Origin: a virus
Lineage: Duplodnaviria > Caudoviricetes
IMG/VR virus record: IMGVR_UViG_3300025102_000027
Span: 1 to 61,299 of that record
DNA length: 61,299 nt
Reading direction: 5' to 3' (one strand)
Shown: positions 1-61,299 of the stretch, one piece after another
Layout of the letters: the number at the start of each line of letters is the position of its first letter
How positions within the stretch are numbered: the first letter of the stretch is position 1
Notes under the pieces: model-generated
Database searches by the model: none
What the model was told of the DNA's origin: nothing
What the model saw: the letters and a program-made list of their open reading frames with translations, nothing else
Made by a program: the position numbers and the translations under genes

Positions 1-854
1 CTCAGGTCATCTTCAAACTTTTCAAAACTTGAAATAGAATTGAAGAATGCTGTTATAGCTCTTGCATTTGTTTCTTTGTTAACTAATTCAGGATGAAGTA
101 ATAAGAAGTTAATACATCTAGTATCTATACCTTCTTCTTCAGCCCATCTTGCCCATACGTTTACATCAAACTTTAGATTAGCAGTAATATATCTAGTCTT
201 TTGTGCAGAATCCACACTGTTGACCATATAATCACCGTTATCTGGATTTGAAGTTAAAACTATATGCCAATCTTCAGGTAATGTCCAAGATATATACTGT
301 TGTCTATCAACCAGCTCCATTACTGCTTGAATAAATCTAACATCAGCACGGTTCCAGTCATCAAGAAGAAGTATACCTCCCTTCTTTTTGTCAGCAATCC
401 ATTCTGGTGCACAATAAGACATTCTATTCTTACCGGTCATCTTCCATCCTTTTCTAAGATAGTCTTCAACGGCTAGTTCATCCACCCATTGTCCAACTTT
501 CTTAGTTATAGAAGCATTTGCAACCTGGGCAGATGCTGCAGCTCTTTGAGCTACTGTATAATTAAGATCATCAATCTTCTTTGTAACTTGTTTTTCAGTA
601 AACATCTGAAATTGTCTAACAGGAAAACCTACTAAATCACCTAATTCTTCTATCTGAGCTAAATTAAGTTTAACAAAATCTAAATCATTTTCTTTAGCTA
701 ATTGTATTACAGCTGAAGTTTTACCTATACCTGATTCACCAACTACTTCTACAGCAACTGGATTTTTTCCTTGTTCTTGAATAAATCTATTATTCTTTAT
801 TATATGGTTTACAAAACCGTTTAGTTCATCAATATTTAAATTTACTTGTGCCAT
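1..854 (-). CDS. MoxR-like AAA+ ATPase (3' end runs off window)
   Basis: Manual translation from ATG 854: MAQVNLNIDEL...VVGESGIGKT (Walker A)...ILLLDDWNRA (Walker B)...LTSNP; adjacent to a vWA gene. Confidence 0.85.
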   Translation of the reverse strand, partial: MAQVNLNIDELNGFVNHIIKNNRFIQEQGKNPVAVEVVGESGIGKTSAVIQLAKENDLDFVKLNLAQIEELGDLVGFPVRQFQMFTEKQVTKKIDDLNYTVAQRAAASAQVANASITKKVGQWVDELAVEDYLRKGWKMTGKNRMSYCAPEWIADKKKGGILLLDDWNRADVRFIQAVMELVDRQQYISWTLPEDWHIVLTSNPDNGDYMVNSVDSAQKTRYITANLKFDVNVWARWAEEEGIDTRCINFLLLHPELVNKETNARAITAFFNSISSFEKFEDDL

Positions 855-855
855 T

Positions 856-2022
856 TTAATGTGTGTTTAATTGTATTGTTTTTCCTGGTAAATGATCAGT
901 CCAATTAGACTCTGCACTAAGAACCCATAATGTGTTCTTTGGACAATTCTCTGGAGCTGGTGCTTCACCATCTGTTAAATATATAAGAGCTGTATAATAA
1001 CCTCTCTTTTCATTGAAATGATCAATAACAGGTTGAAAGCATGTACCTCCTCTACCTTTTATTTGCCAATCCTTTCTTTTATTAAATGGGGATATATCAC
1101 TAATATTTGTATCACACTGTGCTACAGTTATCTGATGTCCCGTTTTCTGAACATGAACCATTTCACTCATAAAATGTGTCAGTTCTTTCGTGTTAACAGA
1201 TCCTGAAGTATCAACACCAATCAAAATATGATTTTTGTGTTTTATCTTTAGACCTGGATTATCTGTATACCTTTTGTTGAATTTTCTTCTCAACTTCTTT
1301 GTGAAAGTAAACACGGAGTTACCCACAAATCTTTTTAAATAACCCTTCCAATCAAATGATGGAGGGAGCACGGTTCTTAGCTTACTAATTAATTCAGCTA
1401 ATTCACCTGGAATAGTTCCTCTTCTCTTTTCAGTTTGTTCTGCAGTTTCTTTTAGTTGATGCTCAATTTGTTTTTCAACTAACTTCTTCTCTGCTTCTGT
1501 AAGATCTTCAAACTCTTCCCATGTTTTATGATCATATTGGCTGTCACCATCCATCTGATTCAGTATAGATTCTAATGACTGACAAGGATTATCCTTGCAC
1601 TCTTGTTCCAATAAATCATAATACTTTTTAGTACCTGCTTTCTTTGGTAGCTTTAACTCTGGAAAACTATCTAAAGTTAATCCACCTTCAGGAAGCATGC
1701 TTGTACTTATATACTGATTGATCTCAAGATCTGCAGCAATATTAAACAACTTCTTATTAGGATAAAAGTCTCTCATCATAAGATGACCAAACGACACGTG
1801 GAGTAGTTCATGTTTAAGTAAACCTATCTGGTGTTGATCTGGTAACTTCATAAAGAAATCCGGGTTAATAGATAATTGTATACCTATACCATTTTTACTG
1901 ACACCCGCTGTTGGGACGTCTTTTCTTATTTTCTTGTTTAGTCCAATTAAAAAGAGCCCATAAAAGGGCTCTCTTAATATTAGTGACTTACAAGCTCTTG
2001 CTAGTTTATCTTGTATATCCAT
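856..2022 (-). CDS. Metallopeptidase-like + vWA domain protein (DUF2201-type), MoxR partner
   Basis: HELLH (HExxH), MIDAS DTSGS, GRGGT, LTDG; probable start MDIQDKL at 2022 rather than 2112. Confidence 0.85.
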   Translation of the reverse strand: MDIQDKLARACKSLILREPFYGLFLIGLNKKIRKDVPTAGVSKNGIGIQLSINPDFFMKLPDQHQIGLLKHELLHVSFGHLMMRDFYPNKKLFNIAADLEINQYISTSMLPEGGLTLDSFPELKLPKKAGTKKYYDLLEQECKDNPCQSLESILNQMDGDSQYDHKTWEEFEDLTEAEKKLVEKQIEHQLKETAEQTEKRRGTIPGELAELISKLRTVLPPSFDWKGYLKRFVGNSVFTFTKKLRRKFNKRYTDNPGLKIKHKNHILIGVDTSGSVNTKELTHFMSEMVHVQKTGHQITVAQCDTNISDISPFNKRKDWQIKGRGGTCFQPVIDHFNEKRGYYTALIYLTDGEAPAPENCPKNTLWVLSAESNWTDHLPGKTIQLNTH

Positions 2023-2023
2023 A

Positions 2024-2380
2024 TTATATTTTCCAATTAAGTTCAATTTTAACATCATTAATAAATGACCAAGTACCTTTAAAGACAGGAAGCATTTGTT
2101 CATGCACTTCAAATTCTATAATTTCTCTGTCATTATCATAAATACCTACAGTACTATTAACTTCTTTAAACATTTCATTCCATTCTTTAACAGCATAAGA
2201 ATCCAATTTAAACTTTTCACAAAAGCTTTGCCTTCTACCAAACATTAAAGATTTGGCAAACATCATCTTTATAATTGATGTTGTTTTTACATTTTTTATG
2301 TTCTCACATGCAACTTCAAAGTCTTCATCAGATGCATGGAGGAGTTCTCTTAATTTTTTATATTCTTCTAATTTAATCAT
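2024..2380 (-). CDS. Hypothetical protein
   Basis: 118-aa ORF tightly packed in the operon. Confidence 0.7.
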   Translation of the reverse strand: MIKLEEYKKLRELLHASDEDFEVACENIKNVKTTSIIKMMFAKSLMFGRRQSFCEKFKLDSYAVKEWNEMFKEVNSTVGIYDNDREIIEFEVHEQMLPVFKGTWSFINDVKIELNWKI

Positions 2381-2720
2381 TGATTTTCATTGTTTTAATC
2401 ATCCACAAAGGTAATTTTTTATTGTGCATATTATCCAACCATTCTTTTGCAGAGGGAATGTAATTATTACAATCCTCTCTTACATGCTGCTCTGCAACAT
2501 ATCTTGTATAAACAGGTTTACCATCTGAATTTGTAAATACAGGCCCAAACTTTCTTTCACATTCAAATATACCTTCACTGTGATGACGAAACATTCTGTG
2601 TAAGTGATTACCTACCCAACTTTTTGTTGCATCTAACCAATTATGTATATCTATGTAATCTTCAGGCCTCCCACCAAACTTCTTAACAGAAGAATTGGCA
2701 TGAATATTTGGATGTGCCAT
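2373..2720 (-). CDS. DUF6915-like His-rich protein
   Basis: MAHPxxHAxSSVKKFGG-PEDY..IHxWLD..HRMFRHHSEG..EQHVREDC pattern. Confidence 0.7.
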   Translation of the reverse strand: MAHPNIHANSSVKKFGGRPEDYIDIHNWLDATKSWVGNHLHRMFRHHSEGIFECERKFGPVFTNSDGKPVYTRYVAEQHVREDCNNYIPSAKEWLDNMHNKKLPLWMIKTMKIND

Positions 2721-3109
2721 TAAAAGAAATTTCTATCTTCAATACTGAAGTCTATGTCAGAATAATGGTGATCTTCTCTAACATTTTGTGAGTGATCAAT
2801 ATTAATTTTCCAAGGAGTTTTTGTACAATCAATATACATATAACCTTCTCCTCCATCATTATTAATCCAGTCCCACTCTATGTTATCATTAAGTAGATTA
2901 TATAATAAATCATCCCAATCTGATTCTATTTCATTATTCATTTTAACATCTATGTCTACTTGATCTCCACTTCCAGGATCTGTAACATAATAATGTGTTT
3001 CTTCTATACAACCATCATCACCTCCACCATGATAACGTACTTCTATTTTTGATATATTGTGATCTTTAATCACTTGAACTGCTAGATTTCTTTTTAGTTT
3101 TGTTTCCAT
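2720..3109 (-). CDS. DUF6878-like protein
   Basis: VRYHGGGDDGCIE and WDWINNDGGEG motifs; usual neighbour of DUF6915. Confidence 0.65.
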   Translation of the reverse strand: METKLKRNLAVQVIKDHNISKIEVRYHGGGDDGCIEETHYYVTDPGSGDQVDIDVKMNNEIESDWDDLLYNLLNDNIEWDWINNDGGEGYMYIDCTKTPWKINIDHSQNVREDHHYSDIDFSIEDRNFF

Positions 3110-3473
3110 TTTTAATTAACTTAATTTCTACACCGGGATTTTCCTTATTATATTCATAAGGTTCAAATATGGGTAGAATGTTTTCACAATTATCATCATC
3201 TATCCAATGATGTTTAACCATATCATCTTGCACTGTCTGTGCAGGATTAATATAATCAAACTTATGCTTGGATCCTCTGATGAATTTAAATGATATCTTT
3301 ACCGGTAATTCTAGTTTAGCTAATTGCTTCCTAAAACCTTTTCTAAACTGATCATAGTATTTAGCTGTTTCTTTTCTATACTTAGTTGTTGCTTTACTGG
3401 ACACGAAATATCTTCCTGTCCATCTTCTTCCATTTTTACTACTTGGTACGTTACCTGGTATAAACCATTTCAT
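3066..3473 (-). CDS. RusA-like Holliday junction resolvase
   Basis: PGNVPSSKN, FDYIN..QTVQDDM..WIDDDN, terminal PGVEI. Confidence 0.75.
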   Translation of the reverse strand: MKWFIPGNVPSSKNGRRWTGRYFVSSKATTKYRKETAKYYDQFRKGFRKQLAKLELPVKISFKFIRGSKHKFDYINPAQTVQDDMVKHHWIDDDNCENILPIFEPYEYNKENPGVEIKLIKNGNKTKKKSSSSSD

Positions 3474-4423
3474 AGAATACTTTTAAGTTTAACTTTAATT
3501 TCTTTATGAGCATCAGCAAAACCTTTCTCTTTTACAAGATCAGCAATGTCTTTGCTACTATCTAACCACGTGCCTGTAATGTCATACAACTGCTGATATT
3601 TAGTAACAGCATTGTGTCCGGCAACATCATTATCAAATAAAGTTACAACTTTTTTATACTTTTTCTTAAGATTTTCAATTATATACGGTTTTATTACAGT
3701 ATTCTCTGAGTCAGGTGCAATAACTTCAATATTGTATCCAAATTGCTTTAAACACATTGCATCTTTTAAAGAAGAACATATAATAAGATAAGGTTGATTA
3801 TATTCTAATTGATCTAATCCTTGAAGATGAGGTTTAACTTTTATGAATTTAAACTTCTTATTTCTTGGTTGGTAAATCTTATAAACCTCATTTTTAGTAA
3901 GGTAAGCATATATATAAGGTTGTTTTATAGTTATTTTGTTATCTTCTTTAACCATATGATAAAATTCAAGTGGTTTTACATTATATTTATTTAATATATC
4001 TTCACCTATGTTAAATTGTAACCAAAATCTTTTATCATATTCATTCCAATCTCTTATTTTTATACCATCAACTTTATATTTAGCTTCTGGTTTTATAGTA
4101 GATTGAGAATATTCACCTTTTTCTGTAATAAACTTATTATAATCTTGACCTATTTTAAATATTGCTTTAGAATAATCTATGCTAAACAATTCTTTAATTA
4201 AATCAATTTTATTACCTCCTTTACCTGTTGAAAAATCTTTAAACTTATATTGACCCTTGTCAACAAATACCCACATGCTTGGAGTTCTTTCTGATGGATG
4301 AAATACAGATTTAATCTGTACGTTCTGTCCATTCAGTCTTTCTGGTAAATCCAGATAGAACTCAAACACCCATGTACTTGGAACTTTAGATCCATCTAAT
4401 ATGAGATTTTTAGTACTTATCAT
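3470..4423 (-). CDS. DNA primase (crAss-type TOPRIM)
   Basis: HPSERTPS..FKDFSTG N-domain; SSLKD, LFDNDVAG, KDIAD. Confidence 0.8.
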   Translation of the reverse strand: MISTKNLILDGSKVPSTWVFEFYLDLPERLNGQNVQIKSVFHPSERTPSMWVFVDKGQYKFKDFSTGKGGNKIDLIKELFSIDYSKAIFKIGQDYNKFITEKGEYSQSTIKPEAKYKVDGIKIRDWNEYDKRFWLQFNIGEDILNKYNVKPLEFYHMVKEDNKITIKQPYIYAYLTKNEVYKIYQPRNKKFKFIKVKPHLQGLDQLEYNQPYLIICSSLKDAMCLKQFGYNIEVIAPDSENTVIKPYIIENLKKKYKKVVTLFDNDVAGHNAVTKYQQLYDITGTWLDSSKDIADLVKEKGFADAHKEIKVKLKSIL

Positions 4424-4431
4424 CTTTACTT

Positions 4432-4470
4432 AAAATAGAAAAGGGCAGCCGATTCCGGATCTGCCCCTCT
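4432..4470 (-). terminator. Intrinsic terminator
   Basis: Minus strand GGGCAG-12nt-CTGCCC followed by TTTTCTATTTT. Confidence 0.7.
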
Positions 4471-4496
4471 CTTGTTAACTTAATAATTATTAATTA

Positions 4497-5207
4497 TTAA
4501 AGCTCAAAATCATCACCTGATCCTGAGTTTGCTTTAAATGGAGTTTCTACACCATTAGATGGAGCATCTTTTTTAACTAAAGCTTTAACATGTACAGCAC
4601 GATCAAACTTAAGTAATCTAGAATTCTCTTTATCTAACATTTCCATAGCAATACCATCTTTAGATATACGTGGCAAGAAAAGATCATTATTTATATAACC
4701 TTCTTTATTTTCCCACTCACGACCACCTATACACATATTAATAAGTTTAGAACCTCCCATTAAATCATCACATTCTTTCATAAAATCTTCAATAGTTTGT
4801 GCATTTATAGAATCTAATCCATCTCTCATCTCTAATGTTTCAGCTAAAGTAATCATGTGCTTTAAGATCTCTTGATCTCTGCTAATTTCTCTACCACTTG
4901 GTAATGTAGTGTCTTTAAATGGAAAAGGACTAATTCTTACTCTACCAATTTGGCCATCATATCTACCTTTAGATTGATCATTATAGTCTCTAAAGAAACC
5001 TTCAAAGTCACCTCCAATAGGTGCAGTTTCTATGTGTAAATGTATATTGTATGAATCAGCATCATACGGAGTTTGATCTAATGTAATAGAATTAATTTTT
5101 ACTACATGGTTTCCTGGATCTAATACAGGTTTTGTACGTCCGCTTCCTGCAGACATGTCTTTAGTATTTAACATAACTTTCTTATTTTTTAAATTTGTTT
5201 CACTCAT
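4497..5207 (-). CDS. Putative ssDNA-binding/recombination protein
   Basis: Downstream of Sak4-like ATPase; PGNHVVKINSI start, acidic-aromatic C-tail DDFEL. Confidence 0.5.
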   Translation of the reverse strand: MSETNLKNKKVMLNTKDMSAGSGRTKPVLDPGNHVVKINSITLDQTPYDADSYNIHLHIETAPIGGDFEGFFRDYNDQSKGRYDGQIGRVRISPFPFKDTTLPSGREISRDQEILKHMITLAETLEMRDGLDSINAQTIEDFMKECDDLMGGSKLINMCIGGREWENKEGYINNDLFLPRISKDGIAMEMLDKENSRLLKFDRAVHVKALVKKDAPSNGVETPFKANSGSGDDFEL

Positions 5208-5212
5208 CTTAA

Positions 5213-5896
5213 TTAATTTTCATATTCAATAATTGCATTTTTAACAACTTTTAATGAATTATCTATACGTGCATCATCAAACATTCCTGCTGGTGATTTA
5301 CAAGTATTTTCTCCATTATTAGTTGTTTCAAATACATAACTTAACTTATCATTTTCATCTTTGACAACTTTACCAAAGAGAACTATAGAAAATAGACCTT
5401 CCAAAGTTAATGTATTATCTATCATTTTACCAATAGTTTTTGCTTTAACTTTTCTGTGTCCATTCACGTCTGTTGATTCTTCTGAATGTGTCAAAAAGAA
5501 TATATATAAATCATCTCTCATATCTTTAGGTAATTTAGCTACTTGTGCTAAATTAGCTGCAATTTGAGTAAATTTATCATATCCTTTTTCATTAGCTCTG
5601 TCAAAGTATTCAAAACTTGACATATATTGCCAATCATCTATTACTAGATTCTTTATATGAGGCATTTTATCATTAACATGCATCATAGCTTTTATAATTC
5701 CTGCAGAACTAGACACTGGTGTCATATTTCCTTTTTGATTATCTTTGCTAATTGCTGTATAATTCTTTTTCCATCCTTTGAATGGTAAAGGTTTATTTGC
5801 AATGTTAATAATAAATGTCTCTTTAGGATCTAAATCCCTAATTGATGTTGATTTACCTGACCCGGAGTCAGCTATAACTAATACACTTTGTGCCAT
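5213..5896 (-). CDS. Sak4-like / AAA_24 P-loop ATPase
   Basis: ADSGSGKST, KPLPFKG, LVIDDWQY, KTIGKMID, CKSPAGMF. Confidence 0.8.
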   Translation of the reverse strand: MAQSVLVIADSGSGKSTSIRDLDPKETFIINIANKPLPFKGWKKNYTAISKDNQKGNMTPVSSSAGIIKAMMHVNDKMPHIKNLVIDDWQYMSSFEYFDRANEKGYDKFTQIAANLAQVAKLPKDMRDDLYIFFLTHSEESTDVNGHRKVKAKTIGKMIDNTLTLEGLFSIVLFGKVVKDENDKLSYVFETTNNGENTCKSPAGMFDDARIDNSLKVVKNAIIEYEN

Positions 5897-6375
5897 TATT
5901 TACGGTTTATTAATTTTTTGTTTATACTTAATAATGCTCTTTCAATTCCAATAAGAACATCTACTATTTCTCTATTTTCTGGATCTTTAATAAATTCTGG
6001 TTCCTTAATAGGTGAATTTCTATCAGTAACATCATTCATTACTTTTAATTCAGATACAGGTACAATATGTCTTTCAAATCCTGAACTACTTGTTACTTTT
6101 TCATATTCTTCAGCCCAATGATCATTATGTTTTAATAAATATAATGTTCTTTTAGAATCTTCTGAATCATATTCAATACTAACAAATTCTGTGTAAATAT
6201 CTTTACCTTTTTGTAATTCACTTGGAAAGAAAGATACATGTAACTCATCTTTTCCTGATGGTCTATATGCCATCTTTGGTATATATAGTGCATTTATATT
6301 TCCAGATATTTGGAAATAATCTTCATGCTCTTTTCTTAATTCTAATACTTTTGCTTTACGCTCTTGTGGTGTCAT
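5896..6375 (-). CDS. Hypothetical protein
   Basis: 159-aa ORF coupled to neighbours. Confidence 0.75.
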   Translation of the reverse strand: MTPQERKAKVLELRKEHEDYFQISGNINALYIPKMAYRPSGKDELHVSFFPSELQKGKDIYTEFVSIEYDSEDSKRTLYLLKHNDHWAEEYEKVTSSSGFERHIVPVSELKVMNDVTDRNSPIKEPEFIKDPENREIVDVLIGIERALLSINKKLINRK

Positions 6376-6378
6376 ATA

Positions 6379-7335
6379 TTATCTTCTTTGTTCTTGAGGT
6401 GGTGTATCCATCTCAGTTATTTGCATTCTTTCAAATTCTGCTTTGAAAAAACTCATTCTTGTATCACCATTTCTTGCTTTTAGAAAGTGTAATACTAAAG
6501 TTCTGTCATTTTCTATTATATATCTATCAGGTCCATAATATCTAATCTTTTGTTTAGCAGGCCGATTGATACCTATTAAAGTATCAGCATGTTGTAACAT
6601 TGCATCTGAACCAAATATATCTGATTCTAATACATAGTTACCATACTTACCATTTACTGCTCTATCTGGATTATCTATATTTCTATTTAATTGTGATAAA
6701 CATATAAACATACAAGGGTAATCTCTTTTACATTGAGTAAAAAATTCACCTAATTCAAATAACATATCTAATCTGTTATTCTGATACGGTGCTCTTTTTA
6801 CTAAAATGCTATGATCAAGAGTTATAATAGTCTTCTTACCTTGATGTAAGTTCATATATATATCTACTTGATCTCTCATTTGGTTAACAGTCATTGGTGT
6901 AGTAATAATATCTACAGGACTTTTAATTCTATCTTTAGCATATATATGACATTTGTCAAATGTATCTTTAGATAAAGTAGTTCCTGCACTACACAGTTCT
7001 TTATAAGTTTTACCAGTTAAAGATGAAAACTCTCTTAATGCTGTAGTTCTACCCACCATTTCAAAACTAAATTCTAATACTCTATAGTCTTCAGCTGGAT
7101 TTAGAATGAAAGACTCTCTTACTATCTGATCCTTGATCAAAGTTTTACCTGATCCAGGACGTCCCCCGATGACTGTAAGTGTATTCCATTCTAATCCCTC
7201 TGTTATAGCATCATTAAATTTAGGCCATGGAGTTTGTATAGATTTCTCTTGTCCACTTTGCCTAGCAAGCATATATTTTAAAGCTTCATTAAAAGATTGA
7301 TATTGTCCATCCCATGCTGGTTTAATCTTACTCAT
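6379..7335 (-). CDS. DnaB-like replicative helicase (C-terminal domain only)
   Basis: GGRPGSGKT, SFEM, TLDH, LSQLNR, KARNG. Confidence 0.9.
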   Translation of the reverse strand: MSKIKPAWDGQYQSFNEALKYMLARQSGQEKSIQTPWPKFNDAITEGLEWNTLTVIGGRPGSGKTLIKDQIVRESFILNPAEDYRVLEFSFEMVGRTTALREFSSLTGKTYKELCSAGTTLSKDTFDKCHIYAKDRIKSPVDIITTPMTVNQMRDQVDIYMNLHQGKKTIITLDHSILVKRAPYQNNRLDMLFELGEFFTQCKRDYPCMFICLSQLNRNIDNPDRAVNGKYGNYVLESDIFGSDAMLQHADTLIGINRPAKQKIRYYGPDRYIIENDRTLVLHFLKARNGDTRMSFFKAEFERMQITEMDTPPQEQRR

Positions 7336-7931
7336 ACTACTTTTTCTTTAAATGGTTGATTATCATCTAGTTCTACACCATCTTTAATCATATCACAATA
7401 ATCAGCTAGTTCAGAATGCTTTACTTTATATTTATCTGTTTTACATATAAAATATTGACTTGTTTTCATATACATATAGTCTTTATCTTTATACTCATTT
7501 ACATACATGACTGTTGCATGTGCAACTTGTTCCCATGTATAATCATATGTTTCAAAAAACCATCTAAATGCATTTTCTAATGTTTTAACATTTTGTCTAC
7601 CTGGTTTACCACTTGGTAATTTACCTGCAGGCCATGCTTCTCTATATGTTTTAAGCATGTCCACATATCCTTTACCTAATAACTGTGTAGTAGTTCTTTT
7701 TTTAGAAACTTTAAAGTATTGATTGTATTTAACACAAATGCTTTTACCTTTTGGTGTTATTGAATACATTGGTCCTTCTTTATATACTACCAAACCTAAT
7801 TTAATTAATGTTCCTACATCATATTGTTTATTCTGTATAGGAAAAGAAATACTATTCTTTATCCCATACAAGAGAAGTAATTGGTTCGGTGTAAGCTTGT
7901 CTTTTAATATCTTCTGGAATAGCTCTAACAT
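7332..7931 (-). CDS. Putative replication initiator/helicase loader (wHTH)
   Basis: wHTH-like N-terminus (LIKLGLV..YSITPKG), YREAWP, YMKTSQYFI; directly upstream of helicase. Confidence 0.5.
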   Translation of the reverse strand: MLELFQKILKDKLTPNQLLLLYGIKNSISFPIQNKQYDVGTLIKLGLVVYKEGPMYSITPKGKSICVKYNQYFKVSKKRTTTQLLGKGYVDMLKTYREAWPAGKLPSGKPGRQNVKTLENAFRWFFETYDYTWEQVAHATVMYVNEYKDKDYMYMKTSQYFICKTDKYKVKHSELADYCDMIKDGVELDDNQPFKEKVV

Positions 7932-8403
7932 AATTCTTAATATTTTTTTTTAGTTCATCATATGCCTCACATACTTGAGGATCACCTATTTCTAATAAAC
8001 CTTGTGTTTGTTTAATACTATGTATCACACTTGCATGATGTTTATTAATGTGTGCCCCTGTGTATTGTAATGTAAAACCCATTTTATTACACATAAAACA
8101 AAAGAGTTGTTTGAATATTACAAATTCTCTTTTTCTGCACTCTTTTCCAAGAGTTCTCCATCCTTTATATTCTGGATATAGTGTACGCATTGTACCTAAT
8201 ACTAATTTTTCAAGTATTTCTACTGTTTTAATTTGATGGGCTGATTTCATTGCTTGTATTTCATCTTCCCATGTTTTAACATCTACAACGATGTCTGACT
8301 TATCACTTATAAGTATACTAATATTTTTTTCATACTTTGATTCAAATTTGTTTTTAAACTTTTGAATCTCATTGGTCATTTTTAAAATATCCTCTTGAAA
8401 CAT
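7852..8403 (-). CDS. DnaA domain IV-like HTH protein
   Basis: REFVIFKQLFCF..TGAHINKHHASVIHSIK resembles DnaA C-terminal R..V..RQ..MY..IG..F.RDHTTVLHA. Confidence 0.6.
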   Translation of the reverse strand: MFQEDILKMTNEIQKFKNKFESKYEKNISILISDKSDIVVDVKTWEDEIQAMKSAHQIKTVEILEKLVLGTMRTLYPEYKGWRTLGKECRKREFVIFKQLFCFMCNKMGFTLQYTGAHINKHHASVIHSIKQTQGLLEIGDPQVCEAYDELKKNIKNYVRAIPEDIKRQAYTEPITSLVWDKE

Positions 8404-8424
8404 ATTGATTTATTTTAAGGTTTG

Positions 8425-8452
8425 TAAAGATACTAAATTTATTGTATCTTTA
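8425..8452. promoter_or_regulatory. Inverted repeat between divergent genes
   Basis: TAAAGATAC-10nt-GTATCTTTA between starts at 8403(-) and 8475(+). Confidence 0.55.
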
Positions 8453-8474
8453 TGTATAATTAAATACTATTATA

Positions 8475-8972
8475 ATGGCTAAAAAGAAAAAAACTAAAAA
8501 AGAAGAACCTTTAAAAGATCCAAAAATTTTAACTACTGAAGACAGAGAAAAAGCTGTCAAAAAAATGAATGAACTTTCAGGTTCTCAAGTGCTTACACTT
8601 CCTGATGAAGCAATTATTAATATTCCTGTATCAGGATTCTTTAAAAAATCTGTTGAAGGTGTTATGTATTATCTTTTAGAAGATTTAAATGCAACACAAA
8701 TAATACACGTTATGGAAAGAGTTAAAACAGGTTTTAAAGATATTGATCCTGAAACTGTTACAAGTAGAGAAAAAGCACTTTGGTGTATTATGACTCTTTT
8801 ATCTGAAATACATTGGCAAGCTGATGCTCAAGGTAAAAATGAAGTACAAGATCAAACAGTTGGTAATTCTATTGCAAGTTTTATTTCTGGAATAGAAGGT
8901 GCAAGTAAAGAAATAGGTAAAGAAATAGAAAAAATTCAAAAATCTAAAGAAGATAAATCTAACGAAGATTAA
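8475..8972 (+). CDS. Hypothetical protein, lone plus-strand gene in early arm
   Basis: 165-aa ORF with phage-like codon use, convergent with 8959..9342. Confidence 0.75.
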   Translation: MAKKKKTKKEEPLKDPKILTTEDREKAVKKMNELSGSQVLTLPDEAIINIPVSGFFKKSVEGVMYYLLEDLNATQIIHVMERVKTGFKDIDPETVTSREKALWCIMTLLSEIHWQADAQGKNEVQDQTVGNSIASFISGIEGASKEIGKEIEKIQKSKEDKSNED

Positions 8973-9342
8973 TTCCTGAAAAGTCACCTATCTCAATTAA
9001 TTCTTGAATTACAAGATTTAATTCAGATTTATTACACTTAGCAAAAGATTTGCAGTACTCTGATCCCCCCTTGTTTATGCAGAGTCCTGCTTTTCTTTTG
9101 ACTTGTAGTTTCATTTCACCAAAACTATATCCTATGTCATTAGCTAGTTCTCTAATCATAGCATGAATCTTTGCAATTTGTGCAGCAGTTCCATTCTCAC
9201 TAGATATACTAGCAAATATTTCTATTTTAGTTTCTTCAGGTAACTCTTTAATCCAATTTTCATAAAGAGTTCCTTTAGCTTTTATAGTGTGAATGAGTTT
9301 TCCATCCACTTTTTTTAATATTGAAAAGAAATTATTTTTCAA
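8959..9342 (-). CDS. NinB-like recombination protein
   Basis: TAAQIAKIHAMIRELANDIGYSFGEMK..KSFAKCNKSEL pattern; TTG start. Confidence 0.55.
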   Translation of the reverse strand: MKNNFFSILKKVDGKLIHTIKAKGTLYENWIKELPEETKIEIFASISSENGTAAQIAKIHAMIRELANDIGYSFGEMKLQVKRKAGLCINKGGSEYCKSFAKCNKSELNLVIQELIEIGDFSGINLR

Positions 9343-9417
9343 AATATAAATGTTAATACTATTGTTAATACAAATATAATTATAACAATATATGGTAAAT
9401 TTTCTTCTATCATATCA

Positions 9418-9678
9418 TTAAGAATTTTCATGATTTTCTGTTATTTCTTTTTCTATTTCATACATGACATCAGGACATAATTCATAGAAAAAATTAGCCA
9501 TATCAACTTGTTCATCAGTTGACATATTTATTTCATCATTCCATAAGTAAACAGCATGTACTTCTACTGTTGATCCTGTACCAGGATAATCATGCGTAGC
9601 TGGTTCAGCTGGCACGTAATTATATTCTATATCTAGATCCCATTCATTTATTTTTTTTGAGTACGTATTCCTTGGCAT
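9418..9678 (-). CDS. Hypothetical protein
   Basis: 86 aa; YNYVPAEPATHDYPG motif common in small phage proteins. Confidence 0.7.
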   Translation of the reverse strand: MPRNTYSKKINEWDLDIEYNYVPAEPATHDYPGTGSTVEVHAVYLWNDEINMSTDEQVDMANFFYELCPDVMYEIEKEITENHENS

Positions 9679-9796
9679 TTTTCTTTTTTTTATTATCTAT
9701 ATTATTCTCTTTAAACCAAATGTTCATAAATTCATGCGGTGTACCTTGAAAATCTCTACGTATCATTTCAAGATATATTTCTTTCATTAATCCCAT
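9644..9796 (-). CDS. Small hypothetical protein (50 aa, not in ORF track)
   Basis: Manual translation MGLMKEIYLEMIRRDFQGTPHEFMNIWFKENNIDNKKKKNAKEYVLKKNK fills the gap between genes. Confidence 0.6.
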   Translation of the reverse strand: MGLMKEIYLEMIRRDFQGTPHEFMNIWFKENNIDNKKKKNAKEYVLKKNK

Positions 9797-9950
9797 TTTT
9801 AATATTTTTTAACATTAAACGTGCAGGAAGTACTTTAGTAAAATTACAAGTTGTACAACACCTTCCTTCTTTATTATATAATGGTGATGGATTATGTCCA
9901 TAACCTTCAAATTCTTCTTTACATATGCAACAATTTTTATTTTCTTCCAT
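9768..9950 (-). CDS. Small Zn-finger protein
   Basis: CCIC..GYGHNPSP..GRCCTTCN. Confidence 0.7.
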   Translation of the reverse strand: MEENKNCCICKEEFEGYGHNPSPLYNKEGRCCTTCNFTKVLPARLMLKNIKNGINERNIS

Positions 9951-10004
9951 AATGATAAAACCAACAGCTAAAGCATATTATTTTAAATATTACTAGCTCT
10001 ATGC

Positions 10005-10121
10005 TCATTTTTTAATTTTTTTATTTATCCAACAACTTATTTGTGTTGTTACATACATTCCTAAAGCAAATGAAGCCCCCATTAATATGAAGACTCCTGC
10101 CCATTCTAATAAATTTACCAT
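10005..10121 (-). CDS. Small membrane protein (38 aa)
   Basis: Manual translation MVNLLEWAGVFILMGASFALGMYVTTQISCWINKKIKK. Confidence 0.5.
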   Translation of the reverse strand: MVNLLEWAGVFILMGASFALGMYVTTQISCWINKKIKK

Positions 10122-10591
10122 CTTTTATAACTATTTATATTATTTTTAATTTTTCTTGTAAAATATCTTGTCAAAGAATCTGGACAATCATATTCCCAAT
10201 AACCATCTCTATGTACTATAACACTATAATCATGCATATTATAATTAGGATGATCAAATGTTGCAACAATACGTGGTTTTCCATAGTCTAAAAAATATGA
10301 AGCACTAACATTTCTTCTTTTCTTTTGTAATACCCATTCATCTCTTCTTGGAACATATCTAAAATGCATTTCCATTACAGTATTATCACTCCATCCATAA
10401 TTATGATAATAATAATTATTATTACCACTAATTGCATCTAATAATGCTATACCAAACCAAAAATTATAATTAGGTTTTTGTACATGATGATTATGATGCT
10501 TATTTTGATGTTTATGTTTATTTTTATGTTTTGGTTTTTGAGCAAAACTAATACTTGATATTAATAAAGCTAATAATATTACTTTTTTCAT
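10115..10591 (-). CDS. Signal-peptide protein with His/Lys-rich N-terminus
   Basis: MKKVILLALLISSISFA-Q Sec signal followed by KPKHKNKHKHQNKHHNHH. Confidence 0.7.
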   Translation of the reverse strand: MKKVILLALLISSISFAQKPKHKNKHKHQNKHHNHHVQKPNYNFWFGIALLDAISGNNNYYYHNYGWSDNTVMEMHFRYVPRRDEWVLQKKRRNVSASYFLDYGKPRIVATFDHPNYNMHDYSVIVHRDGYWEYDCPDSLTRYFTRKIKNNINSYKRW

Positions 10592-10593
10592 TT

Positions 10594-11703
10594 TTAACTA
10601 TTTAAAGGATTATAAAATTTAATTTTTTCTTGATCAAATGTAGATAGTGCAGCATTAACCCACTTAACATCTTGACTATTTTTATAACACAATATATGGC
10701 AAATTGCAGTCTCACTAGGATTTAGGCGCAGCAAACGTCCTATTCTTTGTGCTGACTTACGCTCATTGCCATATGCATGCATTATAATACCTTGTTTTAA
10801 ATTAGGTATTGTTACACCTTCACTTAATTGTAATACACAAGACAGTTTATCTATTCTACCATCACTGAATAACTGTAAGTTATCTTCTGATGCACTATTT
10901 TTAGAATGAAAACTGTGTTGACACATTCTATCCGCTTGTGCTTGTGTATTAGCAAAGACAATACATTGATCACTAATATTTCTCATCAAACCTTTAGCAT
11001 ATGCTTCTTTGGTTGGATAATCCATCATAGCTTTCATTCTCATAATAGAGAGGAATTGTCTTTGTTTTGGTGTTTGAGCATCTCCCAATGCTCCTGTATA
11101 GTACTGATAATCAGCTAGTTCTGAAGTATACCATGTTCTTCCATCTTTAGTAGATTTCTTCACATTCTTTACTTTAGATAAATCTAATTCATGTACTATA
11201 ATTTGATAGTCATTAAGTATACTGTTGTCAGCTGCATCATCTACGCTAAATGTATATTTAACAGGACAATACTTATTAACCATCTTTAATTTTTGTCCAT
11301 TTTTAGGTGGTGTACCGGTTAAGCCTAGTATTCTACCATTAAATTCAGATAAAAACTTTTCATGTGATTCTAATAAACTATGACATTCATCTAAATAAAC
11401 TATATCATAATCTTTTGGATTCTTTTTATTTAATGATAAATATGTTGTATAAATTATATGATCTTCTCCTATTTTTTCTTTACCTAATAGTTCTAGTTCT
11501 TTGATCCAAGCAGTCATAACTGACCATTTAGGAACAACAACTAAAACTCTTATAAATGGATCATATAGTTTTAGCAAGTGTTGAATAGCAATTCTTGTTT
11601 TACCAACACCCATAGATATACCGAGCGTTGCTCTACTGTTATTAATTGCTATGTCTAAAGCATCTTTTTGTACTTTATCTCTTGAGATTTCTTTCACTTC
11701 CAT
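10594..11703 (-). CDS. Superfamily 2 DExH helicase
   Basis: MGVGKT, LDECH, GLTGT, QRIGRLLR. Confidence 0.9.
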   Translation of the reverse strand: MEVKEISRDKVQKDALDIAINNSRATLGISMGVGKTRIAIQHLLKLYDPFIRVLVVVPKWSVMTAWIKELELLGKEKIGEDHIIYTTYLSLNKKNPKDYDIVYLDECHSLLESHEKFLSEFNGRILGLTGTPPKNGQKLKMVNKYCPVKYTFSVDDAADNSILNDYQIIVHELDLSKVKNVKKSTKDGRTWYTSELADYQYYTGALGDAQTPKQRQFLSIMRMKAMMDYPTKEAYAKGLMRNISDQCIVFANTQAQADRMCQHSFHSKNSASEDNLQLFSDGRIDKLSCVLQLSEGVTIPNLKQGIIMHAYGNERKSAQRIGRLLRLNPSETAICHILCYKNSQDVKWVNAALSTFDQEKIKFYNPLNS

Positions 11704-11967
11704 TTAATTTAAACTTATATCATTATCTTTTAATAGTTTATATAATTGAGAGTTAGAGTTTATTTCATCTATCTCTTTCATTCTTTTAACTAATTCATCA
11801 TATTGACTATCACCAATAGAGTGCATTTCTTGTCCATCAACTTCATTTATTATATGTAATAAAGTTTCTTGATCTATAATCTGAGGATTCTTTGACAAAA
11901 ATTGTGCAAGATGTAATAAATCTTCAGGTGGTAAGTTGTTTGCTAAATATTTTAATAATTCTATCAT
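11704..11967 (-). CDS. Hypothetical protein
   Basis: 87-aa ORF in operon. Confidence 0.65.
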   Translation of the reverse strand: MIELLKYLANNLPPEDLLHLAQFLSKNPQIIDQETLLHIINEVDGQEMHSIGDSQYDELVKRMKEIDEINSNSQLYKLLKDNDISLN

Positions 11968-12227
11968 ATTCTTTTAATTGAAAATCCTAATTCTTCTGCC
12001 TCTATTGGATTTAATTCTATCCAATTGTGACAAGTTCTACATACTGATAACCAGGTACTTACATCATTATGATATATACCTCTACCTTTTTTATGATGTA
12101 CATCTGTTGATTTACTTCCACATCTAGGAAGAGCAGCTTGACACATAGGATAGTCATTAAGGAATACCCTCCTTAATTGACTATACTTTGCATCAATTTT
12201 CTGCATCTTCTTTGATTTCTGTCTCAT
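11964..12227 (-). CDS. HNH endonuclease
   Basis: CQ..C..STDVHHKKGRG..LSVCRTCHNWI. Confidence 0.8.
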   Translation of the reverse strand: MRQKSKKMQKIDAKYSQLRRVFLNDYPMCQAALPRCGSKSTDVHHKKGRGIYHNDVSTWLSVCRTCHNWIELNPIEAEELGFSIKRI

Positions 12228-12733
12228 TTTACACTTAAATAGTTTTTTGGTAATAATCCTACACCTATAAACTTTAGAATAACATCTTCATAAGTTAAAC
12301 CTAACTCTTTTAAAGTCATTTTATTCTTATAATCAGGTAAATATTCAAAAGGCATTTCATATATTTCTTTACCTAATTCTGATTTAGCAAATATACGAAA
12401 AATTGGTTTAGTTTGTTGAAATGAAACATATTGTTTAAGCTCATTTACTACATTTTGACCACGCTTCCAAACTTTAGTTATTCTTCTTTTCTTGTCCCAA
12501 TGCATATTTTGTATTTCATCAGATTTATACATCTTTAACCCATGCAATATCTTTTTAAATAAAAAATGTTGTTTAGGATTTAATTTAGTATAAGTAAAAT
12601 GTTTTTTTGGTAATTGTACAAATAATTGATATTCAGACAGCATACCTAGATAAGAATACCTAGCTATTTGTCTTTGTTCCTCTAATTTATTCAAATGAGG
12701 TCTTAAATTTTCATATTGATCTTGAGTAAGCAT
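12224..12733 (-). CDS. Hypothetical protein
   Basis: 169-aa ORF ending GLLPKNYL. Confidence 0.75.
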   Translation of the reverse strand: MLTQDQYENLRPHLNKLEEQRQIARYSYLGMLSEYQLFVQLPKKHFTYTKLNPKQHFLFKKILHGLKMYKSDEIQNMHWDKKRRITKVWKRGQNVVNELKQYVSFQQTKPIFRIFAKSELGKEIYEMPFEYLPDYKNKMTLKELGLTYEDVILKFIGVGLLPKNYLSVK

Positions 12734-12761
12734 ATTTTTTTGTTATTATTAAGAGGTTTAT

Positions 12762-12798
12762 AAAAAAGAAAAGGGCTAACCATGACGAAAGCCCTTCT
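12762..12798 (-). terminator. Intrinsic terminator
   Basis: Minus strand AAGGGCT-12nt-AGCCCTT followed by TTCTTTTTT. Confidence 0.65.
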
Positions 12799-12884
12799 CA
12801 AATGAACAATTTAATCAAAAAGATGTGAGGTAACAAAGTCCACATCTAATCAAATCAAGTGTGATCAGTCAAAGTTGATCAGTC

Positions 12885-13481
12885 TTATAATTCAAAAGAT
12901 TCATTTTCCATTACTACTTCTTCTTCCTGAGTTTCTTCAACTACTTCTTCTTTCTTTGCTTTCTTATCAGATTTTTTTTCTAATAATTCATTAAGCTCAT
13001 TTTGATTTATAGTTTTAGATTTCTTAGGAGCAGCACCACCATTAGCTTCTCTGATTTCATCACCATTAACATGTCTTATAACATTATCTGTAGACTGTCC
13101 TGATGGATCATAAAATACTTTTCTATATATAGGAAGTTCTTCACCTGTATTAGTGTCAACACCTTTACATACTATACCAGTGTCACCAGCTATTTTAAGA
13201 TCTCTATCTGGATCATTATCATTAAATGGAGTCATTTGTTCTTGTACATATAATATACCAGCAAGTTGTTGATTACCTTCATAACCTAATGATTGTAAAT
13301 CTTCTACAGTACCATGTACTAATGTACTTAATACTTTTCTGTTTACCCATCCATTTGTACCAAAAGATGTTTTTTCCTGAGTTAATCTTATATGTCCATA
13401 TTCTGGATTATTTTTAGATACTCTAATTGCATTACCTTGTTCGTCAGGACTTATCCTAACATTACTTGAATTTGTTTTCAT
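12885..13481 (-). CDS. Hypothetical protein, acidic C-tail (possible ssDNA-binding)
   Basis: 198 aa ending MENESFEL, similar tail to 4497..5207. Confidence 0.65.
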   Translation of the reverse strand: MKTNSSNVRISPDEQGNAIRVSKNNPEYGHIRLTQEKTSFGTNGWVNRKVLSTLVHGTVEDLQSLGYEGNQQLAGILYVQEQMTPFNDNDPDRDLKIAGDTGIVCKGVDTNTGEELPIYRKVFYDPSGQSTDNVIRHVNGDEIREANGGAAPKKSKTINQNELNELLEKKSDKKAKKEEVVEETQEEEVVMENESFEL

Positions 13482-13528
13482 GTTTAAAAAATTATTTATT
13501 AAAATTATTATTGATTGTGTGTGTGTGA

Positions 13529-13804
13529 TTATGTATCATCACGATGAAAGTATTTATCTTCCAACTTCTCTATATCCTTGATTTCATCAAGATTGGGTTC
13601 TCTTTCATTAAATTCCCAAACTTCTGGTTCATCAGGTTTTTCTCTTCTATTATTTGCAAGAGTAGATTTATAAAAAGGATTAGTTATATCAGATGTGAAT
13701 TCTTTACCAAGACCATTGAGTTCTCTAAAATCTTGCTCATCAAGCTCAAGATATTGTTCTAGAGACATCTCTATTATTCTTCCGTTAGGTAATTGGTAAA
13801 TCAT
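13529..13804 (-). CDS. Hypothetical protein
   Basis: MIYQLPNGRIIEMSLEQYL..; 91 aa. Confidence 0.7.
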   Translation of the reverse strand: MIYQLPNGRIIEMSLEQYLELDEQDFRELNGLGKEFTSDITNPFYKSTLANNRREKPDEPEVWEFNEREPNLDEIKDIEKLEDKYFHRDDT

Positions 13805-13884
13805 AGCACAAAAGTATACTATTTTATTTACTTTACATAGTCAAAAAACTTGACTAGTGCATAAATAGAAGAGTAGTATAGCTA

Positions 13885-14124
13885 TCATGCTACAATAAAT
13901 TTTCTACCAAACCTCTTTATATACCCTTTTTCCTTCAATTCTTTAATTTTTCTACTGATTGTACGTGGATGCACATCACACAGATCAGCTAAAGTGTTTA
14001 CTGAAGGAAAGCAGGTTCTATTCTTATTACAATAGGTGCATATAACAGCATATACACCTTTTGCTTGTATAGATAGTTCTGGATCAGTAACTACATCTTT
14101 ATTTACTATTCCAAAGGTTTCCAT
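13885..14124 (-). CDS. Helix-turn-helix protein (HTH_36-like)
   Basis: LSIQAKGVY..CFPSVNTLADLC..RTISRKIKELKEKGYI. Confidence 0.8.
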   Translation of the reverse strand: METFGIVNKDVVTDPELSIQAKGVYAVICTYCNKNRTCFPSVNTLADLCDVHPRTISRKIKELKEKGYIKRFGRKFIVA

Positions 14125-14564
14125 AATCCCATAATATTAGATCTCTTTACTCTTACTTCTTTATATTCTGTATCTCCATCATCTTTAATTCTTAAGCAAG
14201 CATGTATTATATATTCACTTGCATAAGGATTAACTCCATCTTGATAATTAGTATCATTTATGATTCTACCTTTAATATGACCATGCTCATCCATAAGTTT
14301 TGCATCCTTCATCATATCCTCTTGACATAAATCTTTAAGATCATATTTATTATCTTTAGGATCAAACCATACAAGATCTGTTTTTTTAAATAGTATGTGA
14401 TCTCTTTCATTTACTATTTCATCTAATATTGCACCTCTTTGTTCATCACTGAGATGTGATATCATCATGTTTAATATAAAGTGTGATGTATTGTGTCCTA
14501 ATATACCTGTACATTCCATGATTGTATCTTTTACTATTTTATATGTTATTTTTTCTATATTCAT
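14106..14564 (-). CDS. Hypothetical protein
   Basis: Probable start MNIEKITY at 14564; upstream extension is low-complexity NNNN. Confidence 0.65.
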   Translation of the reverse strand: MNIEKITYKIVKDTIMECTGILGHNTSHFILNMMISHLSDEQRGAILDEIVNERDHILFKKTDLVWFDPKDNKYDLKDLCQEDMMKDAKLMDEHGHIKGRIINDTNYQDGVNPYASEYIIHACLRIKDDGDTEYKEVRVKRSNIMGLWKPLE

Positions 14565-14705
14565 TTGATTATTATTATTATTTTTATTTTTATTCAGTAA
14601 AAGAATGGACAAAGGGAATTAAATCCCGTAGCTATTCTTTCATTAACTCCCTCTATCACTACTCACTCAAACAGAACAGGCATCTCAACCCGCTCAACTA
14701 TTACC

Positions 14706-14743
14706 AACAGTACTATAACATAAATTAATATTATAGTACTGTT
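14706..14743. repeat. Perfect 13-bp inverted repeat
   Basis: AACAGTACTATAA-12nt-TTATAGTACTGTT. Confidence 0.8.
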
Positions 14744-14758
14744 AGTTAGACATCAGTG

Positions 14759-15379
14759 TCACCATGCAACAACTTTATTTGCATTATATCCTTTATCATC
14801 AGCCTCAGATTTTTTTACTAACACCATTCTACTAATATCCATATCTTTAAACTGTTTTCTAAATCTAGAACCAGCTTCTTGTAAATCTCTCAACATATGA
14901 ATATTATATTTATGACCAAACATATTTAGACCATGGAATTCCACTTCTTTTTTTACACTAACTCCCCATAAACTTAGAGTAAGATCAGTATCATTATCAA
15001 CTTCAAATTCAAAAGGACCAATTATATTATGATAAACTTTAATTTCATTCATTTTTTTCTCCATCCATTTAGGTGCATCATATGTGTGTTCAAATTTTAA
15101 CACAGTTGTTTTACTATCAGTATAATAAATACTTGATACCATACCACCAAAGTATTTATTATGTATAAATAGTTTTTTACCTTCATGACATATACTAACA
15201 GATGCATCATGTCCCTTAAAAGACTTACCTCTATCAACTTTTAATATATTACCATTCATATTATCAGCATGATATATCTCACCACTTGGTCTTTCTTTCT
15301 TTGTACTTGTTATTCTTTCATTTAGATCTGTAAGTACTTCTAGAGCTAATTTTGTATTAGAGTATATAAATTTTTTCAT
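14759..15379 (-). CDS. Hypothetical early protein
   Basis: 206-aa ORF. Confidence 0.75.
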   Translation of the reverse strand: MKKFIYSNTKLALEVLTDLNERITSTKKERPSGEIYHADNMNGNILKVDRGKSFKGHDASVSICHEGKKLFIHNKYFGGMVSSIYYTDSKTTVLKFEHTYDAPKWMEKKMNEIKVYHNIIGPFEFEVDNDTDLTLSLWGVSVKKEVEFHGLNMFGHKYNIHMLRDLQEAGSRFRKQFKDMDISRMVLVKKSEADDKGYNANKVVAW

Positions 15380-15435
15380 TAATTATTATTTAAAAGTGAG
15401 TACATATTTTTCACGCAATATGTTAGCGTTATGTC

Positions 15436-15472
15436 ATTAGTAGAGACAATCCTCTCTATCATCTCTACTAAT
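15436..15472. repeat. 11-bp inverted repeat
   Basis: ATTAGTAGAGA-15nt-TCTCTACTAAT in intergenic region. Confidence 0.7.
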
Positions 15473-15495
15473 AGTGTGTTACTGAGTAAGTGTGA

Positions 15496-15699
15496 TTATT
15501 TAAATAACCACTTCCAAAATCCCAGCGTATAAAGGAGATATGTTACTATCTCAATTATAAGAAAATATGTCTCTCCAAATGGCTCAGGTGCAAATAGTAT
15601 ACTAAATGCAAGAGCAAGTGCAAGACATGTTAATACTGTTGCAAATGCAGGTGCTAAGATAAGAATAGCTATCTTAAGCGGTAAAATAAGATTCTTCAT
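15496..15699 (-). CDS. Small two-TM membrane protein
   Basis: 67 aa, two hydrophobic stretches. Confidence 0.7.
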   Translation of the reverse strand: MKNLILPLKIAILILAPAFATVLTCLALALAFSILFAPEPFGETYFLIIEIVTYLLYTLGFWKWLFK

Positions 15700-15759
15700 A
15701 ATTATATATTTAAGTGAACATTAATTAAATGATTTACTACAGTTTACTCTGTTATAATA

Positions 15760-16157
15760 AATAGTACAGTGAGTGATGAGCAAACTACTCTCACAATGAT
15801 GACTCTTGGGTTCCCCCTTAGACTTCATTAACCCTATGCAGGCGATTAACCTTTATACTCATTATGTTCTCAATATTGATTAGATACCAAGGTTATAACA
15901 TTGTATAGTTCCGTATCAGAACTTCATAAGTTTGCCAGGACTTTAAGATGGCCCTATAGCATTAACGCTTTCAAGATAAGTTATTGTTATCTTGGTTTCA
16001 TCATACTCCAATTGATATATTTAAATAAGATCATACAGTCATTCAACTATACGATCACCCATCATAGGCCAATCAGATGCACTAACCCTCTTGAGAAAGT
16101 TTATTGTGCGACACTCAGGATACGTTGGTAGCTAGCCGTTGTATCCCTTGTACTATT
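15760..16157 (-). ncRNA. Candidate ~400-nt highly structured ncRNA
   Basis: Nested closing helices and internal hairpins whose plus-strand A.C mismatches are G.U pairs on the minus strand. Confidence 0.65.
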
Positions 16158-16267
16158 AAATTAAATAGATTAAGTTACCTAATAAGACTCTGGCGGCTTC
16201 TTAATTTTATAACATCCTGCTTCATTATGCGTTATATACATAAATTGAATGTTATCTATTTATAAAG

Positions 16268-16345
16268 TGGAGATGCTCAGAATTGAACTGAGATACTACA
16301 TAGTACCACAAGTGGTCTTCTATGTAGGCAATACCTATCATCCCC
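16268..16345 (-). ncRNA. tmRNA-like tRNA-like domain lacking the mRNA-like domain
   Basis: GGGGATG/CATCTCC-A acceptor with G3.U70 and A73; stemless D-loop ATAGGTATTGC; CTACATAG/CTATGTAG helix; T-arm CTCAG-TTCAATT-CTGAG; no anticodon loop. Confidence 0.75.
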
Positions 16346-16796
16346 ATGATTTAAACAGTTTTCTCTGTTAGCTTTCCTAGTTCACTATTACCGTGTGTGG
16401 TTCCTAGGTGAATTTGTCCACTTTATATCTGCCCATACTATTAAATTATGGTACAGTTTACTGTTAGAGTTTTTAAGTGTCTCACAACACAAGTTAACTC
16501 AATAACTCTGGTCAGTTCTGTTATTATCCGTCTGATTAGATTTGCGGTTACTATGTCTCTTATCCTATAGAGAGAGAACATAAAGACTATATACTAGCAA
16601 CTACCATCACAGTAGTTTATTGCAGAGAACACCCTTCACATCTCATCTAGGCATTTTGATTGAGCAAACTCACTAGCTATAGCTATATTATTTATTATGG
16701 TTCATTCCATTATATTTTGTGGTGTTAAGTGGTATATTGTGGGAAATAGACTACACTTTTATTGACACACGTGCACAATTAATTAAATAATTGCAA

Positions 16797-17059
16797 CACT
16801 AAACAGAGATTTACCTACATTAGTACATAATGTAACCATTATCACAGGACTTAGGACTAAGTTGAGATAAAACTCTGTTTGAGTGAGTGTCTCCATGCAC
16901 TTTGTTGGGCAAAGTACGTACATTGTTGACGGACAACAATCAAAGCTTACTTGTGGGCTATCAACTCCACAATTGGGCTTTTGGATTACCTTGAGTAACA
17001 CACGAGTAATCTGCTATGGTAGGCCGTGCGGGAGAGGCATTAGCTATTGCTAATCCTCT
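16797..17059 (-). ncRNA. Candidate hairpin-dense structured RNA / 3' UTR of first early gene
   Basis: At least seven consecutive perfect 5-8 bp stems; strand inferred from context only. Confidence 0.5.
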
Positions 17060-17367
17060 GACTCCTGCTTGTCATAGGGCTCTGCCCAAAACAAGCCTGT
17101 CTCTTCACCAGATTCCTGGTCAAGGACTGGAGAATCAGACAATCTGATTCCCTCTAAGACTTGATTTGGTTTAAACCCGTATGAACGAGGATCAACTGTT
17201 TCACCAGTTTCCTCATCCATAATGACAAGAAGACCAAACTTAGCGTTCCCTTGGGTACGCACAGTTGCAGTCTTACCATTGAAAGTCCTTGTGACTTTAT
17301 CAATGGCAGCAGTCTTGACGATAATAGTATTACTATCATCGGCAACCTTGTGGAATAAAACATCCAT
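17050..17367 (-). CDS. First gene of early arm, hypothetical
   Basis: 105 aa, visibly GC-richer than the rest; A-rich leader AAAAAACCAA-ATG. Confidence 0.75.
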   Translation of the reverse strand: MDVLFHKVADDSNTIIVKTAAIDKVTRTFNGKTATVRTQGNAKFGLLVIMDEETGETVDPRSYGFKPNQVLEGIRLSDSPVLDQESGEETGLFWAEPYDKQESED

Positions 17368-17398
17368 TTGGTTTTTTAAGACTTCCCTTGTTTAATTA

Positions 17399-17449
17399 GG
17401 GGGTGGTAACCCACCAATTTTAAGCCGGGGAGCAGAACAATGGGACCCC
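17399..17449. promoter_or_regulatory. GC-rich element at divergence point of early and late arms
   Basis: GGTGG-TAAC-CCACC hairpin and GGGG..CCCC in an otherwise AT-rich genome. Confidence 0.45.
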
Positions 17450-17492
17450 ACGCCAATGCTAAATACACAACAAAACTTTTTTGGGAAAAAAA

Positions 17493-17507
17493 TTTTAAGT
17501 ATATTAT
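17493..17507 (+). promoter_or_regulatory. Late-promoter-like motif (variant)
   Basis: TTTTAAGTATATTAT, resembling repeated TTTTGTATATTAT. Confidence 0.45.
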
Positions 17508-17642
17508 ATAGGTAGGGGGACTAAATAGACACCCAATCCTTTAGTAAAAGGTTTGTGCATTTATATATAACCCTTAGTGTAATGTTGAAGAGTGTGTTTA
17601 ATTATGCCTCTTCTTATGTTTAATTTTATAAATTTTTTAATT

Positions 17643-18065
17643 ATGGCAAATATTTCAATGGCGGCTGCAGAACCTTATTTATATTTTAGAGGGGTAGCTG
17701 ACGAAGACTTATGTGTACAAGCGTCAAAGCTTACTTCAGTACACGCAACTTCTGGTACTAACATCAGATTAACTTTCACTGGCAATGACTATGCATATTC
17801 TCTGTTTGACAGAAAAGACGCAAACAAAGAGACAGCAGGTGAGTGGAAAAATCTTAGACATGTGTATGTTAATCTTACGCATTCTGGTGGTGCAAATTTT
17901 GAAAAGTCGTTCATGAAGAAACTCGTACAAGCTATTAATACTCCTGTTGCTATTGGAGACTCTAGGTCTACATACAACGGAGGATTTATAGTTGTATATG
18001 ATTCTGTTGAGACTGGAGCTAACTTCGCTGGTATATCTGCTGCTGCAGTGACTACTGACGGATAG
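17643..18065 (+). CDS. Hypothetical protein (possible virion protein)
   Basis: Probable start MANISMAAAEPYLYF at 17643. Confidence 0.7.
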   Translation: MANISMAAAEPYLYFRGVADEDLCVQASKLTSVHATSGTNIRLTFTGNDYAYSLFDRKDANKETAGEWKNLRHVYVNLTHSGGANFEKSFMKKLVQAINTPVAIGDSRSTYNGGFIVVYDSVETGANFAGISAAAVTTDG

Positions 18066-18149
18066 TAGCTTTTTGAAGATTATGGGGACCTCTGTTGGTT
18101 GGGCCCAATCTTGTTTTTACATGCTGACAAGTTCCCACTTCTTCATTTT

Positions 18150-18163
18150 TTTTATATATTAGC
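18150..18163 (+). promoter_or_regulatory. Promoter-like motif class B
   Basis: TTTTATATATTAGC, identical copy at 48868. Confidence 0.55.
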
Positions 18164-18182
18164 AAATCTTTAAATTACAATT

Positions 18183-18482
18183 ATGAGTGAAAAAGAAAAT
18201 AATGAAGAGATCTTTGACGAATATAGTGAATCTGAAAAATATGAAATGGAACAGATGATGATAGAAATGGCGTTTGAAAATTCGTATAAAATTATAACAG
18301 AACAAACAACATTTGAAAAATTATTAGACGCAAGAGGAAATGTAGAAAAAGCAATATTAATTTATGATCCAGTATTAGGATGGGGTAAAAATGAAATAGA
18401 GGATCTAATTTATTATTTTGAAGAAAATGAAGAATATGAAAAATGCGCAAAACTTAAAAGAATATTAGATGTACAATTATAA
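18183..18482 (+). CDS. Hypothetical protein with UVR-like C-terminus
   Basis: YFEENEEYEKCAKLK. Confidence 0.7.
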   Translation: MSEKENNEEIFDEYSESEKYEMEQMMIEMAFENSYKIITEQTTFEKLLDARGNVEKAILIYDPVLGWGKNEIEDLIYYFEENEEYEKCAKLKRILDVQL

Positions 18483-18840
18483 TGCAAAATGTATAAGAGT
18501 AGTTGATGGTGATACCATTGATGCAGATATAGATCTTGGCTTTGGTGTTAAGATTAAAAAAAGAATAAGACTTGCTGGTATTAATGCACCAGAGTCTAGA
18601 ACTAGAAATAAGGTTGAAAAGAAATTAGGATTAGCTGCAAAAGAAAGATTAATTGAAATGATGGAAGGAGCTGCTAATTGCTTTGAACTAGAATCACAAG
18701 AACTTGGTAAGTATGGTAGAGTTCTTGGTAGATTACATATAAATAAGCTTGCAGGTAAAGACACATTAACACAAGTTTGCGTAAATGACTGTCTCGTAAA
18801 AGAAGGTCATGCCGTTGAATATGACGGTGGCAAACGTTAA
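18469..18840 (+). CDS. Thermonuclease (SNase-like)
   Basis: RVVDGDTID, RLAGINAPESRT, GKYGRVLG. Confidence 0.9.
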   Translation: MYNYNAKCIRVVDGDTIDADIDLGFGVKIKKRIRLAGINAPESRTRNKVEKKLGLAAKERLIEMMEGAANCFELESQELGKYGRVLGRLHINKLAGKDTLTQVCVNDCLVKEGHAVEYDGGKR

Positions 18841-18851
18841 ATAAATAAATT

Positions 18852-19010
18852 ATGGCAAAGAAAGCAAATAAAGTAAATTGTGAAGGTTATAAACATCACA
18901 TGATGTATGACAAAAAAACAGGAAAAGGAGTTATGACAAAATCTTGTCAACAGCATTTAGATTTAATGGCTACTCATACTCATGATAAACCTAAAAAGAA
19001 AAAGAAATGA
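18852..19010 (+). CDS. Small basic His-rich protein (52 aa)
   Basis: Manual translation MAKKANKVNCEGYKHHMMYDKKTGKG...HTHDKPKKKKK. Confidence 0.65.
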   Translation: MAKKANKVNCEGYKHHMMYDKKTGKGVMTKSCQQHLDLMATHTHDKPKKKKK

Positions 19011-19321
19011 TGAATCCAGTTTATAATAATAAAGGTACGCGTGTTCCAGGTATGTACAAAACTGGAGGATCTACTCCTGCATGGCAACGTAAAGAAGGTC
19101 AAAGTCCTTCTGGTGGATTAAATGCTAAAGGTAGGGCATCTGCAAAAAAAGAAGGATCTAATTTAAAACCTCCTGTTACAGAAAGTAACCCTAAAGGCAA
19201 AAAGAAAAAAAGAAAAGCATCATTCTGTGCTAGAATGCGTGGTATGAGAAAAAGACAAAAACCTAGTAATAACACAGGGAAAGACAGACTAAGCTTATCT
19301 CTAAAAAAATGGAACTGTTAA
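19007..19321 (+). CDS. Small basic protein (DUF6321-like)
   Basis: AWQRKEGQSPSGGLNAKGRAS..RKASFCARM..KWNC. Confidence 0.75.
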   Translation: MMNPVYNNKGTRVPGMYKTGGSTPAWQRKEGQSPSGGLNAKGRASAKKEGSNLKPPVTESNPKGKKKKRKASFCARMRGMRKRQKPSNNTGKDRLSLSLKKWNC

Positions 19322-19322
19322 T

Positions 19323-19496
19323 ATGAGTGTATTAAAAAAAGTATTAGAAGATAGAAAAAAAGGTGGATCAAAAGATGCATGCTATAGTAAAGTAAAAGCT
19401 AGATATGATGTTTGGCCTTCTGCTTATGCTAGTGGTGCTTTAGCTAAATGCCGTAAAGTTGGTGCTGCTAATTGGGGTAATAAAAAGAAAAAATAA
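19323..19496 (+). CDS. Small basic phage protein (57 aa)
   Basis: Manual translation ..KDACYSKVKARYDVWPSAYASGALAKCRKVGAANWGNKKKK. Confidence 0.75.
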   Translation: MSVLKKVLEDRKKGGSKDACYSKVKARYDVWPSAYASGALAKCRKVGAANWGNKKKK

Positions 19497-19795
19497 TGGC
19501 TGTACGTAAATCTGCAAAAGGAGCTGCTCTTAGACGTTGGTTTAAAGAAGATTGGAGAACACCATCCGGTGATAAAGACTATAGTGGTGGAGATACTACT
19601 TTTAGACCTACAAAAAAAGTAAGTAGTAAAACACCTTCTACATGGAGTGAATTAAGTGATTCAGAAAAAGCTGCTGCTAAAAAAGAAAAGAAAACTAAAG
19701 GTAAAGTTAGTAGATATAAAAAACAAATGGGTGGTCAAGTACAAGGATGCGGTTGTCCTTATGGAATGCAAATGGGACCTAATAATGTTTTATAA
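19496..19795 (+). CDS. Small basic phage protein (DUF5872-like)
   Basis: LRRWFKEDW..FRPTKKVSSKTPST. Confidence 0.7.
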   Translation: MAVRKSAKGAALRRWFKEDWRTPSGDKDYSGGDTTFRPTKKVSSKTPSTWSELSDSEKAAAKKEKKTKGKVSRYKKQMGGQVQGCGCPYGMQMGPNNVL

Positions 19796-19962
19796 TGACA
19801 AAGTGTGATAATCCAGATTGTAGACCAGGTAAAGAGCCAAGAGAAGTGGAAGATGCGGATATAGTAATTGTAAATGAAAAATATAAATTTTGTCCTAATT
19901 GTAAAGCACTCTATGATCAAGTTATAGATTGGGTAAAAGATTATGACTATTATAAAAAATAG
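19795..19962 (+). CDS. Small Zn-ribbon protein (55 aa)
   Basis: Manual translation MTKCDNPDC..FCPNCK.. Confidence 0.55.
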   Translation: MTKCDNPDCRPGKEPREVEDADIVIVNEKYKFCPNCKALYDQVIDWVKDYDYYKK

Positions 19963-19965
19963 ATA

Positions 19966-20178
19966 ATGAAAATATTTAAAGACAATAATGATTGGAATGA
20001 AAAAGCTATAGTTGGTTTTGTAGCTTTTATAATCATGTGTATAATAATGATTGCTGATCTTGCCACTGGTTGGTACGGTTATGATCTTGTAATTAATGAA
20101 TTCGTATATGATTCATTTGTTTGGGTTGTTCTCGGCTGCTTTGGGATTAGCGGTGTAGAGAAATTTGCCAAAAAATGA
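19966..20178 (+). CDS. Two-TM membrane protein, holin candidate
   Basis: NEKAIVGFVAF..LGCFGISGVEKF. Confidence 0.6.
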   Translation: MKIFKDNNDWNEKAIVGFVAFIIMCIIMIADLATGWYGYDLVINEFVYDSFVWVVLGCFGISGVEKFAKK

Positions 20179-23100
20179 AATGGATAGGTAAGCACCCTGT
20201 ATTTAGTGATCTTTTAATTGGAGGAGTACTTCTTACTCCACCAGATTCCCCATATGAATATGAATTAACTTTACCCAATGATGATGGTACTGCAGGTCAA
20301 GTATTATCAACTGATGGTAATGGTGTATTAAGTTGGGTAGCTAATGGTGTAGCCGTACCTAATGTATTAACTGCAGGTACTGGTATTGATTATAATACTG
20401 GTACTACATGGGATGGCAGTGTTGCAAAAACAATTAGTGTTGATGTATCTGACTTTATGACTAATGGTATAGATGATAGAGTTATTACTGCAACTGGTAC
20501 AGATGCAATGAATGCTGAAGCTAATATGACCTTTGATGGTAATAAGTTAACTCTTACAAATACTTCAGGATCATTTGGTTCAGCAAGTAATGGTATAAAC
20601 ATAGTTAATAGTGATTTAAATACATCATCTGCTATTTGGGCAAATTTTGATAAAGATAATGCTGGAACTAATAGTGCAGATTATGGTTTTAAATTAAACT
20701 ATGATAAGACTATAGCAACTACAGGTAGTAATGCACAATCTGGTACAGGAGTAGCTTTAAACCTTACTGATAATCAAACAAACGTTGGAACTAGTACATT
20801 TACTGGAGTAAGTAATTATCTTTCACATACTACTGCGGCTAACACTAATCAGGCTGGTATGGTTAATAATCTTAATGGTGCTACAACTACATATGGTATA
20901 AAAACTACAGCAACTGCAGCTGGAGTTCCAGCCACTACTTATGGTATTTGGCATTTACTAGCAGATGGTGCTTATGATTTAATGTTTAAGAGTAGTGATG
21001 TAACTACTGATGATTATTTTGCACTACAAACTAAAGCTAGTGGTGAAACGGATATAACAACAGTTGATGGTGGTGCAGCAGCAGCCCATTTAAATCTTAT
21101 TATAGATGGACAATTTTCTGTAGCTTCAACTGGTATTGATATAAGTGGAGCTGGAGTTATATCAAATGCAGAATGGCAAGGAACTGATGTTGGAATAGCT
21201 TATGGAGGAACAGGAGCAAGTACAGCACAAGCTGCTATTGATGCCTTAACTGCAGTTAGTGGTGCTAGTGCTGGTCAAAGATTAACTAAGGATGGAAGTG
21301 GTAATGCTACATGGGCAAATGCTACTACAGCTACTACACTAAATGGAACAACAGCTGGTGGTGTAGCAACATATGCAAGTGCAAATACACTTGATATTGA
21401 ACCTAACTTTACTTGGGATGGGAGTGACTTGCATGTTTCTTCTTCTGTTACCCAAAAACCTCAACTTATTATAGAAAATACTAACACTGACAATAAACCA
21501 CCTAGTATAAAACTTTTAAAAGATAAAGGTGCTGCTGGAGCAGATGGAGATTATACAGGTACTATAAAGTGGAATGGAGATAACTCAGCTCAAACAGAAA
21601 CTCAGTTTGGTCAAATAAGGAATAGAATAGTTACAGCGTTGGCTACAGATGAGGCATCTAAGATGGAAATAGACGTAGCCGCTAGTAATGGAACTACTTC
21701 ACAGCTGAGAAACATGATAGAAGGTGTAGGACACGGAACAAATGATACTGTTAATGTCAGTCTTGGTTACGGAGCAGCTTCTGCTACAACAATAGCTGGA
21801 ACACTTACTATGGGAAGTACAGCCGCAATGACTAATGCTGGTTTACTATCTGTAGGAAATCAATCTAATATTACAGGATTAGGTACTATATCATCTGGAG
21901 TATGGGAAGGAACTGATGTAGGTGTAGCACATGGTGGTACTGGTCAAAGCACAGCACAAGCAGCAATAGATGCTTTATCACAAGTAAGTGGAGCAAGTGC
22001 TGGTGAAGCTTTAATAAAAGACGGTAGTGGAAACGCAACATGGGCTGCACAAACAGATACTACATATTCAGCTGGAGATGGTTTAGATCTTTCTGGTACT
22101 ACATTTAGTACAGATCTTAAATCTAATGGAGGTTTAGTTATAGAATCTACAGAATTAGCAGTGGATCTAGGGGCTACTAGTATTACAGGTACCTTAGCAG
22201 TAGGAGATGGTGGAACTGGATTAACAACTGCAGGTACTAATTATATGCTTACAGGAAACGGAACAAGTGCATTATCAGCAGAGTCACTTGCTCAATTTAA
22301 TGGTGCTACTGGAAGAATGAATGTAGGGTTAGCACTTTCACAATTTGAAGCTGGTGGTTGGTATTCTTCAGGATCTCCAAGTGCTGAATCTCCTGGAAGT
22401 GGTAGTACTATAGTATTAAAAACTTATAATTTAGGTGGAACAGCTTTACCTAGTTTATTTAAAATTGCAGGTTCAGGACAAGGTGGTAGTGAACCTCAAT
22501 TTAGGTTTGAAGGAGGTGAAGCAAATGGAACAGATAACTCAGGTGGAGATATACATATAATAGGAGGGGCAGGTACAGGAAATGAAAGGAGTGGAAAATT
22601 TGAATTTCATGGACATCCAGGAGGAGGTGGTACTGGATCTAGCAATAATACTACATCTGTAAAATTTACTATAGAAGCAGATGGAGATGTTTCAATGAGT
22701 GGAGACTTAACAGTAAGTGGTGGAGATATTACTTTAAGTGGAACAGGTAGAATACAAGGTGTAGATACAGTTTCTGCTAGTACAGATGCTGCTAGTAAAG
22801 GATATGTTGATGGACTTATTCCAACAGTACCAGATGAGGTGGTAAGTTCAGGTACTCATATACTTAAACAAACTAAAGTTACTATAAACCAAGCAGGGTG
22901 TAATGCTTTAAATTCATCTCCACAAACATTAGTGGCTGCACAAGGAGCAAATAAAATAATAATACCTGTAGAAGTTACTTGTTTAGTTGATAGAAATTCT
23001 GCTGATACTTCATTAGGAGATCTAATAGTTGGGTGGAATAGTACAACAACATATACATATGCTTTAAAATATTCAAGAAGATGGATGTATGGTATAACAA

Positions 23101-23264
23101 CAGATATGACTTTTGTTCTTGGTACTTATGCAGGCAAGGGTGCAGCAAGTTTAACAGGAGGTGAAAATGTACCTTTAACCATAGCAACATCAACAGGAAT
23201 GACAAGTAATAGTTTAACTAGTATGACAGTATATACTAGTTATTATGTAATAGATAATTCTTAA
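20175..23264 (+). CDS. Tail fibre / receptor-binding-like protein
   Basis: 1029 aa Gly/Thr/Ser-rich; LTLP..G..GQVL.TDG.G.LSW and GGTG fibre motifs; internal duplication. Confidence 0.8.
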   Translation: MKWIGKHPVFSDLLIGGVLLTPPDSPYEYELTLPNDDGTAGQVLSTDGNGVLSWVANGVAVPNVLTAGTGIDYNTGTTWDGSVAKTISVDVSDFMTNGIDDRVITATGTDAMNAEANMTFDGNKLTLTNTSGSFGSASNGINIVNSDLNTSSAIWANFDKDNAGTNSADYGFKLNYDKTIATTGSNAQSGTGVALNLTDNQTNVGTSTFTGVSNYLSHTTAANTNQAGMVNNLNGATTTYGIKTTATAAGVPATTYGIWHLLADGAYDLMFKSSDVTTDDYFALQTKASGETDITTVDGGAAAAHLNLIIDGQFSVASTGIDISGAGVISNAEWQGTDVGIAYGGTGASTAQAAIDALTAVSGASAGQRLTKDGSGNATWANATTATTLNGTTAGGVATYASANTLDIEPNFTWDGSDLHVSSSVTQKPQLIIENTNTDNKPPSIKLLKDKGAAGADGDYTGTIKWNGDNSAQTETQFGQIRNRIVTALATDEASKMEIDVAASNGTTSQLRNMIEGVGHGTNDTVNVSLGYGAASATTIAGTLTMGSTAAMTNAGLLSVGNQSNITGLGTISSGVWEGTDVGVAHGGTGQSTAQAAIDALSQVSGASAGEALIKDGSGNATWAAQTDTTYSAGDGLDLSGTTFSTDLKSNGGLVIESTELAVDLGATSITGTLAVGDGGTGLTTAGTNYMLTGNGTSALSAESLAQFNGATGRMNVGLALSQFEAGGWYSSGSPSAESPGSGSTIVLKTYNLGGTALPSLFKIAGSGQGGSEPQFRFEGGEANGTDNSGGDIHIIGGAGTGNERSGKFEFHGHPGGGGTGSSNNTTSVKFTIEADGDVSMSGDLTVSGGDITLSGTGRIQGVDTVSASTDAASKGYVDGLIPTVPDEVVSSGTHILKQTKVTINQAGCNALNSSPQTLVAAQGANKIIIPVEVTCLVDRNSADTSLGDLIVGWNSTTTYTYALKYSRRWMYGITTDMTFVLGTYAGKGAASLTGGENVPLTIATSTGMTSNSLTSMTVYTSYYVIDNS

Positions 23265-23274
23265 AATTAACAAT

Positions 23275-24339
23275 ATGGCATTAGGAGGAAAAACAAGTAA
23301 GAAATTTTATGTAACATCAGGAGGTGGTGCTGATGAAATAAATAGTACTAGAAAAACTGCACTAGATGCCTTTAATACAGCAGATGCAGCGGCAGGATAT
23401 AAACAATTAATAGATGATAATACATTAGGTCCACTTATAGTAAACTTGCAAGAAATGCAAGATGATATAGATGAATTAAGAAGATATGTAGATACTGCTA
23501 GTGAATTAAGAGGAAAGATTAGTCCATTACCTTTAGCAAATGGAGGAACAGGCACCGCTACACAAACAGATCAAGGTATACCAACTGTAAATGCTGGTGC
23601 TGGTACAATAGGAACATCAGCTGATCTTGTATTTCATCATGGTGGTATATATGTTCATGATACCCTTGATAATGCTAACTATGGTAGAGTTGGTGTTGGT
23701 GCTAATGGATCTATGGATATTACATCATATGATGATGTGGGTACTTCAGCTCATATAACTATAACATCAGATGGTCAAACTACAATAGATGCTGCTTCAA
23801 GTATTACTTTAGATAGTGGTGGTGACATTGCACTTAAAGCTTCTGGATCTTCTAAAGGTGCGTTTAAATTAGATCAAGTTGGGTCGGGCTGTGAAATGGT
23901 AGGAATACAACAAGTAGTTATAGATCTTAATCAAGCTCAACTAAATCTTATATCTACAGCTAATAGTAATAAAGGTTATGTAATAATACCAGCATTAGGT
24001 AGTGGTCTCATGCCTGTTGTACTGAGTATGCACACTCATACCATAATGGCAAGTGGAACTCAAAATACTGTAGCTCAGGATTTCTATTTAGAATATGATG
24101 ATGGTGTTACAAAGGATCTTAATCAATGTATATATTATCAAAGAAGATTTATGAATAATATGGGAACAGGTGGGTTTCAAAGACTAGAAGAGTGGAGACC
24201 ATATAGATTTTTGCAAAGTACACAAGCTTATCCAGCATGGGTTAATAAAGCTGTATATTTATCAGCAAATGCAAACCCAACAGCTGGTAGTTATACAAGC
24301 ATAAGGGTAATGGTAACGTTTCACGTAGTTAAATTTTAA
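23275..24339 (+). CDS. Fibre-associated protein
   Basis: LPLANGGTG motif; N-terminus paralogous to 24350 gene, C-terminus to 20175 gene. Confidence 0.7.
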   Translation: MALGGKTSKKFYVTSGGGADEINSTRKTALDAFNTADAAAGYKQLIDDNTLGPLIVNLQEMQDDIDELRRYVDTASELRGKISPLPLANGGTGTATQTDQGIPTVNAGAGTIGTSADLVFHHGGIYVHDTLDNANYGRVGVGANGSMDITSYDDVGTSAHITITSDGQTTIDAASSITLDSGGDIALKASGSSKGAFKLDQVGSGCEMVGIQQVVIDLNQAQLNLISTANSNKGYVIIPALGSGLMPVVLSMHTHTIMASGTQNTVAQDFYLEYDDGVTKDLNQCIYYQRRFMNNMGTGGFQRLEEWRPYRFLQSTQAYPAWVNKAVYLSANANPTAGSYTSIRVMVTFHVVKF

Positions 24340-24349
24340 ATTTTAAATT

Positions 24350-24967
24350 ATGGCATTAACAGGAAAAAAATACGAAAAATTTTATAAAACAACAGGAGGT
24401 GGTAATGATGAGGTTCCTGTGTCTAAGTTGACTAAAGCTGAAGAAATATGGGATTATGAAAGAGGAAAAGGTATGGAATATCATATAGGTCTTCCTGAGT
24501 TTGCTCCAATAATATTTCAACTTCAACAAATGCAAGATGAATTAGATTATCTTAGAACAGAGATATCAACTAATAAAGACAAAGCAGGTATATCAACTAA
24601 TCAAGCAAATGCTATTACAGCTAATACTGCTAAGACAGGAATAACAACTCAGCAGGCTACTTCTATAACAGACAGCGTAAACGAGGTTAAAAGGCTTGAT
24701 GGCCTTATTACCACTAACACTACTAATGTAACAGCTAACGCTAGAAATATAGGAATAAACAATTTGGCTGCAATAAACGTAGGTGCTTATCCCGCTTTAC
24801 CACCTTTTTCATTACCAGGTACTACTCAGACTCACACGTCTGAGATAGTTTATGACCAAATACAAAAAAAATATTTTCTAAATATTTATTACGTAGAAAC
24901 CTCTCCGGCTATTGGTGGTAAAAAGGGTCAAAGAATAGTAAAAACAGGACAAGTAGAATTAAAATAA
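24350..24967 (+). CDS. Fibre-associated coiled-coil protein
   Basis: ITANTAKTGIT repeats; shared N-terminal module. Confidence 0.7.
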   Translation: MALTGKKYEKFYKTTGGGNDEVPVSKLTKAEEIWDYERGKGMEYHIGLPEFAPIIFQLQQMQDELDYLRTEISTNKDKAGISTNQANAITANTAKTGITTQQATSITDSVNEVKRLDGLITTNTTNVTANARNIGINNLAAINVGAYPALPPFSLPGTTQTHTSEIVYDQIQKKYFLNIYYVETSPAIGGKKGQRIVKTGQVELK

Positions 24968-24973
24968 TAAGAT

Positions 24974-25324
24974 ATGATATACAATATAAAACAGAATCAT
25001 ACCGGTAATACAAATAATACGTTATTAGGAGAACAAAAATCTAATAATGGTAAAACATATAGAATACATTCTTGTAAAATATCTAACACTGATACAACTA
25101 ACGTATATGTAAGTATTAAACTCCATGATGGTACAAATACAATAGATCTTTTTAAAACCTTCTATATAAGAAAAGGTTATACATTAGAATTGTTTGATGA
25201 AGCTTTTGATTATCCTGATAAATATGATCTTGTTCTTGCTTTAGATAATTCAGCGTATCAAGTTAGTTGGATTACAAAAAGTGAAATATTAGATATAGAA
25301 TCTAAAGATTTTACTTCTTGGTAA
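24974..25324 (+). CDS. Hypothetical beta-rich protein
   Basis: 116-aa ORF. Confidence 0.7.
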   Translation: MIYNIKQNHTGNTNNTLLGEQKSNNGKTYRIHSCKISNTDTTNVYVSIKLHDGTNTIDLFKTFYIRKGYTLELFDEAFDYPDKYDLVLALDNSAYQVSWITKSEILDIESKDFTSW

Positions 25325-25370
25325 GGAATTAAAAAATATTTTTTCTTTAAACTTCTTTTATTTAAACTTT

Positions 25371-25384
25371 TTTTATATATTTGC
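25371..25384 (+). promoter_or_regulatory. Bacteroidota-type -7 promoter element
   Basis: TTTTATATATTTGC contains TAnnTTTG. Confidence 0.6.
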
Positions 25385-25411
25385 CTAGTTATTAATTTAA
25401 AAATTTTAATC

Positions 25412-25774
25412 ATGGCGGATATAAAAGAAAATCCAAAAGAAGCAGTTGAACTTTCACAAGAAGAATTAACTGCAAAAAGAGATGAGATCACAAAATATTA
25501 TAAAGATCACATTCCTCATTTAGAAGCACAGTTAGAGTATGAAGGCTTATTAAGAGATATTGAAAAGTGTCGTGCAGAAAGAATGCAAGCACAACAGTTT
25601 ATGACAAAGATGTCTAATGTTCCACCTACTCCACCTGTTCCTGAAGTTAAAAAACCAGTTGTTAATCCAGCTAATAGACAAGCTTTAGAAGATTTTGAAA
25701 AAGCAAAAGATGCAACAAAAAGCAATGAAGAAGGGAAAAAAAGAACTCTTAAAAAAGCTAGTAAAGATGCATAA
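25412..25774 (+). CDS. Hypothetical protein
   Basis: 120-aa ORF after promoter. Confidence 0.75.
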   Translation: MADIKENPKEAVELSQEELTAKRDEITKYYKDHIPHLEAQLEYEGLLRDIEKCRAERMQAQQFMTKMSNVPPTPPVPEVKKPVVNPANRQALEDFEKAKDATKSNEEGKKRTLKKASKDA

Positions 25775-26420
25775 ACCAATAACAGTTAGTAGAGAACAAA
25801 TAGAACAAACCATAAAGCAGATGACTAGTCATGTGTGGTTTGAGAAAGGTGACTATAATCTTAATATTGTAGGTATTAGAAATTCTAGTACAGATAGTAA
25901 AGTTACAAATGCTTTTGATGATAAAATAACTTTATCATATAAGACAGGTACTAATAAAAAAGGTGAAGGTGGTCAATGGCATTTTCATTGTTTTGATTGT
26001 ACTACAGATCCTGGAACTCATTGGGTTGAAAACATAATGAGAGAGGATGGTGTTGCAATATTAAAACCTGGTCAATATAGAGGTAGTCATATTATTAGAA
26101 AACATCAAGGTAGATATGAAGCTTTAGGACAAGATAGACCTGTATCAGTATATAGAGATGATAACCGTGATCCATGGTATAATCTTCTTGAGGAATCTGT
26201 ACAAACAGGTAATTTTGGAATAAATATTCATAGAGCTACTAAGTATGCTAATAAGAAATCTACACAAGTAGATAAATGGTCTGCTGGTTGTCAAGTTATT
26301 GCTGCTAATAATGATTGGAAAGAATTCATGAGTATTTGCAGAAAAGCTAGAGATAAGTGGGGTAATAGATTTACTTATACATTATTACAAAGTAATAAGA
26401 TATTAACATCATGGCTCTAG
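25767..26420 (+). CDS. Putative endolysin / L,D-transpeptidase-like peptidoglycan enzyme
   Basis: NIVGIR, TTDPG, FGINIHRA..WSAGCQV (H..S.GC); probable start 25767. Confidence 0.65.
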   Translation: MHKPITVSREQIEQTIKQMTSHVWFEKGDYNLNIVGIRNSSTDSKVTNAFDDKITLSYKTGTNKKGEGGQWHFHCFDCTTDPGTHWVENIMREDGVAILKPGQYRGSHIIRKHQGRYEALGQDRPVSVYRDDNRDPWYNLLEESVQTGNFGINIHRATKYANKKSTQVDKWSAGCQVIAANNDWKEFMSICRKARDKWGNRFTYTLLQSNKILTSWL

Positions 26421-26782
26421 TTAATAAAGTAGATAAAAAAGTAAAAATGAGTAGGGATGAAGTTATTAAATTTCAAATCCTTACTCATTGCTTTTTGAAT
26501 GATATACAAATTAGTAATTCTGATCTTAATTGTTTAGCCGAACTTGCAAAAGAAGGGAGAAAAGAATTAACTTCTTTTTGTGATTTAATATCAAAAAAAA
26601 ATATATTTAAAAGTTCTCAATCTGCTAGAAATGCTATAACAAAAGCTGAAAAGAAAAAGTTAGTTATTAAAGATGGATCTAATAAAAAAATTATTTATAT
26701 AAATCAAGATCTAAATGTACAAACTGAAGGTTTAATACTTTTAGATTATAAAATTTTAGGAATTGAAACCGAAGAATCATAA
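26411..26782 (+). CDS. Putative winged-helix protein
   Basis: IFKSSQSARNAITKAEKKKLVIK. Confidence 0.55.
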   Translation: MALVNKVDKKVKMSRDEVIKFQILTHCFLNDIQISNSDLNCLAELAKEGRKELTSFCDLISKKNIFKSSQSARNAITKAEKKKLVIKDGSNKKIIYINQDLNVQTEGLILLDYKILGIETEES

Positions 26783-27122
26783 AGAATTTTTTAATGAGGT
26801 GGCAAAAGAAATTGGAGTACATAAAGATGTTGTTGATGATTTTATAACTTTTTATTATGCAAAAGTAAGAAAAAATTTATCTAACTTAACTGATACTCAT
26901 ATCAATGTAGCTGGATTAGGAACTTTTAGTTTAAGAAAAAAGAAATTAGAAAAAGCAATAAAAAGAAATAAAGATATATTAGGTAATCTTGAGAAAATGA
27001 CTTATAAAGGTTATGAAAAATATATACCAGTTAAAGAAAAAATAAAACAAATGGAAAGTGCTTTAATTGAATTAAATAATAAAATACAAACTAAAAAAAA
27101 GTTTAAACATGAGAATAAATAA
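26763..27122 (+). CDS. HU/IHF-like DNA-binding protein
   Basis: EVAKEIGV..INVAGLGTFSLR; TTG start. Confidence 0.65.
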   Translation: MKPKNHKEFFNEVAKEIGVHKDVVDDFITFYYAKVRKNLSNLTDTHINVAGLGTFSLRKKKLEKAIKRNKDILGNLEKMTYKGYEKYIPVKEKIKQMESALIELNNKIQTKKKFKHENK

Positions 27123-27444
27123 AATTTTAGGTGCTCTTGGTAACGTAAAGCAAATTGCTGAAGGTGTTAAAAATAAAATTTTTAAAAATGAAGATGTTGA
27201 AGAAATAGCAGATAAAAGATGGATAGATTGTTCTATGTGTGAAGCATTAGATACTAAAGGTACTCGTTGTGCTGTTCCTGCAACACAACCTTGTTGTTCA
27301 GACTGTGGGTGTAGTTTAGGACTTAAACTTAGAGCTTTATCATCAAGTTGTCCAAGAGGTAAATGGAGTGCTGTTGTAAATAAAGAAATGGAAGGTGTAA
27401 TTAAAAAACAAATAAAAGAAAAAGAAGATGCCAGTAATATTTAA
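27109..27444 (+). CDS. Cys-rich Zn-binding protein
   Basis: CSMC..C..CCSDCGC..K.R..CPRGKW. Confidence 0.7.
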   Translation: MRINKILGALGNVKQIAEGVKNKIFKNEDVEEIADKRWIDCSMCEALDTKGTRCAVPATQPCCSDCGCSLGLKLRALSSSCPRGKWSAVVNKEMEGVIKKQIKEKEDASNI

Positions 27445-28261
27445 ATCAGATGGTCATATATATGAATCACTTAATGAAGATCTTGAAAAAGATCAAATTA
27501 AATGGACAAGTGTTACATCATTTGTAGGGATGTTTAAACCTAAATTTGATGCAGAAGCACAATCTAAAAAATCATCTAAAAATAAAAGATCTAAATGGTA
27601 TAAAATTTCACCAAAAAAAATATTAGAAATTTGGGATAATGAATCTAAAAGAGCTATTGGATTAGGTAATTGGTATCATGATGAAAGAGAAAAAAGATTA
27701 TTAGAATTTTCTACAATAGCAAGAGAAGGTATAGAGATTCCAATTATAAAACCTATAACTGATAGTAATGGCATTAAAGTTGCACCTGAACAAAAACTAA
27801 AAGAAGGTATATATCCAGAACATTTTGTCTATTTAAAATCTGCCGGTTTGTGTGGACAAGCAGATCTTGTAAGTATAGTTAATGGAAAAATAAACATACT
27901 TGATTACAAAACTAATAAAGAAATTAAAATAAAAGGTTTTACTAATTGGGAAGGTATAACTTCTAAAATGTATAAACCAGTTAGTCATCTTGATGACTGT
28001 AATCTTAAACATTATAATTTACAATTAAGTTTATATGCTTATATTATTAATAAACATAATCCTAAACTTAGAGTAGGAGAGATTCAAATACAACATGTAA
28101 GTTTTGAAGAAGAAGGTAAGGATGATTATGGTTATCCAATAACAAAGTATAATGATCAAAATGAACCAATTATAAAAGAAATAAAAATGTATGAATTACC
28201 ATATTTAAAAGATGAAGTTCAAAGTCTTATTATGTGGTTAAAAGATAATCCTGTATGTTAG
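27428..28261 (+). CDS. PD-(D/E)XK nuclease
   Basis: CGQADLV, ILDYKT, LQLSLY. Confidence 0.85.
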   Translation: MPVIFKSDGHIYESLNEDLEKDQIKWTSVTSFVGMFKPKFDAEAQSKKSSKNKRSKWYKISPKKILEIWDNESKRAIGLGNWYHDEREKRLLEFSTIAREGIEIPIIKPITDSNGIKVAPEQKLKEGIYPEHFVYLKSAGLCGQADLVSIVNGKINILDYKTNKEIKIKGFTNWEGITSKMYKPVSHLDDCNLKHYNLQLSLYAYIINKHNPKLRVGEIQIQHVSFEEEGKDDYGYPITKYNDQNEPIIKEIKMYELPYLKDEVQSLIMWLKDNPVC

Positions 28262-28773
28262 TAAAATTATTTGATATACAAAACGGTAAAGTTGTTCCTA
28301 GTGAACACTGTTATACATTAAAGTCTTTAAAGACTATTATGGATAAATATCCAGATACATATTTATCTGTATATCAATATGTATTTTACATGACATGTCC
28401 AGATCCAGATTTAAATCCGTTCTTTAATATGCCTGAACATGAAAAAGAAGATCTTATTATAGAAGAAATTGAATTTGAAGAATCATCTGAAGATGGAGCT
28501 ATAAGACATGCTATTGATACATGTAAAGAATTATATGAAACTCCAACCTTTAGAGCTTATAAAGGTATTAAGGCTATGTTAGATAGATTAGCTAGGTATA
28601 TGGAAACAACTTCTATAGATCACGGTAGGGATGGAAATCTAACTGCTTTAGTTAATACTGCTGCTAAGTTTGATCAAATTAGACAATCTTTTAAAGGAGC
28701 GTATACAGATATGAAAAATGAACAACAAAGCTCTGTCCGTGGTGGGCAGGGATTAGCTTATGATCAATTATAA
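28255..28773 (+). CDS. Conserved crAss-like protein, terminase small subunit candidate
   Basis: Helical protein ending VRGGQGLAYDQL shortly upstream of TerL. Confidence 0.5.
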   Translation: MLVKLFDIQNGKVVPSEHCYTLKSLKTIMDKYPDTYLSVYQYVFYMTCPDPDLNPFFNMPEHEKEDLIIEEIEFEESSEDGAIRHAIDTCKELYETPTFRAYKGIKAMLDRLARYMETTSIDHGRDGNLTALVNTAAKFDQIRQSFKGAYTDMKNEQQSSVRGGQGLAYDQL

Positions 28774-28784
28774 AATTTAAAACT

Positions 28785-29084
28785 ATGATAAAAGAAAATG
28801 TTAAAAACTATAAAGTAATACCTATTGGTAAAAGAATTTTAGTAAAACCTGTTAAAAAGGTTGAAACTACACAATCAGGAATAATTTTACCTGATTCACA
28901 AGTTCAACAAAAACCTCAAGGTAGAATTGTTTCAAGAGGACCCGAAGTATGTAAAGATCTTAATGAAGGTGATTTTATACAGTGGTCAATGGCAAACAGT
29001 GATGATAGTGAATTTATGCATGAAGGAGAGATTCATCTTTTAATGCATGAAGGAGCTGTTCTTTGTAAACTAGAGAATGTATAA
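28785..29084 (+). CDS. groES: GroES-like co-chaperonin
   Basis: PIGKRILVKP..TQSGIILPDS..GRIVSRGP. Confidence 0.8.
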   Translation: MIKENVKNYKVIPIGKRILVKPVKKVETTQSGIILPDSQVQQKPQGRIVSRGPEVCKDLNEGDFIQWSMANSDDSEFMHEGEIHLLMHEGAVLCKLENV

Positions 29085-31266
29085 AAAAATTCCTACATAT
29101 AAAGAAGGAAAATGGGATTACGTAGAATTTAAAGAAAAAGAAGATTTTACTAATTTTATTTTAGAAATTTTTAAAGAACCTGGGCAGTATCAATTTGATG
29201 AAACTGCCCTTGTTTTTAACGAGCAAGCTAAAGTATTTAATGATCAACAATTCTATTGTAATAAACCTTTCAGGTCTAAAGATTACATTAAATACTGGAA
29301 TGATGAAAAAGAAAAATGCAGGGAAGGTGTAATATTCTATGGAAAGAATAATACATTTTATCTAACAAGAGATTATTATATGTGGTTAAATTTCTTACCA
29401 ATCTTTGATAAGGAAGAGAAACATTATGGATTTGCTAAAGTTAGAGATGCACAGTATCACATGGCTCTTTATGAGTTATTAGCAGAACTACATTATAGAC
29501 ATTCAGCAATACTTAAGAAACGTCAGATAGCTTCTTCTTATTTTCATATGGCTAAAGTGTTAAATCAATTTTGGTTTGAAGAAGGATCTATATGTAAAAT
29601 AGGTGCATCACTTAAAGATTATATAAATGATAAAGGTTCTTGGAAATTTTTAGAAGAATACAAAACTTTTCTTAATGAACATACCGCTTGGTATAGACCA
29701 ACTAATCCAGCTAAAGTTTTATTATGGGAACAAAAGATTGAAGTTAGAGTTAATAATAGAAAAACAAATAAAGGTTTAATGTCAAAAATTCAAGGTGCAT
29801 CTTTTGAAAAAAATCCAACTACTGGTGTTGGTGGACCTTGTACTTATTTCTTTCATGAAGAGGCTGGTATTGCTCCTAAGATGGATCAAACATTTGAGTA
29901 TATTAGACCTGCAATGACATCTGGTATGATGACTACAGGTATGTTTATTGCTGCAGGTTCAGTGGGTGACCTTGATCAATGTGAACCTTTAAAACAGATG
30001 ATATTAAATCCAGATGGAAATGATATATATTCAGTATCAACAAACTTAATGGATGACAAAGGAACTATAGGAAACTGTGGTTTATTTATACCAGAACAAT
30101 GGTCTATGCCTCCATATATTGATAACTATGGAAATTCACTTATTGAACAAGCTCTTAATTCTATAAAAGAAGAAAGAGCGCAATGGAAAAAAGATTTAAA
30201 TCCTGAACAATATCAATTAAGAATATCACAAAAACCTATAGATATTGCAGAAGCTTTTGCATATAGAAAAGAAGCAGTATTTCCACAGGGTATAATAAGC
30301 AAACAAATAAGAAAAATAGAAGAGAAAGAATATGCATATGAGTTTGTAAAATTAGAAAAAGAAAAAAATACTATAACAGCATCAAAGACAACTAAGCTTC
30401 CTATATTTAATTTTCCTGTTAATAAGAAATTAGAAGATAAATCTGGTGCAATAATTGTATGGGAAAAACCTGTCAAAAATCCATCTTTTGGAATGTACTA
30501 TGCATCTATTGACCCTGTATCAGAAGGTAAAACAACCACATCAGATTCATTATGTAGTATATTTGTTTATAAGAATCCTATTGAAGTTACAAGAGAAACA
30601 TCTCAAGGTATAGAAACTTTTTTAGAAAGAGATAAAATTGTTGCATCATGGTGTGGTAGATATGATAATATAAATAAAACACACGAACAATTAGAGCTTA
30701 TAATAGAATGGTACAATGCCTGGACATTAGTTGAAAATAATATATCCTTATTTATTCAATACATGATATCTAAGAAAAAACAAAAGTATTTAGTACCAAA
30801 ACATCAGATTGTATTTTTAAAAGATCTAGGATCTAATCAAAATGTTTTTCAAGAGTATGGTTGGAAAAATACTGGTGTATTATTTAAAAATCATCTTATA
30901 TCATATGCAATAGAATATGTAAGAGAAGAGATAGATCAAGAAACAGATGTTGATGGAAATGTATTAAGTTCATCATTAGGAGTTGAAAGAATTCCTGATA
31001 AAATGTTATTGACTGAAATGTTACAATACTTCCCAGGATTAAACGTGGATAGACTTGTGGCATTTTCTGCATTAATAGCTTTTGCAAAGCTACAACAAGC
31101 TAATAGGGGTTATTTAAAGCATAAACAACAGGATATGTCTAAGGATAGCTTGGAAAAATCACAAAAAATGTATAAATTAAATATGAGACCTTTTAATAAT
31201 TTAGGTAGAAGAAAAAAATCTATAACTAATAAAATTAGAAGATCTCCCTTTAAAAACATAAAATAA
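29077..31266 (+). CDS. terL: Terminase large subunit
   Basis: ILKKRQIASS, FHEEAG, nuclease SIDPV, VENN, NVDRL; position before portal. Confidence 0.9.
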   Translation: MYKKIPTYKEGKWDYVEFKEKEDFTNFILEIFKEPGQYQFDETALVFNEQAKVFNDQQFYCNKPFRSKDYIKYWNDEKEKCREGVIFYGKNNTFYLTRDYYMWLNFLPIFDKEEKHYGFAKVRDAQYHMALYELLAELHYRHSAILKKRQIASSYFHMAKVLNQFWFEEGSICKIGASLKDYINDKGSWKFLEEYKTFLNEHTAWYRPTNPAKVLLWEQKIEVRVNNRKTNKGLMSKIQGASFEKNPTTGVGGPCTYFFHEEAGIAPKMDQTFEYIRPAMTSGMMTTGMFIAAGSVGDLDQCEPLKQMILNPDGNDIYSVSTNLMDDKGTIGNCGLFIPEQWSMPPYIDNYGNSLIEQALNSIKEERAQWKKDLNPEQYQLRISQKPIDIAEAFAYRKEAVFPQGIISKQIRKIEEKEYAYEFVKLEKEKNTITASKTTKLPIFNFPVNKKLEDKSGAIIVWEKPVKNPSFGMYYASIDPVSEGKTTTSDSLCSIFVYKNPIEVTRETSQGIETFLERDKIVASWCGRYDNINKTHEQLELIIEWYNAWTLVENNISLFIQYMISKKKQKYLVPKHQIVFLKDLGSNQNVFQEYGWKNTGVLFKNHLISYAIEYVREEIDQETDVDGNVLSSSLGVERIPDKMLLTEMLQYFPGLNVDRLVAFSALIAFAKLQQANRGYLKHKQQDMSKDSLEKSQKMYKLNMRPFNNLGRRKKSITNKIRRSPFKNIK

Positions 31267-31370
31267 TGAAAGGATATTGGACAACTTCAGGTACAGGGTT
31301 AAACACATCTTGGGAAACATCATCTTCATATGAAGATAGTATTACTGTAATCTACACTATAAAAAAATAA
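31266..31370 (+). CDS. Small ORF (34 aa) between terL and portal
   Basis: MKGYWTTSGTGL...; start overlaps terL stop. Confidence 0.45.
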   Translation: MKGYWTTSGTGLNTSWETSSSYEDSITVIYTIKK

Positions 31371-31374
31371 TAAT

Positions 31375-34140
31375 ATGAGGGTACTTAATGCCTTACAACT
31401 GAAAAAGGGTGCAAAAGCTGATAATAGTTATCCTACTAATTCTAGCTTAACTCAACCTACACAATTTTTACCAGCTAAGAAAAAAGATGATGATTGGGCT
31501 GCATGGAATTTAGATTGGTTAGAATTACAGGGGATGGAATATCTAAGACATAATGCTAGAAAAATTCTTAAAAATTATAAACTTGCAAAAGGTATTATTG
31601 ATAAAACTGATTATATAGTTGAAGAAGATAATGACTATAAAGATCTTATGGATGTTTTAACTAAAGAAGACAACTCTGCTTTAGAACTTAAATTTTATCC
31701 TATTATTCCTAATGTTGTAAACGTGCTTACAGGAGAATTTTCTAAAAGATTTTCAAAGGTACAATTTAGAGCCGTAGACGATCTTTCCTATAATGAAATG
31801 TTAGAGCATAAAAGAAAGATGATTGAAGAAAATCTTTTACAAGACGCAAAAGGTAAAATGGTTTTAAAGATGATTAGTATGGGAATGGATCCTCAGTCAA
31901 AAGAAGCTAAGGAACAACTTAACCCAGAAAAATTAAAAACACTTCCTGAAATAGAAGAATTTTTTCAAAAAGATTATAGAAGTTTGGTAGAAGAATGGGC
32001 ATCACATCAATTAAAAGTTGATGAAGAAAGATTTAAAATGCATGAACTTGAAGAAAGAGCTTTTAAAGATATGCTTATTTGTGATAGAGAATTTTGGCAT
32101 TTTAAAATGATGGAAGATGATTATGATGTAGAACTATGGAATCCAGCTTTAACCTTTTATCAAAAATCTCCAGATACAAGATATATCTCTGATTCTAATT
32201 ATGTAGGTAAACTTGATATGATGACTGTTTCAGATGTTATAGATGCATATGGGTATCTTATGACTGAGGAACAATTAAAATCTTTACAAAATATATACCC
32301 TGCTAAAAATGCAAAATATACTATATCTGGTTATCAAAATGATGGAACATTTTATGATCCTACTAAATCACATAAGTGGAATACAAATATGCCTTCGTTA
32401 GGTTACAGACAATTTGTTAGTAATTGGCAAAATTCTCCAGATGGTGGTAATGATATTGTTAAATGGATATTAAATGAAGGAGAAGATTTACACGTATGGG
32501 GAGAACGCAATATGATGAGAGTTGCAACTATCTATTGGAAAACCCAAAGAAAAATAGGACACTTAACAAGAGTAATGGAAGATGGAGATGTTGTTCAAAA
32601 GGTTGTTGATGAAAATTTTAAAATAACAGAAAAACCTATATATAACACAAATCTATTTAAAGAAAAAACAAAAGATAATCTTGCTTTTGGAGAACATGTA
32701 GATTGGATATGGATTAATGAAGTATGGGGTGGTGTTAAGATTGGTCCAAATTTACCGGCAACATGGAAGCAAACTTCAACAGAATTAAATCCAATATATT
32801 TAGGAATTAATAAAACAAAACCTGGTAGAGTACAATTTCAATTTAAAGGTGATAGTAATCTTTATGGTTGCAAACTTCCTGTTGAGGGTAGAGTATTTTC
32901 AGATAGAAATACTAAGTCTACATCACTAGTAGATTTAATGAAAGCGTATCAAGTTGGTTATAATATGGTAAATAACCAAATAGCTGATATACTTGTAGAT
33001 GAACTTGGAACTGTTATTATGTTTGATCAAAATGCTTTACCACGTCATTCAATGGGAGAAGATTGGGGTAAAAATAATTATGCAAAAGCATATGTTGCAA
33101 TGAAGGATTTTGGTATGCTACCATTAGATACATCTATAACTAATACAGAAAATGCTACTAATTTTAATCATTATCAAACATTAAATCTTGAACAAACAAA
33201 TAGATTAATGTCTAGAATAAATTTAGCTAATCATTTTAAACAACAAGCATTTGATGCAATTGGTATTACTCCACAAAGATTAGGGCAAGAAATATCTAGA
33301 CAAACAGCTACAGGAGTACAACAAGCTGTTCAACAATCTTTTGCTCAAACAGAAATGTATTACATACAACATTCAGATAATCTTATGCCTAGGGTTCATA
33401 AAATGAGAACAGATCTTTCTCAATATTATCATAGCACTACTCCTAGTATTAGATTGAACTATATATCTAGTGAAGCTGAAAAAGTTAATTTTCAAATGGA
33501 TGGTACGGATTTATTAATGAGAGACTTTAATATTTTTTGCACAACTAAAACAAATCATAGAGCAATATTAGAACAGCTTAAACAAATGGCATTACAAAAT
33601 AATACAACAGGTGCAAGTATATATGATTTAGGTAGTGTAATAAAAGCTGAGTCAATTGCTGAAGTAACTAGCATTCTTAAAGCTTCTGAGCAAAAACAAC
33701 AAGCTCAAGAAAAAGCTAAATTAGATCAACAGCAACAAATGCAACAGCAACAACTTGCTGCTCAAGCTCAGGAAAAAGCTGCAGAACGTGAATTCCAATC
33801 TTCAGAAAATGAAAAAGAAAGACAAAAAGATCTCATGGTTGCTGAGATAAAATCAGCAGGATATGGAGCACAGTCAGATATTGATCAAAATCAACAAAGT
33901 GATTTTCAAGATGCAATGGGTGATATGCGTAAAAGAGATGAATATAGAGAGCAAATGAATTTTAAACGTGAAGAAGCTGCTATAAAGAATTCAGTAGATC
34001 AAGCAAAGTTAGGAATTGATAGAGAAAAATTAGCAACTCAAAGAGAGATTGCAGACAAAAATTTACAAATTGCACGTGAAAATAAAAATAAGTATGATGT
34101 ACAAAGTTCTGCAAAGAAATCTGATAAGAAGAAGAAATAA
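31375..34140 (+). CDS. Portal protein
   Basis: 921 aa, YPIIPNVVNVLTGE, GITPQRLG, Gln-rich coiled-coil C-terminus; crAss-like synteny. Confidence 0.9.
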   Translation: MRVLNALQLKKGAKADNSYPTNSSLTQPTQFLPAKKKDDDWAAWNLDWLELQGMEYLRHNARKILKNYKLAKGIIDKTDYIVEEDNDYKDLMDVLTKEDNSALELKFYPIIPNVVNVLTGEFSKRFSKVQFRAVDDLSYNEMLEHKRKMIEENLLQDAKGKMVLKMISMGMDPQSKEAKEQLNPEKLKTLPEIEEFFQKDYRSLVEEWASHQLKVDEERFKMHELEERAFKDMLICDREFWHFKMMEDDYDVELWNPALTFYQKSPDTRYISDSNYVGKLDMMTVSDVIDAYGYLMTEEQLKSLQNIYPAKNAKYTISGYQNDGTFYDPTKSHKWNTNMPSLGYRQFVSNWQNSPDGGNDIVKWILNEGEDLHVWGERNMMRVATIYWKTQRKIGHLTRVMEDGDVVQKVVDENFKITEKPIYNTNLFKEKTKDNLAFGEHVDWIWINEVWGGVKIGPNLPATWKQTSTELNPIYLGINKTKPGRVQFQFKGDSNLYGCKLPVEGRVFSDRNTKSTSLVDLMKAYQVGYNMVNNQIADILVDELGTVIMFDQNALPRHSMGEDWGKNNYAKAYVAMKDFGMLPLDTSITNTENATNFNHYQTLNLEQTNRLMSRINLANHFKQQAFDAIGITPQRLGQEISRQTATGVQQAVQQSFAQTEMYYIQHSDNLMPRVHKMRTDLSQYYHSTTPSIRLNYISSEAEKVNFQMDGTDLLMRDFNIFCTTKTNHRAILEQLKQMALQNNTTGASIYDLGSVIKAESIAEVTSILKASEQKQQAQEKAKLDQQQQMQQQQLAAQAQEKAAEREFQSSENEKERQKDLMVAEIKSAGYGAQSDIDQNQQSDFQDAMGDMRKRDEYREQMNFKREEAAIKNSVDQAKLGIDREKLATQREIADKNLQIARENKNKYDVQSSAKKSDKKKK

Positions 34141-34207
34141 TAATGATAGCTATATACTACTATAAATTTTAATTTTGAAAAAAATTTTTAAGGTTTAGTA
34201 ATAAATC

Positions 34208-34220
34208 TTTTGTATATTAT
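34208..34220 (+). promoter_or_regulatory. Late promoter motif class A
   Basis: TTTTGTATATTAT. Confidence 0.7.
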
Positions 34221-34249
34221 ATATATAACCACTAAAAACCAAAAATGTT

Positions 34250-35560
34250 ATGACCGAAAAAGAAACCAAATCAGTTGAAACAAAGGTTGAGCAAGTAAAT
34301 GTTGACCTTAATGATATTTTTAACGCAGCTCCAGGTGGAGATTCAATAACTCTACCAGAAGAAACTGCTAAAAAACCTAGCTTATTTGCTAGAAAAAAAG
34401 AAGTTGATACATCTTTTTTGTATGAAGATAAAAAAGAAGAAACTGTTGTTGAAGATAAAAAAGAAGAAGTAGTAGAAGAAGGGGAAGAAAAGGAAAATGT
34501 TAAGGCGGAGATTAAAGAAGAACCTAAAAAAACTACTGAAAAGAAAAAAGAAAAAGTTGATGTTGAAGAAGTATTAGGTCTTACAGATCTAGATACTGTA
34601 GAAGAAGAACCAACTGTAAAGAGAGGAAGAAAAAAAATAGAAGGAATATCTGATGTTTTTTCAAAACTTATAAAAGATGAAAAAATAATTCCTTTTGATG
34701 ATGAAAAAGAGCTTGATGAATATACTGCTAAAGATTGGGAAGAATTAATTCAAGCTAATTTAGATGAACAAGCAAATACGGTTAGGCGTGAAACTCCTAA
34801 AAAGTTCTTTAAAAGTTTACCTGAAGAACTACAAATAGCAGCAAGATATGTTGCAGATGGTGGAAAAGATCTTAAAGGATTATTTGGTGCACTATCAAGA
34901 GTAGAGGAAACTAGAGAACTGGACATAAAAAATGAAAATGACCAAGAGCAAATAATTAGAGAATATTTAGGAGCAACTGGTTATGGTAATGCAGAAGAGA
35001 TTTCAGAAGAAATAGAAATTTGGAAAGATCTTGGTAAGCTTGAAACACAAGCTTCTAAGTTTAAACCCAAATTAGATAAGATGCAAGAAAAGGTTGTTGC
35101 TAAAAGATTGGAAGAACAGGAGATGAAAAAAAAGCAACAACAACAAGCTTCAGAAACATACATGAAAAATGTATATGAAACGTTAAAGGGAGGTGAGATA
35201 AATAATGTAAAGATAGATAGAAAGACGCAAAGCTTGTTATATGAAGGACTTATTAATCCATCATATCCTTCTGTAACAGGAAAAAATACAAACTTACTAG
35301 GACATCTTCTAGAAAAGTATCAGTTTGTTGAACCAAACTATCCGTTAATAACTGAAGCACTTTGGTTATTAGCAGATCCAAAAGGATACAAAGAGAAGAT
35401 AATGCAGAAAGGAGAAACTAAAGCGGTTGAAAAAACAGTTAGAAAATTAAAAACAGCTCAATCACAAAAATCTGTTTCTGCTTCAACAACTAGTAAAGAA
35501 AAACAAGGTAAGGTAAGCAGAAAATTACCTAGAAATAAAAATATATTTAAAAGGTTTTAA
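34250..35560 (+). CDS. Acidic scaffold-like protein
   Basis: Glu/Lys-rich, between portal and MCP. Confidence 0.7.
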   Translation: MTEKETKSVETKVEQVNVDLNDIFNAAPGGDSITLPEETAKKPSLFARKKEVDTSFLYEDKKEETVVEDKKEEVVEEGEEKENVKAEIKEEPKKTTEKKKEKVDVEEVLGLTDLDTVEEEPTVKRGRKKIEGISDVFSKLIKDEKIIPFDDEKELDEYTAKDWEELIQANLDEQANTVRRETPKKFFKSLPEELQIAARYVADGGKDLKGLFGALSRVEETRELDIKNENDQEQIIREYLGATGYGNAEEISEEIEIWKDLGKLETQASKFKPKLDKMQEKVVAKRLEEQEMKKKQQQQASETYMKNVYETLKGGEINNVKIDRKTQSLLYEGLINPSYPSVTGKNTNLLGHLLEKYQFVEPNYPLITEALWLLADPKGYKEKIMQKGETKAVEKTVRKLKTAQSQKSVSASTTSKEKQGKVSRKLPRNKNIFKRF

Positions 35561-35600
35561 TATATTAATTAATGTTTAACAAATAAAAAAGAATTAAATT

Positions 35601-37247
35601 ATGGCAACTCCGGTTTCAAATAATGGGATTTTTCTAAGAGATACTCAGTATAAAGCTAGTTCACATGTTGATTCTTATCACTTAACAAATATGTTAGGAG
35701 ATGCAGAGCCTATGGATATGGGCCCTATTGATATTTGGGCAATGACACAAAAAGTGGAAATGCCTTTGTATCAGTTAGCATCTTTTGGTGGTCAGAATAC
35801 AATTATGGTGGATAATGCTAGAGGTGAGTACAAATGGCAAACTCCCGTTGCACAAGACCTACCATTTACGGTAGGTAACGTGGATGATACTACTGCTGTC
35901 GCTACAGGTAAACTGGGCGTAGACGGTACTTCATTCCAAATTAAATTAAATAAAAGAGCTTTTGGTCACGGTGATATTATTACTTATGACAAGTATAACG
36001 GTCTTGAACTTTACATTACTTCTGATGATATCATGGAAGCAGGTGATGGATATATTTATACTGTTCAATTAGTTAATAATTCAAACGCAACAGCTTTTGA
36101 TGTCAAATATGTTGCGGCAGGAACTAAATACTTTAGAAAAGGTTCTGCTCGTGGTGAGTACGGTGAAAGATTTTCAGATCTTACAACTGCAACAGGTTTC
36201 AGAGAATTCTACAACTTTGTAGGAGGAGCTGAAGCACACGTTCACTATTCTGTATCTTCTAGAGCTGATCTTATGATCAAAGGAGGTATGAATGCTGATG
36301 GTACTGTTCCAGTTACAGAGATTTGGAGATCATTTGATAATAATATGGATCCATCTGTATCTTCATTGGAAACAATGGTAGAGACTATGGGTGCTGATTA
36401 TGTAAGACGTGCATTTGATAATGGTGATCTTTCTAGAACTTTCCTTACTAATATGGAAGCTGCTCATCTTTCTAAGATAGCAACTGATATTGAGACTTAC
36501 TTAATGTGGGGTAAAGGTGGTAGAGTTAAGCAAGACGGACCAGATGATATTAGATTATCTGTAGGTCTTTGGAAGCAATTAGATAACTCATTTAAAAGAG
36601 TTTATAATAAGTCTTCTTTCAACTTGGATATGTTCAAGGCTGAACTTTACAACTTCTATCAAGGTAAAGTTGAATTAGATGGTCCAGATCCACAAAGATC
36701 ATTAATTGTACAAACAGGTATTGGTGGTATGCAATTGATTAATAAAGCTATTAAAGATGATGTTAGCATGATCAATAATGGTGGAAATAATCCTTGGGTA
36801 ATCAACGCTGATAATGTAGGTGCAGTTACAGGTCAAGGTATGGATATGGGTTATGGATGGTCATTTACATCATTTGTAATTCCATTCTTAGCAAATGTAA
36901 AATTCGTATTGAATCCAGCATTTGATAACTTACATACTAATGATATTGAGAATCCACTTATTGATGGAAGACCTTTAAGTTCTTATTCATTTATAATTTT
37001 TGATATTACTGATCAAGGAAATGATAACATTCACATGTTAAAGCTTTCTTGGGATAATCAATTGAAATGGTTCTACCAAAATGGAACTATGGATTATATG
37101 GGAAGAACTCAAGGTTTTGCTTCTTCTGGTAACTTCAATGGGTATAGGGTCTATATGACTCAAACAATGCCTGCTATTTGGGTTAAAGATCCAAGTAAAG
37201 TATTGAAGATTGTTATGAAGAATCCAACAACTGGCGGATCATTCTAA
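35601..37247 (+). CDS. Major capsid protein
   Basis: 548 aa, crAss-like position; EYKWQ, YLMWGKGG, GLWKQL; strong terminator follows. Confidence 0.85.
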   Translation: MATPVSNNGIFLRDTQYKASSHVDSYHLTNMLGDAEPMDMGPIDIWAMTQKVEMPLYQLASFGGQNTIMVDNARGEYKWQTPVAQDLPFTVGNVDDTTAVATGKLGVDGTSFQIKLNKRAFGHGDIITYDKYNGLELYITSDDIMEAGDGYIYTVQLVNNSNATAFDVKYVAAGTKYFRKGSARGEYGERFSDLTTATGFREFYNFVGGAEAHVHYSVSSRADLMIKGGMNADGTVPVTEIWRSFDNNMDPSVSSLETMVETMGADYVRRAFDNGDLSRTFLTNMEAAHLSKIATDIETYLMWGKGGRVKQDGPDDIRLSVGLWKQLDNSFKRVYNKSSFNLDMFKAELYNFYQGKVELDGPDPQRSLIVQTGIGGMQLINKAIKDDVSMINNGGNNPWVINADNVGAVTGQGMDMGYGWSFTSFVIPFLANVKFVLNPAFDNLHTNDIENPLIDGRPLSSYSFIIFDITDQGNDNIHMLKLSWDNQLKWFYQNGTMDYMGRTQGFASSGNFNGYRVYMTQTMPAIWVKDPSKVLKIVMKNPTTGGSF

Positions 37248-37263
37248 TATGTTTTTAATTTAG

Positions 37264-37291
37264 AAGAGGGGTCTTAGGATCCCTCTTTTAA
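37264..37291 (+). terminator. Intrinsic terminator after MCP
   Basis: AAGAGGGGTC-TTAG-GATCCCTCTT-TT. Confidence 0.75.
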
Positions 37292-37327
37292 ATTTACTTA
37301 ATTTTAAACTTAAAAAACCTTTTAATA

Positions 37328-38416
37328 ATGGCAAATAAAAAAACAACTAAAGAAGAAGTAATAGAATCTACTATTGCTATAGAACCTGCTATTGAACAAG
37401 AAGTTTCAATGGAAGATTTTACAATGATTGAAAAATATCAACAAACAAAAAATCAAAATATATCAATACGTCCTTATGTTACAGATCATGAAAACATGGG
37501 ATTAGAAAATTACAGCATGTCTCTTTATGATAATGTATTTCATGAAGAACAATTAACATGTTTAGATGTAAACGGTGTTAGAAGATATGTTACAGGATTA
37601 AATGAATTTTCTCCTGAAATAAAATTATTACCTAAAGCAGAAAAAGAAGCTAAGGTAAAACAAATAAGAACAGCTGTAGCTGAATTAGAAAAAGAATTAG
37701 CACAGAATGTTGTTAAAGTTGATGATCCAGAGTTCTGGAACAAAGTTAAATTACTTAGACCTAATAATGATGAGTTTTGGTCTAAGATAAGTATAAGGGT
37801 TGGAAATGATCCTTTATTTTTAGATCCTAAAAAAGATCCTTATGATTTAATAAAGATCTTTGCAATTGAAGCAGGTGGATTTTCTATAGTTGCTAAAGAC
37901 TTAGAAACTGCAAAATTAGGATCAAGATATAAATTTTATCTAGACAACTTTAAACAAACTGTTGATACTAGAACTAAACCATCTAAAGTTAGAAATAGAG
38001 CTCTTGCAGCATTACAAACAATGTATGATTCTAATCCTACAAAATTAAGATATGTTGCAAAAGTTGTTGATACTAATAGTTTACAGTACAATAATTCAAC
38101 ACCTAATGATGTTGTTTATGAAAATATGGATGCATATATTCATGGGCAAGGAACAGAAGGAAGTAGAATAAGAGCTGCACAAACATTCTTAGATTCATCT
38201 AATAGATCATTAGAAGAGTTAAAGTTAGCAGCTATCTTAAAAGATGCTAAGGTGTATAAAATTATTAGAGATAAATCAGATGGATTTATTTATACGGACA
38301 AAGATGAAAGATTAGGTAGAACTATGGAAGATGTTTTACACTATATAGCAAGTCCTTTAAATGATGAAGTTTTAATGTACATTATGGATAAAGTTGAACA
38401 TCAATGGTCAAGATAG
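37328..38416 (+). CDS. Conserved crAss-like protein downstream of MCP
   Basis: 362 aa; synteny. Confidence 0.75.
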   Translation: MANKKTTKEEVIESTIAIEPAIEQEVSMEDFTMIEKYQQTKNQNISIRPYVTDHENMGLENYSMSLYDNVFHEEQLTCLDVNGVRRYVTGLNEFSPEIKLLPKAEKEAKVKQIRTAVAELEKELAQNVVKVDDPEFWNKVKLLRPNNDEFWSKISIRVGNDPLFLDPKKDPYDLIKIFAIEAGGFSIVAKDLETAKLGSRYKFYLDNFKQTVDTRTKPSKVRNRALAALQTMYDSNPTKLRYVAKVVDTNSLQYNNSTPNDVVYENMDAYIHGQGTEGSRIRAAQTFLDSSNRSLEELKLAAILKDAKVYKIIRDKSDGFIYTDKDERLGRTMEDVLHYIASPLNDEVLMYIMDKVEHQWSR

Positions 38417-40174
38417 ATGAATAATACAACCCTACAAGTAAAGTTTAAAAAAAGACTTAATAAGATTGATAGTCAAGATTATGATAATATTCAATCTTGG
38501 GAAATAGCTGAAGCATATAATAAGGCTCAAATAGAGTGGTGTAGAAGACAATTGTCTGGTACAAATATGCGTCAAGAAGGAGACGAAATGTCTAAGAGAA
38601 GAATTGATGATTTAAGTATATTATTAAAAAGAGAAACGCTTATAGGTGTAGATGTTATCTATGATGATAAATTTGGATATTTTGAAAGTACTAACTTTGG
38701 AAATATTTATAATCCTAATATAGGAGGAGATTATTTGGAATTTAAAAGGATTGAATGTAATTCTCAACAATGCTTTCCTTTTATTCCAGCTAGTGATATA
38801 ACTCAATTAGTTGATGTAACAAATACTGTACCTGGTTATTGGCAAGATGGTGGCTGGACAGTTACAGGTGGATATTATAACCCTGGTGCAGAAGCTGAAG
38901 TAACAACAGTAAGAAGAGTTCCTACATTTACTTTTTATAGTCATGGACAGTCACAATTTAATATTCCTAAAAGTCCTTGGGATCAAAATACAATAACAAG
39001 TTGGGGATCTTTAGGAGCTGTTTTAGATTATGCAAATGATGTATCCGGTGGTATCTTTCCAGGTATTCAACCTAGTGAAGTAGTTACACAAGAACCTTGG
39101 GTTTGGAATCAAACTTTAGAATTTGCATATGTAATGCAAGGTATAAGTCCTTATAGTACAACGCCTCCAGGTAATTATGATATTGTTTATAATCAAAATA
39201 TAATACCACCTTGGGGAGGAAATTCTGATTCTAATAATGATGGTATTACAGATGCTTGTGATTTATGTAATAAAACAGCTTTTGAAATTACTAATGATAC
39301 GGATCTTTTAACTTTAGCTTGTAGTGGTAATAATACAGGTTGGTTAGTTGGAGGACCTTCAAGAGAATGGATTAATTGTAATGGCGGTGGTCCTGGTATA
39401 GCAACATATGAAACAATTCCAGATTTATATGGAGAGGATTATGATGGAATTTTATATGATGAAGACGGAAATACAGTATTACCTTATAATTATACCAATA
39501 CTCCAAACACTTGGGCAAATAATAGTCAAGCAGTATTTGCTCAGGTAGAACCTGGAGAATATTGTGGAATTGCTTGTTGGTGGAAACCAGGACGTGTAGA
39601 TAATATTGGATATAGCTTAAATGATTGGCAAACTACTCCTGGAGAATGGGTTCCATATACATTTACTGAAAATGAGGATGTATATATAGATCCGGTTACA
39701 ACTACTTATCAAGTAGAAGAAACTACTACAATACCTTTTCAAAATTGTTATTGTGCTCCTGGAGCAGATAAAGATAATTTTTGTGTTAAACCTAGATCAA
39801 TGACGGTTTATCAATCAGAGGTAGCTAATGTAGATGTTATATTAAGAGATCCGTTAAAAAGACCTGATTTTGAATGGTCAGAAACATTCTGTACTTTTCA
39901 ATCAAATAATGTTACTCCTCAAATAAGAATATGGAGAAAAGATTTTTATATAATGGATCCAGTATTAGTTTACTATAGAGTCCCTAGGAGAATTGAAATT
40001 CTAGGATCAGTTGATCCATACACTGGTATTGCAGTTGCTGCAGATGTTAATCCTGAATTTAAAGATGATATAGTAGAACTTATAATTGATTCAGCTGTTG
40101 CAATAATTGCAGGAGATATAAGTGATGTAAATCAAATGGGAAGAGGATCACAAGAATCAGAGAAAAACAATTAG
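38417..40174 (+). CDS. Head-tail ring protein with large internal insertion
   Basis: RLNKIDSQDYDN..NKAQ..RRIDDL N-part; YYRVP..EFKDDIVELIID C-part. Confidence 0.7.
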   Translation: MNNTTLQVKFKKRLNKIDSQDYDNIQSWEIAEAYNKAQIEWCRRQLSGTNMRQEGDEMSKRRIDDLSILLKRETLIGVDVIYDDKFGYFESTNFGNIYNPNIGGDYLEFKRIECNSQQCFPFIPASDITQLVDVTNTVPGYWQDGGWTVTGGYYNPGAEAEVTTVRRVPTFTFYSHGQSQFNIPKSPWDQNTITSWGSLGAVLDYANDVSGGIFPGIQPSEVVTQEPWVWNQTLEFAYVMQGISPYSTTPPGNYDIVYNQNIIPPWGGNSDSNNDGITDACDLCNKTAFEITNDTDLLTLACSGNNTGWLVGGPSREWINCNGGGPGIATYETIPDLYGEDYDGILYDEDGNTVLPYNYTNTPNTWANNSQAVFAQVEPGEYCGIACWWKPGRVDNIGYSLNDWQTTPGEWVPYTFTENEDVYIDPVTTTYQVEETTTIPFQNCYCAPGADKDNFCVKPRSMTVYQSEVANVDVILRDPLKRPDFEWSETFCTFQSNNVTPQIRIWRKDFYIMDPVLVYYRVPRRIEILGSVDPYTGIAVAADVNPEFKDDIVELIIDSAVAIIAGDISDVNQMGRGSQESEKNN

Positions 40175-40187
40175 TATGTAAAATATT

Positions 40188-40200
40188 TTTTGTATATTAT
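40188..40200 (+). promoter_or_regulatory. Late promoter motif class A
   Basis: TTTTGTATATTAT. Confidence 0.7.
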
Positions 40201-40258
40201 AATATAAGACCAACTTATTTATTTATATATTTTTTTAACAATTTAAAATTTTTTTATT

Positions 40259-41572
40259 ATGAGTTATTTCAATCATAGCTTTGTAAAGACATTTTTGCCA
40301 ATTAGAACAAACGCTGATTTAATGAATAACGTTGCAGCTTCTGATGGAGATCATATTACTGCTGCTAATGCTGCTGGTACTGCCGGTAGATTAGCAACAA
40401 TTGATGGTGATAGATTTTCTGATGACTTTAACGCTGTTGTTTTACCAGCAACTTTGGATAATGCTGTACCGTATACTACGACTAGACCAAGGTTAATGTA
40501 TTTTGCGCAAGGATCTCCTTACACTTCAGACACATTAGGAAACAGTACTACACCTCATGGAGGTTGGTCTGAGTCCTGGAAAAGTAAAACAATTAACCCA
40601 AGATACATACAAAGAATAGGATATTCTAGAGGTGTTGATGGTGTTGCTGCAAATGTAGAATTAGTTGCAGACGGTTCTAAATGCTTCCCTTGTGGAGGTT
40701 TAGGAATGGTTAGACTTGATCTTAAAGGCAATCCTGCATTAAGATACATGGCTCACAACATGTACAAAATATTCTCTAGTGATAATCAATGTTGTGCATC
40801 TACTGCTTCTTATCAAGATCCAATTGCTGTAATGGTGCAAATTGGTAATCAAATTAAGAATGATGACTGGTGGAAAAAGTTTGTAACAGTAAATGTTTAC
40901 AGTACCACTGATCTTACAGCTGGATCACCAACATGGACAGAAGTTACATTAACTGGTGATAACGCTGCTGATTATCCTGCTTCTGGGTACATTAACCCAA
41001 CAGATGATGATGGTGCTAAACTTAAAATTACTGCTGGTTATACAGATACTAATTTTTCAACATGCTCATTTGATCCTAGAGATTACAATGGACAGTACAC
41101 TGCTGCTGGAGGTTTAGAGCCTCTTATCCCTGGTGCTCAAGTACTAGACGATACAGGTGATGTTTGTGTTTCTTGCGGAACAGAAACAAAAACTGCTCCT
41201 ACAATTTTTACAGGAGATGGTGGTACGGTATTAAGAGATATTCTTTTATCTGAAAGATACAGACAGCAAGGAATGCATATTGGTAATAGAGACGCTTCAA
41301 GAATGAGAAACATTGAACAAAGTGATTTATTATTCAACTATGTAACTATTGATGATAGTGTTAAATATGATACTTATTATTTAACACATAGTATACCAAG
41401 ATTCAATAATCCTACTGGTGTATTTGACAATGACAGATATACTTATAAAATCCCAGCTATTACTGGTAGTACTGGTGCAACTGTCATGGACACTGCATGG
41501 GGACAACTAGCAACTTGGGGATCAACTACTAACGAGAATTTGGATGGACCTTATAATTCAGACGGTGCTTAA
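40259..41572 (+). CDS. Abundant structural protein (auxiliary capsid protein candidate)
   Basis: Own promoter and terminator like MCP; 437 aa. Confidence 0.6.
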   Translation: MSYFNHSFVKTFLPIRTNADLMNNVAASDGDHITAANAAGTAGRLATIDGDRFSDDFNAVVLPATLDNAVPYTTTRPRLMYFAQGSPYTSDTLGNSTTPHGGWSESWKSKTINPRYIQRIGYSRGVDGVAANVELVADGSKCFPCGGLGMVRLDLKGNPALRYMAHNMYKIFSSDNQCCASTASYQDPIAVMVQIGNQIKNDDWWKKFVTVNVYSTTDLTAGSPTWTEVTLTGDNAADYPASGYINPTDDDGAKLKITAGYTDTNFSTCSFDPRDYNGQYTAAGGLEPLIPGAQVLDDTGDVCVSCGTETKTAPTIFTGDGGTVLRDILLSERYRQQGMHIGNRDASRMRNIEQSDLLFNYVTIDDSVKYDTYYLTHSIPRFNNPTGVFDNDRYTYKIPAITGSTGATVMDTAWGQLATWGSTTNENLDGPYNSDGA

Positions 41573-41598
41573 TAGTTAGTATATATCTCAATTTTTTT

Positions 41599-41632
41599 AA
41601 AAGGGCGGGTTTATTCCTGCCCTTTTTATTTT
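41599..41632 (+). terminator. Intrinsic terminator
   Basis: AAAAGGGCGGG-TTTATT-CCTGCCCTTTT-TATTTT. Confidence 0.8.
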
Positions 41633-41647
41633 TATATCATATGCATT

Positions 41648-41660
41648 TTTTGTATATTAT
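41648..41660 (+). promoter_or_regulatory. Late promoter motif class A
   Basis: TTTTGTATATTAT. Confidence 0.7.
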
Positions 41661-41687
41661 TTATGAGTACTATATTAAATTAATCTT

Positions 41688-42239
41688 ATGGCAGCAAAAC
41701 ATATATTAAGTCTAGAATTACTTCCTGTATCTAATTGTGATATTTTTAGTATTAAAGATACAAGTCAATATGCAGATAATTTAGAAATTGATTGTCCTGA
41801 ATTATTAATACAACCACCCGGTTTTAATGCTCCTTATATGATAGAGGTTCAACCAGGATTTGATTTAAATTTAACAGCTTGTGCAATAGGTTTACAAACA
41901 TATGATTGTGGAAATAATGTTGCACCATATCCTGATGGAATTTATATAATAAAATATAGAGTACAACCGCATGATAAAGTTTATGTAGAATACAATCATT
42001 TAAGAACAAATACTTTAATGAGTAATTATTATAAAAAATTATGTGATTTAGATATACAACCTTGTGAATCTACATCAGCAAGAAAAAAAATTCTAGATGA
42101 TATGAGACTTATTAGGACAATGATAGATGCTGCAAAAGGAAAAGTTGAATATTGTAACAGTCCAGATGAAGGATGGGACTTATATAAATTTGCTGAATCT
42201 AAATTAAAAAAGATTACATGTGACATTTCATGTTGTTAA
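41688..42239 (+). CDS. Structural protein (tail hub-like)
   Basis: DTSQY..PDGIYIIKY; Cys-rich. Confidence 0.6.
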   Translation: MAAKHILSLELLPVSNCDIFSIKDTSQYADNLEIDCPELLIQPPGFNAPYMIEVQPGFDLNLTACAIGLQTYDCGNNVAPYPDGIYIIKYRVQPHDKVYVEYNHLRTNTLMSNYYKKLCDLDIQPCESTSARKKILDDMRLIRTMIDAAKGKVEYCNSPDEGWDLYKFAESKLKKITCDISCC

Positions 42240-42249
42240 TTAAAAAAAT

Positions 42250-44037
42250 ATGAATTATCCAAAAGATTTTGACAAAAACTTAATTAAAAGAATTGAAGTT
42301 GAGCAAAAATTTGCTGACTATATCTATAAAGAATTTAGAACAAAAAGATATGGTTTAGCTCCTTGCTGTTCTTTAAGTCAAATGGATAAATATAAAATAA
42401 AAAAAGAATTATGTGATTGGCAAGATCTTAAAATAAAAACATATTCTTCAACTACATATGAAGAAATAAATTTTTATCCAATTCCAGAAAATAATCCAGA
42501 TCTTTTTGATTCTGAAACTATAACTACTACTACTACACTTCCAGATACAACTTATACAACTACTATACTTGTACCGGGAGAACCTATATATCAAATAGAA
42601 GATTGTATAAATAATTGTATATATCCTCCTGTATTTAAACCTACAGTTACACAACTTAAAAATTTATCTACTGATTTTCCAGGAGATGATATTGAAGCAA
42701 CTGCAGGTCCTGGTGAATTAGGAATGGAAAATGGTAGAAATTCTATACTTAAATTTAGTCAACAAGATCTTGAGTTTATACCTAATACATCTGGAAGAGC
42801 GCAAGTAAGTTTATATTCTAAAATAGATGTAGGCAGATATTTACTGGAATTTTATATGATGGAACAATGGGGAGTTATGGGTATTGATTTTCCTACTGTA
42901 GCAATGTGGGTAAATGATTACTATGCTAGTGGACAAGTTAATTATCAAAATCTTTTTCAAAATTATAATTTACCTCCTGCTAGTGCATATCAAGAGTGGC
43001 TATCTAATAATGATGCACATTATTATGCTCTTATGGCACAATTTACATTATTGCCTGCACCAAATGCAGAAGGACCTACAAGTGGTGTTAAATTAGCATG
43101 GACTTATAAAGATCCTGTTTTAGAAGCTGATGGTTATGGAAATAACTTTTATGAAGAAATTGATTTAAATGGTGTAACTTATTATGCAGGATCTCTTGAG
43201 GCTGAAGATCCTTCTTATGCAACTACACTTTTTGGAAATGAAAGACCTTTTAAACAAATTCAAAATAATCAAAATAATTGGTATGCTTTAAATGGAGGTC
43301 TATATTATCCAATAACACAAAGTAATGAAACACAAATGATGAGAGCAGTTGTTGTAGATGAGAATGATGTATATCAAACTGATTTTCTTATACCTGGATC
43401 AGGAACATTATTAACTGGAATGGCTGATCCATCAATATATTATTATTCAGATTCTAGTTTAGCAGGTGATTTTCAAGGAGATTCTAGTTTTTCATGGGAA
43501 GTTCCTTATATATGGGAACCTTTAAGTACTACAGATCTTAGACAACCTTCATGTTCTTTTAGTTGGGGTGTAGGTACTATTAGTAATTTTCTAAATATAG
43601 GTCCAGATGGAACTTTAATTGAACCAGGTTCATTGGATACTAGATGTACATATATTGGTATTGAAACATTTGAAGAAGAAGTAATTACGGTTACAGAAGA
43701 AGGTGAAACAATAACTACTACAGAAACTTTTTATGAATGTAAAACTGATAATGAATATATTGTTTTTAAAGTATATAATCAAACAGGTAATCCTGTAAAA
43801 GGATATGAAATTATTGTAAATGGAGGTAATATTGGAAAAACTAATGAAAATGGAATTTTTAAAACTATAATAGAAAACGCTTCAGTTAAAACTAAACACA
43901 CTTTAAATATATGTCACTGTTTTACAACAACAGGTGCATGTACTCAAAAAGAAATAAAAATTATTGTGAATGATGATGATATAACTAATGTTACAATTGA
44001 TAAAGTTGATTGTACACCTATATCATCGTCTGACTAA
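42250..44037 (+). CDS. Structural protein with Thr-rich stalk and inserted domain
   Basis: RYGLAPCC..KELCDWQ N-module; Thr/Glu-rich arms; Ig-like C-terminus (GKTNENG). Confidence 0.7.
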   Translation: MNYPKDFDKNLIKRIEVEQKFADYIYKEFRTKRYGLAPCCSLSQMDKYKIKKELCDWQDLKIKTYSSTTYEEINFYPIPENNPDLFDSETITTTTTLPDTTYTTTILVPGEPIYQIEDCINNCIYPPVFKPTVTQLKNLSTDFPGDDIEATAGPGELGMENGRNSILKFSQQDLEFIPNTSGRAQVSLYSKIDVGRYLLEFYMMEQWGVMGIDFPTVAMWVNDYYASGQVNYQNLFQNYNLPPASAYQEWLSNNDAHYYALMAQFTLLPAPNAEGPTSGVKLAWTYKDPVLEADGYGNNFYEEIDLNGVTYYAGSLEAEDPSYATTLFGNERPFKQIQNNQNNWYALNGGLYYPITQSNETQMMRAVVVDENDVYQTDFLIPGSGTLLTGMADPSIYYYSDSSLAGDFQGDSSFSWEVPYIWEPLSTTDLRQPSCSFSWGVGTISNFLNIGPDGTLIEPGSLDTRCTYIGIETFEEEVITVTEEGETITTTETFYECKTDNEYIVFKVYNQTGNPVKGYEIIVNGGNIGKTNENGIFKTIIENASVKTKHTLNICHCFTTTGACTQKEIKIIVNDDDITNVTIDKVDCTPISSSD

Positions 44038-44068
44038 TAGATATGATAACTTGGTTGTTAATTAAATC

Positions 44069-44081
44069 TTTTGTATATTAT
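44069..44081 (+). promoter_or_regulatory. Late promoter motif class A
   Basis: TAAATCTTTTGTATATTAT, 19 nt identical to 34202-34220. Confidence 0.7.
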
Positions 44082-44122
44082 TATATATAGTAATTTCAAA
44101 AGAAATATAAAAAAGAATATTT

Positions 44123-47100
44123 ATGTTACCACTTAGTACTGGAAATACAAACGGATGCACACCTATATCATCTAATTGTATTGTTTGGCAGGGTCCAGAT
44201 TTAGCTTGTCTTAATATTTGTACAGGAGACACAATCAGTGTTGTTGTTGCAAAAATGGCAGAATTGTTATGTTCTTTAATTCAAACTGGATTAGATAATT
44301 CTTTTGATATTAGTGGAGTTATACAAAGTTGTACTGCTGTTGGTAGTAATCCTCCAGCAACAGATCTTACATCATTATTACAAAATATTATTAATGTTGA
44401 ATGTAATTTACAAAATACAGTTGCAGATGTTGTAGAGAACTATAATCTTATTCAAAATTATTTTGAAGAAATACAAGTAATTCAAGGTCCTAATGGTAAT
44501 GATGGATTTGACGGTGTAGATGGTCAATCTGTTATTGATACAATTGATAATGGTGATGGTACTTTTGTTTTTGTTTATGGTGATTCAGACGGAAATATAA
44601 CAGGTTATTCAGATGTAATTGAAGTTCCAACAAATACTATAACTAATGAAATAAATAATGAAACAACTATAACAAACACTAATACTGTTAATGCATTTGT
44701 TAAATTGCCTAAATGTTTTCTTAGAGCTTTAGGACCTCTTTATAATAATGCTACGCAACCTGCTACATTAATGCAGGATTTTGAACCTATGTGGTTAACC
44801 ACAGAAAATCCACAAGCATATTATGAAGTAATTGGCACAGATGCTAATGGTGTAGAGCTATTACAGTATTATAATGGATGGATGGAACTTGTTACTAACA
44901 AGCTTTGCTGTCTTTTACCTTGTGAAAGAGTAGATGATGATATTGATGATGGTAGAAACCCAGTAGATCCTGAAGATCCAAGACAACCAAGAATTTCAGA
45001 TAGAGCTATTCAAAGATTACCATTTATAACTCAATTAAAAAATAGAGTTTTAGCAATAGAAAAGAAAAATGGTACAAGATATATTCCACCAAAAGTAACT
45101 GTAAAATGCGTTATACCTAATAAAATAGGTAAACGTGTAGAAATGCAAGAGTTATTATCAGCTCTTGAAAAAGATTATTGTAATTATAGAAAATCTATTG
45201 GAAGTACTGCTGATGTACTTACAGCAGCTAGACTTGAATGTGCAAATTTATCAGGTGGTAAAAGATTATCAGGAAATGGTGTAATGTCTACATTGCAAGG
45301 ATGGAATACTAAACCTTCTAATTTAGCACAATCATTTAGTAATGCTTGGAAAACTATATGTGACTTAAGAACAGCTGTAGAAGATTTACAAGGAACTGTC
45401 TCTCCAACTGCTTGTACTGGATTTGTATATGATCCAAAAATATCATTACAAAAAAATGGATCTGGAGAAATTAGTGGTATAGGTGTTTTATTTGATTTAT
45501 GTACTATTCCTAAAGGATATTATGATTGTGATAAAGGTAGAGGTACTAAAATTGTAGTAGAAGATTCTTCTTTAAATACACTTGTTAGTTATGCAAATGT
45601 TTCTCAATTACAAGGAAGCACTAATGGTCATAATATTTCATTTAATACAACTAGTATAGATACAACAAGTAATTTTAAAGTAAAATTTTATTTTTGTTTT
45701 ACTGATGGATCTAATCAATGTGAAAGAATAATGGATATGACTTTAGAAAATACTTCAACATGTCCAACTATCACTTTAACTAGTACTGGTGAAACAAGTA
45801 TAGAATATAGCATTGCTGGATTAAATACAAATTCTAATTCTATTTATGATATAATAGTAGAAGACTCTACTGGAAATTTAATATCTAAACAACAAATTAA
45901 AGATCCAACATCTACTTCATCAAGTGGAAAAGCTAGTAGTTTAATTGCAGGAACAAAATATAATATTTATGCTCAAGTAACAAGTTCTACGGGAAATATA
46001 TCTACATGTGCTAAATCAGAATTTATAACTACTGCACCAACATGCACAACATATTCAAAATTATCAACAGAATATTTAACTGCAATTTCTAAATTAAGCA
46101 CCACTAAAACAGTTATGGCAACATATAAAGATGGTGCAACAATTACAGCTTGGATAGCTGGTTTTGATTCTGTAACTGGATTACCTACAGTATATAAAGG
46201 AACTGATTCTTCAGAAACAGGAGGAGATGTAGATCTTACTTTTATTAAAAAAACAAAATCTATATCTGATAATCCTACAACAAGTATAAGTTGTGGAAAC
46301 GTTGTATATAGTGCAACAGGAATGTCAACTTCAATGAATTCAAATGAAAACGGTTGGCAATACGTAGATGCATTAACTGCAAATGGAAGTACAACTTATT
46401 ATATTTATGCATTAATTAATACAAGCAAGAAAAGTATTGATCAAGTTGTTTTTTGTTGTGACTGTAAACCTTCTTATGTAAGAGCAAGATATGGAAAAAT
46501 ATTAAATGATGATGGAACAATTAATCCTAATTCAAGAGCGTATAGACCTGAAAAACATTCTTACTATGTTAATAGTGGTGGAAATTTAAGAATACCAATA
46601 GATATAGTTGGATATTCAAAGCAAACTACACCAATAACTTGGGATGCTACTGCAACAAATGGAGGTACAACTAAATTTTATCTTCCAGCAGATACAAATT
46701 ATGACCCAATGCTAGGAGGTGATGTTCAATTTATATATACACCTAATGCTCAAAGACCTACAGCAGGAATGGATTCTGTTGATATTTATGCAAAAACAGA
46801 TTGCACTATAGGAAATGAAGGTAATAGAACAGTTAACACTATTACTATTCCTATACAAGATGCTGCTCCTATAAAAAATAAAGATACAGATATTACAGTA
46901 TTTATAGATACTAATGTATTTACACTAGCAGAAGCTAATATACTTAAAGATGAATTAGAAAGCTCTAAACATCAAATACAAGCACTATGTTCTGATTGGT
47001 CTGGAACAATTAATTATGTTCCAGTAAAAGGTTCTAATTCAGGTGATTATTTAAATTATACAAAAGCAATGGTTGACATGCAAGGAGGAGCATCAGGTAG

Positions 47101-48151
47101 TATTACTGTTGCAAGTTCTTATTCATCTATGTATTCTTTACCTGCTTATTGGTCTGCTGGAACAACACTAGGTATACCTAGTACAGTATATATAATAGCA
47201 TTTATTGGAGATACTAATCTTAATGGTAATTATGGATCATCCGCTTTAGCAAATGGATGGAATTCACCCTCTCAACCTACACCAGCTTATCAAAAAAATT
47301 ATGATGAATTATGTGATATATTAAATACACATGGTGGTGCTGCAAGAAGTGTATGGGGTGTAACTCAAAATTGTACTTATAAAAAGTTTGATTTAACTCA
47401 AATATTAGTACCAGTAGTTTCAGGATCACAAGATACTAGTGCTGCTGCTGTATTACAAACTATGGGTGCATTAACAGGAACTGTTTTAAATAATGCAGCA
47501 TTAAAAGGATTATCTACAGGTAGTGTTCAAAATCCAGTAAATTTAACTGATTATATGGGACCTAATGCATCTATGATGGTTCCTTATAATGGAACAACTT
47601 CTTATGGCGCAAATACTATTACCGGTTTATATGAACATGGTTTTAGAGTTGCATCTTTTATAGATAAAAGTTATTTATCAACTGATTCTAATATTCAATC
47701 TTCTGGAGATCAATCAAGTTGGATAATAGATTTAGTTACTAGTGTAACTGCGGTTGATACAGCTGGTTTAGGCTTATTACAAGATATAAATTGTCCAAAA
47801 GGTGAAGATGTTATGAAACCTATGAAAGGAACGCTTAATGGGGTAGATTCAGTAATTTATGGTGAAGGTGCGACTTGTGCAACTGCTGGAAATGCAGGAA
47901 GATCTTCAGGTACATGTATACCAATATATAATTCAACAGGTGTAATGTTTGATTCAAGCGTAAAAGCTTATAAAACAATAGCTGGAGGTGATTATGGTTC
48001 TACTTCTTCTGAATTAACTGATACTAAATGGTATGCTCAAAATGGATCTCCTAGTACAGATAAAGTTAGAAGAGTTGCTCAATATAACTCAAGTGGAGTT
48101 GGTGGATATTGGATAAATGCAAAATACGTAGCTGATGCATCATGTACATAA
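44123..48151 (+). CDS. Cys-rich tail fibre-like protein with FN3-like domain
   Basis: CTPISSNCIVWQGPDLAC N-module, short collagen-like GPNGNDGFDGVDGQ, LIAGTKYNI FN3-like motif. Confidence 0.7.
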   Translation: MLPLSTGNTNGCTPISSNCIVWQGPDLACLNICTGDTISVVVAKMAELLCSLIQTGLDNSFDISGVIQSCTAVGSNPPATDLTSLLQNIINVECNLQNTVADVVENYNLIQNYFEEIQVIQGPNGNDGFDGVDGQSVIDTIDNGDGTFVFVYGDSDGNITGYSDVIEVPTNTITNEINNETTITNTNTVNAFVKLPKCFLRALGPLYNNATQPATLMQDFEPMWLTTENPQAYYEVIGTDANGVELLQYYNGWMELVTNKLCCLLPCERVDDDIDDGRNPVDPEDPRQPRISDRAIQRLPFITQLKNRVLAIEKKNGTRYIPPKVTVKCVIPNKIGKRVEMQELLSALEKDYCNYRKSIGSTADVLTAARLECANLSGGKRLSGNGVMSTLQGWNTKPSNLAQSFSNAWKTICDLRTAVEDLQGTVSPTACTGFVYDPKISLQKNGSGEISGIGVLFDLCTIPKGYYDCDKGRGTKIVVEDSSLNTLVSYANVSQLQGSTNGHNISFNTTSIDTTSNFKVKFYFCFTDGSNQCERIMDMTLENTSTCPTITLTSTGETSIEYSIAGLNTNSNSIYDIIVEDSTGNLISKQQIKDPTSTSSSGKASSLIAGTKYNIYAQVTSSTGNISTCAKSEFITTAPTCTTYSKLSTEYLTAISKLSTTKTVMATYKDGATITAWIAGFDSVTGLPTVYKGTDSSETGGDVDLTFIKKTKSISDNPTTSISCGNVVYSATGMSTSMNSNENGWQYVDALTANGSTTYYIYALINTSKKSIDQVVFCCDCKPSYVRARYGKILNDDGTINPNSRAYRPEKHSYYVNSGGNLRIPIDIVGYSKQTTPITWDATATNGGTTKFYLPADTNYDPMLGGDVQFIYTPNAQRPTAGMDSVDIYAKTDCTIGNEGNRTVNTITIPIQDAAPIKNKDTDITVFIDTNVFTLAEANILKDELESSKHQIQALCSDWSGTINYVPVKGSNSGDYLNYTKAMVDMQGGASGSITVASSYSSMYSLPAYWSAGTTLGIPSTVYIIAFIGDTNLNGNYGSSALANGWNSPSQPTPAYQKNYDELCDILNTHGGAARSVWGVTQNCTYKKFDLTQILVPVVSGSQDTSAAAVLQTMGALTGTVLNNAALKGLSTGSVQNPVNLTDYMGPNASMMVPYNGTTSYGANTITGLYEHGFRVASFIDKSYLSTDSNIQSSGDQSSWIIDLVTSVTAVDTAGLGLLQDINCPKGEDVMKPMKGTLNGVDSVIYGEGATCATAGNAGRSSGTCIPIYNSTGVMFDSSVKAYKTIAGGDYGSTSSELTDTKWYAQNGSPSTDKVRRVAQYNSSGVGGYWINAKYVADASCT

Positions 48152-48169
48152 TAATTAAAAATTAAAAAA

Positions 48170-48778
48170 ATGGCTTGTCAAAAATGTGCTTCAAATAAAT
48201 CTTCTTCTTGTGCTTGTCAAAGTACAAGTTATACTATACCTGAAAATGCGGTATATGGAGATTCTACATGTAAATTACCTGCAGAGCCTTGTGAAAGTGT
48301 TACATGTACAGAATGTGTAAGACATTGTCATTCTGAAGATAAGTGGTGTGTAAAGTATCCAACTGTTACTGGTGCTGTTTTATTATGTATGCATAAAGGA
48401 GAAAGATTAGATCAATTTTTACAAAAAATGGCTTTAGCACATAATAATGCAGAAACATATCCTTATAAGGTTAGAAGTTTTTATGCTGATCATGTAACAG
48501 GAGCAAGTAATCCTACTGTAAAATTTATTTGGTATGATTTTTTATCTGATCTTGAAGTAATAAAATTAGAATATAGACCAGAAGGATCTGGTGATTGGCA
48601 AGTTATTAATGCATTTGGTAGTATAAATCCATTAACAACAAATACATTTACTTTAGATAGTACAATGGCTACATTATTTCCTGGTACAACTTATGAATTT
48701 AGATTAGTTACACAATATAATGGTATAGTATATGCACCTGGTTCTGTGGTGTTAAGTATAACTATACCAACTGCATAG
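48170..48778 (+). CDS. Cys-rich protein with FN3-like C-terminus
   Basis: LEYRP..W..LFPGTTYEFRL. Confidence 0.7.
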   Translation: MACQKCASNKSSSCACQSTSYTIPENAVYGDSTCKLPAEPCESVTCTECVRHCHSEDKWCVKYPTVTGAVLLCMHKGERLDQFLQKMALAHNNAETYPYKVRSFYADHVTGASNPTVKFIWYDFLSDLEVIKLEYRPEGSGDWQVINAFGSINPLTTNTFTLDSTMATLFPGTTYEFRLVTQYNGIVYAPGSVVLSITIPTA

Positions 48779-48823
48779 CGAAGCGTGGAGATTTTTTGTT
48801 GGTTTTACTCTGCAAAACGCTCT

Positions 48824-48856
48824 GAGCCCTAGATATTCATCTGGGGCTCTTTTTTT
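48824..48856 (+). terminator. Intrinsic terminator
   Basis: GAGCCCTAGAT-ATTC-ATCTGGGGCTC-TTTTTTT. Confidence 0.85.
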
Positions 48857-48867
48857 ATTAACAATTT

Positions 48868-48881
48868 TTTTATATATTAGC
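48868..48881 (+). promoter_or_regulatory. Promoter-like motif class B
   Basis: TTTTATATATTAGC as at 18150. Confidence 0.55.
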
Positions 48882-48905
48882 ACCACTAATTAATATAGCT
48901 ATCTA

Positions 48906-50114
48906 ATGAGTTTAAAAGAAAAAGTAAAAAATGCTTTAAAATGGAAAAAGAATTCAGAGTATTGTGCAGAAAGATTAGGAATAACAGAAGAAGAATTTGA
49001 TAAAATAAAAAAAGAAATTTATGCAGAAGACAGAGAAAAAAGAAAAGAAGAAAGAGACATGGGATATGTTACAGATGATTGTACGTCATCATACAACATG
49101 GAAAGTGGCCAAGGAAAAATTACTGGAATCTCAAATACAGAACCTAAGTCTCCTGAAGAAATTATACAAATATTAAATATTGATACAACACAATGGAAGT
49201 TGTCACAATATTGGAATAAACAAATGTCAGATCACTGGCGTATATCAGCTTTAATTACAAAACTTAAAAATGATGATACAGCTCACATAGAGCAATTACT
49301 TAAAAATTGGAAACCAAAAAAATTCTCTCCAGTTAAAAGAATTAAAAGTGAAAGTAAAAAAGATGTATGTGCTGTATTATCATTACAAGATATACATTTT
49401 GGAAAACAAGGTAATGAAACTATAGATAAAGATTTTGAAGAGACTATTATGGATCTTGTAGAAAGAGCACATTCTAGTCATAATCTTAAAAAAATATATT
49501 ATGTAGTAGGAGGAGATCTAATGAACATGGATAGTTGGGCTGGTACTACTACAAGTGGTACTCCATTAGATAATTGCTCTACTGCTACTGAAGCTTATAC
49601 ACAAGCATTTGATGCAATATATTGGAGTATTAATTTTATAAAGCAATATTGTGACGATCTTCAAGTAGTATATATACCCGGTAATCATGATAGATTATCT
49701 TCATTTCACTTAACTCATGCTTTATCTAGAGCTATAGATAATCCTAATATACTTTGGGATGTAACATATCTTGAAAGAAAAGTTTATACATGGGGTGATA
49801 ACTTTTTTGCTTTTGAACACGGAGATGTAAATACTAAAAATTCTCTTTTACTTTATGCTACAGAGTTTCCACAACAATGGGGTATAACTAAAAATAGAAC
49901 TTTATTTACAGGTCATTTACATCATAAAAAGAAAGTAGAATATATTACTACAAATGAACGTACAGGTTTTATGTTAAAGATACTTCCAAGTCTTTCTAGA
50001 ACAGATTATTGGCATTATCATAATAAGTTTGTAGGATCTAAACGTTCTGGTGTTATAGAATTACATGACTATAATAAAGGTAATATATGTGAACTAACTT
50101 ATTCACCAGATTAA
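48906..50114 (+). CDS. Calcineurin-like metallophosphoesterase with N-terminal HTH
   Basis: DIHFG, GGDLMN, PGNHD, EHGD, TGHLHH; CAERLGIT at N-terminus. Confidence 0.85.
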   Translation: MSLKEKVKNALKWKKNSEYCAERLGITEEEFDKIKKEIYAEDREKRKEERDMGYVTDDCTSSYNMESGQGKITGISNTEPKSPEEIIQILNIDTTQWKLSQYWNKQMSDHWRISALITKLKNDDTAHIEQLLKNWKPKKFSPVKRIKSESKKDVCAVLSLQDIHFGKQGNETIDKDFEETIMDLVERAHSSHNLKKIYYVVGGDLMNMDSWAGTTTSGTPLDNCSTATEAYTQAFDAIYWSINFIKQYCDDLQVVYIPGNHDRLSSFHLTHALSRAIDNPNILWDVTYLERKVYTWGDNFFAFEHGDVNTKNSLLLYATEFPQQWGITKNRTLFTGHLHHKKKVEYITTNERTGFMLKILPSLSRTDYWHYHNKFVGSKRSGVIELHDYNKGNICELTYSPD

Positions 50115-50177
50115 TCTATTGGGTTTAAACTTTTATTAATCCCCTTTTTTTTGTAAATTATATTGTATAGTATTAAT

Positions 50178-50693
50178 ATGATAAGTAATTTTAAAGCTCC
50201 AAATTTAAAAGCACCAAGGTATAGAGAAAAAGTGCTAAGTTTATTAAATAGTGAACTTATAAAAGAATTTAAAGATAAGTATCCTATATATGAAAATATA
50301 AATGATGCAAAGCTTAAAAAAATTATTAGATTATACAATACAAAATTATGGGAAGAAGTTATAAATAGTAGAGAAGGTGTAGAATTACCTGATTCCCTAG
50401 GTTATTTATTTATAGGAACATGTCCTGCTGCAAAGAGTGTAAATACTAATTATTCTCTTTCAAGAGAATATGGTAAAGTTTTGCAAAACAGAAACTTACA
50501 AACAGATGGAAAGATTGCTAAAATATTCTATACAAATTACTCTACAAAGTATAGATTTAAAAATAGAGAATTATGGCAGTTTAAAGCTGTTAGACAATTT
50601 AAAAGATCTGTAGCTAAGACGTATCCTGAGCAGTGGCCCAAATATATTGTTATGGAAAACAAAAAAAGGGTTGCTGATATGTATAAAAAATAA
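50178..50693 (+). CDS. IHF/HU-like protein
   Basis: GVELPDSLGYLFI; probable start MISNF after promoter variant TTTTGTAAATTAT (50149-50161). Confidence 0.55.
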   Translation: MISNFKAPNLKAPRYREKVLSLLNSELIKEFKDKYPIYENINDAKLKKIIRLYNTKLWEEVINSREGVELPDSLGYLFIGTCPAAKSVNTNYSLSREYGKVLQNRNLQTDGKIAKIFYTNYSTKYRFKNRELWQFKAVRQFKRSVAKTYPEQWPKYIVMENKKRVADMYKK

Positions 50694-50704
50694 AATATAA
50701 TAAT

Positions 50705-51376
50705 ATGACAACAATAGGTGATGTTATATCTAGAGTTCGTGGTCAAATAAAAGCAGAATCTGAAGACGCTTTTGTCACTGATAGGTATCTTTACAGTTTA
50801 ATAAAGAAGTATGCTACATTATTAATGAGGAGACAAGATAGCTCTAATAAATTAATGAAGTTTAATAGTGTATGGCAAACTTTAGATTTTGTAGAATTAA
50901 TTGAAATAGATAAAATAGAATCTGATTGTTGTGGTATAAAAAGTGATTGTAAAATAAAAAGAACAAAAAATAAACTACCAATATTTTTGGAAGGATATTG
51001 GGGACCATTAATTAGAACTGTATCTTCTATTGATGGATCTAACGAATGTCAAGCAACTTCTCCTGGTACTTATAACTCAATGGCATTATCAACTAGTTTT
51101 AAATATAATAAAACTAAATATTTTTGGTGGTTAAATGACTATCTTTATTTACCTAATGTAGAATGGGATGCAATAAAGCTTGAAGGGATATTTGAAGGTG
51201 ATGTTTCAAAATTTAATTGTGATCCTTCAGATAATTGTATACCTAGACATTTTCAAAGATTTTTTGTACCTGAATTTCTTTTTGCAGAAATAGAACAACA
51301 GGTGCTGCAAGAAACATTTGCTACTATGAAAGTTCCTGCAGAAGATTCAGATAATAAAGTAAATATAAATAGATAA
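50705..51376 (+). CDS. Tail ring protein
   Basis: MTTIGDVISRVR..DRYLY..RTKNKLP; crAss-like tail synteny. Confidence 0.65.
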   Translation: MTTIGDVISRVRGQIKAESEDAFVTDRYLYSLIKKYATLLMRRQDSSNKLMKFNSVWQTLDFVELIEIDKIESDCCGIKSDCKIKRTKNKLPIFLEGYWGPLIRTVSSIDGSNECQATSPGTYNSMALSTSFKYNKTKYFWWLNDYLYLPNVEWDAIKLEGIFEGDVSKFNCDPSDNCIPRHFQRFFVPEFLFAEIEQQVLQETFATMKVPAEDSDNKVNINR

Positions 51377-52287
51377 TGGCTATATCACATAAATACAGAA
51401 CTTTTGATCAATTATTAGCAGATGTTAGTATTGATTTTCCTAGTCAATCTTTAGGTGGACATATGGAACCTCAACAATTAATTAAAGTTGCAACTAGAGT
51501 TAATTATGATTTGGGTTTAAGAATAAATAGAACTAAAGAAACTCTTTTGGAAGTTGAACATAATAAAGTTCAATTACCTTCAGATTTTAAATATTTAAAT
51601 TATGCATTTGTTTGTGATGAGTTTAAAATAGTAAATACATTTCCTTCTGGCACACACGTAGATACTACACAACCTACATATGTACCAGCTCCTGATGGTG
51701 GAGATACAGGTCCTTGTGAAGATCCCACATGTAAAGATGTATGTGTGGTTAATACATGCCCAACACAAGAAAATGGAGAAACTGTCTATAGTAATCAATA
51801 TATGGTTGTTCAATACATGGGTGCAGAACAATATAGAACTTCAACTAGATTTTATCCTCTTAGAATTAAAAATAGTACAGGAAGTATTCAATGTGATTGT
51901 CCAAATATAAATTCTCAAGCAGTAGATATTGCTGAAATTAAAGATGGATTTCTTTTAACTAATTTTGATTCTGGTAAAGTTTATTTAAATTATCAAGGAG
52001 CCATGGAAAATGAAGAAGGAGAATTATTAGTCCTTGATCATCCATACTGTAATGAATATTATGAATATGCATTAAAAGAAAGAATACTTGAAAATATGAT
52101 GTTTGATGGAGAAAATGTTTCACAGAAATTACAATACATGCAAGGTAAATTAAGAGCTGCAAGAAATAATGCATTAGGATTTATTAATACACCAGATTTT
52201 AAAGAATTACAAAAAATTTGGGAAGTTAATAGAAGAGCGCAGTATAGTAATTATTATGATATGTTTAAGAGCTATCCTACAAGATAA
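51376..52287 (+). CDS. Tail tubular/ring protein
   Basis: VQLPSDF, TNFDSGKVYLNYQG; precedes stabilisation protein. Confidence 0.65.
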   Translation: MAISHKYRTFDQLLADVSIDFPSQSLGGHMEPQQLIKVATRVNYDLGLRINRTKETLLEVEHNKVQLPSDFKYLNYAFVCDEFKIVNTFPSGTHVDTTQPTYVPAPDGGDTGPCEDPTCKDVCVVNTCPTQENGETVYSNQYMVVQYMGAEQYRTSTRFYPLRIKNSTGSIQCDCPNINSQAVDIAEIKDGFLLTNFDSGKVYLNYQGAMENEEGELLVLDHPYCNEYYEYALKERILENMMFDGENVSQKLQYMQGKLRAARNNALGFINTPDFKELQKIWEVNRRAQYSNYYDMFKSYPTR

Positions 52288-52297
52288 ATAATTTAAA

Positions 52298-55200
52298 ATG
52301 GCAAAAGAACAGAATCAAAGACCTAATTTTAATAATACCTCTAAAGTAGATACAGATCTATTTGTTAAAGGTATGATAAAAGATTCTCATGAAAGTTTTG
52401 TAGGACAAGAGAATTGGGTTAATGCAAGAAATGCAATTAATAATTCTGTAAGTGGAGACGCTGGTACTATTGGAAATGAACCCGCTAATTTAAGTTGCGC
52501 TAATGTATTATATACAATTATAGGTGCTGTTTATTTATTTGGAGATAAATGGATAATTTATTCAACAGATAACAACACAAGTGAAATAGGATTATTTGAT
52601 GATAGTCAATGTGAATATGATGTTTTAGTAAATGATACTTGTTTAAACTTTAATAAGTTTAATTTAATAACAGGAGCTTCTAAAGAAAATTATGATTGCA
52701 CATGGCAAATATATTGGGATGATGGATTAAATCCTTCTAGAACTCTTAATATAGGCCCTAAAGATAAAATTACAGAAAACTTACATATTCCATGGATACA
52801 AGAACAAGTTGAAGGTACAGGTACAGAAGATGAACCATGTGTTGAATATGTTGATGTTTTACCATTAAAGCTTAATTGTGATCTTATAAGGTTAGCACCT
52901 TTTATGAAAACTCCTAAACTATCTTTAGAAAAAGCAGATAGTCCAGGTCAATTAAAAAATGGATCTTATCAAGTTTATATTGCATATACAATAAATGAAC
53001 AACAAATAGGAGATTATATAGGAGTTTCAAATATACAACCTCTATTTGATGGAGATGACACTGCTTCATCTTTAGATATATTTATTGATGATTTAGATAA
53101 AAACTTTGAATTTTATAAAGTTGTATTGTTAATGAATAATCAGCAACAAACTCAAGCAATACAATTAGGTTTATATAGTACAGAACAATCAAAAATAAAT
53201 ATTGATTATATAAATCCAAATACAGCATCAGCTTCTCAAGTGCCTATTTCCACATTACCATTACGTACACCTGTTTATGAAAGATCTGATCAAATGGTAG
53301 TTCTTAATGATTATTTAATGAGAGTAGGTCCTACAACTCAATTTGATTTTAATTATCAACCTTTAGCAAATGAAATTACAGCTAGATGGGTTTCAGTAGA
53401 ATATCCTGCAACATATTATAAAAATGGAGGTAATAAACCATCATTTATGAGAGATGAACAATATACTTTCTTTATTAGATTTATATATAAAACAGGAGAT
53501 AAATCAACTTCTTATCATATACCAGGTAGAGCATATTTAACAGATAATCAAATTTTTGGAAATGAAAAAGGTGGAGCAGATAATAATAATGCTTTAAACA
53601 CAGATGAACAAGAATTATGGCAAACAACAAATACTGCTTTTGTAGATGAAATTGATGGCACAACTGTAACAGAAGATGGGGGTGTTATATTATCTAAAGG
53701 TCAAATGGGATATTGGGAGTCATCAGAAAAATATCCTTCAGAAGATCCTCATGGTAGATGGGGTGAATTATGTGGTCAAAATATTAGACATCATAAATTT
53801 CCTGAAGAACAAACAGATATAGATACGCTTAATAGGTCTAGTGCAAATAATCAAAATATACGTATACTAAGTGTAGAATTTGATAATATTGTATGGCCTG
53901 TTGATAATGATGGTGTAAGAATTCCTAATATTACAGGATATGAAATACTAGTGGGATCAAGACAAGGTAATAAATCTATTTTAGCAAAAGGTATTATTAG
54001 AAATATGAGATCATATCAAATACCTGCTGGTGGAAATTTTGGTGCAGATATAGATCCAGCATCTAATATAGTAGGACTAATGCCAAACTATCCATTTAAT
54101 AGTTGGAATGCAGATCCTTATTTAACAACACAAGCTCCAGATGGAACTGCACCAACTATTAGTAATGATCATGATTCTTTTCCTCATATATGTGGTAATA
54201 CAGGTGCTTTTCATGGAACTTGTACAAACTTTTATACATTTCATTCTCCTGAAACATCTTTTAATAGACCTTATTTAAATCCAGCAGAAGTTAAAAGTTA
54301 TGGATTAACTCAAGGATTTCAACAAGGACATTTTACAACTTCTGAAGAACATCCTAAGAATGTATTAATACGTGACTTTGCAGCTATTATAGCTGTATTA
54401 GTTGGTTGTGCTTATGCTATAGGTAAGATGCGTGGTAAAAGAACAACAGAATTGCATTCTAATACTTCAGTTCTACCAGGTGGAATAACCGCTGGAACAG
54501 CATTAATGATTCCTACTGAAACTGCTCTTACACTTTCTACAATTAACCCAGTTTTAGGACCTGGTCTGGGAGAAGAAGCATATATGGGTACTACTGCTGC
54601 AATATGGGAGGCAGAAGGTGCGCTTAACAATATAGGCATACCTCCAGCAGCTGGTCAACTTGGTGCAAAGAGAGTTATGGAATTTGAAGGTACAGATTGG
54701 AAAGCAGGGCCTAATGCTATATATGGTGTATTATCATTATTTGGATTTTTAAATTATGTAGTAGATGGTGGTCAAGTTATTATAGATTTAATTTATAATG
54801 CAGCAGGTGTAAATCAACATGCATATAAATATAATTCATATGGGTTGTATTCACAAACAGAAGCTAGACATGACGGTGATGTCTATAGAGGTAGAATTGA
54901 AAAAGCTAGATATGTTGGAAATGTAATTCAAGATTTTGGATCAACAGGTATAGGATTTAGTGCTAGAGTTAATAATTTATTTAGACCTTCAACAGTTGTA
55001 CTACAATCTTTAGGAAATCAAGGAGGTGCAATGTTAAGTGGTATACCTTCTGATAATTCTAAAGTAACACTAGGTGTAGCAGGACAGGCTGCATTAGATA
55101 ATCCAACTAGAGGTAATTGGACATCTCAAATTGGAGCACATTATGTTGGTCTTAAATTTGCTATGGATAATCAATATGGTCAACTAGATGGTATTAAACA

Positions 55201-58200
55201 AATACCTATATCTAAACCTCAAAACTGGTTAGATGAATTTGGTCATGAAGTTACAAATTTAACAGTTGAAGATAATCAAATATTTAAATCAGAACCTTTA
55301 TTTGGCGGTGATGTCTATATAAATAGATATAATGAAAAAGTTATAATGCCATTTTTCTGGCAATTCTTAAAAGGAGAACCAGATGAGTTTGGATTTCAAT
55401 ATCAAAATTATATGAATGTTCCATATACAAAATTTTATATGGATACTACAAAGTATGATTTAATTAATATGATTGCTCCTATAGCAGATTTTAGTTTTAG
55501 TTGGACTAATGGAGGGTTACCATCTACTATGCACAATATGGATAGAGATGCATCACAAATAGAGACGGGTGGTACTATTTCTGGATATGGACAATGGTCA
55601 ACATCAGGATATTTGGGTGGAACAAATAATAATTTCTTTGTTCTTAAAAGAGCATATATGTATACTCATAATAGTGGTGTAAATGATTTCTTTGTAGAGT
55701 CAGAATTAAATGTTGGATTAAGAGAACAAGGAGGTAATCAAAAAGAAAAGTTTTATGATTGGACTGAATATACAGATCTTAATTCTTTATTTCATTCAGA
55801 TATAATTAAAGATGGTAATTTTTATAAATATGATTTTTCATTAAGTAAGTATAATCTTACAAGTCAAATGATCACCCATGGTGCAATTCAAACTAGAGAT
55901 TATGATCCTTTTGTAGCTGAAACATGTTATGATTATTATCCTAAAAGAATACTATATTCAAATCAAGCGTTTAAAGAAGCTAAAAAAGATTTTTGGAGAG
56001 TATACCTACCAAATAATTATCAAGACTTTAAAAACGCTCCAACTACTATTAAACCTATATCTAAGTCAGGGGCATTAATATTATTTCCACATTTAGCACC
56101 TATATCATTTCAAGGAGTTGATACATTAACTACTGATTATAATACTAAACTTGTTATTGGTGATGGTGGCTTGTTTAATGATCCAATGCAACAAATTAGT
56201 ACAGCTGATCTTCCTCATGAATATGGATCTTGTGAAAATTCACGTAGTGTTATTAATACACCATCGGGTGTATTTTATATGTCACAAGCACAAGGTAAGA
56301 TATTTCAATATGGTCAAACTTTACAAAATATTGCAGATGCAGGAATGAAGCAATGGTTTAATAATTATTTACCTTCTAGATTATTAGCAGCATTTCCAGA
56401 AATAGAAGGAACTTCATTTGCAGATAATCCTATTATGGGTGTTGCTTGTCAATCTGTTTATGATCCTAATTATGATATAGTTTATTTTTGTAAAAAAGAT
56501 TATGAGCCTTGTAATGTAGATGAATGTATACAATTTGATCCAGAAATTCCTGGATTTATCAATCCATGTGAAAATCCACCTACACCAGAATGTCCTGAAG
56601 ATTATAATTTAGAGTGTCAAGGACAAGGAGATAATGAATTTTGTGAATGTTGTCCAGAATGTCCAGAAGGTACATTTGCATCTGTAGATGGTAGAGAGTG
56701 TTGCGAGTGGGTAACAACAGATCCTGAATACGAGTTACCTAGAGAAGGAGTAAATCCTATTGTAGGTGATGCTACAAGTTTATATTTAAATAATCCTGGG
56801 TTTGAACAACCATGTGGAGTTTATTGGTGTGAAAGTCCTGAGCTAAATCCTGATACTCAGTATTATAATCCAGTACTTGATATCAATAATCCTGCTTATG
56901 ATCAAGAAGATTATGAAAATTGGTTTAATGGCGCATATTGGAATCAAAATAATCCTCCCCCAATGAATGAACTTAGAGGATCAGTACCTGATGAATGGAT
57001 AGGATGTATGACAGATATGTGTCCTGCTGAAGGTGAAATTGGATGGACATCACCACAAACTACAGATATATTAGACGGTACTACTTTTTATTCTGTTTCT
57101 AGAACTTGTTGTGGTCTAATGCCTCATACAGGTAATACTTATTTAGGATTATTTTTTCAAGAGAATGGTGACGCTAATGGATACTGGAGAGAAGGTGCAA
57201 CTCAATTATTAAAAGATGAAGATGGTAATGAATCTCCTTTTGTAGCAGGTAATACATATGTAGGAGAAGTTGTATTAGCAGCAGATGGAACTTTTAATAG
57301 ACATCCAGGCCAAGGAAATCCTTATTTAACACTGAGTGATGATAACCCATTTTTTGAACTATTTGATGAGAATGGTAATGCTCATTGTCAAAGAGGAGGT
57401 TTTCCAGGTACGGCAATATTACCAGCTTCAAGTTCTAATGATAGTTATCAAGCACAATACTGTGTTGATTGCGGACTACCTGGACAACCATATGTAAATA
57501 ATAGACCAGAGTTGCAAATATATGGAAGTATGGATCCATGTATGAGTGAAAGTGGAGCATGGTGTGATGCTTTTGCTTGGGTAGACGATTCAGAAATGGG
57601 TGACAATGGAGGAATGGTAAATGGACAACAATACATTGGTGATCCTGAAGACGCTGAATTACTTTGGCGTTCAGGAGATATTTCAAATGGTGGTACAGAT
57701 TACCACCATCTTACTGGTTGGAAAGAATATGCTTATACATTAAATCCAACTAGACCATGGAAATATTTTACATTTATAATAAATTCATTACCCGGTGACA
57801 TATATTTTAACAGCCTTGGTGTTTCTTTGGATAGACCACCAGTTAATGCTTATTTATGTTTAGATAGTTTAACACCCCCTAGGATTGAAGATCCAGGAGG
57901 ATATTGCAGGTGTGATGAAGTAACAGAAGATGGTGTTCCATATACTCTTGTGTTTGATGACGGTATATATGAAACACCTGCTTCAGAAGATGATTGCCTT
58001 AATTATTTAGTAACAGGAGAAGGTTTACCTACAACATGTGTTGCACAAGCATGTGAACCTATTGAATGTATAGAACCCACACTTATACAAACACCTATTG
58101 ATATAACTGATAGCCCTTATTTTAATGATATATCATGGACAGTAAGTTATGATCCAAAAATAAAAGGATGGATATCATTCCATGATTGGCATCCTGAACT

Positions 58201-60676
58201 TACTATGTCAAGTCATAAACATTTCCTAACAACAAATACAGTTCCTTTATTAGAACCACATTGTCCTTTAGGATGGGAGCTAGACGAAATAACAGGATTA
58301 TGCACTCAAGATTGTCCGGAAGGATATTATTTAGAAGATGGTATGTGTCTACCATCAGGTTGTCCTGAAGGAAGTTTTTGGAATGAAACTCAAACACAAT
58401 GTTGTTCATATGAGTATGGAGAATTAGTTGAAAATTTAGATGCAAATGGTAATCCAATTCCAGGTCCTAATGATGTAATAAGTGGGAATACTTCAGTAGC
58501 TGATGAACTGGGTATTACTAATCCTATGCTTAATGGTCCTAATGGTGATGGTAACTCTCCTACTGGTTGGAATATAGGAGCTATAAATTCTGGAGGCGTT
58601 GTACAGTATTGGAAAGGGACAAGCGCCCCAATGACTTGGGGAGGACAAGAGGTATATGCTGATGGACCAACATCTTTTTCACAATTAGAAATAGATGGTA
58701 CAATGTACACTATACCTGAAAATATTATATGGGGTGGTCCATCAGGCGTGTTTACTGCAGATTTAAATCCTAGTATAGTATATGGTGGATTATACAGTCT
58801 TGATGAAGATAATCCTAATAGATATATAGGCATGTATCATAATATAGGATATTGCGGTACCTGTTGTCAATCAGGAAAAAGAAATGTAAACAATAGAGAT
58901 ACTACAGAATCTTTTCAAGCTTATATGGATTATTTTGATACTTTAGAAGATGATTATATTGGAAGCGAGTTTGATAATGGAGCAGGTTTTGCAGGTTCTA
59001 TTGCTAATAAAGATTGGGCTCTTAATCCGAATGGCCAAAAAGGAATAAGTAGTTTTTGCTATAGAGAGGCACAATGGCAAAAATTACCACAACCAATGGT
59101 AGTTGGTCAAACTTATAATAGCACTATAGCTGCTGCTGCTCCAAAGAGGACTTCTAATACCTCTTATGATAGATTAGGTCCCAAAACTTGTTGGCCAGCT
59201 CAAGTAGAGATTTGGGGAAGTGACTCTCCTCCTGGATGTTATAGAAGTTTTGCTGAAATAGCAGCACAAGAAGCTGAAGAAGAAGCTTTAGGTGAAGAGG
59301 GATATGGTGCTCCGGGTATGTGTTCTACAGGATATGGAAGTTGTAATTGTTCTTGGGGTGGTCCTATGGTTAATTTATATTATAAAGACATGGATGGAAA
59401 TCCTGACCCTCATTCGCAACTTCTTTGGGCATCTCCTGATGTAACTGATAGAGGAGAAGGTCCTGGAACACATTGTGTTTGTAATTATAATTTGACAGAT
59501 TGCACTCAGGAAGAAAGAGATGCATCTAATTGGAATGTTTATGATGTATCATTTACTCCAACTAAACCTTGGAGATATATAACATTTAGAGCTAACGGAT
59601 GGTCTTCAACATTTAGACCTAAATATACTTATGATAATTTACTGAATAATGATGATCCTGATTGTATGGGTTGCATGTTTGATAATTTTGGACCTTATGA
59701 TTTAGCAGAGGGAGAATACAATAATTTTAATGACATAGGATTTTTTGGTCTAGGTGAAGGAGATGCTGCATATGTACTTGTTGATAATTTCCTACTGGAT
59801 GCCCCAGAGCCACCAGTTATACCTACTAATTGTTCTTGTGAAGAAGGTTTTGAAATGGTATATGCAGGAAGTACTACACCTGTTCCTGAAAGTGAGCAAC
59901 CAATTCTTTGTGTAGATGAGGGAAATACTGTAGAATGTGTTAAATTAATTTGTGAGGATATATTACCAATACCTAACGAACCATTAGAACCTTCTTTTGA
60001 ATCTAGCGGTTTATGGAAACATAATGTACGTTGTGATCTATTTAATAATTATTATGATATACAATATCCTTGGGAAATAGAAATAATTGAATCTGTAGGT
60101 CAAGAAGTTAATACTATAAGAAGTATTGAATATCAACTTGAATCATATTTATATAGAGCAAAATATGATGAAGAGGGCTGTATAATAAATTCTGCATGTG
60201 AAGATAGATGGCATGATTTAAAATATAATTTTGATGAAGCTATTGTTTATAATTCAGAACAAAACTCAGGATTACTAACACTTATACAACAAAATACTAA
60301 TGTAAATGATATTGTACAATACCCAATAATAGGTGAAGCTGATATACAAATACTGTATACTAAAGTAGAACAAAAATATAGATTTGATCAATTCTGGGAT
60401 AATACAAGGAATAGAAATAACGCATTTCAATCTATGTTTATTACACAATTAAATGGTTATATTAAAGATTTAAATGCTGCTTATTTAGATTATGATAAAC
60501 CACAATTAGAACGTAAAAAGTTTAGACATTATGTAAATAATTTAATTCTAAGAAAGAAGGTTATTTATGAAGAAACAAATTTAGATGCTATTACCGTATA
60601 TCCGGATGGTAAACCGCATACAAGAAAAATGTTACTTAAATTAGTTAATACAAAAATAAACTTATCACATAGATAA
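52298..60676 (+). CDS. Tail stabilisation/muzzle protein with two large inserted domains
   Basis: KGMIKD..NARNAIN..IGNE N-terminus, SFMRDEQY, IRHHKFP, GGDVYI, SWTVSYDP..WISFHDWHP. Confidence 0.8.
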   Translation: MAKEQNQRPNFNNTSKVDTDLFVKGMIKDSHESFVGQENWVNARNAINNSVSGDAGTIGNEPANLSCANVLYTIIGAVYLFGDKWIIYSTDNNTSEIGLFDDSQCEYDVLVNDTCLNFNKFNLITGASKENYDCTWQIYWDDGLNPSRTLNIGPKDKITENLHIPWIQEQVEGTGTEDEPCVEYVDVLPLKLNCDLIRLAPFMKTPKLSLEKADSPGQLKNGSYQVYIAYTINEQQIGDYIGVSNIQPLFDGDDTASSLDIFIDDLDKNFEFYKVVLLMNNQQQTQAIQLGLYSTEQSKINIDYINPNTASASQVPISTLPLRTPVYERSDQMVVLNDYLMRVGPTTQFDFNYQPLANEITARWVSVEYPATYYKNGGNKPSFMRDEQYTFFIRFIYKTGDKSTSYHIPGRAYLTDNQIFGNEKGGADNNNALNTDEQELWQTTNTAFVDEIDGTTVTEDGGVILSKGQMGYWESSEKYPSEDPHGRWGELCGQNIRHHKFPEEQTDIDTLNRSSANNQNIRILSVEFDNIVWPVDNDGVRIPNITGYEILVGSRQGNKSILAKGIIRNMRSYQIPAGGNFGADIDPASNIVGLMPNYPFNSWNADPYLTTQAPDGTAPTISNDHDSFPHICGNTGAFHGTCTNFYTFHSPETSFNRPYLNPAEVKSYGLTQGFQQGHFTTSEEHPKNVLIRDFAAIIAVLVGCAYAIGKMRGKRTTELHSNTSVLPGGITAGTALMIPTETALTLSTINPVLGPGLGEEAYMGTTAAIWEAEGALNNIGIPPAAGQLGAKRVMEFEGTDWKAGPNAIYGVLSLFGFLNYVVDGGQVIIDLIYNAAGVNQHAYKYNSYGLYSQTEARHDGDVYRGRIEKARYVGNVIQDFGSTGIGFSARVNNLFRPSTVVLQSLGNQGGAMLSGIPSDNSKVTLGVAGQAALDNPTRGNWTSQIGAHYVGLKFAMDNQYGQLDGIKQIPISKPQNWLDEFGHEVTNLTVEDNQIFKSEPLFGGDVYINRYNEKVIMPFFWQFLKGEPDEFGFQYQNYMNVPYTKFYMDTTKYDLINMIAPIADFSFSWTNGGLPSTMHNMDRDASQIETGGTISGYGQWSTSGYLGGTNNNFFVLKRAYMYTHNSGVNDFFVESELNVGLREQGGNQKEKFYDWTEYTDLNSLFHSDIIKDGNFYKYDFSLSKYNLTSQMITHGAIQTRDYDPFVAETCYDYYPKRILYSNQAFKEAKKDFWRVYLPNNYQDFKNAPTTIKPISKSGALILFPHLAPISFQGVDTLTTDYNTKLVIGDGGLFNDPMQQISTADLPHEYGSCENSRSVINTPSGVFYMSQAQGKIFQYGQTLQNIADAGMKQWFNNYLPSRLLAAFPEIEGTSFADNPIMGVACQSVYDPNYDIVYFCKKDYEPCNVDECIQFDPEIPGFINPCENPPTPECPEDYNLECQGQGDNEFCECCPECPEGTFASVDGRECCEWVTTDPEYELPREGVNPIVGDATSLYLNNPGFEQPCGVYWCESPELNPDTQYYNPVLDINNPAYDQEDYENWFNGAYWNQNNPPPMNELRGSVPDEWIGCMTDMCPAEGEIGWTSPQTTDILDGTTFYSVSRTCCGLMPHTGNTYLGLFFQENGDANGYWREGATQLLKDEDGNESPFVAGNTYVGEVVLAADGTFNRHPGQGNPYLTLSDDNPFFELFDENGNAHCQRGGFPGTAILPASSSNDSYQAQYCVDCGLPGQPYVNNRPELQIYGSMDPCMSESGAWCDAFAWVDDSEMGDNGGMVNGQQYIGDPEDAELLWRSGDISNGGTDYHHLTGWKEYAYTLNPTRPWKYFTFIINSLPGDIYFNSLGVSLDRPPVNAYLCLDSLTPPRIEDPGGYCRCDEVTEDGVPYTLVFDDGIYETPASEDDCLNYLVTGEGLPTTCVAQACEPIECIEPTLIQTPIDITDSPYFNDISWTVSYDPKIKGWISFHDWHPELTMSSHKHFLTTNTVPLLEPHCPLGWELDEITGLCTQDCPEGYYLEDGMCLPSGCPEGSFWNETQTQCCSYEYGELVENLDANGNPIPGPNDVISGNTSVADELGITNPMLNGPNGDGNSPTGWNIGAINSGGVVQYWKGTSAPMTWGGQEVYADGPTSFSQLEIDGTMYTIPENIIWGGPSGVFTADLNPSIVYGGLYSLDEDNPNRYIGMYHNIGYCGTCCQSGKRNVNNRDTTESFQAYMDYFDTLEDDYIGSEFDNGAGFAGSIANKDWALNPNGQKGISSFCYREAQWQKLPQPMVVGQTYNSTIAAAAPKRTSNTSYDRLGPKTCWPAQVEIWGSDSPPGCYRSFAEIAAQEAEEEALGEEGYGAPGMCSTGYGSCNCSWGGPMVNLYYKDMDGNPDPHSQLLWASPDVTDRGEGPGTHCVCNYNLTDCTQEERDASNWNVYDVSFTPTKPWRYITFRANGWSSTFRPKYTYDNLLNNDDPDCMGCMFDNFGPYDLAEGEYNNFNDIGFFGLGEGDAAYVLVDNFLLDAPEPPVIPTNCSCEEGFEMVYAGSTTPVPESEQPILCVDEGNTVECVKLICEDILPIPNEPLEPSFESSGLWKHNVRCDLFNNYYDIQYPWEIEIIESVGQEVNTIRSIEYQLESYLYRAKYDEEGCIINSACEDRWHDLKYNFDEAIVYNSEQNSGLLTLIQQNTNVNDIVQYPIIGEADIQILYTKVEQKYRFDQFWDNTRNRNNAFQSMFITQLNGYIKDLNAAYLDYDKPQLERKKFRHYVNNLILRKKVIYEETNLDAITVYPDGKPHTRKMLLKLVNTKINLSHR

Positions 60677-61299
60677 TGAATAATAAATATTATATAGATA
60701 ATAGTGATATACATGGTAAAGGAGCTTTTGCTTCTAAAAATTATGCTATAGGTGATAATGTAGGAAAGCTTCATAAAATTCTTAAACTTGGTGAAGAATA
60801 TAAATGGACAGAGTTAGGTAGAATGTATAATCATTCAGAAGAACCTAATACTAAAAATGTTTTAGAGGGAGATACAAGATATATGGTTGCACTTAAACCT
60901 ATTAGAATGGGTGAAGAATTAACTAGTGATTATAGATTACAACCAGATATGGAACAGCCTGAGCAATGGACAGGAAGTGAAGATTCTGAAAGTGATTTTG
61001 GTGATATACCTAAAGCACAATTTGGAGGAATAGTTAAAGGTTTTAAAAATCTATTTAAAAAAGGAGCAAAGAATGCACCACAGATTATAAAAAATACAAT
61101 AAAACAAAATAATAAATACTCTGTTAGACAAGGTTTAGATCTTAATAAATCTCTCCCTAATAAACAATTAACATTCAAACAAAAAGAGTTTTACCGTGGA
61201 CATAAAGATTCTAATCTTAATCTTAAAGATATAACATCTCATCCAACAGGTACAACAAATTTTCAATTTGAAAATATATCTCCAATTACAGGTAAACCT
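60676..61299 (+). CDS. SET-domain-containing multidomain protein (truncated by window)
   Basis: Manual translation: SDIHGKGAFA..GRMYNHSEEPN..IRMGEELTSDY, then KAQFGG and ..EFYRGH; frame open to window end. Confidence 0.8.
   Translation, partial: MNNKYYIDNSDIHGKGAFASKNYAIGDNVGKLHKILKLGEEYKWTELGRMYNHSEEPNTKNVLEGDTRYMVALKPIRMGEELTSDYRLQPDMEQPEQWTGSEDSESDFGDIPKAQFGGIVKGFKNLFKKGAKNAPQIIKNTIKQNNKYSVRQGLDLNKSLPNKQLTFKQKEFYRGHKDSNLNLKDITSHPTGTTNFQFENISPITGKP

Follow-up and report, generated by a model that had tools for sequence, protein, structure and literature searches.

Lineage-specific inverted complementarity between a replication-operon leader and a distal non-coding site in marine crAss-like phages

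The 61,299-nucleotide viral sequence analyzed here in its entirety (the window; IMG/VR record IMGVR_UViG_3300025102_000027) comes from a marine crAss-like phage and contains two short non-coding sites, arm 1 and arm 2, that match each other in inverted orientation. The match itself, a conserved module with covarying hairpins that harbors arm 1, a fixed slot that harbors arm 2, a lineage-specific co-variation of the two arms, and a conserved local partner of arm 2 are all directly observed. We tentatively favor the reading that the two arms together form a nucleic-acid complementarity under selection, most likely between RNAs, acting in cis or in trans and on either strand.

The 15 nt at 14661-14675 (ACTCACTCAAACAGA) are the exact reverse complement of 16874-16888, ~2.2 kb away, and 14682-14689 (ATCTCAAC) is the exact reverse complement of 16861-16868, with the 15- and 8-nt blocks being collinear across a 6x5 internal loop. 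In these respects an earlier note on this DNA was accurate, as it was in calling the arms non-coding: both lie outside credible genes, and arm 2 is overlapped only by short unsupported ORFs. Its figure of ~1e-9 for the chance of a 15-mer per position pair is, however, wrong in context: across the ~1.9e9 position pairs of a window with 31% GC there are 18 perfect inverted 15-mers versus 11.0 +/- 3.7 in 40 dinucleotide shuffles, and 6 versus 3.5 +/- 1.9 within 5 kb. At -35.2 kcal/mol (computed with 25 nt of flank on either side, +/-25 nt), the composite arm 1-arm 2 duplex comes 7th among the 49 duplexes in the window that are seeded by at least 14 nt, and 72% of 60 shuffles hold a duplex at least as good. 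Hence, frequent similar matches in shuffled controls, which the note had named as one of two outcomes that would count against it, did occur, and the match taken in the window alone is not above chance. When used as a search pattern, the window 15-mer recovers 67 viral-contig loci with one copy each, 64 of them without the arm-1 context, and only 3 of the 67 are relatives. The non-randomness of the match is visible only by comparison with relatives, where the second adverse outcome, namely a lack of conserved or compensatory pairing, did not occur, given the lineage-specific complementarity and mirrored changes described below.

Arm 1 is placed between the minus-strand ORFs 14106-14564 and 14759-15379, in a minus-strand module (14603-14703) comprised of hairpin 1, a core, and hairpin 2. 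Hairpin 1 (14674-14695) has an 8-bp stem and a 6-nt loop followed by the U-rich TCTGTTT, whereas hairpin 2 (14603-14664; main stem 14608-14657) is a leader stem-loop immediately upstream of the first replication-module gene. On this strand, the arm-1 15-mer (14661-14675) reads TCTGTTTGAGTGAGT and is the single-stranded linker joining the two hairpins; the 8-mer (14682-14689) reads GTTGAGAT and corresponds to the hairpin 1 loop with two stem bases; and the 3' half of the hairpin 1 stem supplies the spacer that forms the 'internal loop' of the long-range helix. Hairpin 1 folds in 14 of 14 lineages with differing stem sequences, the loop sequence type of the window recurs in L128, L108, and L125/L109, and the core T(T/C)T(G/A)AGTG(A/G)GTAGTGAT is kept in relatives. 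For hairpin 2, RNAalifold yields 12 pairs, 7 of which are compensatory, i.e., changed on both sides, accompanied by numerous G-U pairs seen only when the minus strand is read, so that the leader is an RNA structure on that strand; the supposed terminator-like hairpin at ~14600-14640 is this same element and is not obviously a terminator. The module matches its nhmmer profile with 51.9 bits (E = 4e-14) and is present as one full copy per relative locus, with 22 distinct sequences (L130, with E = 1.2 against the profile, was left out). It is located upstream of the replication-initiator operon or, in some relatives, of tRNA-Arg, with a tRNA-Arg(TCT) coming after it in L127, L130, L134, and L136. 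In the window itself, ARAGORN detects 0 tRNAs and Rfam 15 returns 0 matches at gathering score over the whole length, with only matches at E >= 0.22, far under threshold, in 14400-17700; the 'RNA island' previously proposed here thus contains neither a tRNA nor an Rfam family.

The minus strand of arm 1 displays TCTRTTTR with a TTG(A) 19 nt upstream in many lineages. Bacteroidota sigma-A promoters possess a -33 TTG and a -7 TAnnTTTG, with the TTG ~19-21 nt upstream, and we take the arm-1 spacing to fit this layout. The second base and final G of the promoter-like box vary among lineages, and arm 2 of the window lacks a well-placed TTG. The motif was rejected as a genome-wide promoter signal, its counts at up to 2 mismatches equaling those of a reversed-pattern control, and a scan for sigma-70 promoters and terminators remained at shuffle level.

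The first genes of the operon behind the arm-1 module (13885-14564, minus strand) are 14106-14564, coding for a 152-aa protein with no assigned family, and 13885-14124, coding for a 79-aa protein that matches PF13730 (HTH_36) at 2.5e-16 and phrog_270 and phrog_428 ('replication initiation protein') at 3e-16 and 6e-16. The product of the latter is predicted to be a winged helix similar to those of the replication-initiator type. On the other side of arm 1 is a variable cargo (14759-16541, minus strand) extending up to an ultra-conserved block. The cargo includes the ORFs 14759-15379 (206 aa) and 15496-15699 (67 aa), both on the minus strand and without family matches, as well as ~840 nt devoid of ORFs that carry repeated boundary motifs; it is replaced in L073 by ~217 nt. 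The ultra-conserved block (16542-16591) is 98-100% identical in relatives whose genes are ~76-80% identical, and by eye it resembles a rightward sigma-70-type promoter. It is followed by an anchor (16677-16745) that combines an AT-rich TATAGCTATATTATTTATTAT with three GTGG repeats spaced ~11 nt apart and a small hairpin that covaries; the distance from arm 1 to the anchor ranges from 266 to 2232 nt across lineages. The anchor looks like a replication origin from its sequence features, with the cumulative GC-skew minimum near it and the initiator-like HTH gene in the adjacent operon.

Arm 2 (16861-16888) consists of the 8-mer 16861-16868, a spacer, and the 15-mer 16874-16888, and is situated 160 nt beyond the stop codon of a small conserved minus-strand ORF (17050-17367, 105 aa). 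Homologs of this ORF occur to the right of the slot in 11 of the 11 lineages listed (in L070 its conservation is seen by tblastx), with arm 2 located 60-190 nt past the stop across lineages, and the ORF has no Pfam, PHROG, or Atlas match. Alternative codes (TAG=Q, table 4) opened no convincing long frame in 15400-17700, the longest under TAG=Q (16783-17367, minus strand, 194 aa) being an extension of the small ORF through 3 read-through stops. Searches with the proteins 14759-15379 and 17592-18065 recovered no relatives among viral contigs, a blastn of 14000-18000 against named phages gave no match, and L072 and L075 were discarded as relatives because they are chance matches to the anchor.

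Across lineages, the slot of arm 2 is fixed at +157 to +235 relative to the anchor. In 8 of the 19 testable lineages it contains part of that lineage's own arm 1 as an inverted copy, with a weak copy in 1 and none in the remaining 10 (L020, L113, and L084/L125 are outside this count, since the slot falls beyond their locus ends). Seven lineages pass slot shuffles at p <= 0.05; L087 scores 33 versus a maximum of 30 in 200 shuffles; controls in direct orientation are at shuffle level, and measuring the slot from the ultra-conserved block or from the anchor yields the same outcome. The copies follow lineage-specific bases, including those of the otherwise variable hairpin 1 loop (L108, L087, L128); arm 2 of L117 copies hairpin 1 without the core, those of L134, L109, L077, and L076 match the core only, and the L087 copies are similar almost contiguously across 38 nt. 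Pairing each arm 2 with the arm 1 of its own lineage gives an alignment score of 198 versus 157 +/- 12, which is reached by 17 of 40,320 permutations. Per-clade representatives give 1/120 and 8/120 permutations, and duplex energies give fractions of 0.0011 (minus strand) and 0.0029 (plus strand), with all of these p-values being optimistic because the lineages are related.

The closest relative, L128, illustrates this co-variation at the level of individual bases. Arm 2 is identical to that of the window at 31 of 33 positions amidst diverged flanks, making it the best-conserved island of its surroundings, and each of the two changes separating them has its mirror image in arm 1: the A inserted in GAGAT corresponds to GAGATG becoming GAGAAG, and the TTTGAG that turns into TTTAAG does so in arm 1 as well. 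These mirrored changes and the own-lineage matching supply the covariation in related phages that the earlier note had suggested as a check. In both genomes the spacers of the two arms are unrelated to each other, differing at 5 of 6 positions, a pattern that one gene-conversion tract could not give rise to. The matched blocks coincide with the hairpin 1 loop and its 3' flank, and the unmatched spacer with the occluded 3' half of the stem; moreover, in most lineages the blocks are spaced 1-2 nt differently in the two arms, which fits a bulged helix better than a bipartite protein site. Lineages that possess arm 2 tend to have their arm 1 far from the anchor (Mann-Whitney p = 0.0016 by lineage; p = 0.009 after a rough collapse to clades). 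L026 and L131/L034 carry the exact 15-mer of the window in arm 1, yet have no arm 2, and L020 likewise carries this 15-mer in its arm 1. Given the retention of arm 1 without arm 2 in 10 of 19 lineages, the primary function of arm 1 is independent of the pairing.

The local alternative pairing of arm 2 that had been claimed also exists: 16801-16816 pairs with 16865-16880 at 14 of 16 positions, and the anchor-side flank pairs with arm 2 above shuffles in 6 of 6 lineages (z of -1.8 to -5.1 as minus-strand RNA), counting those with a correctly located arm 2 and leaving out L076, L117, and L134. In the same 6 lineages the opposite flank pairs no better than shuffles. This conservation makes an RNA helix or a conformational switch a live reading and now the leading one. 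With respect to the arm-1-module profile, arm 2 scores ~7 bits over 17-26 positions and lacks the hairpins of the module, and a duplicated module was accordingly rejected as its origin. By eye, the minus strand at ~16795-16834 resembles a further 'hairpin + TCTGTTT.AGTG'.

The predicted stability of the helix varies across lineages. Duplex energies are -35 to -41 kcal/mol in the window, -43 in L128, and -35 in L108, as against only -21 to -30 kcal/mol for the bulged duplexes of L109, L077, L076, L117, and L134; the helix measures 8+15 bp in the window and up to 11+16 bp in L128, and is short or interrupted in 5 of the 8 scored lineages. When the full transcript (1.9-2.4 kb) is folded, the long-range helix appears for the window, L128, and L108 but is not robustly kept in 5 of 8, such minimum free energy folds being only permissive. 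In 7 of 8 lineages the duplex is more stable as minus-strand RNA, which is likewise so for the cross-lineage controls, and a hand tally of arm mismatches finds 8 that are G-U-compatible on the minus strand versus 3-4 on the plus strand, a difference that is not significant. Two lineages contain plus-strand G-T pairs within the anchor hairpin. A clean minus-strand terminator separates the small ORF from arm 2 in L076 and L077, implying that leftward read-through into arm 2 is not assured. A contig from an RNA library spans 16847-17084, i.e., the end of the small ORF and arm 2; it is unstranded, of low depth, and possibly DNA. For the marine crAss-like phage phi14:2, long intergenic regions are described as being transcribed rightward into abundant non-coding RNAs that are given without an assigned function, and the middle promoters as sigma-70-like (10.1101/2020.03.07.982082).

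We infer pairing at the RNA level, as well as its strand, its cis or trans mode, and its consequence, along the following lines. Arm 2 might be transcribed leftward, either as the 3' UTR of the small gene or by read-through, and the resulting RNA would complement exactly the accessible parts of the leader, viz., the hairpin 1 loop and the 3' linker, while skipping the 3' half of the hairpin 1 stem. With 16801-16816 available as another partner, arm 2 could alternate between a hairpin formed locally and the contact with arm 1. That contact, in turn, might mask, remodel, or create a site of double-strand cleavage within the leader of the replication operon, and the expression of the replication genes would thereby be coupled to transcription through the origin region. 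The interpretation given in the earlier note, which envisaged a switch, an RNase III-type stem, or an sRNA-target pair, is supported in part: relatives show co-varying complementarity and a conserved local partner, while the match in the window alone is at chance level. A more far-reaching proposal, which we regard as possible and on the doubtful side, is that marine crAss-like phages carry a co-evolving, kilobase-range RNA 'clamp', wherein an element past the small leftward gene base-pairs with the initiator-operon leader at its hairpin loop and linker, brackets the origin and cargo, and toggles between the local hairpin and the distal contact. If true, such a clamp would tie replication-gene expression to transcription through the origin or, alternatively, serve the excision and stabilization of an origin-spanning non-coding RNA, and lineages would gain it as cargo accumulates.

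Alternatively, the arms could be two DNA sites for one lineage-specific DNA-binding protein, a reading with a modest but real chance of being correct, for which the initiator-like winged-helix protein encoded downstream of arm 1 is the candidate. The inverted sites would then flank the origin-like region, arm 1 would double as the operator or promoter of the initiator operon, and the arms would co-vary via the co-evolution of the sites and the specificity of the protein. The initiator-type HTH gene in the operon led by arm 1, the origin-like AT-rich element with its three phased GTGG repeats between the arms, and the TTG that many lineages have 19 nt ahead of their TCTRTTTR box are all in line with this proposal, and we read the core AGTG(G/A)GTA as loosely like the GTGG repeats of the anchor. 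The motif is also local, as would be the case for an operator, with 2 copies in the window and 1 in a 98%-complete relative, and an unrelated spacer between two contacted blocks fits a bipartite site. However, iterons or operators should present the same sub-site at a fixed spacing in every copy and lineage, whereas here the matched segment shifts along the module (L117 versus L134, L109, L077, and L076), leaving no sub-site common to all, and the spacing of the blocks differs by 1-2 nt between copies in most lineages. Further, some of the tracked bases belong to a hairpin loop that is free to vary among lineages, the anchor repeats show no co-variation with the arms between the window and L128 (by eye), and the conserved local complement of arm 2 would have no role.

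We consider it unlikely that the arms are a DNA by-product without a pairing function, be it a remnant of inverted duplication or gene conversion from cassette turnover, or a pair of recombination sites for inversion. The inter-arm interval does behave as a hotspot of cassette gain and loss (266-2232 nt, with repeated boundary motifs), the presence of arm 2 correlates with cargo length, the near-contiguous 38-nt copies of L087 are duplication-like, and inverted repeats around a segment are the classic layout of invertible DNA. Yet the same slot is occupied in at least 5 clades, each matching its own arm 1, which would require independent duplications into the slot or continual conversion. In the window/L128 pair the blocks are perfect and show mirrored changes, while the spacer (5 of 6 positions different) is unconverted; gene conversion is not efficient on tracts as short as 8 and 15 nt. 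Arm 2 is, moreover, the most conserved island of its neighborhood. As for inversion, which the earlier note wished to see excluded, it finds no support: contigs of 4 runs, which can miss rare variants, lack strand-switch joints, and every oriented locus shows the ultra-conserved block in one and the same orientation to its neighboring genes. A search of 5 records, among them the 98%-complete genome, itself without arm 2, found neither a serine nor a tyrosine recombinase (PF00239, PF00589; the controls gave matches in 12 and 14 of 14 genomes), and Pfam scans of the window ORFs (12 and 34 proteins) recovered no recombinase domain.

It is, in our estimate, quite improbable that the arms matter through identity rather than complementarity, with a rightward-transcribed arm 2 giving divergent RNAs that share a sequence and compete for a trans-acting protein or RNA, such that arm 2 is a decoy or a second promoter or terminator of the same type. 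Both arms, when read outward, are the same oriented motif, and a rightward promoter in the ultra-conserved block, as its appearance by eye would allow, would make the plus-strand RNA of arm 2 identical, not complementary, to the leader. The plus-strand G-T pairs of the anchor hairpin in two lineages and the resemblance at ~16795-16834 on the minus strand point the same way, as do the sigma-70-like middle promoters and rightward intergenic RNAs reported for phi14:2 (10.1101/2020.03.07.982082). Against this, a third co-evolving partner would be required and none was found; no further copies occur at 0-1 mismatch in the window or a 115-kb relative; arm 2 shares just 17-26 profile positions (~7 bits) with the module and none of its hairpins; and the spacing varies between copies. 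Finally, pure chance, i.e., an ordinary inverted 15-mer of an AT-rich genome, agrees with the shuffle statistics of the window and with the 64 of 67 viral-contig loci that hold the 15-mer outside the arm-1 context, but is strongly disfavored, and to our minds very improbable, in light of the own-lineage-specific copies that recur in the homologous slot of 8 of 19 lineages and of the mirrored changes in the window/L128 pair.

CrAss-like phages are among the most abundant viruses known, and to our knowledge the regulation of their replication and the roles of their long non-coding regions are largely unknown. We found no such long-range pairing in the literature on their promoters, transcription, non-coding RNA, and replication origin. 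The locus offers a concrete handle in the form of a leader module before the initiator operon, an origin-like element, and a co-evolving distal site, the presence of which in 8 lineages and absence from 10 provides a natural comparison for the role of the contact. It also carries a lesson of method, in that a match that is statistically ordinary in one genome may be under selection, which only relatives reveal.

The organization of this locus can be set beside several known systems. Invertible DNA segments include the Mu G segment with Gin and the invertons of Bacteroides; as in these, short inverted repeats enclose 1-2 kb with promoter-like elements and variable content, but neither a recombinase nor strand-switch joints were found, and none of the contigs shows the inverted arrangement. 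Lambda O and the Rep proteins of iteron plasmids bind initiator sites, and Rep also binds inverted repeats in its own promoter. The short, local motif repeated around an AT-rich origin-like region by an initiator-type HTH gene, with one arm overlapping the upstream region of the initiator operon, is reminiscent of such iteron and operator sites; unlike iterons, there are just two copies, 1-2.3 kb apart, whose matched sub-segment and spacing vary and which track a variable hairpin loop. RNase III cuts long-range stems around the 16S and 23S rRNAs of bacterial rRNA operons and in the early RNA of phage T7. Comparably, two arms separated by 1-2 kb or more would, if carried by one transcript, be able to pair into a helix of at least 20 bp with an internal loop, bracketing a long non-coding stretch; in contrast to those stems, the helix is short or interrupted in 5 of 8 scored lineages, 10 of 19 lineages are without arm 2, and the bracketed region is an origin-like element with cargo genes rather than a stable RNA gene. 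Antisense or 3'-UTR RNAs that pair with leaders are exemplified by CopA/CopT of plasmid R1, RNA I/RNA II of ColE1, and the two-site pairing of OxyS with fhlA. Arm 2 resembles these in its complementarity to a hairpin loop and the adjoining single-stranded linker of a leader, in having the leader of a replication-initiator operon by an origin-like region as its target, in possessing an alternative local fold, and in the conserved complementarity that co-varies between the partners in 8 of 19 lineages, as expected of antisense-type pairs. Unlike cis-antisense RNAs, it is encoded 1-2.3 kb away and not opposite its target, and, unlike the CopA/CopT-type regulators, it is known here from its sequence and not as a defined small transcript with a promoter and terminator. 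As for phi14:2, there is no sequence similarity by blastn (14000-18000), and transcription is known there, as opposed to sequence only here; nevertheless, both are marine crAss-like phages with a long ORF-poor region near the replication module (10.1101/2020.03.07.982082).

The inverted match between the two arms, designated arm 1 (14661–14689, read on the minus strand) and arm 2 (16861–16888), is present as described in the earlier note: 14661–14675 is the exact reverse complement of 16874–16888, and 14682–14689 likewise of 16861–16868. The chance of 1e-9 that had been attached to the 15-mer applies only to a single position pair, of which the window offers ~1.9e9. Perfect inverted runs of at least 15 nt number 18 in the whole window versus 11.0 ± 3.7 in 40 dinucleotide shuffles, and those spaced within 5 kb number 6 versus 3.5 ± 1.9 in the same number of shuffles; the composite duplex of the arms (−35.2 kcal/mol) ranks 7 of 49, and a duplex of equal or greater stability occurs in 72% of 60 shuffles. 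Because shuffled sequences hold similar inverted runs and equally stable duplexes, the match is unremarkable in the window alone; it is ordinary by in-genome statistics yet non-random by the comparative evidence. Strong long-range duplexes as a class (seed of at least 14 nt; −35.2 kcal/mol or lower) number seven in the window versus a shuffle mean of 1.3; examples pair 12940 with 34460 or 22613 with 59226, and the top one joins coding repeats of low complexity in gene blocks on opposite strands.

The window is a viral contig of 61.3 kb (GC 31%; estimated as ~50% complete), whose large terminase, portal, and major capsid protein match crAss-like families, the terminase showing only ~25% identity to named Crassvirales; the stretch is found in DNA runs labelled marine or seawater metagenomes. 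Its minus-strand genes up to 15699 constitute a replication module (primase, DnaB-like and SNF2-like helicases, RusA, and an HTH protein), separated by an ORF-poor stretch with raised GC, in which neither a tRNA nor an Rfam family was detected, from plus-strand genes that start at 17592 and continue into the structural genes. An ORF of 2792 aa (52298–60676) that closes the structural block has no Pfam match and is a candidate for the virion RNA polymerase, a giant virion protein of such a size class in crAss-like phages. Searches with nearby proteins recovered no relatives; a locus with conserved non-coding blocks at its 5′ end (L070) was reached via a downstream gene, and a family of uncultured relatives was built using these blocks and the arm-1 core as anchors. 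Gene identity to the window is ~76–80% in the first syntenic relatives compared, and searching with a profile built on the arm-1 region gave exactly one full match at each relative locus, with 22 distinct module sequences in all.

Arm 1 lies in a conserved module (14603–14703, minus strand) comprised of hairpin 1, a core that forms the linker, and hairpin 2. Hairpin 1 forms in each of 14 lineages despite differing stem sequences and is followed on its 3′ side by the conserved linker T(C)T(G/A)TTT(G/A)AGTG(A/G)GTAGTGAT; hairpin 2 has 12 consensus pairs, seven with compensatory changes, and many of its G-U pairs become A-C if read on the other strand. Since the hairpins fold or covary and the G-U pairs are strand-specific, we read the module as a leader at the RNA level, on the minus strand. 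The 15-mer of the window corresponds to the linker, the 8-mer to the hairpin-1 loop, and the 6-nt 'internal loop' of the long-range match to the 3′ stem half of hairpin 1. Directly downstream of the module is the first replication-module gene, whose place is taken by a tRNA-Arg(TCT) gene in L127, L130, L134, and L136 (and L133); the window itself is devoid of tRNAs. A replication-initiator-type winged helix of 79 aa is encoded two genes beyond the module. Upstream of hairpin 1, just past the minus-strand stop of a 206-aa cargo ORF, is a near-perfect palindrome with 22-nt arms (14703–14746), which is probably the terminator of that ORF and has only sub-threshold matches in Rfam (microRNA families and RAGATH-35; E ≥ 1).

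The interval from arm 1 to the conserved center is occupied by a variable cargo, most of it small ORFs encoded on the same strand as the module, ranging from ~217 nt in L073 to ~1960 nt in the window. The center includes a non-coding block of ~50 nt (16542–16591), nearly invariant across 22 lineages and 98–100% identical where genes are ~76–80% identical, with an inverted repeat TCTCT...AGAGA and a TTGCGG-N18-TATAGA layout, discerned by eye, that could represent a rightward sigma-70-type promoter; run contigs pile up at this block (highest depth bin, run X6). A variable spacer separates it from a second element, the anchor (16677–16745), which combines an AT-rich TATAGCTATATTATTTATTAT, a small hairpin covarying between lineages (ATGG/CCAT, GTGG/CCAC, ACGG/CCGT, ACTGT/ACAGT), and three GTGG repeats ~11 nt apart, and is located 266–2232 nt from arm 1 across lineages. 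Given these elements, the adjacent initiator-type HTH gene, and the cumulative GC-skew minimum nearby, the anchor looks like a replication origin. At the edges of variable segments the motifs ACAGTTTACTCTG(TTA) and TACTATTAAATTA are repeated (15739–15754, 16355–16370, 16452–16462; 16151–16163, 16436–16448), the former also occurring at the L073 junction, in L077, and in L080; they may mark where cassettes end or act as signals for transcription. Contig alignments of relatives stop at 16158 and restart at 16542, and one RNA-library contig links 16157 to 16266, skipping 108 nt (at a depth of 2.8, with 27 nt on the shorter side), a junction that, on such slender evidence, may reflect either variation between strains or a joint made in RNA.

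To the right of the place past the anchor where arm 2 resides (the slot), a homologous small minus-strand ORF is present in 11 of the 11 listed lineages (17050–17367, 105 aa in the window). Its homologs are of 100–157 aa with a common pattern of F-H-K ... N-G ... R-T-Q ... K-F-G-L-L-V-I; the window version has a GC content of ~45%, far above that of the genome, and no match in Pfam, PHROG, or Atlas. The region from its start to the first rightward gene (17368–17591) contains conserved G-rich blocks, e.g., GGGGGTGGTAACCCACC and GCCGGGGAGCAGAAC, also seen in L070, and probably represents the actual promoter region of the divergent genes.

The slot, a fixed place at +157 to +235 from the anchor, holds an inverted partial copy of the lineage's own arm 1 in 7 of the 18 lineages tested (p ≤ 0.05 versus slot shuffles, direct-orientation controls being at the shuffle level), with the same outcome when measured from the block. 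L087 is an eighth such lineage (score 33 versus a maximum of 30 in 200 shuffles); the copy is weak in L076 and absent in ten lineages. Features specific to each lineage recur in its copy: in L108 and L087 the copy reproduces the lineage's own hairpin-1 loop, in L117 it is taken from hairpin 1 itself, and in L128, the closest relative of the window, it is formed by two perfect blocks with an unrelated spacer in between. As only 17–26 profile positions of arm 2 match (~7 bits), its being a duplicated module is ruled out.

The arms also appear matched within lineages: own-lineage alignment scores sum to 198 versus 157 ± 12 when permuted, a value reached by 17 of 40,320 permutations (1/120 and 8/120 with one representative per clade), and the corresponding fractions for duplex energy are 0.0011 for minus-strand and 0.0029 for plus-strand RNAs. 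The comparison of the window with L128 is the clearest example: arm 2 is identical at 31 of 33 positions amidst diverged flanks, and arm 1 carries counterparts of both differences, although the spacers of the two arms are unrelated to each other. As the mirrored changes flank unrelated spacers, a single gene-conversion tract is excluded; the pattern can be produced by a bipartite site or by a helix interrupted by an internal loop.

As the most likely explanation, at somewhat below an even chance, we tentatively favor a selected RNA-RNA complementarity, in cis or trans and on either strand, of the distal element with the leader of the replication-initiator operon. In favor of RNA pairing, the match covers the accessible portions of the leader, its loop and linker, and leaves out the occluded stem half, and both the matched segment and the block spacing vary among lineages. 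Also in favor, the local alternative partner of arm 2, from which the earlier note had suggested a possible 'switch', is conserved in all six lineages with arm 2 correctly located, with nothing on the opposite flank. Arm 2 tends to occur where the cargo is long (p=0.0016, or 0.009 after collapsing to clades), predicted full-length folds contain the long-range helix in the three strongest lineages, and an RNA-library contig covering the end of the small ORF and arm 2 adds weak evidence. Against pairing, ten lineages have arm 1 without arm 2, with the exact 15-mer of the window occurring in two arm-2-less lineages (L026 and L131/L034), a minus-strand terminator separates the small ORF from arm 2 in L076 and L077, and duplexes in the weaker lineages are modest. 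The minus-strand duplex advantage is also common to cross-lineage controls, the anchor hairpin hints at a plus-strand RNA, the ~50-nt block could, judged by eye, be a rightward promoter, and a hand tally of wobble-compatible mismatches (8 versus 3–4) is not significant. That the arms are instead DNA sites for a replication-initiator-like protein seems rather unlikely but is retained as a rival; a bipartite site is also compatible with the mirrored changes around unrelated spacers in the window and L128. As for DNA inversion, contigs of four runs contain no strand-switch joints, all loci have one orientation only, and neither five records nor Pfam scans of the window ORFs yielded a recombinase of the serine or tyrosine type.

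According to the preprint on phi14:2, long intergenic regions yield abundant non-coding RNAs, early transcripts are described as having no common upstream motif, and middle promoters are sigma-70-like and often upstream of tRNA genes (10.1101/2020.03.07.982082). Our search of the literature on crAss-like phages found no description of a comparable long-range pairing. We compared the arms with rRNA processing stems, CopA/CopT, ColE1, iteron plasmids, the Mu G inversion, and the Bacteroidota promoter consensus; if read as RNA, the arm 1/arm 2 pairing would be a variation on known long-range or antisense RNA control.

What the first reader, a model, noticed from the sequence alone, without database searches (positions are those of the whole stretch)
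15700..17059. Candidate phage ncRNA operon at the head of the early arm
About 1.35 kb lacks credible ORFs in an otherwise gene-dense genome. In transcription order it holds a hairpin-dense RNA, further hairpins (16371-16620), an alanine-identity tRNA-like RNA and a ~400-nt ornate RNA, punctuated by repeated mini-hairpins and bracketed by long-range stems. Large phage ncRNAs such as GOLLD and ROOL are known to sit beside tRNAs. Inference: this is a processed RNA-only early module acting on host translation or defence, and the best candidate for an undescribed system in this window.
Basis: partly seen in the sequence, partly recalled or inferred. Interest (0 to 1): 0.85.

Follow-up and report, generated by a model that had tools for sequence, protein, structure and literature searches.

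The report
Phage RNA-gene array with mini-tmRNA
A marine crAss-like phage has a 1.3-kb stretch that seems to make only RNAs, among them a new 400-base folded RNA and a stripped-down copy of the ribosome-rescue RNA tmRNA, so the phage probably tampers with its host's protein synthesis.

Summary
Window 15700-17059 is the largest ORF-free gap in a 61-kb marine crAss-like phage fragment. It reads as a minus-strand array of RNA modules.

- **Module A (16157-15760, ~400 nt):** a new structured RNA. Across 15 distinct homologues, 107 pairs are 98.6% paired and 20 pairs show compensatory changes. Shuffled and slid controls fall well below this. It matches no Rfam 15 family.
- **The "Ala tRNA-like" element (16345-16267):** a tmRNA reduced to its tRNA-like domain, with G3:U70 and A73. 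Rfam's tmRNA model aligns end to end with 292 positions deleted. A model built from the element finds one hit in mycobacteriophage DS6A, the one phage reported to carry a "TLD-only" tmRNA. A similar molecule is reported to inhibit tmRNA.
- **M0 and M1:** also structured.
- **Mosaic layout:** modules are present or absent independently in relatives. They sit between copies of a conserved ~25-nt motif, and relatives carry tRNA-Arg in the same array.
- **Published parallel:** phage phi14:2 has abundant early lncRNAs in a comparable gap, one of which scores as a tmRNA.

Transcription, processing, timing and the function of A are not shown. The array is a new variant of a known kind. Interest is moderate to high.

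The parts
17033..17059 (-). Hairpin spanning the stop codon of the 105-aa gene; the 5' start of module M0
   Evidence: RNAalifold on A6, cols 7-33. It has 11 pairs, 2 with compensatory change, across 3 sequences.
16751..17049 (-). Module M0, a ~300-nt structured non-coding stretch
   Evidence: 95.7% identical to L076/L070 and 71% to L002/L068. Indels of 1, 5, 11 and 12 nt are present. 16 of 86 predicted pairs show compensatory change. There are only 3 sequences, two of them near-identical.
16536..16750 (-). Module M1: a conserved 5' block (CCAC repeats and a 10-nt palindrome), a hypervariable long hairpin, and a conserved 3' block
   Evidence: Alignment A7 of 20 sequences. The variable part folds into one long hairpin in most of them. 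The sense strand is more stable than the antisense in 19 of 20. It is present in 20 of 54 synteny-anchored loci.
16438..16535 (-). Spacer G with a degenerate motif copy at 16453-16465
   Evidence: Direct repeat D16, sequence, alignment A10. No homologue was found for most of it.
16371..16437 (-). Module B, a small conserved element directly 5' of a motif copy
   Evidence: 93-95% identical in L002/L068 and L024, where it sits at other positions in the array.
16346..16372 (-). Boundary motif copy 1 (core 16355-16369); it ends 10 nt before T
16267..16345 (-). Module T: a tmRNA reduced to its tRNA-like domain (TLD-only 'mini-tmRNA')
   Evidence: Rfam tmRNA model positions 1-374 align with 292 positions deleted, at 32.1 bits (GA 47). 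Fold. Four copies are 96-99% identical with unrelated flanks. Model R1 finds DS6A 28475-28561 at 54.9 bits.
16158..16265 (-). Module S, a ~100-nt conserved element between T and A
   Evidence: ~92% identical in L024, L014 and L027. Its 20-codon micro-ORF is cut by a stop in the three relatives. One RNA-library contig lacks it.
15760..16157 (-). Module A, a new ~400-nt multi-helix RNA closed by a 9-bp terminal stem
   Evidence: 15 distinct homologues. 107 pairs in 17 helices are 98.6% paired, and 20 pairs have double changes. 220 G-U cells. No Rfam match.
15730..15756 (-). Boundary motif copy 2 (core 15739-15753), 4 nt after A and 54 nt before the ATG of the 67-aa ORF

Best explanation
The stretch is a minus-strand array of accessory RNA genes in the hypervariable region of a marine crAss-like phage.

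Layout in reading order: the 105-aa gene, M0, M1 (conserved across the phage group), then cassettes B, T, S and A, then small ORFs.

Cassettes are bounded by a conserved ~25-nt motif (core AACAGAGTAAACTGT plus wTAAATCA). They are gained, lost and reordered between relatives at that motif.

T is a tmRNA that has lost its pseudoknots and tag-coding part. The inferred mechanism for T has three steps:
1. Host RNase P and 3' trimming plus CCA addition release a ~77-nt RNA.
2. That RNA keeps the AlaRS identity set (G3:U70, A73) and the SmpB-binding tRNA-like domain.
3. It competes with host tmRNA for SmpB and stalled ribosomes, which damps ribosome rescue and tagging. My odds for this mechanism are about 0.5.

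A is an independently folding ~400-nt RNA of a new family. My best guess, at about 0.25, is that it works like other large phage RNAs found beside tRNA genes. It would act as a trans-acting scaffold on the translation apparatus or as a higher-order RNA assembly. It is not a cis-regulator.

The motif most likely serves as a cassette promoter or processing signal, and also as the recombination site that shuffles cassettes.

Shown: the non-coding nature, the RNA structures, the strand, the mosaic layout and the family link of T. Inferred: transcription, processing, timing and all functions.
For: - **Phage identity:** Crass_capsid Pfam match, E 5e-31. The minus arm carries DnaB-like helicase and primase domains.
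- **Module A homologues:** 15 distinct full-length homologues at 79-92% identity. A 19-mer scan of metagenome contigs gave 16 stretches: 13 full copies, 2 cut by contig ends and 1 chance hit.
- **Module A structure:** 98.6% of 1605 cells are paired against 94.3% shuffled (0 of 500 shuffles reach it). 20 pairs have double changes against 13.1 shuffled (0 of 500). Slid partners give 0-4 such pairs and 35-47% pairing. Two further hairpins covary.
- **Strand:** 220 G-U cells leave only 84.9% pairing on the other strand. The sense fold is more stable in 15 of 15 A copies and 19 of 20 M1 hairpins.
- **Module T:** the Rfam tmRNA model aligns globally. The G3:U70 pair is kept in 20 of 20 aligned family members, and 13 of 20 pairs have double changes. 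R1 gives a single hit in the 60.6-kb DS6A genome, in an unannotated gap. DS6A is listed as 'TLD only', and a similar molecule is reported to inhibit tmRNA (passages).
- **Mosaic layout:**
- **Motif:** 38 of 42 matches lie in the arrays, all on the RNA strand.
- **Genuine tRNA in relatives:** tRNA-Arg(TCT) sits in the same array in L010, L013, L017 and L020.
- **RNA libraries:** contigs from 4 of 4 laid runs cover parts of A.
- **Published analogue:** phi14:2 has two abundant, early and persistent lncRNAs in a 1.7-kb gap (passages). One of them scores as a tmRNA.
Against: - No direct evidence of transcription, strand, RNA ends or timing. The RNA-library data are contigs, may contain DNA, and the runs were chosen because they hold this stretch.
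- T scores 32.1 bits, below Rfam's gathering score of 47. It was missed in the larger scans, and ARAGORN calls nothing there.
- The four close T copies are 96-99% identical, so covariation comes only from distant members. The family alignment was fitted to the model and includes 4 true tRNA-Ala genes.
- No SmpB gene is in the window, and the host is unknown. Scans of 185,579 species' genomes for an A 19-mer and a T 23-mer found nothing.
- A is absent from most relatives (5 of 54 synteny-anchored loci, many cut by contig ends), so it is dispensable.
- T stands directly upstream of A in only 3 of 15 A contexts.
- A has no detectable relative in phi14:2.
- The window's alignments for A are shallow (mean 86% column identity). 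The tool warns that related sequences can beat shuffles without any structure.
- M1's 5' block (CCAC repeats about 10 nt apart and a 10-nt palindrome) could be a DNA-level site.
Confidence: 0.75

Rival explanations
1. The stretch is DNA-level control sequence: a replication origin, or a cluster of promoters and operators at the switch between the two arms. Its hairpins would then be cruciforms or protein-binding sites, not RNA genes.
For: - It lies next to the strand switch and the cumulative GC-skew minimum.
- M1's 5' block has three CCAC repeats about 10 nt apart, an inverted repeat and an invariant 10-nt palindrome.
- The boundary motif is conserved in sequence, as protein-binding sites are.
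Against: - G-U pairs make the folds strand-specific. A is 98.6% paired on the sense strand and 84.9% on the antisense. The sense strand is more stable in 15 of 15 A copies and 19 of 20 M1 hairpins.
- T is tmRNA-derived, and genuine tRNAs sit in the same arrays.
- A, T, B and S are optional cassettes, which an origin would not be.
Confidence: 0.06
2. The modules are selfish or decaying elements without use to the phage. T would be a tmRNA pseudogene left by a deletion. A would be a mobile RNA element, such as an intron-like or ribozyme remnant, that spreads between phages.
For: - Distribution is patchy. Identity is high (80-99%) between genomes whose flanks are only ~69% identical.
- Module order differs between relatives.
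- phi14:2 has a full-length tmRNA-like gene in a comparable gap.
Against: - Compensatory changes show selection on the fold of A.
- TLD-only forms recur with different sequences but the same architecture: a second type in this phage group, and 10 strong plus 4 weaker hits in 80 other viral loci. All keep G3:U70.
- No Rfam intron or ribozyme match at E up to 10.
- No split host gene lies around A, because its flanks are unrelated between contexts.
Confidence: 0.1
3. A and its neighbours are long cis-acting leaders (riboswitch- or attenuator-like) that control the small ORFs downstream.
For: In most contexts A is followed by a motif copy and then a small ORF, or directly by a small ORF. Phage genes of the hypervariable region need regulation.
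Against: - The ORFs downstream of A differ between contexts, at 57 to 94 aa and of different families. A motif copy, and sometimes another module, lies between.
- A closes on itself with a terminal stem, as free-standing RNAs do.
- 400 nt is far larger than known leaders.
Confidence: 0.05
4. The gap hides small or recoded protein genes.
For: crAss-like phages are known to recode stop codons in some lineages (recalled). An antisense 20-38-aa ORF start (MSDEQTTLTMMTLG...) is present in all 15 A copies.
Against: - That segment is invariant at every codon position, and the peptides diverge by frameshift after it.
- No ORF of 20 aa or more is shared on the sense strand.
- Read-through of any one stop opens at most 103 codons.
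- All flanking genes are open under code 11.
- The 72-aa ORF has no tblastn hit.
- No PHROG match for either internal ORF.
Confidence: 0.03

Closest known systems
TLD-only (tag-less) tmRNA of mycobacteriophage DS6A; also the tag-less tmRNAs of jakobid mitochondria and some plastids
   Same: - A ~80-nt RNA with the tmRNA acceptor stem (G3:U70).
- A tmRNA-type D region and T arm.
- A short P2 helix capped by a small hairpin, with no pseudoknots and no tag frame.
- The model built from the window's element and 4 relatives gives one hit in DS6A, at 54.9 bits.
- Passages seen.
   Different: - The phage (crAss-like, marine) and its presumably Bacteroidota host are different.
- The element sits as a cassette in an RNA array behind a conserved motif.
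- I could not read Mao et al. 2009, so I could not check that my DS6A hit is the published element.
- The inhibition reported there was for 'a similar molecule' in E. coli.
GOLLD and ROOL, large ornate phage and prophage RNAs of unknown function
   Same: Large, multi-helix, phage-borne RNAs found beside tRNA or tRNA-like genes, with no known protein partner (passages).
   Different: - No Rfam match for A.
- A is smaller, at ~400 nt against ROOL (size recalled as nearer 600 nt) and GOLLD, which often exceeds 800 nt.
- No evidence of multimers for A.
- The sequence and fold are unrelated as far as tested.
Early, persistent lncRNAs of Cellulophaga phage phi14:2 (g004-g006 intergenic regions)
   Same: - A marine crAss-like phage with a ~1.7-kb ORF-free gap among small genes.
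- Reported as more abundant than most mRNAs from the earliest time point (passages).
- One part scores as a tmRNA.
   Different: - No sequence or model similarity to the window's modules.
- The flanking genes are not detectably homologous.
- phi14:2 has a full-length tmRNA-like gene with a tag frame, not a TLD-only one.
T4 tRNA gene cluster with stable RNAs C and D (recalled, nothing read)
   Same: A phage cluster of tRNA genes and tRNA-sized or larger stable RNAs of unknown function, made from common precursors.
   Different: Unrelated phage and sequences. This comparison rests on recall only.
PeSL 'mobile regulatory cassettes' of T4-type phages (Arbiol et al. 2010; recalled, nothing read)
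   Same: A short conserved promoter-plus-stem-loop repeat bounds optional genes in a hyperplastic region and mediates their shuffling.
   Different: Here the cargo includes RNA genes. The motif sequence is different, and its promoter activity is untested.

Membership tests
tmRNA, TLD-only form (module T) | 7-bp acceptor stem with G3:U70 and discriminator A73 (the AlaRS identity set) | tested here: met
   GGGGAUG pairs with CAUCUCC and is followed by A then C. The G-U at pair 3 is kept in 20 of 20 aligned members.
tmRNA, TLD-only form (module T) | A T arm, a tmRNA-type D region, and a P2 helix in place of an anticodon arm | tested here: met
   The Rfam tmRNA model aligns globally through the acceptor, D region, P2 and T arm. 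There is no 7-nt anticodon loop.
tmRNA, TLD-only form (module T) | No mRNA-like region, tag frame or pseudoknots | tested here: met
   292 of 374 model positions are deleted and the element is 79 nt long. ARAGORN finds no tmRNA tag.
tmRNA, TLD-only form (module T) | Score at or above Rfam's gathering threshold for tmRNA | tested here: not met
   32.1 bits against 47. This is expected for a form that lacks three quarters of the model. phi14:2's full-length candidate scores 46.
tmRNA, TLD-only form (module T) | Likeness to the one phage member named in print (DS6A) | tested here: met
   R1 gives a single hit in DS6A, at 28475-28561(+), 54.9 bits, E 8e-13, in the gp33-gp34 gap. Identity with the published element was not checked.
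tmRNA, TLD-only form (module T) | Alanylation, SmpB binding and inhibition of trans-translation | not testable with these tools
   Needs biochemistry. There is no SmpB gene in the window.
Canonical tRNA (module T) | Cloverleaf with a D arm and a 7-nt anticodon loop | tested here: not met
   ARAGORN finds nothing at default or intron settings. In the clan competition the tmRNA model beats the tRNA model. True tRNA-Ala genes score only ~24 bits with R1.
Any Rfam 15 family, including GOLLD, ROOL, HEARO, OLE, RNase P, group I/II introns and 6S (module A, M0, M1, B, S) | A covariance-model match | tested here: not met
   No match at the gathering score in the window or in 9 relatives' loci, apart from tRNA. 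Only chance-level snoRNA and miRNA hits appear at E up to 10.
Structured non-coding RNA in general (module A) | Compensatory base changes that keep a common fold, beyond controls | tested here: met
PeSL-like mobile regulatory cassette (boundary motif) | A short conserved repeat at the borders of optional, reshuffled genes | tested here: met
   38 array copies, all on the RNA strand. Module order and content differ at the motif.
PeSL-like mobile regulatory cassette (boundary motif) | Promoter activity of the repeat | not testable with these tools
   In 12 cases an ORF starts 41-70 nt after the motif start, and T starts 24 nt after it. The sigma-70-type scan found no more sites than in shuffles.

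The most novel reading that the evidence does not exclude
Module A is a new class of large ornate phage RNA that works together with the mini-tmRNA, tRNA and M1 RNAs of this cassette array as an RNA-only toolkit aimed at the host ribosome. For example, A could capture or scaffold ribosome-rescue or translation factors, or form a multimeric RNA assembly as ROOL and GOLLD do. The ~25-nt motif would then be the recombination and expression signal of an integron-like system for RNA genes.
Probability: 0.12. Interest if true: 0.85.

Novelty: new variant of a known kind. Interest (0 to 1): 0.64.

Why it matters
- **A new large RNA.** Large, complex-folded bacterial and phage RNAs are rare, and each new class has opened new biochemistry. 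Module A is a clean candidate. It is ~400 nt with 17 or more helices and strong covariation, has defined ends, and lies in a phage group with a cultured relative.
- **Tag-less tmRNAs may be common in phages.** The mini-tmRNA result suggests that the tag-less form, so far named in print for a single phage, is widespread in environmental phages. Fourteen further examples turned up in one capped scan. That would make inhibition or hijacking of ribosome rescue a general phage strategy, and it can be tested with simple assays.
- **A lead on the phi14:2 lncRNAs.** The array gives a concrete sequence-level handle on the unexplained abundant early lncRNAs reported for crAss-like phage phi14:2.
- **RNA genes as cassettes.** The array shows RNA genes being shuffled as cassettes at a conserved motif.

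Tried and rejected
**Searches that found nothing**
- blastn (distant mode) of 15400-17400 against 50,697 phage records: no match.
- PHROGs for 9 flanking or internal ORFs: no family.
- Protein-anchored search with the 206-aa ORF: no relatives.
- An exact 26-mer of A in viral contigs: only the two contigs already known.
- Genome-contig scans for an A 19-mer and a T 23-mer: 0 hits each. This gives no host clue.
- nhmmer with the A alignment, and model R2 (the 5' domain of A, 142 positions), over all held loci: no divergent relatives. The phi14:2 locus was also searched with filters off, and the best hit there scored 9.2 bits.
- Pfam SmpB in the window: none.
- The 2792-aa ORF has no Pfam match and no DFDxD motif. 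I could not identify the virion RNA polymerase here.

**Methods that gave little**
- An all-against-all column covariation scan of A was too noisy to reveal pseudoknots.
- Single-sequence fold z-scores are modest: -2.2 for A sense, -2.8 for A antisense, -2.5 for T. They do not decide anything by themselves.
- The sigma-70 and terminator scan found no excess over shuffles.

**Ideas considered and dropped**
- A as RNase P RNA, a group I intron, or the coding half of a split tmRNA. There is no model match, the suggestive motifs are paired locally, and T is closed on itself.
- A mini D-arm in T. It conflicts with P2 and is absent in L081.

**RNA libraries**
- Parts of the stretch without contig cover say nothing.
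- The X19 contig that joins T to A has only 27 letters on the T side, below the tool's 31-letter rule.

**Literature**
- Searches surfaced no description of an A-like RNA or of a TLD-only tmRNA in crAss-like phages. That is not proof of absence.
- Supplements are closed. Supplementary Tables 2-4 of the phi14:2 preprint (transcript levels and 5' ends) may bear on the analogy, and I did not see them.
Full report
**What the window is**

The 61.3-kb record is an IMG/VR virus fragment estimated about 50% complete. A 548-aa ORF matches the Crassvirus major capsid family at E 5e-31. The minus arm (1-17367) carries helicase, DnaB-like and primase domains. The plus arm starts at 17592. G+C is about 0.28-0.30 but rises to 0.35-0.39 across 16-18 kb. 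The five runs that hold half or more of the sampled words of the stretch are all labelled marine metagenome. One of them may be the source sample.

**The observation**

Between the stop of a 105-aa gene (17050) and the start of a 67-aa ORF (15699) there are 1350 nt with no credible gene. Other gaps in the window are about 224 nt or less.

The two ORFs of 60 aa or more inside the gap fail as genes:
- The 72-aa GTG ORF has no tblastn hit in 79 loci. It sits in a region with 1-, 5-, 11- and 12-nt indels against relatives.
- The 76-aa TTG ORF is antisense to module A. Across A's 15 homologues the antisense ORFs change frame, start and end. The one shared peptide start lies on a segment that is invariant at all three codon positions.

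Reading through any one stop codon opens at most 103 codons. ARAGORN and Rfam at gathering scores find nothing in the window.

**Relatives and the mosaic**

The 105-aa protein led to two identical contigs. A conserved 123-aa protein of the plus arm led to 54 synteny-anchored loci.

blastn shows that the stretch is a patchwork:
- 16174-15739 is 90% identical to L002, and 16437-16346 is 94.6% identical.
- Their order is swapped in L002, while the flanks are only about 69% identical.

Module by module, counted among the 54 loci unless stated otherwise:

| Module | Window coordinates | Where found |
|---|---|---|
| M1 | 16750-16536 | 20 loci |
| A | 16157-15760 | 5 loci |
| T | 16345-16267 | 2 loci, plus a metagenome contig |
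| S | 16265-16158 | 3 loci |
| B | 16437-16371 | 3 loci |

Many loci are cut by contig ends, so these are lower bounds.

A map of 28 arrays shows that the stretch between M1 and the next conserved gene (a 168-aa ORF) ranges from 270 to 2447 nt. It holds different combinations of A, B, T, S, tRNA-Arg(TCT) and small ORFs. The tRNA-Arg genes score about 70 bits with Rfam's tRNA model in the three of these loci that were scanned (L010, L013, L017).

**Module A**

A 19-mer that is invariant in the first five copies was scanned in metagenome contigs. It gave 16 stretches: 13 full copies, 2 cut by contig ends, and 1 chance hit inside a GC-rich bacterial gene. After removing identical copies there are 15 distinct sequences (alignment A4).

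Structure and controls:
- RNAalifold predicts 107 pairs in 17 helices, closed by a 9-bp terminal stem.
- 98.6% of 1605 cells are paired, against 94.3% in shuffles (0 of 500 reach it).
- 20 pairs have changes on both sides, against 13.1 in shuffles (0 of 500).
- With partners slid by 1-3 columns, only 0-4 such pairs remain and 35-47% of cells pair.
- Two more hairpins outside the consensus also covary.
- The tool warns that related sequences can beat shuffles. The slid control and the concentration of changes in helices 7, 8 and 14 argue that the signal is real.

Strand:
- 220 cells are G-U, so the opposite strand would pair only 84.9%.
- The sense fold is more stable in 15 of 15 copies, by 18.7 kcal/mol on average.

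No Rfam family matches A at E up to 10 beyond chance-level snoRNA hits. No divergent relative was found with nhmmer or with a model of the 5' domain.

**Module T**

Four copies are 96-99% identical and have sharp ends in unrelated flanks. The fold has these parts:
- A 7-bp acceptor stem with G3:U70.
- A73 followed by C74.
- A 5-bp T stem with a 7-nt T loop.
- An 8-bp helix capped by a small hairpin where a tRNA has its anticodon arm.

When only 131 nt are scanned, Rfam's tmRNA model aligns from position 1 to 374 with 292 positions deleted. The score is 32.1 bits against a gathering score of 47, with E 7.4e-12 for that small search. The larger scans had filtered it out.

Further members of the family:
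- The 3' 21-mer of T also occurs in an unrelated viral contig (L081). There the same acceptor and T arm carry a different, covarying helix.
- A model built from these five sequences (R1) finds a second type in this phage group, in L012, L031 and L036. In L012 the element sits in the slot where collinear L037 has tRNA-Arg.
These are 78-96 nt long, and ARAGORN does not call any of them.
- Four true tRNA-Ala genes in the same set score only about 24 bits.
- On the model-fitted alignment, 96.5% of cells pair against 74.2% shuffled. 13 of 20 pairs have double changes, and the G-U at pair 3 is kept in 20 of 20. That alignment leans towards the model and includes the four tRNAs.

What is in print on such forms (passages read):
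- Hudson, Lau and Williams 2014 list 'Mycobacterium phage DS6A (TLD only)'. [quoted passage not shown] 2009.
- Nawrocki, Petrov and Williams 2025 repeat this and describe tag-less tmRNAs of mitochondria and two plastids.
- I could not obtain Mao et al..

R1 gives exactly one hit in the 60.6-kb DS6A record. It lies at 28475-28561(+), scores 54.9 bits, and sits in an unannotated gap. T is therefore best filed as a new member of the TLD-only tmRNA kind.

**M0, M1, B and S**

M0 starts with a hairpin over the stop codon of the 105-aa gene. It shows 16 compensatory pairs among 86, with only three sequences. Several of the few differences between two 96%-identical copies are paired changes.

M1 has three parts:
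- A conserved 5' block.
- A long hairpin whose sequence is almost unrelated between relatives but whose base is conserved.
- A conserved 3' block.

The 5' block of M1 may equally be a DNA site. B and S are short, conserved and little varied, so their structure is untested. The micro-ORF in S is cut by a stop in three relatives.

**The boundary motif**

The core AACAGAGTAAACTGT, usually followed by wTAAATCA, occurs twice in the window, against 0.74 expected at up to 1 mismatch. It gives 42 matches at up to 2 mismatches in 781 kb of loci. Of these, 38 lie in the arrays, all on the RNA strand.

Its position relative to cargo:
- It follows A by 4 nt.
- It ends 10 nt before T.
- In 12 cases it starts 41-70 nt before the ATG of a small ORF.

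Cassette junctions fall inside it. I read it as a cassette promoter or processing signal that also serves as the crossover point. This is inference.

**Expression**

Six of the 24 listed runs are RNA libraries that hold 7-12% of the words. I laid four of them. All four have contigs on A, one of them a 393-nt contig over 15826-16207. Three have contigs on M0 and all four on the 105-aa gene. These are contigs, may include DNA, and the runs were selected through this stretch. This is only a weak hint.

**Published parallel**

For Cellulophaga phage phi14:2, passages of the preprint report two long intergenic regions near the genome's left end. They are transcribed above most genes from the earliest time point and persist, and their function is unknown. 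The RefSeq record has a 1.7-kb gap there. ARAGORN calls a tmRNA at 4031-4500, and Rfam's tmRNA model gives 46 bits with E 1.6e-16. There is no sequence similarity to the window's modules.

**Verdict**

Operon status, processing and timing remain unproven, and the tRNA-like piece belongs to a known kind. Module A, and probably M0 and M1, are new RNA families. The cassette organisation of RNA genes is the unusual feature.

Noticed in passing
L080 (phi14:2, NC_021806) 4031-4500 (+): ARAGORN calls a tmRNA here (tag GSSVQKLAMVA), and Rfam's tmRNA model gives 46 bits (GA 47). It lies inside the gap whose transcripts were published as lncRNAs of unknown function. It is not in the record's feature table.
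   Followed up: partly
L012 10575-10655, L031 7649-7729, L036 10586-10666 (+): A second sequence type of TLD-only tmRNA occurs in the same phage group, on the plus arm. L012 is collinear with L037 (71% over 1561 nt), and L037 has tRNA-Arg(TCT) in the same slot.
   Followed up: partly
L089, L143, L107, L114, L134, L123, L120, L156, L159, L127, L085/L104/L132/L161, L081: TLD-only tmRNA-like genes of 78-96 nt occur in unrelated viral contigs with G+C of 0.43-0.62, and ARAGORN calls none of them. In L143 a tRNA-Met starts 3 nt downstream, and L134 has a tRNA-Thr nearby.
   Followed up: partly
L010 5135-5209, L013 2680-2754, L017 1005-1079, L020 4529-4603 (-): A genuine tRNA-Arg(TCT) is the last cassette before the conserved 168-aa gene in four relatives. 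The window lacks it.
   Followed up: partly
window 16100-16118 (-), inside module A: The 19-mer that is invariant in every A copy reads GUC GCA CAA UAA in an exposed-then-paired stretch, so an alanine codon is followed by one codon and a stop. By recall this resembles a tmRNA resume context. It may be coincidence, and I did not test it.
   Followed up: no
window ~16676-16685 (M1) and ~16128-16133 (loop of helix 3 of A): Self-complementary loop or junction sequences are conserved: a 10-nt palindrome UAUAGCUAUA in M1, invariant in 20 of 20, and UAGCUA in A. They could make kissing contacts or be protein-binding sites.
   Followed up: no
L019 and L030: Both loci come from one 245.6-kb IMG/VR contig, at 6990-23358 and 132891-149259. 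They carry different versions of the array, one with T only and one with A only. The contig probably joins two related phage genomes.
   Followed up: no
window 16762-16791 (+): A sigma-70-like site, TTGACA-18-AATAAT (11 of 12), lies on the strand opposite to the RNAs, inside M0/M1. The scan as a whole found no more sites than shuffles did.
   Followed up: no
window 52298-60676 (+): This 2792-aa ORF has no Pfam match and no DFDxD motif. It is therefore not obviously the crAss-type virion RNA polymerase, which may lie in the missing half of the genome.
   Followed up: partly
window 15496-15699 (-): The 67-aa ORF just after the array is strongly hydrophobic by eye, so it is probably a small membrane protein. 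It has 44% identical homologues behind the same motif in L002.
   Followed up: no

What the first reader, a model, noticed from the sequence alone, without database searches (positions are those of the whole stretch)
15760..16157. ~400-nt ornate RNA with four nested long-range helices
Closing helix 15760-15768/16149-16157 (9 bp), then 15770-15775/16112-16117, 15782-15793/16092-16102 and 15796-15802/16059-16065, all nested. Side hairpins include GGATAC/GTATCC (16118-16146), a 12-bp GATCGTATAGTT-GAAT-GACTGTATGATC hairpin (16029-16056, three G.U pairs only on the minus strand), CAAGATAA/TTATCTTG (15972-15994) and 15907-15923. I see no RNase P, group I intron or tmRNA signature motifs.
Basis: partly seen in the sequence, partly recalled or inferred. 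Interest (0 to 1): 0.78.

Follow-up and report, generated by a model that had tools for sequence, protein, structure and literature searches.

The report
New 400-nt structured phage RNA
A marine crAss-like phage carries a roughly 400-base, intricately folded non-coding RNA gene that matches no described RNA family, is kept in shape by evolution in related phages, and turns up in ocean RNA libraries.

Summary
The 398-nt unit 15760-16157 is a sharply bounded conserved block.

- Conservation: about 90% identical to a relative whose flanks are only about 69% identical.
- Copies: 14 distinct full-length copies, 79-92% identical.
- Structure: on a 108-pair structure, 98.7% of cells pair and 21 pairs show compensatory changes; slid controls give 35-47% paired and at most 4 such pairs.
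- Strand: 204 G.U cells against 6 A.C cells put the RNA on the minus strand.
- Coding: the plus-strand ORF is broken in 13 of 13 homologues.
- Known families: no Rfam 15 family, tRNA or tmRNA matches.
- RNA libraries: short contigs from four marine RNA libraries lie on the element.

The element is single-copy and accessory. It occupies the exact place where relatives have a small terminator-like hairpin, just upstream of a conserved promoter-like junction motif.

Helices 2-4 can pair but do not covary, and two of them compete with covarying local hairpins.

My reading is a new phage-encoded ornate ncRNA. Its function is unknown; I infer a trans-acting scaffold or decoy.

The parts
15760..16157 (-). 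The structured RNA element, about 398 nt. RNA 5' end near 16157 and 3' end near 15760-15750.
   Evidence: Homology boundaries in 14 distinct copies. 108-pair structure with 98.7% of cells paired and 21 covarying pairs. Strand from 204 G.U against 6 A.C cells.
16149..16157 (-). P1 closing helix, 5' strand (AAUAGUACA). It pairs with 15760-15768.
   Evidence: Invariant in 14 of 14, so no covariation. It marks the conservation boundary. Its outer 5 bp are shared with the small hairpin that replaces the element in L011, L024 and L021.
15760..15768 (-). P1 closing helix, 3' strand (UGUACUAUU), followed by the U-rich UAUUAU.
16117..16147 (-). P2 hairpin (GGGAUAC/GUAUCCU plus GG/CC). Its 7-nt loop CUAGCUA holds the self-complementary UAGCUA.
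   Evidence: 7+2 pairs, 100% paired, 1 compensatory pair. Loop is UAGCUA in 12 of 14 and UAGCUG in 2 of 14.
16079..16109 (-). P3 (GCAC/GUGC) enclosing hairpin P3a.
   Evidence: P3a has 2 compensatory pairs.
16089..16093 (-). S1 (CAAGA) in the loop and 3' side of P3a. It can pair with S3 (15972-15976).
   Evidence: 5 bp paired in 14 of 14, with 2 compensatory pairs split 6 against 8. This split is found in no other column outside S1, S2 and S3.
16007..16077 (-). P4 domain: long-range helix 16070-16077/16007-16014, small hairpin P4a, and the 12-bp hairpin P4b (16029-16056).
   Evidence: P4 has 7 of 8 pairs compensatory, P4b 3 of 12, P4a 1 of 2.
15998..16004 (-). P5 5' strand (AUGAUGA), pairing with 15796-15802. 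It encloses the central domain.
Evidence: 7 pairs, invariant.
15972..15994 (-). P5a hairpin (S2 CAAGAUAA / S3 UUAUCUUG). Loop length varies.
   Evidence: 8 bp in 14 of 14. Two variants with 2 compensatory pairs. Loop of 5-13 nt.
15826..15967 (-). Central domain: P6, P6a, P6b, P7, P7a, P8.
   Evidence: P7a has 4 of 8 pairs compensatory; P7 and P8 have 1 each.
15808..15817 (-). P9 hairpin GGG-GGAA-CCC with a GNRA-type loop.
   Evidence: G-C to C-G compensatory change in 2 of 14.
15773..15794 (-). P10 3' hairpin, inside a stretch of about 75 nt that is almost invariant.
   Evidence: Invariant in 14 copies. The 20-mer used for the collection scans came from here.
15734..15753 (-). Junction motif AACAGAGUAAACUGU(A/U)... 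5 nt after P1. Promoter-like, upstream of the 67-aa ORF (15496-15699).
   Evidence: Directly follows the element in 8 of 14 distinct full-length copies and in both partial copies, L071 and L075. One search listed 37 distinct contexts of it, all on the leftward strand.
16350..16369 (-). Upstream copy of the junction motif, about 190 nt before the RNA's 5' end. Candidate promoter of the unit that ends with the element.
   Evidence: The role is inferred.

Best explanation
Window 16157..15760 (minus strand) encodes a previously undescribed structured non-coding RNA of about 400 nt. The phage is a roughly 115-125-kb marine phage distantly related to Crassvirales. The RNA folds into a multi-branched structure closed by a 9-bp helix. 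That helix encloses a 5' domain (P2-P4), a central domain (P5-P9) and a 3' hairpin (P10).

Biogenesis (inferred): the RNA lies in the hypervariable cassette region between the divergent gene blocks and points the same way as the leftward block. It is the terminal part of a short transcription unit. It sits exactly where relatives have a 34-44-nt terminator-like hairpin, 5 nt upstream of a conserved promoter-like junction motif. So the closing helix plus the U-rich tract probably defines and protects its 3' end.

Function (inferred, not shown): a stable, abundant, trans-acting RNA that works through its shape, either as a scaffold or decoy for a host or phage protein or as a self-associating RNA. 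It may include a conformational switch, because two same-sense segments (S1, S2) covary with one shared partner (S3). Because it is accessory and sits among shuffled early-region cassettes, I favour a role in host takeover or counter-defence.

My odds: real minus-strand structured RNA about 0.9; trans-acting RNA rather than a mere cis element about 0.6; takeover or counter-defence role about 0.3.
For: Conservation: the block is 90.0% identical to L003 while its flanks are about 69% identical, with sharp boundaries at the closing helix.

Family: there are 14 distinct full-length copies, 79-92% identical, plus 2 partial copies. They come from 5 IMG/VR contigs and 14 of the 15 metagenome loci found (L073 did not match).

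Structure: 108 pairs, 1493 of 1512 cells paired, 21 pairs and 82 cells with changes on both sides. 0 of 500 shuffles reach this. Slid controls give 35-47% paired and at most 4 such pairs. RNAalifold gives -93.8 kcal/mol with a covariation term of -8.8.

Strand: the mirror structure on the plus strand pairs only 85.6% of cells, and there are 204 G.U against 6 A.C cells. On the 5-sequence set the minus strand scores -95.4 (covariation -8.0) against -70.9 (covariation +3.2) for the plus strand.

Non-coding: the ORF is broken in 13 of 13 homologues, and no frame is conserved.

Placement: the element has the same syntenic slot and orientation in every copy whose flanks were long enough to tell.

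Copy number: 1 copy in the window's own record, 1 in a 245.6-kb record, and 0 in two near-complete relatives. It is present in 4 of the 16 related IMG/VR contigs that span the slot.

Empty site: L011, L024 and L021 have a small hairpin, AATAG...CTATT, at the identical position and spacing. Of 30 distinct junction-motif copies, 11 are preceded by a hairpin with z below -1.5, several of them followed by a U-rich tract.

RNA libraries: 17 RNA runs from 9 studies hold 4-8% of the sampled words. In the 4 runs I laid (4 studies), contigs of 151-458 nt lie on 15741-16207.

S1/S2/S3 coupling.
Against: No function was tested and no partner is known.

The RNA-library evidence is contigs only, so it gives no strand, no ends and no expression level, and DNA carry-over cannot be excluded. 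The flanks are too diverged (about 69%) to have been laid at the 80% threshold, so their lack of cover says nothing.

The closing helix, P5 and P10 never vary, so they rest on conservation and energy alone.

The 14 copies are related and recombining, so cell counts overstate the number of independent events. The S1/S2/S3 split may reflect only one or two events.

No intrinsic terminator passes the scanner's criteria at the 3' end: P1 has only 2 G-C pairs.

One laid contig (X1) runs 35 nt past the element into the next gene, and another (X2) starts 50 nt upstream. A discrete 400-nt species is therefore not shown.
Confidence: 0.8

Rival explanations
1. The structure is only a cis-acting element: an oversized terminator, insulator or 3'-end stabiliser for the short upstream transcription unit, or a leader or switch that controls read-through into the downstream early genes. 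On this view it has no trans function.
For: It sits exactly where relatives have a terminator-like hairpin, with the same outer 5 bp and the same 5-nt spacing to the junction motif. The competing S1/S2 pairings with S3 look like a switch. One RNA-library contig continues into the next gene.
Against: A 34-44-nt hairpin does that job in relatives. About 17 helices, invariant single-stranded stretches and a 75-nt invariant domain go far beyond what termination needs. The sequences upstream and downstream differ between copies, so no particular gene is served. The junction motif occurs many times without the element.
Confidence: 0.13
2. It is a mobile DNA element (MITE-like, with terminal inverted repeats) or a degenerate intron-like insertion that targeted a terminator hairpin. 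On this view the helices are by-products.
For: It has a perfect 9-bp terminal inverted repeat, extendable to 25 nt at 76%. It is present in some close relatives and absent in others, with an 'empty site'. Its boundaries are sharp.
Against: There is one copy per record, or none. It always has the same slot and orientation. No target-site duplication is visible. No transposase, reverse transcriptase or intron model is nearby. The 204:6 G.U asymmetry and the compensatory changes in internal helices show selection on an RNA, not on DNA ends.
Confidence: 0.04
3. It is a DNA-level element, such as a replication origin or packaging signal, at the switch between the divergent gene blocks.
For: It lies near the minimum of cumulative GC skew, between divergent blocks.
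Against: It is absent from two near-complete relatives, so it cannot be an essential origin. The strand-asymmetric wobble pairing cannot be explained at the DNA level. The skew switch follows gene orientation.
Confidence: 0.02
4. It encodes a small protein: the 76-aa plus-strand ORF 15901..16131 or another short frame.
For: The ORF is open in the window.
Against: There are stops or frameshifts in 13 of 13 homologues. The longest open frames differ from copy to copy.
Confidence: 0.01

Closest known systems
ROOL and GOLLD RNAs (large 'ornate' RNAs of phages and prophages)
   Same: Phage-encoded, several hundred nucleotides, multi-branched with many covarying helices, no known protein partner or function, and abundant as RNA. 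According to the passages I read of PMC12286853, ROOL and GOLLD are encoded in phages and prophages and form RNA-only multimers held by kissing loops and A-minor contacts.
   Different: There is no sequence or structure match: no Rfam model hits at E up to 10. This RNA is smaller (about 400 nt against about 600-800). It is not next to tRNA genes; the window has none. It is found in marine crAss-like phages. Multimerisation is only suggested here, by a self-complementary loop (UAGCUA), and was not tested.
Long non-coding RNAs of the crAss-like Cellulophaga phage phi14:2 (Drobysheva et al., bioRxiv 10.1101/2020.03.07.982082; passages read)
   Same: Long intergenic transcripts in the early region of a marine crAss-like phage, co-directional with the early genes, more abundant than most mRNAs, and of unknown function.
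   Different: No detectable homology. nhmmer found nothing in the first 12 kb of phi14:2. The covariance model of the 5' domain found nothing in the whole 100-kb genome. The window's phage is only distantly related: the large terminase is about 25% identical to Crassvirales, and the capsid matches Pfam Crass_capsid at 5e-31. The coordinates of the phi14:2 RNAs are in supplementary tables that I could not see.
PeSL cassettes of T4-type phages (composite promoter-terminator motifs that mediate modular shuffling; PMC2839356, PMC4122927; titles and abstract starts seen in the listing)
   Same: A short conserved junction, made of a stem-loop with a U-rich tract followed by a promoter-like motif, flanks small cassettes that are shuffled between related phages in a hyperplastic early region.
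   Different: The motif sequence is different, promoter activity is untested, and the cargo here is a large structured RNA rather than small ORFs.

Membership tests
Any Rfam 15 family (including GOLLD, ROOL, HEARO, OLE, RNase P, tmRNA, group I and II introns, 6S, IMES, manA) | Match to the family's covariance model at its gathering score | tested here: not met
   0 matches in the whole window at gathering thresholds. With E up to 10 on 15300-17800 there are only DdR1 (19.4 bits against a gathering score of 70) and mir-142. On six loci that carry homologues there are only sub-threshold hits. The one that lies on the element is manA, at 15.5 bits against 55.2, E 3.8, in 1 of 6 loci.
tmRNA / tRNA-like | Detected by ARAGORN (tRNA-like domain, tag reading frame) | tested here: not met
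   0 genes in the window.
MITE / transposable element | Terminal inverted repeats | tested here: met
   9-bp perfect repeat, or 25 nt at 76%.
MITE / transposable element | Several dispersed copies per genome and target-site duplications | tested here: not met
   1 copy in the window's record. Among three whole relatives, 1, 0 and 0 copies. The slot and orientation are always the same. No duplication is visible at the flanks.
Cis-regulatory leader / riboswitch | Constant association with one downstream gene or gene family | tested here: not met
   The downstream sequence differs among the 14 copies. The 206-aa family often lies 0.4-1.3 kb downstream, but it is missing in L062 and L077.
Terminator-plus-promoter junction cassette (PeSL-like) | Stem-loop plus U-rich tract directly upstream of a conserved promoter-like motif, flanking shuffled modules | tested here: inconclusive
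   The geometry is met (11 of 30 motif copies have an upstream hairpin with z below -1.5). Modules are shuffled. Promoter and terminator activity cannot be tested with these tools.
phi14:2 lncRNAs | Sequence or structure homology | tested here: not met
   nhmmer and covariance-model searches found nothing.
RNA-only multimers (ROOL/GOLLD-like) | Homo-oligomer formation through conserved intermolecular contacts | not testable with these tools
   The only lead is the self-complementary P2 loop.

The most novel reading that the evidence does not exclude
This would be a new class of ornate phage RNA from ocean crAss-like phages that acts as an RNA machine in its own right. It would be a shape-switching RNA (S1 or S2 pairing alternately with S3) and/or a self-assembling RNA (palindromic UAGCUA kissing loop). 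It would be made early from an accessory cassette to sequester a host factor or blunt a host defence. That would be a marine counterpart of ROOL and GOLLD, with a testable switch.
Probability: 0.2. Interest if true: 0.85.

Novelty: new variant of a known kind. Interest (0 to 1): 0.68.

Why it matters
Large structured non-coding RNAs are rare, and each new class has tended to reveal new biochemistry. Phage examples such as ROOL and GOLLD still have no known function.

This one is compact at about 400 nt. It has a well-defined alignment, an exact 'empty-site' comparison, likely presence in ocean RNA libraries, and a specific three-segment covariation that predicts alternative pairings. Those features make it a tractable subject for probing, cryo-EM and partner hunting.

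It also gives a sequence-level example of the unexplained long non-coding RNAs reported for a cultured marine crAss-like phage. And it shows that the shuffled cassette region of these phages carries RNA cargo as well as small ORFs.

Tried and rejected
Searches that found nothing:
- Phage-collection blastn of 15400-17700: no match.
- PHROGs on eight window proteins: only the large terminase matched.
- The search for related loci with the 206-aa protein: nothing.
- A 20-mer from a variable part found only the two nearest contigs.
- The genome-contig scan gave one chance match, L079, in a 66%-GC contig; only about 30 nt aligns. Metagenome locus L073 is likewise chance.
- The covariance model R1 of the 5' domain found no further copy in 50 other sources (49 related loci and the first 12 kb of phi14:2, L078) or in the whole phi14:2 genome. 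The tool notes that an empty answer without a positive control genome shows little.
- No complementarity longer than 13 nt between the element and the rest of the window, so no antisense target was found.

Rfam: the weak manA hit (15.5 bits, E 3.8, 1 of 6 loci) and the DdR1 hits are treated as chance.

Partner hunt for the 206-aa protein P0001: no Pfam, PADLOC or PHROG family. The AlphaFold model has mean pLDDT 72. Foldseek against the PDB gave a best E of 0.01 and TM below 0.4. The Atlas gave no usable hit. The profile search found 136 representatives, all unnamed. The co-occurrence with the element is therefore only a lead.

RNA libraries: parts of 15300-17700 without contig cover are not evidence of silence. 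The flanks are too diverged for the 80% threshold, and only contigs were laid. The small word shares for the 13 RNA runs I did not lay are not used as evidence of habitat.

phi14:2 intergenic 1620-1983 folds with z -1.36.

Literature searches for this RNA listed nothing that describes it. 'Not in print' rests on these four searches only.

Full report
**Setting.** The window is a 61.3-kb IMG/VR virus record, estimated about 50% complete, with about 30% G+C. Genes run leftward up to 15699 and rightward from about 17600. The capsid protein (35601-37247) matches Pfam Crass_capsid at 5e-31. The large terminase is about 25% identical to Crassvirales terminases. The best isolate match of the capsid is a Leptolyngbya phage at 27%. 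This is therefore a distant crAss-like phage. Near-complete relatives are 114-122 kb. The finding lies in the largely ORF-free gap between the two gene blocks.

**The observation.** Each strand alone folds moderately better than shuffles: z -2.44 for plus and -2.76 for minus, with 1 of 100 shuffles as good in each case. No Rfam 15 family matches the window at gathering thresholds. At E up to 10 around the element there are only chance-level hits. ARAGORN finds nothing.

**Relatives.**
- Through a neighbouring 105-aa gene I found two related contigs. blastn showed that 15739-16174 is 90.0% identical there while both flanks are 68.6-69.6% identical. A 93-nt piece lies on the other side of the element in the relative.
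- A conserved 123-aa nuclease-like gene brought in 54 loci. Of the related IMG/VR contigs that span the slot, 4 of 16 carry the element.
- An invariant 20-mer found the same five IMG/VR contigs and 15 metagenome loci. Twelve of those hold a full-length copy, 2 hold a partial copy, and 1 (L073) is a chance match.
- After removing duplicates there are 14 distinct full-length sequences, 79-92% identical to the window.
- Homology starts and stops at the closing helix.
- The same 20-mer found no true copy among representative genomes of 185,579 prokaryote species.

**It is an RNA, and it is read from the minus strand.**
- RNAalifold on 14 sequences gives -93.8 kcal/mol (covariation term -8.8) and 19 pairs with changes on both sides.
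- I counted a 108-pair structure. 98.7% of 1512 cells pair. 21 pairs and 82 cells have compensatory changes. 0 of 500 shuffles reach these values. Sliding the partners by 1-3 columns gives 35-47% paired and at most 4 such pairs.
- Covariation is strongest in P4 (7 of 8 pairs), P7a (4 of 8), P4b (3 of 12) and P3a (2). P2, P4a, P7, P8 and P9 each have one. P1, P5 and P10 never vary, so covariation neither supports nor contradicts them.
- The mirror structure on the plus strand pairs only 85.6% of cells. There are 204 G.U cells and 6 A.C cells.
- On the first five sequences the minus strand scores -95.4 against -70.9 for the plus strand, with covariation terms of -8.0 and +3.2.
- The plus-strand ORF 15901..16131 has stops or frameshifts in 13 of 13 homologues.

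Across the 14 sequences, helices 2-4 pair in 100%, 96% and 94% of cells, but none of their 24 pairs covaries, because the 3' partner is invariant. Helix 3 overlaps hairpin P3a and helix 4 overlaps hairpin P4a. Both hairpins have compensatory changes. At the positions that discriminate the two models, the long-range versions are broken in 3 and 5 of 14 sequences. Helix 2 (UGAGUG/CACUCA) conflicts only with the base of P10 and the last pair of P2, and it remains possible.

**An unexpected coupling.**
- Hairpin P5a exists in two forms, CAAGAUAA/UUAUCUUG in 6 sequences and CAAAGUAA/UUACUUUG in 8. It forms 8 bp in 14 of 14.
- The loop and 3' side of P3a, about 110 nt away, carries the same swap (CAAGA against CAAAG) in exactly the same 6 and 8 sequences.
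- Of 432 alignment columns, only those of these three segments follow that split.
- The P4 domain lying between them splits the sequences differently, and all four combinations occur. Recombination has therefore happened between them, yet the coupling survives.
- S1 can pair with S3 over 5 bp in 14 of 14 sequences, with 2 compensatory pairs.
- So two same-sense segments compete for one partner. This could be an alternative conformation or an intermolecular contact. It may rest on only one or two evolutionary events, so it is a lead, not a proof.

**Genomic role.**
- The element always lies in the same slot and always points with the leftward block.
- It is single-copy where present and absent from two near-complete relatives.
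- The slot is a mosaic of 80-250-nt modules and small ORFs shuffled among relatives at 85-99% identity.
- A conserved motif, (U)AACAGAGUAAACUGU(A/U)UAAAUC, marks the junctions. One search listed 37 distinct contexts of it, all on the leftward strand, often 30-50 nt before an ATG. It directly follows the element in 8 of 14 distinct full-length copies and in both partial copies, L071 and L075.
- Of 30 distinct motif copies, 11 are preceded by a hairpin with z below -1.5, several of them followed by a U-rich tract.
- L011, L024 and L021 show the 'empty site'. Between the motif and the same upstream module they have a 34-44-nt hairpin, AATAGAGGTA...TACCTCTATT. Its outer 5 bp and its spacing are those of the element's closing helix.
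- I infer that the element replaces, or grew out of, a terminator hairpin, and that P1 plus UAUUAU sets its 3' end. The arrangement resembles the PeSL promoter-terminator cassettes of T4-type phages (listing only).

**Expression.** 17 RNA runs from 9 studies hold 4-8% of the sampled words of 15700-16600. I laid four of them, from four studies. Contigs of 151-458 nt lie on 15741-16207. Others lie on 16542-16591 (one run) and 17030-17218 (two runs). These are contigs, so they give no strand, ends or level, and DNA carry-over is possible. One contig continues 35 nt into the next gene and one begins 50 nt upstream. This is consistent with expression but does not prove it.

**What it resembles.** The nearest known things are:
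- ROOL and GOLLD, which are phage-borne, ornate, functionless so far, and form RNA-only multimers through kissing loops (passages of PMC12286853).
- The abundant early long non-coding RNAs of the crAss-like phage phi14:2, whose function 'remains to be determined' (passages of 10.1101/2020.03.07.982082).

Neither is homologous by the tests I could run. The P2 loop holds a self-complementary UAGCUA (12 of 14; UAGCUG in 2 of 14). That is the kind of sequence that makes kissing dimers, but it could also be chance.

**A possible partner.** A 206-aa ORF (14759-15379) lies 0.4-1.3 kb downstream of the element in the window, L072, L060/L076, L067, L068, L071 and L074. Short remnants lie in L064, L065 and L075. 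It is missing in L062 and L077. Among 12 element-free contigs that span the slot, only L016 has a distant (27%) homologue. The family has 136 representatives and no known family or fold. Physical linkage could explain the association.

**Verdict.** The element is a real, new, structured RNA family of marine crAss-like phages. The detailed nesting is not supported.

Noticed in passing
window 15734-15753, 16350-16369 (minus strand); degenerate copy about 16456-16470: A conserved junction motif of about 24 nt, (T)AACAGAGTAAACTGTWTAAATC. One search listed 37 distinct contexts of it in the window and related loci, always on the leftward strand, often 30-50 nt before an ATG and often just after a hairpin plus a U-rich tract. 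It looks like a composite terminator/promoter junction that could drive cassette shuffling.
   Followed up: partly
window 16175-16262, 16266-16356, 16346-16437: Three modules of about 90 nt, each 93-97% identical to pieces in different subsets of relatives and in a different order there. The middle one folds into a Y shape (z -2.37) and also holds a 31-aa minus-strand ORF starting right after the motif.
   Followed up: partly
window 16542-16591 and 16673-16761; promoter-like site 16762-16791 (+): A core conserved in nearly all relatives (92-98% over 50 nt) in the otherwise variable gap, next to a rightward TTGACA-18-AATAAT site with 11 of 12 matches. This may be the control region of the divergent blocks. 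A contig from one RNA library lies on 16542-16591.
   Followed up: no
window 14759-15379 (minus strand), protein P0001: A 206-aa protein of an unnamed family (136 representatives, motifs RGKSFKGH and GHxxNI) that tends to occur downstream of the RNA element. No Pfam, PHROG or PADLOC family and no fold match.
   Followed up: partly
L016 and L027 (one IMG/VR record of 245,646 bases): The record holds two versions of the same region about 126 kb apart, one with the RNA element and one without. It is probably two related genomes joined in assembly, although it is rated 100% complete.
   Followed up: no
window 13885-14124 (minus) and 18469-18840 (plus): A 79-aa helix-turn-helix protein (HTH_36, 2.5e-16) and a 123-aa staphylococcal-nuclease-like protein (4.1e-11) flank the variable region. 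The nuclease-like gene is the best-conserved marker of this phage group.
   Followed up: no
window 16112/16151 (run X1 contig): One RNA-library contig switches strand at the P2 hairpin near the RNA's 5' end. This may be a fold-back cDNA or assembly artefact.
   Followed up: no
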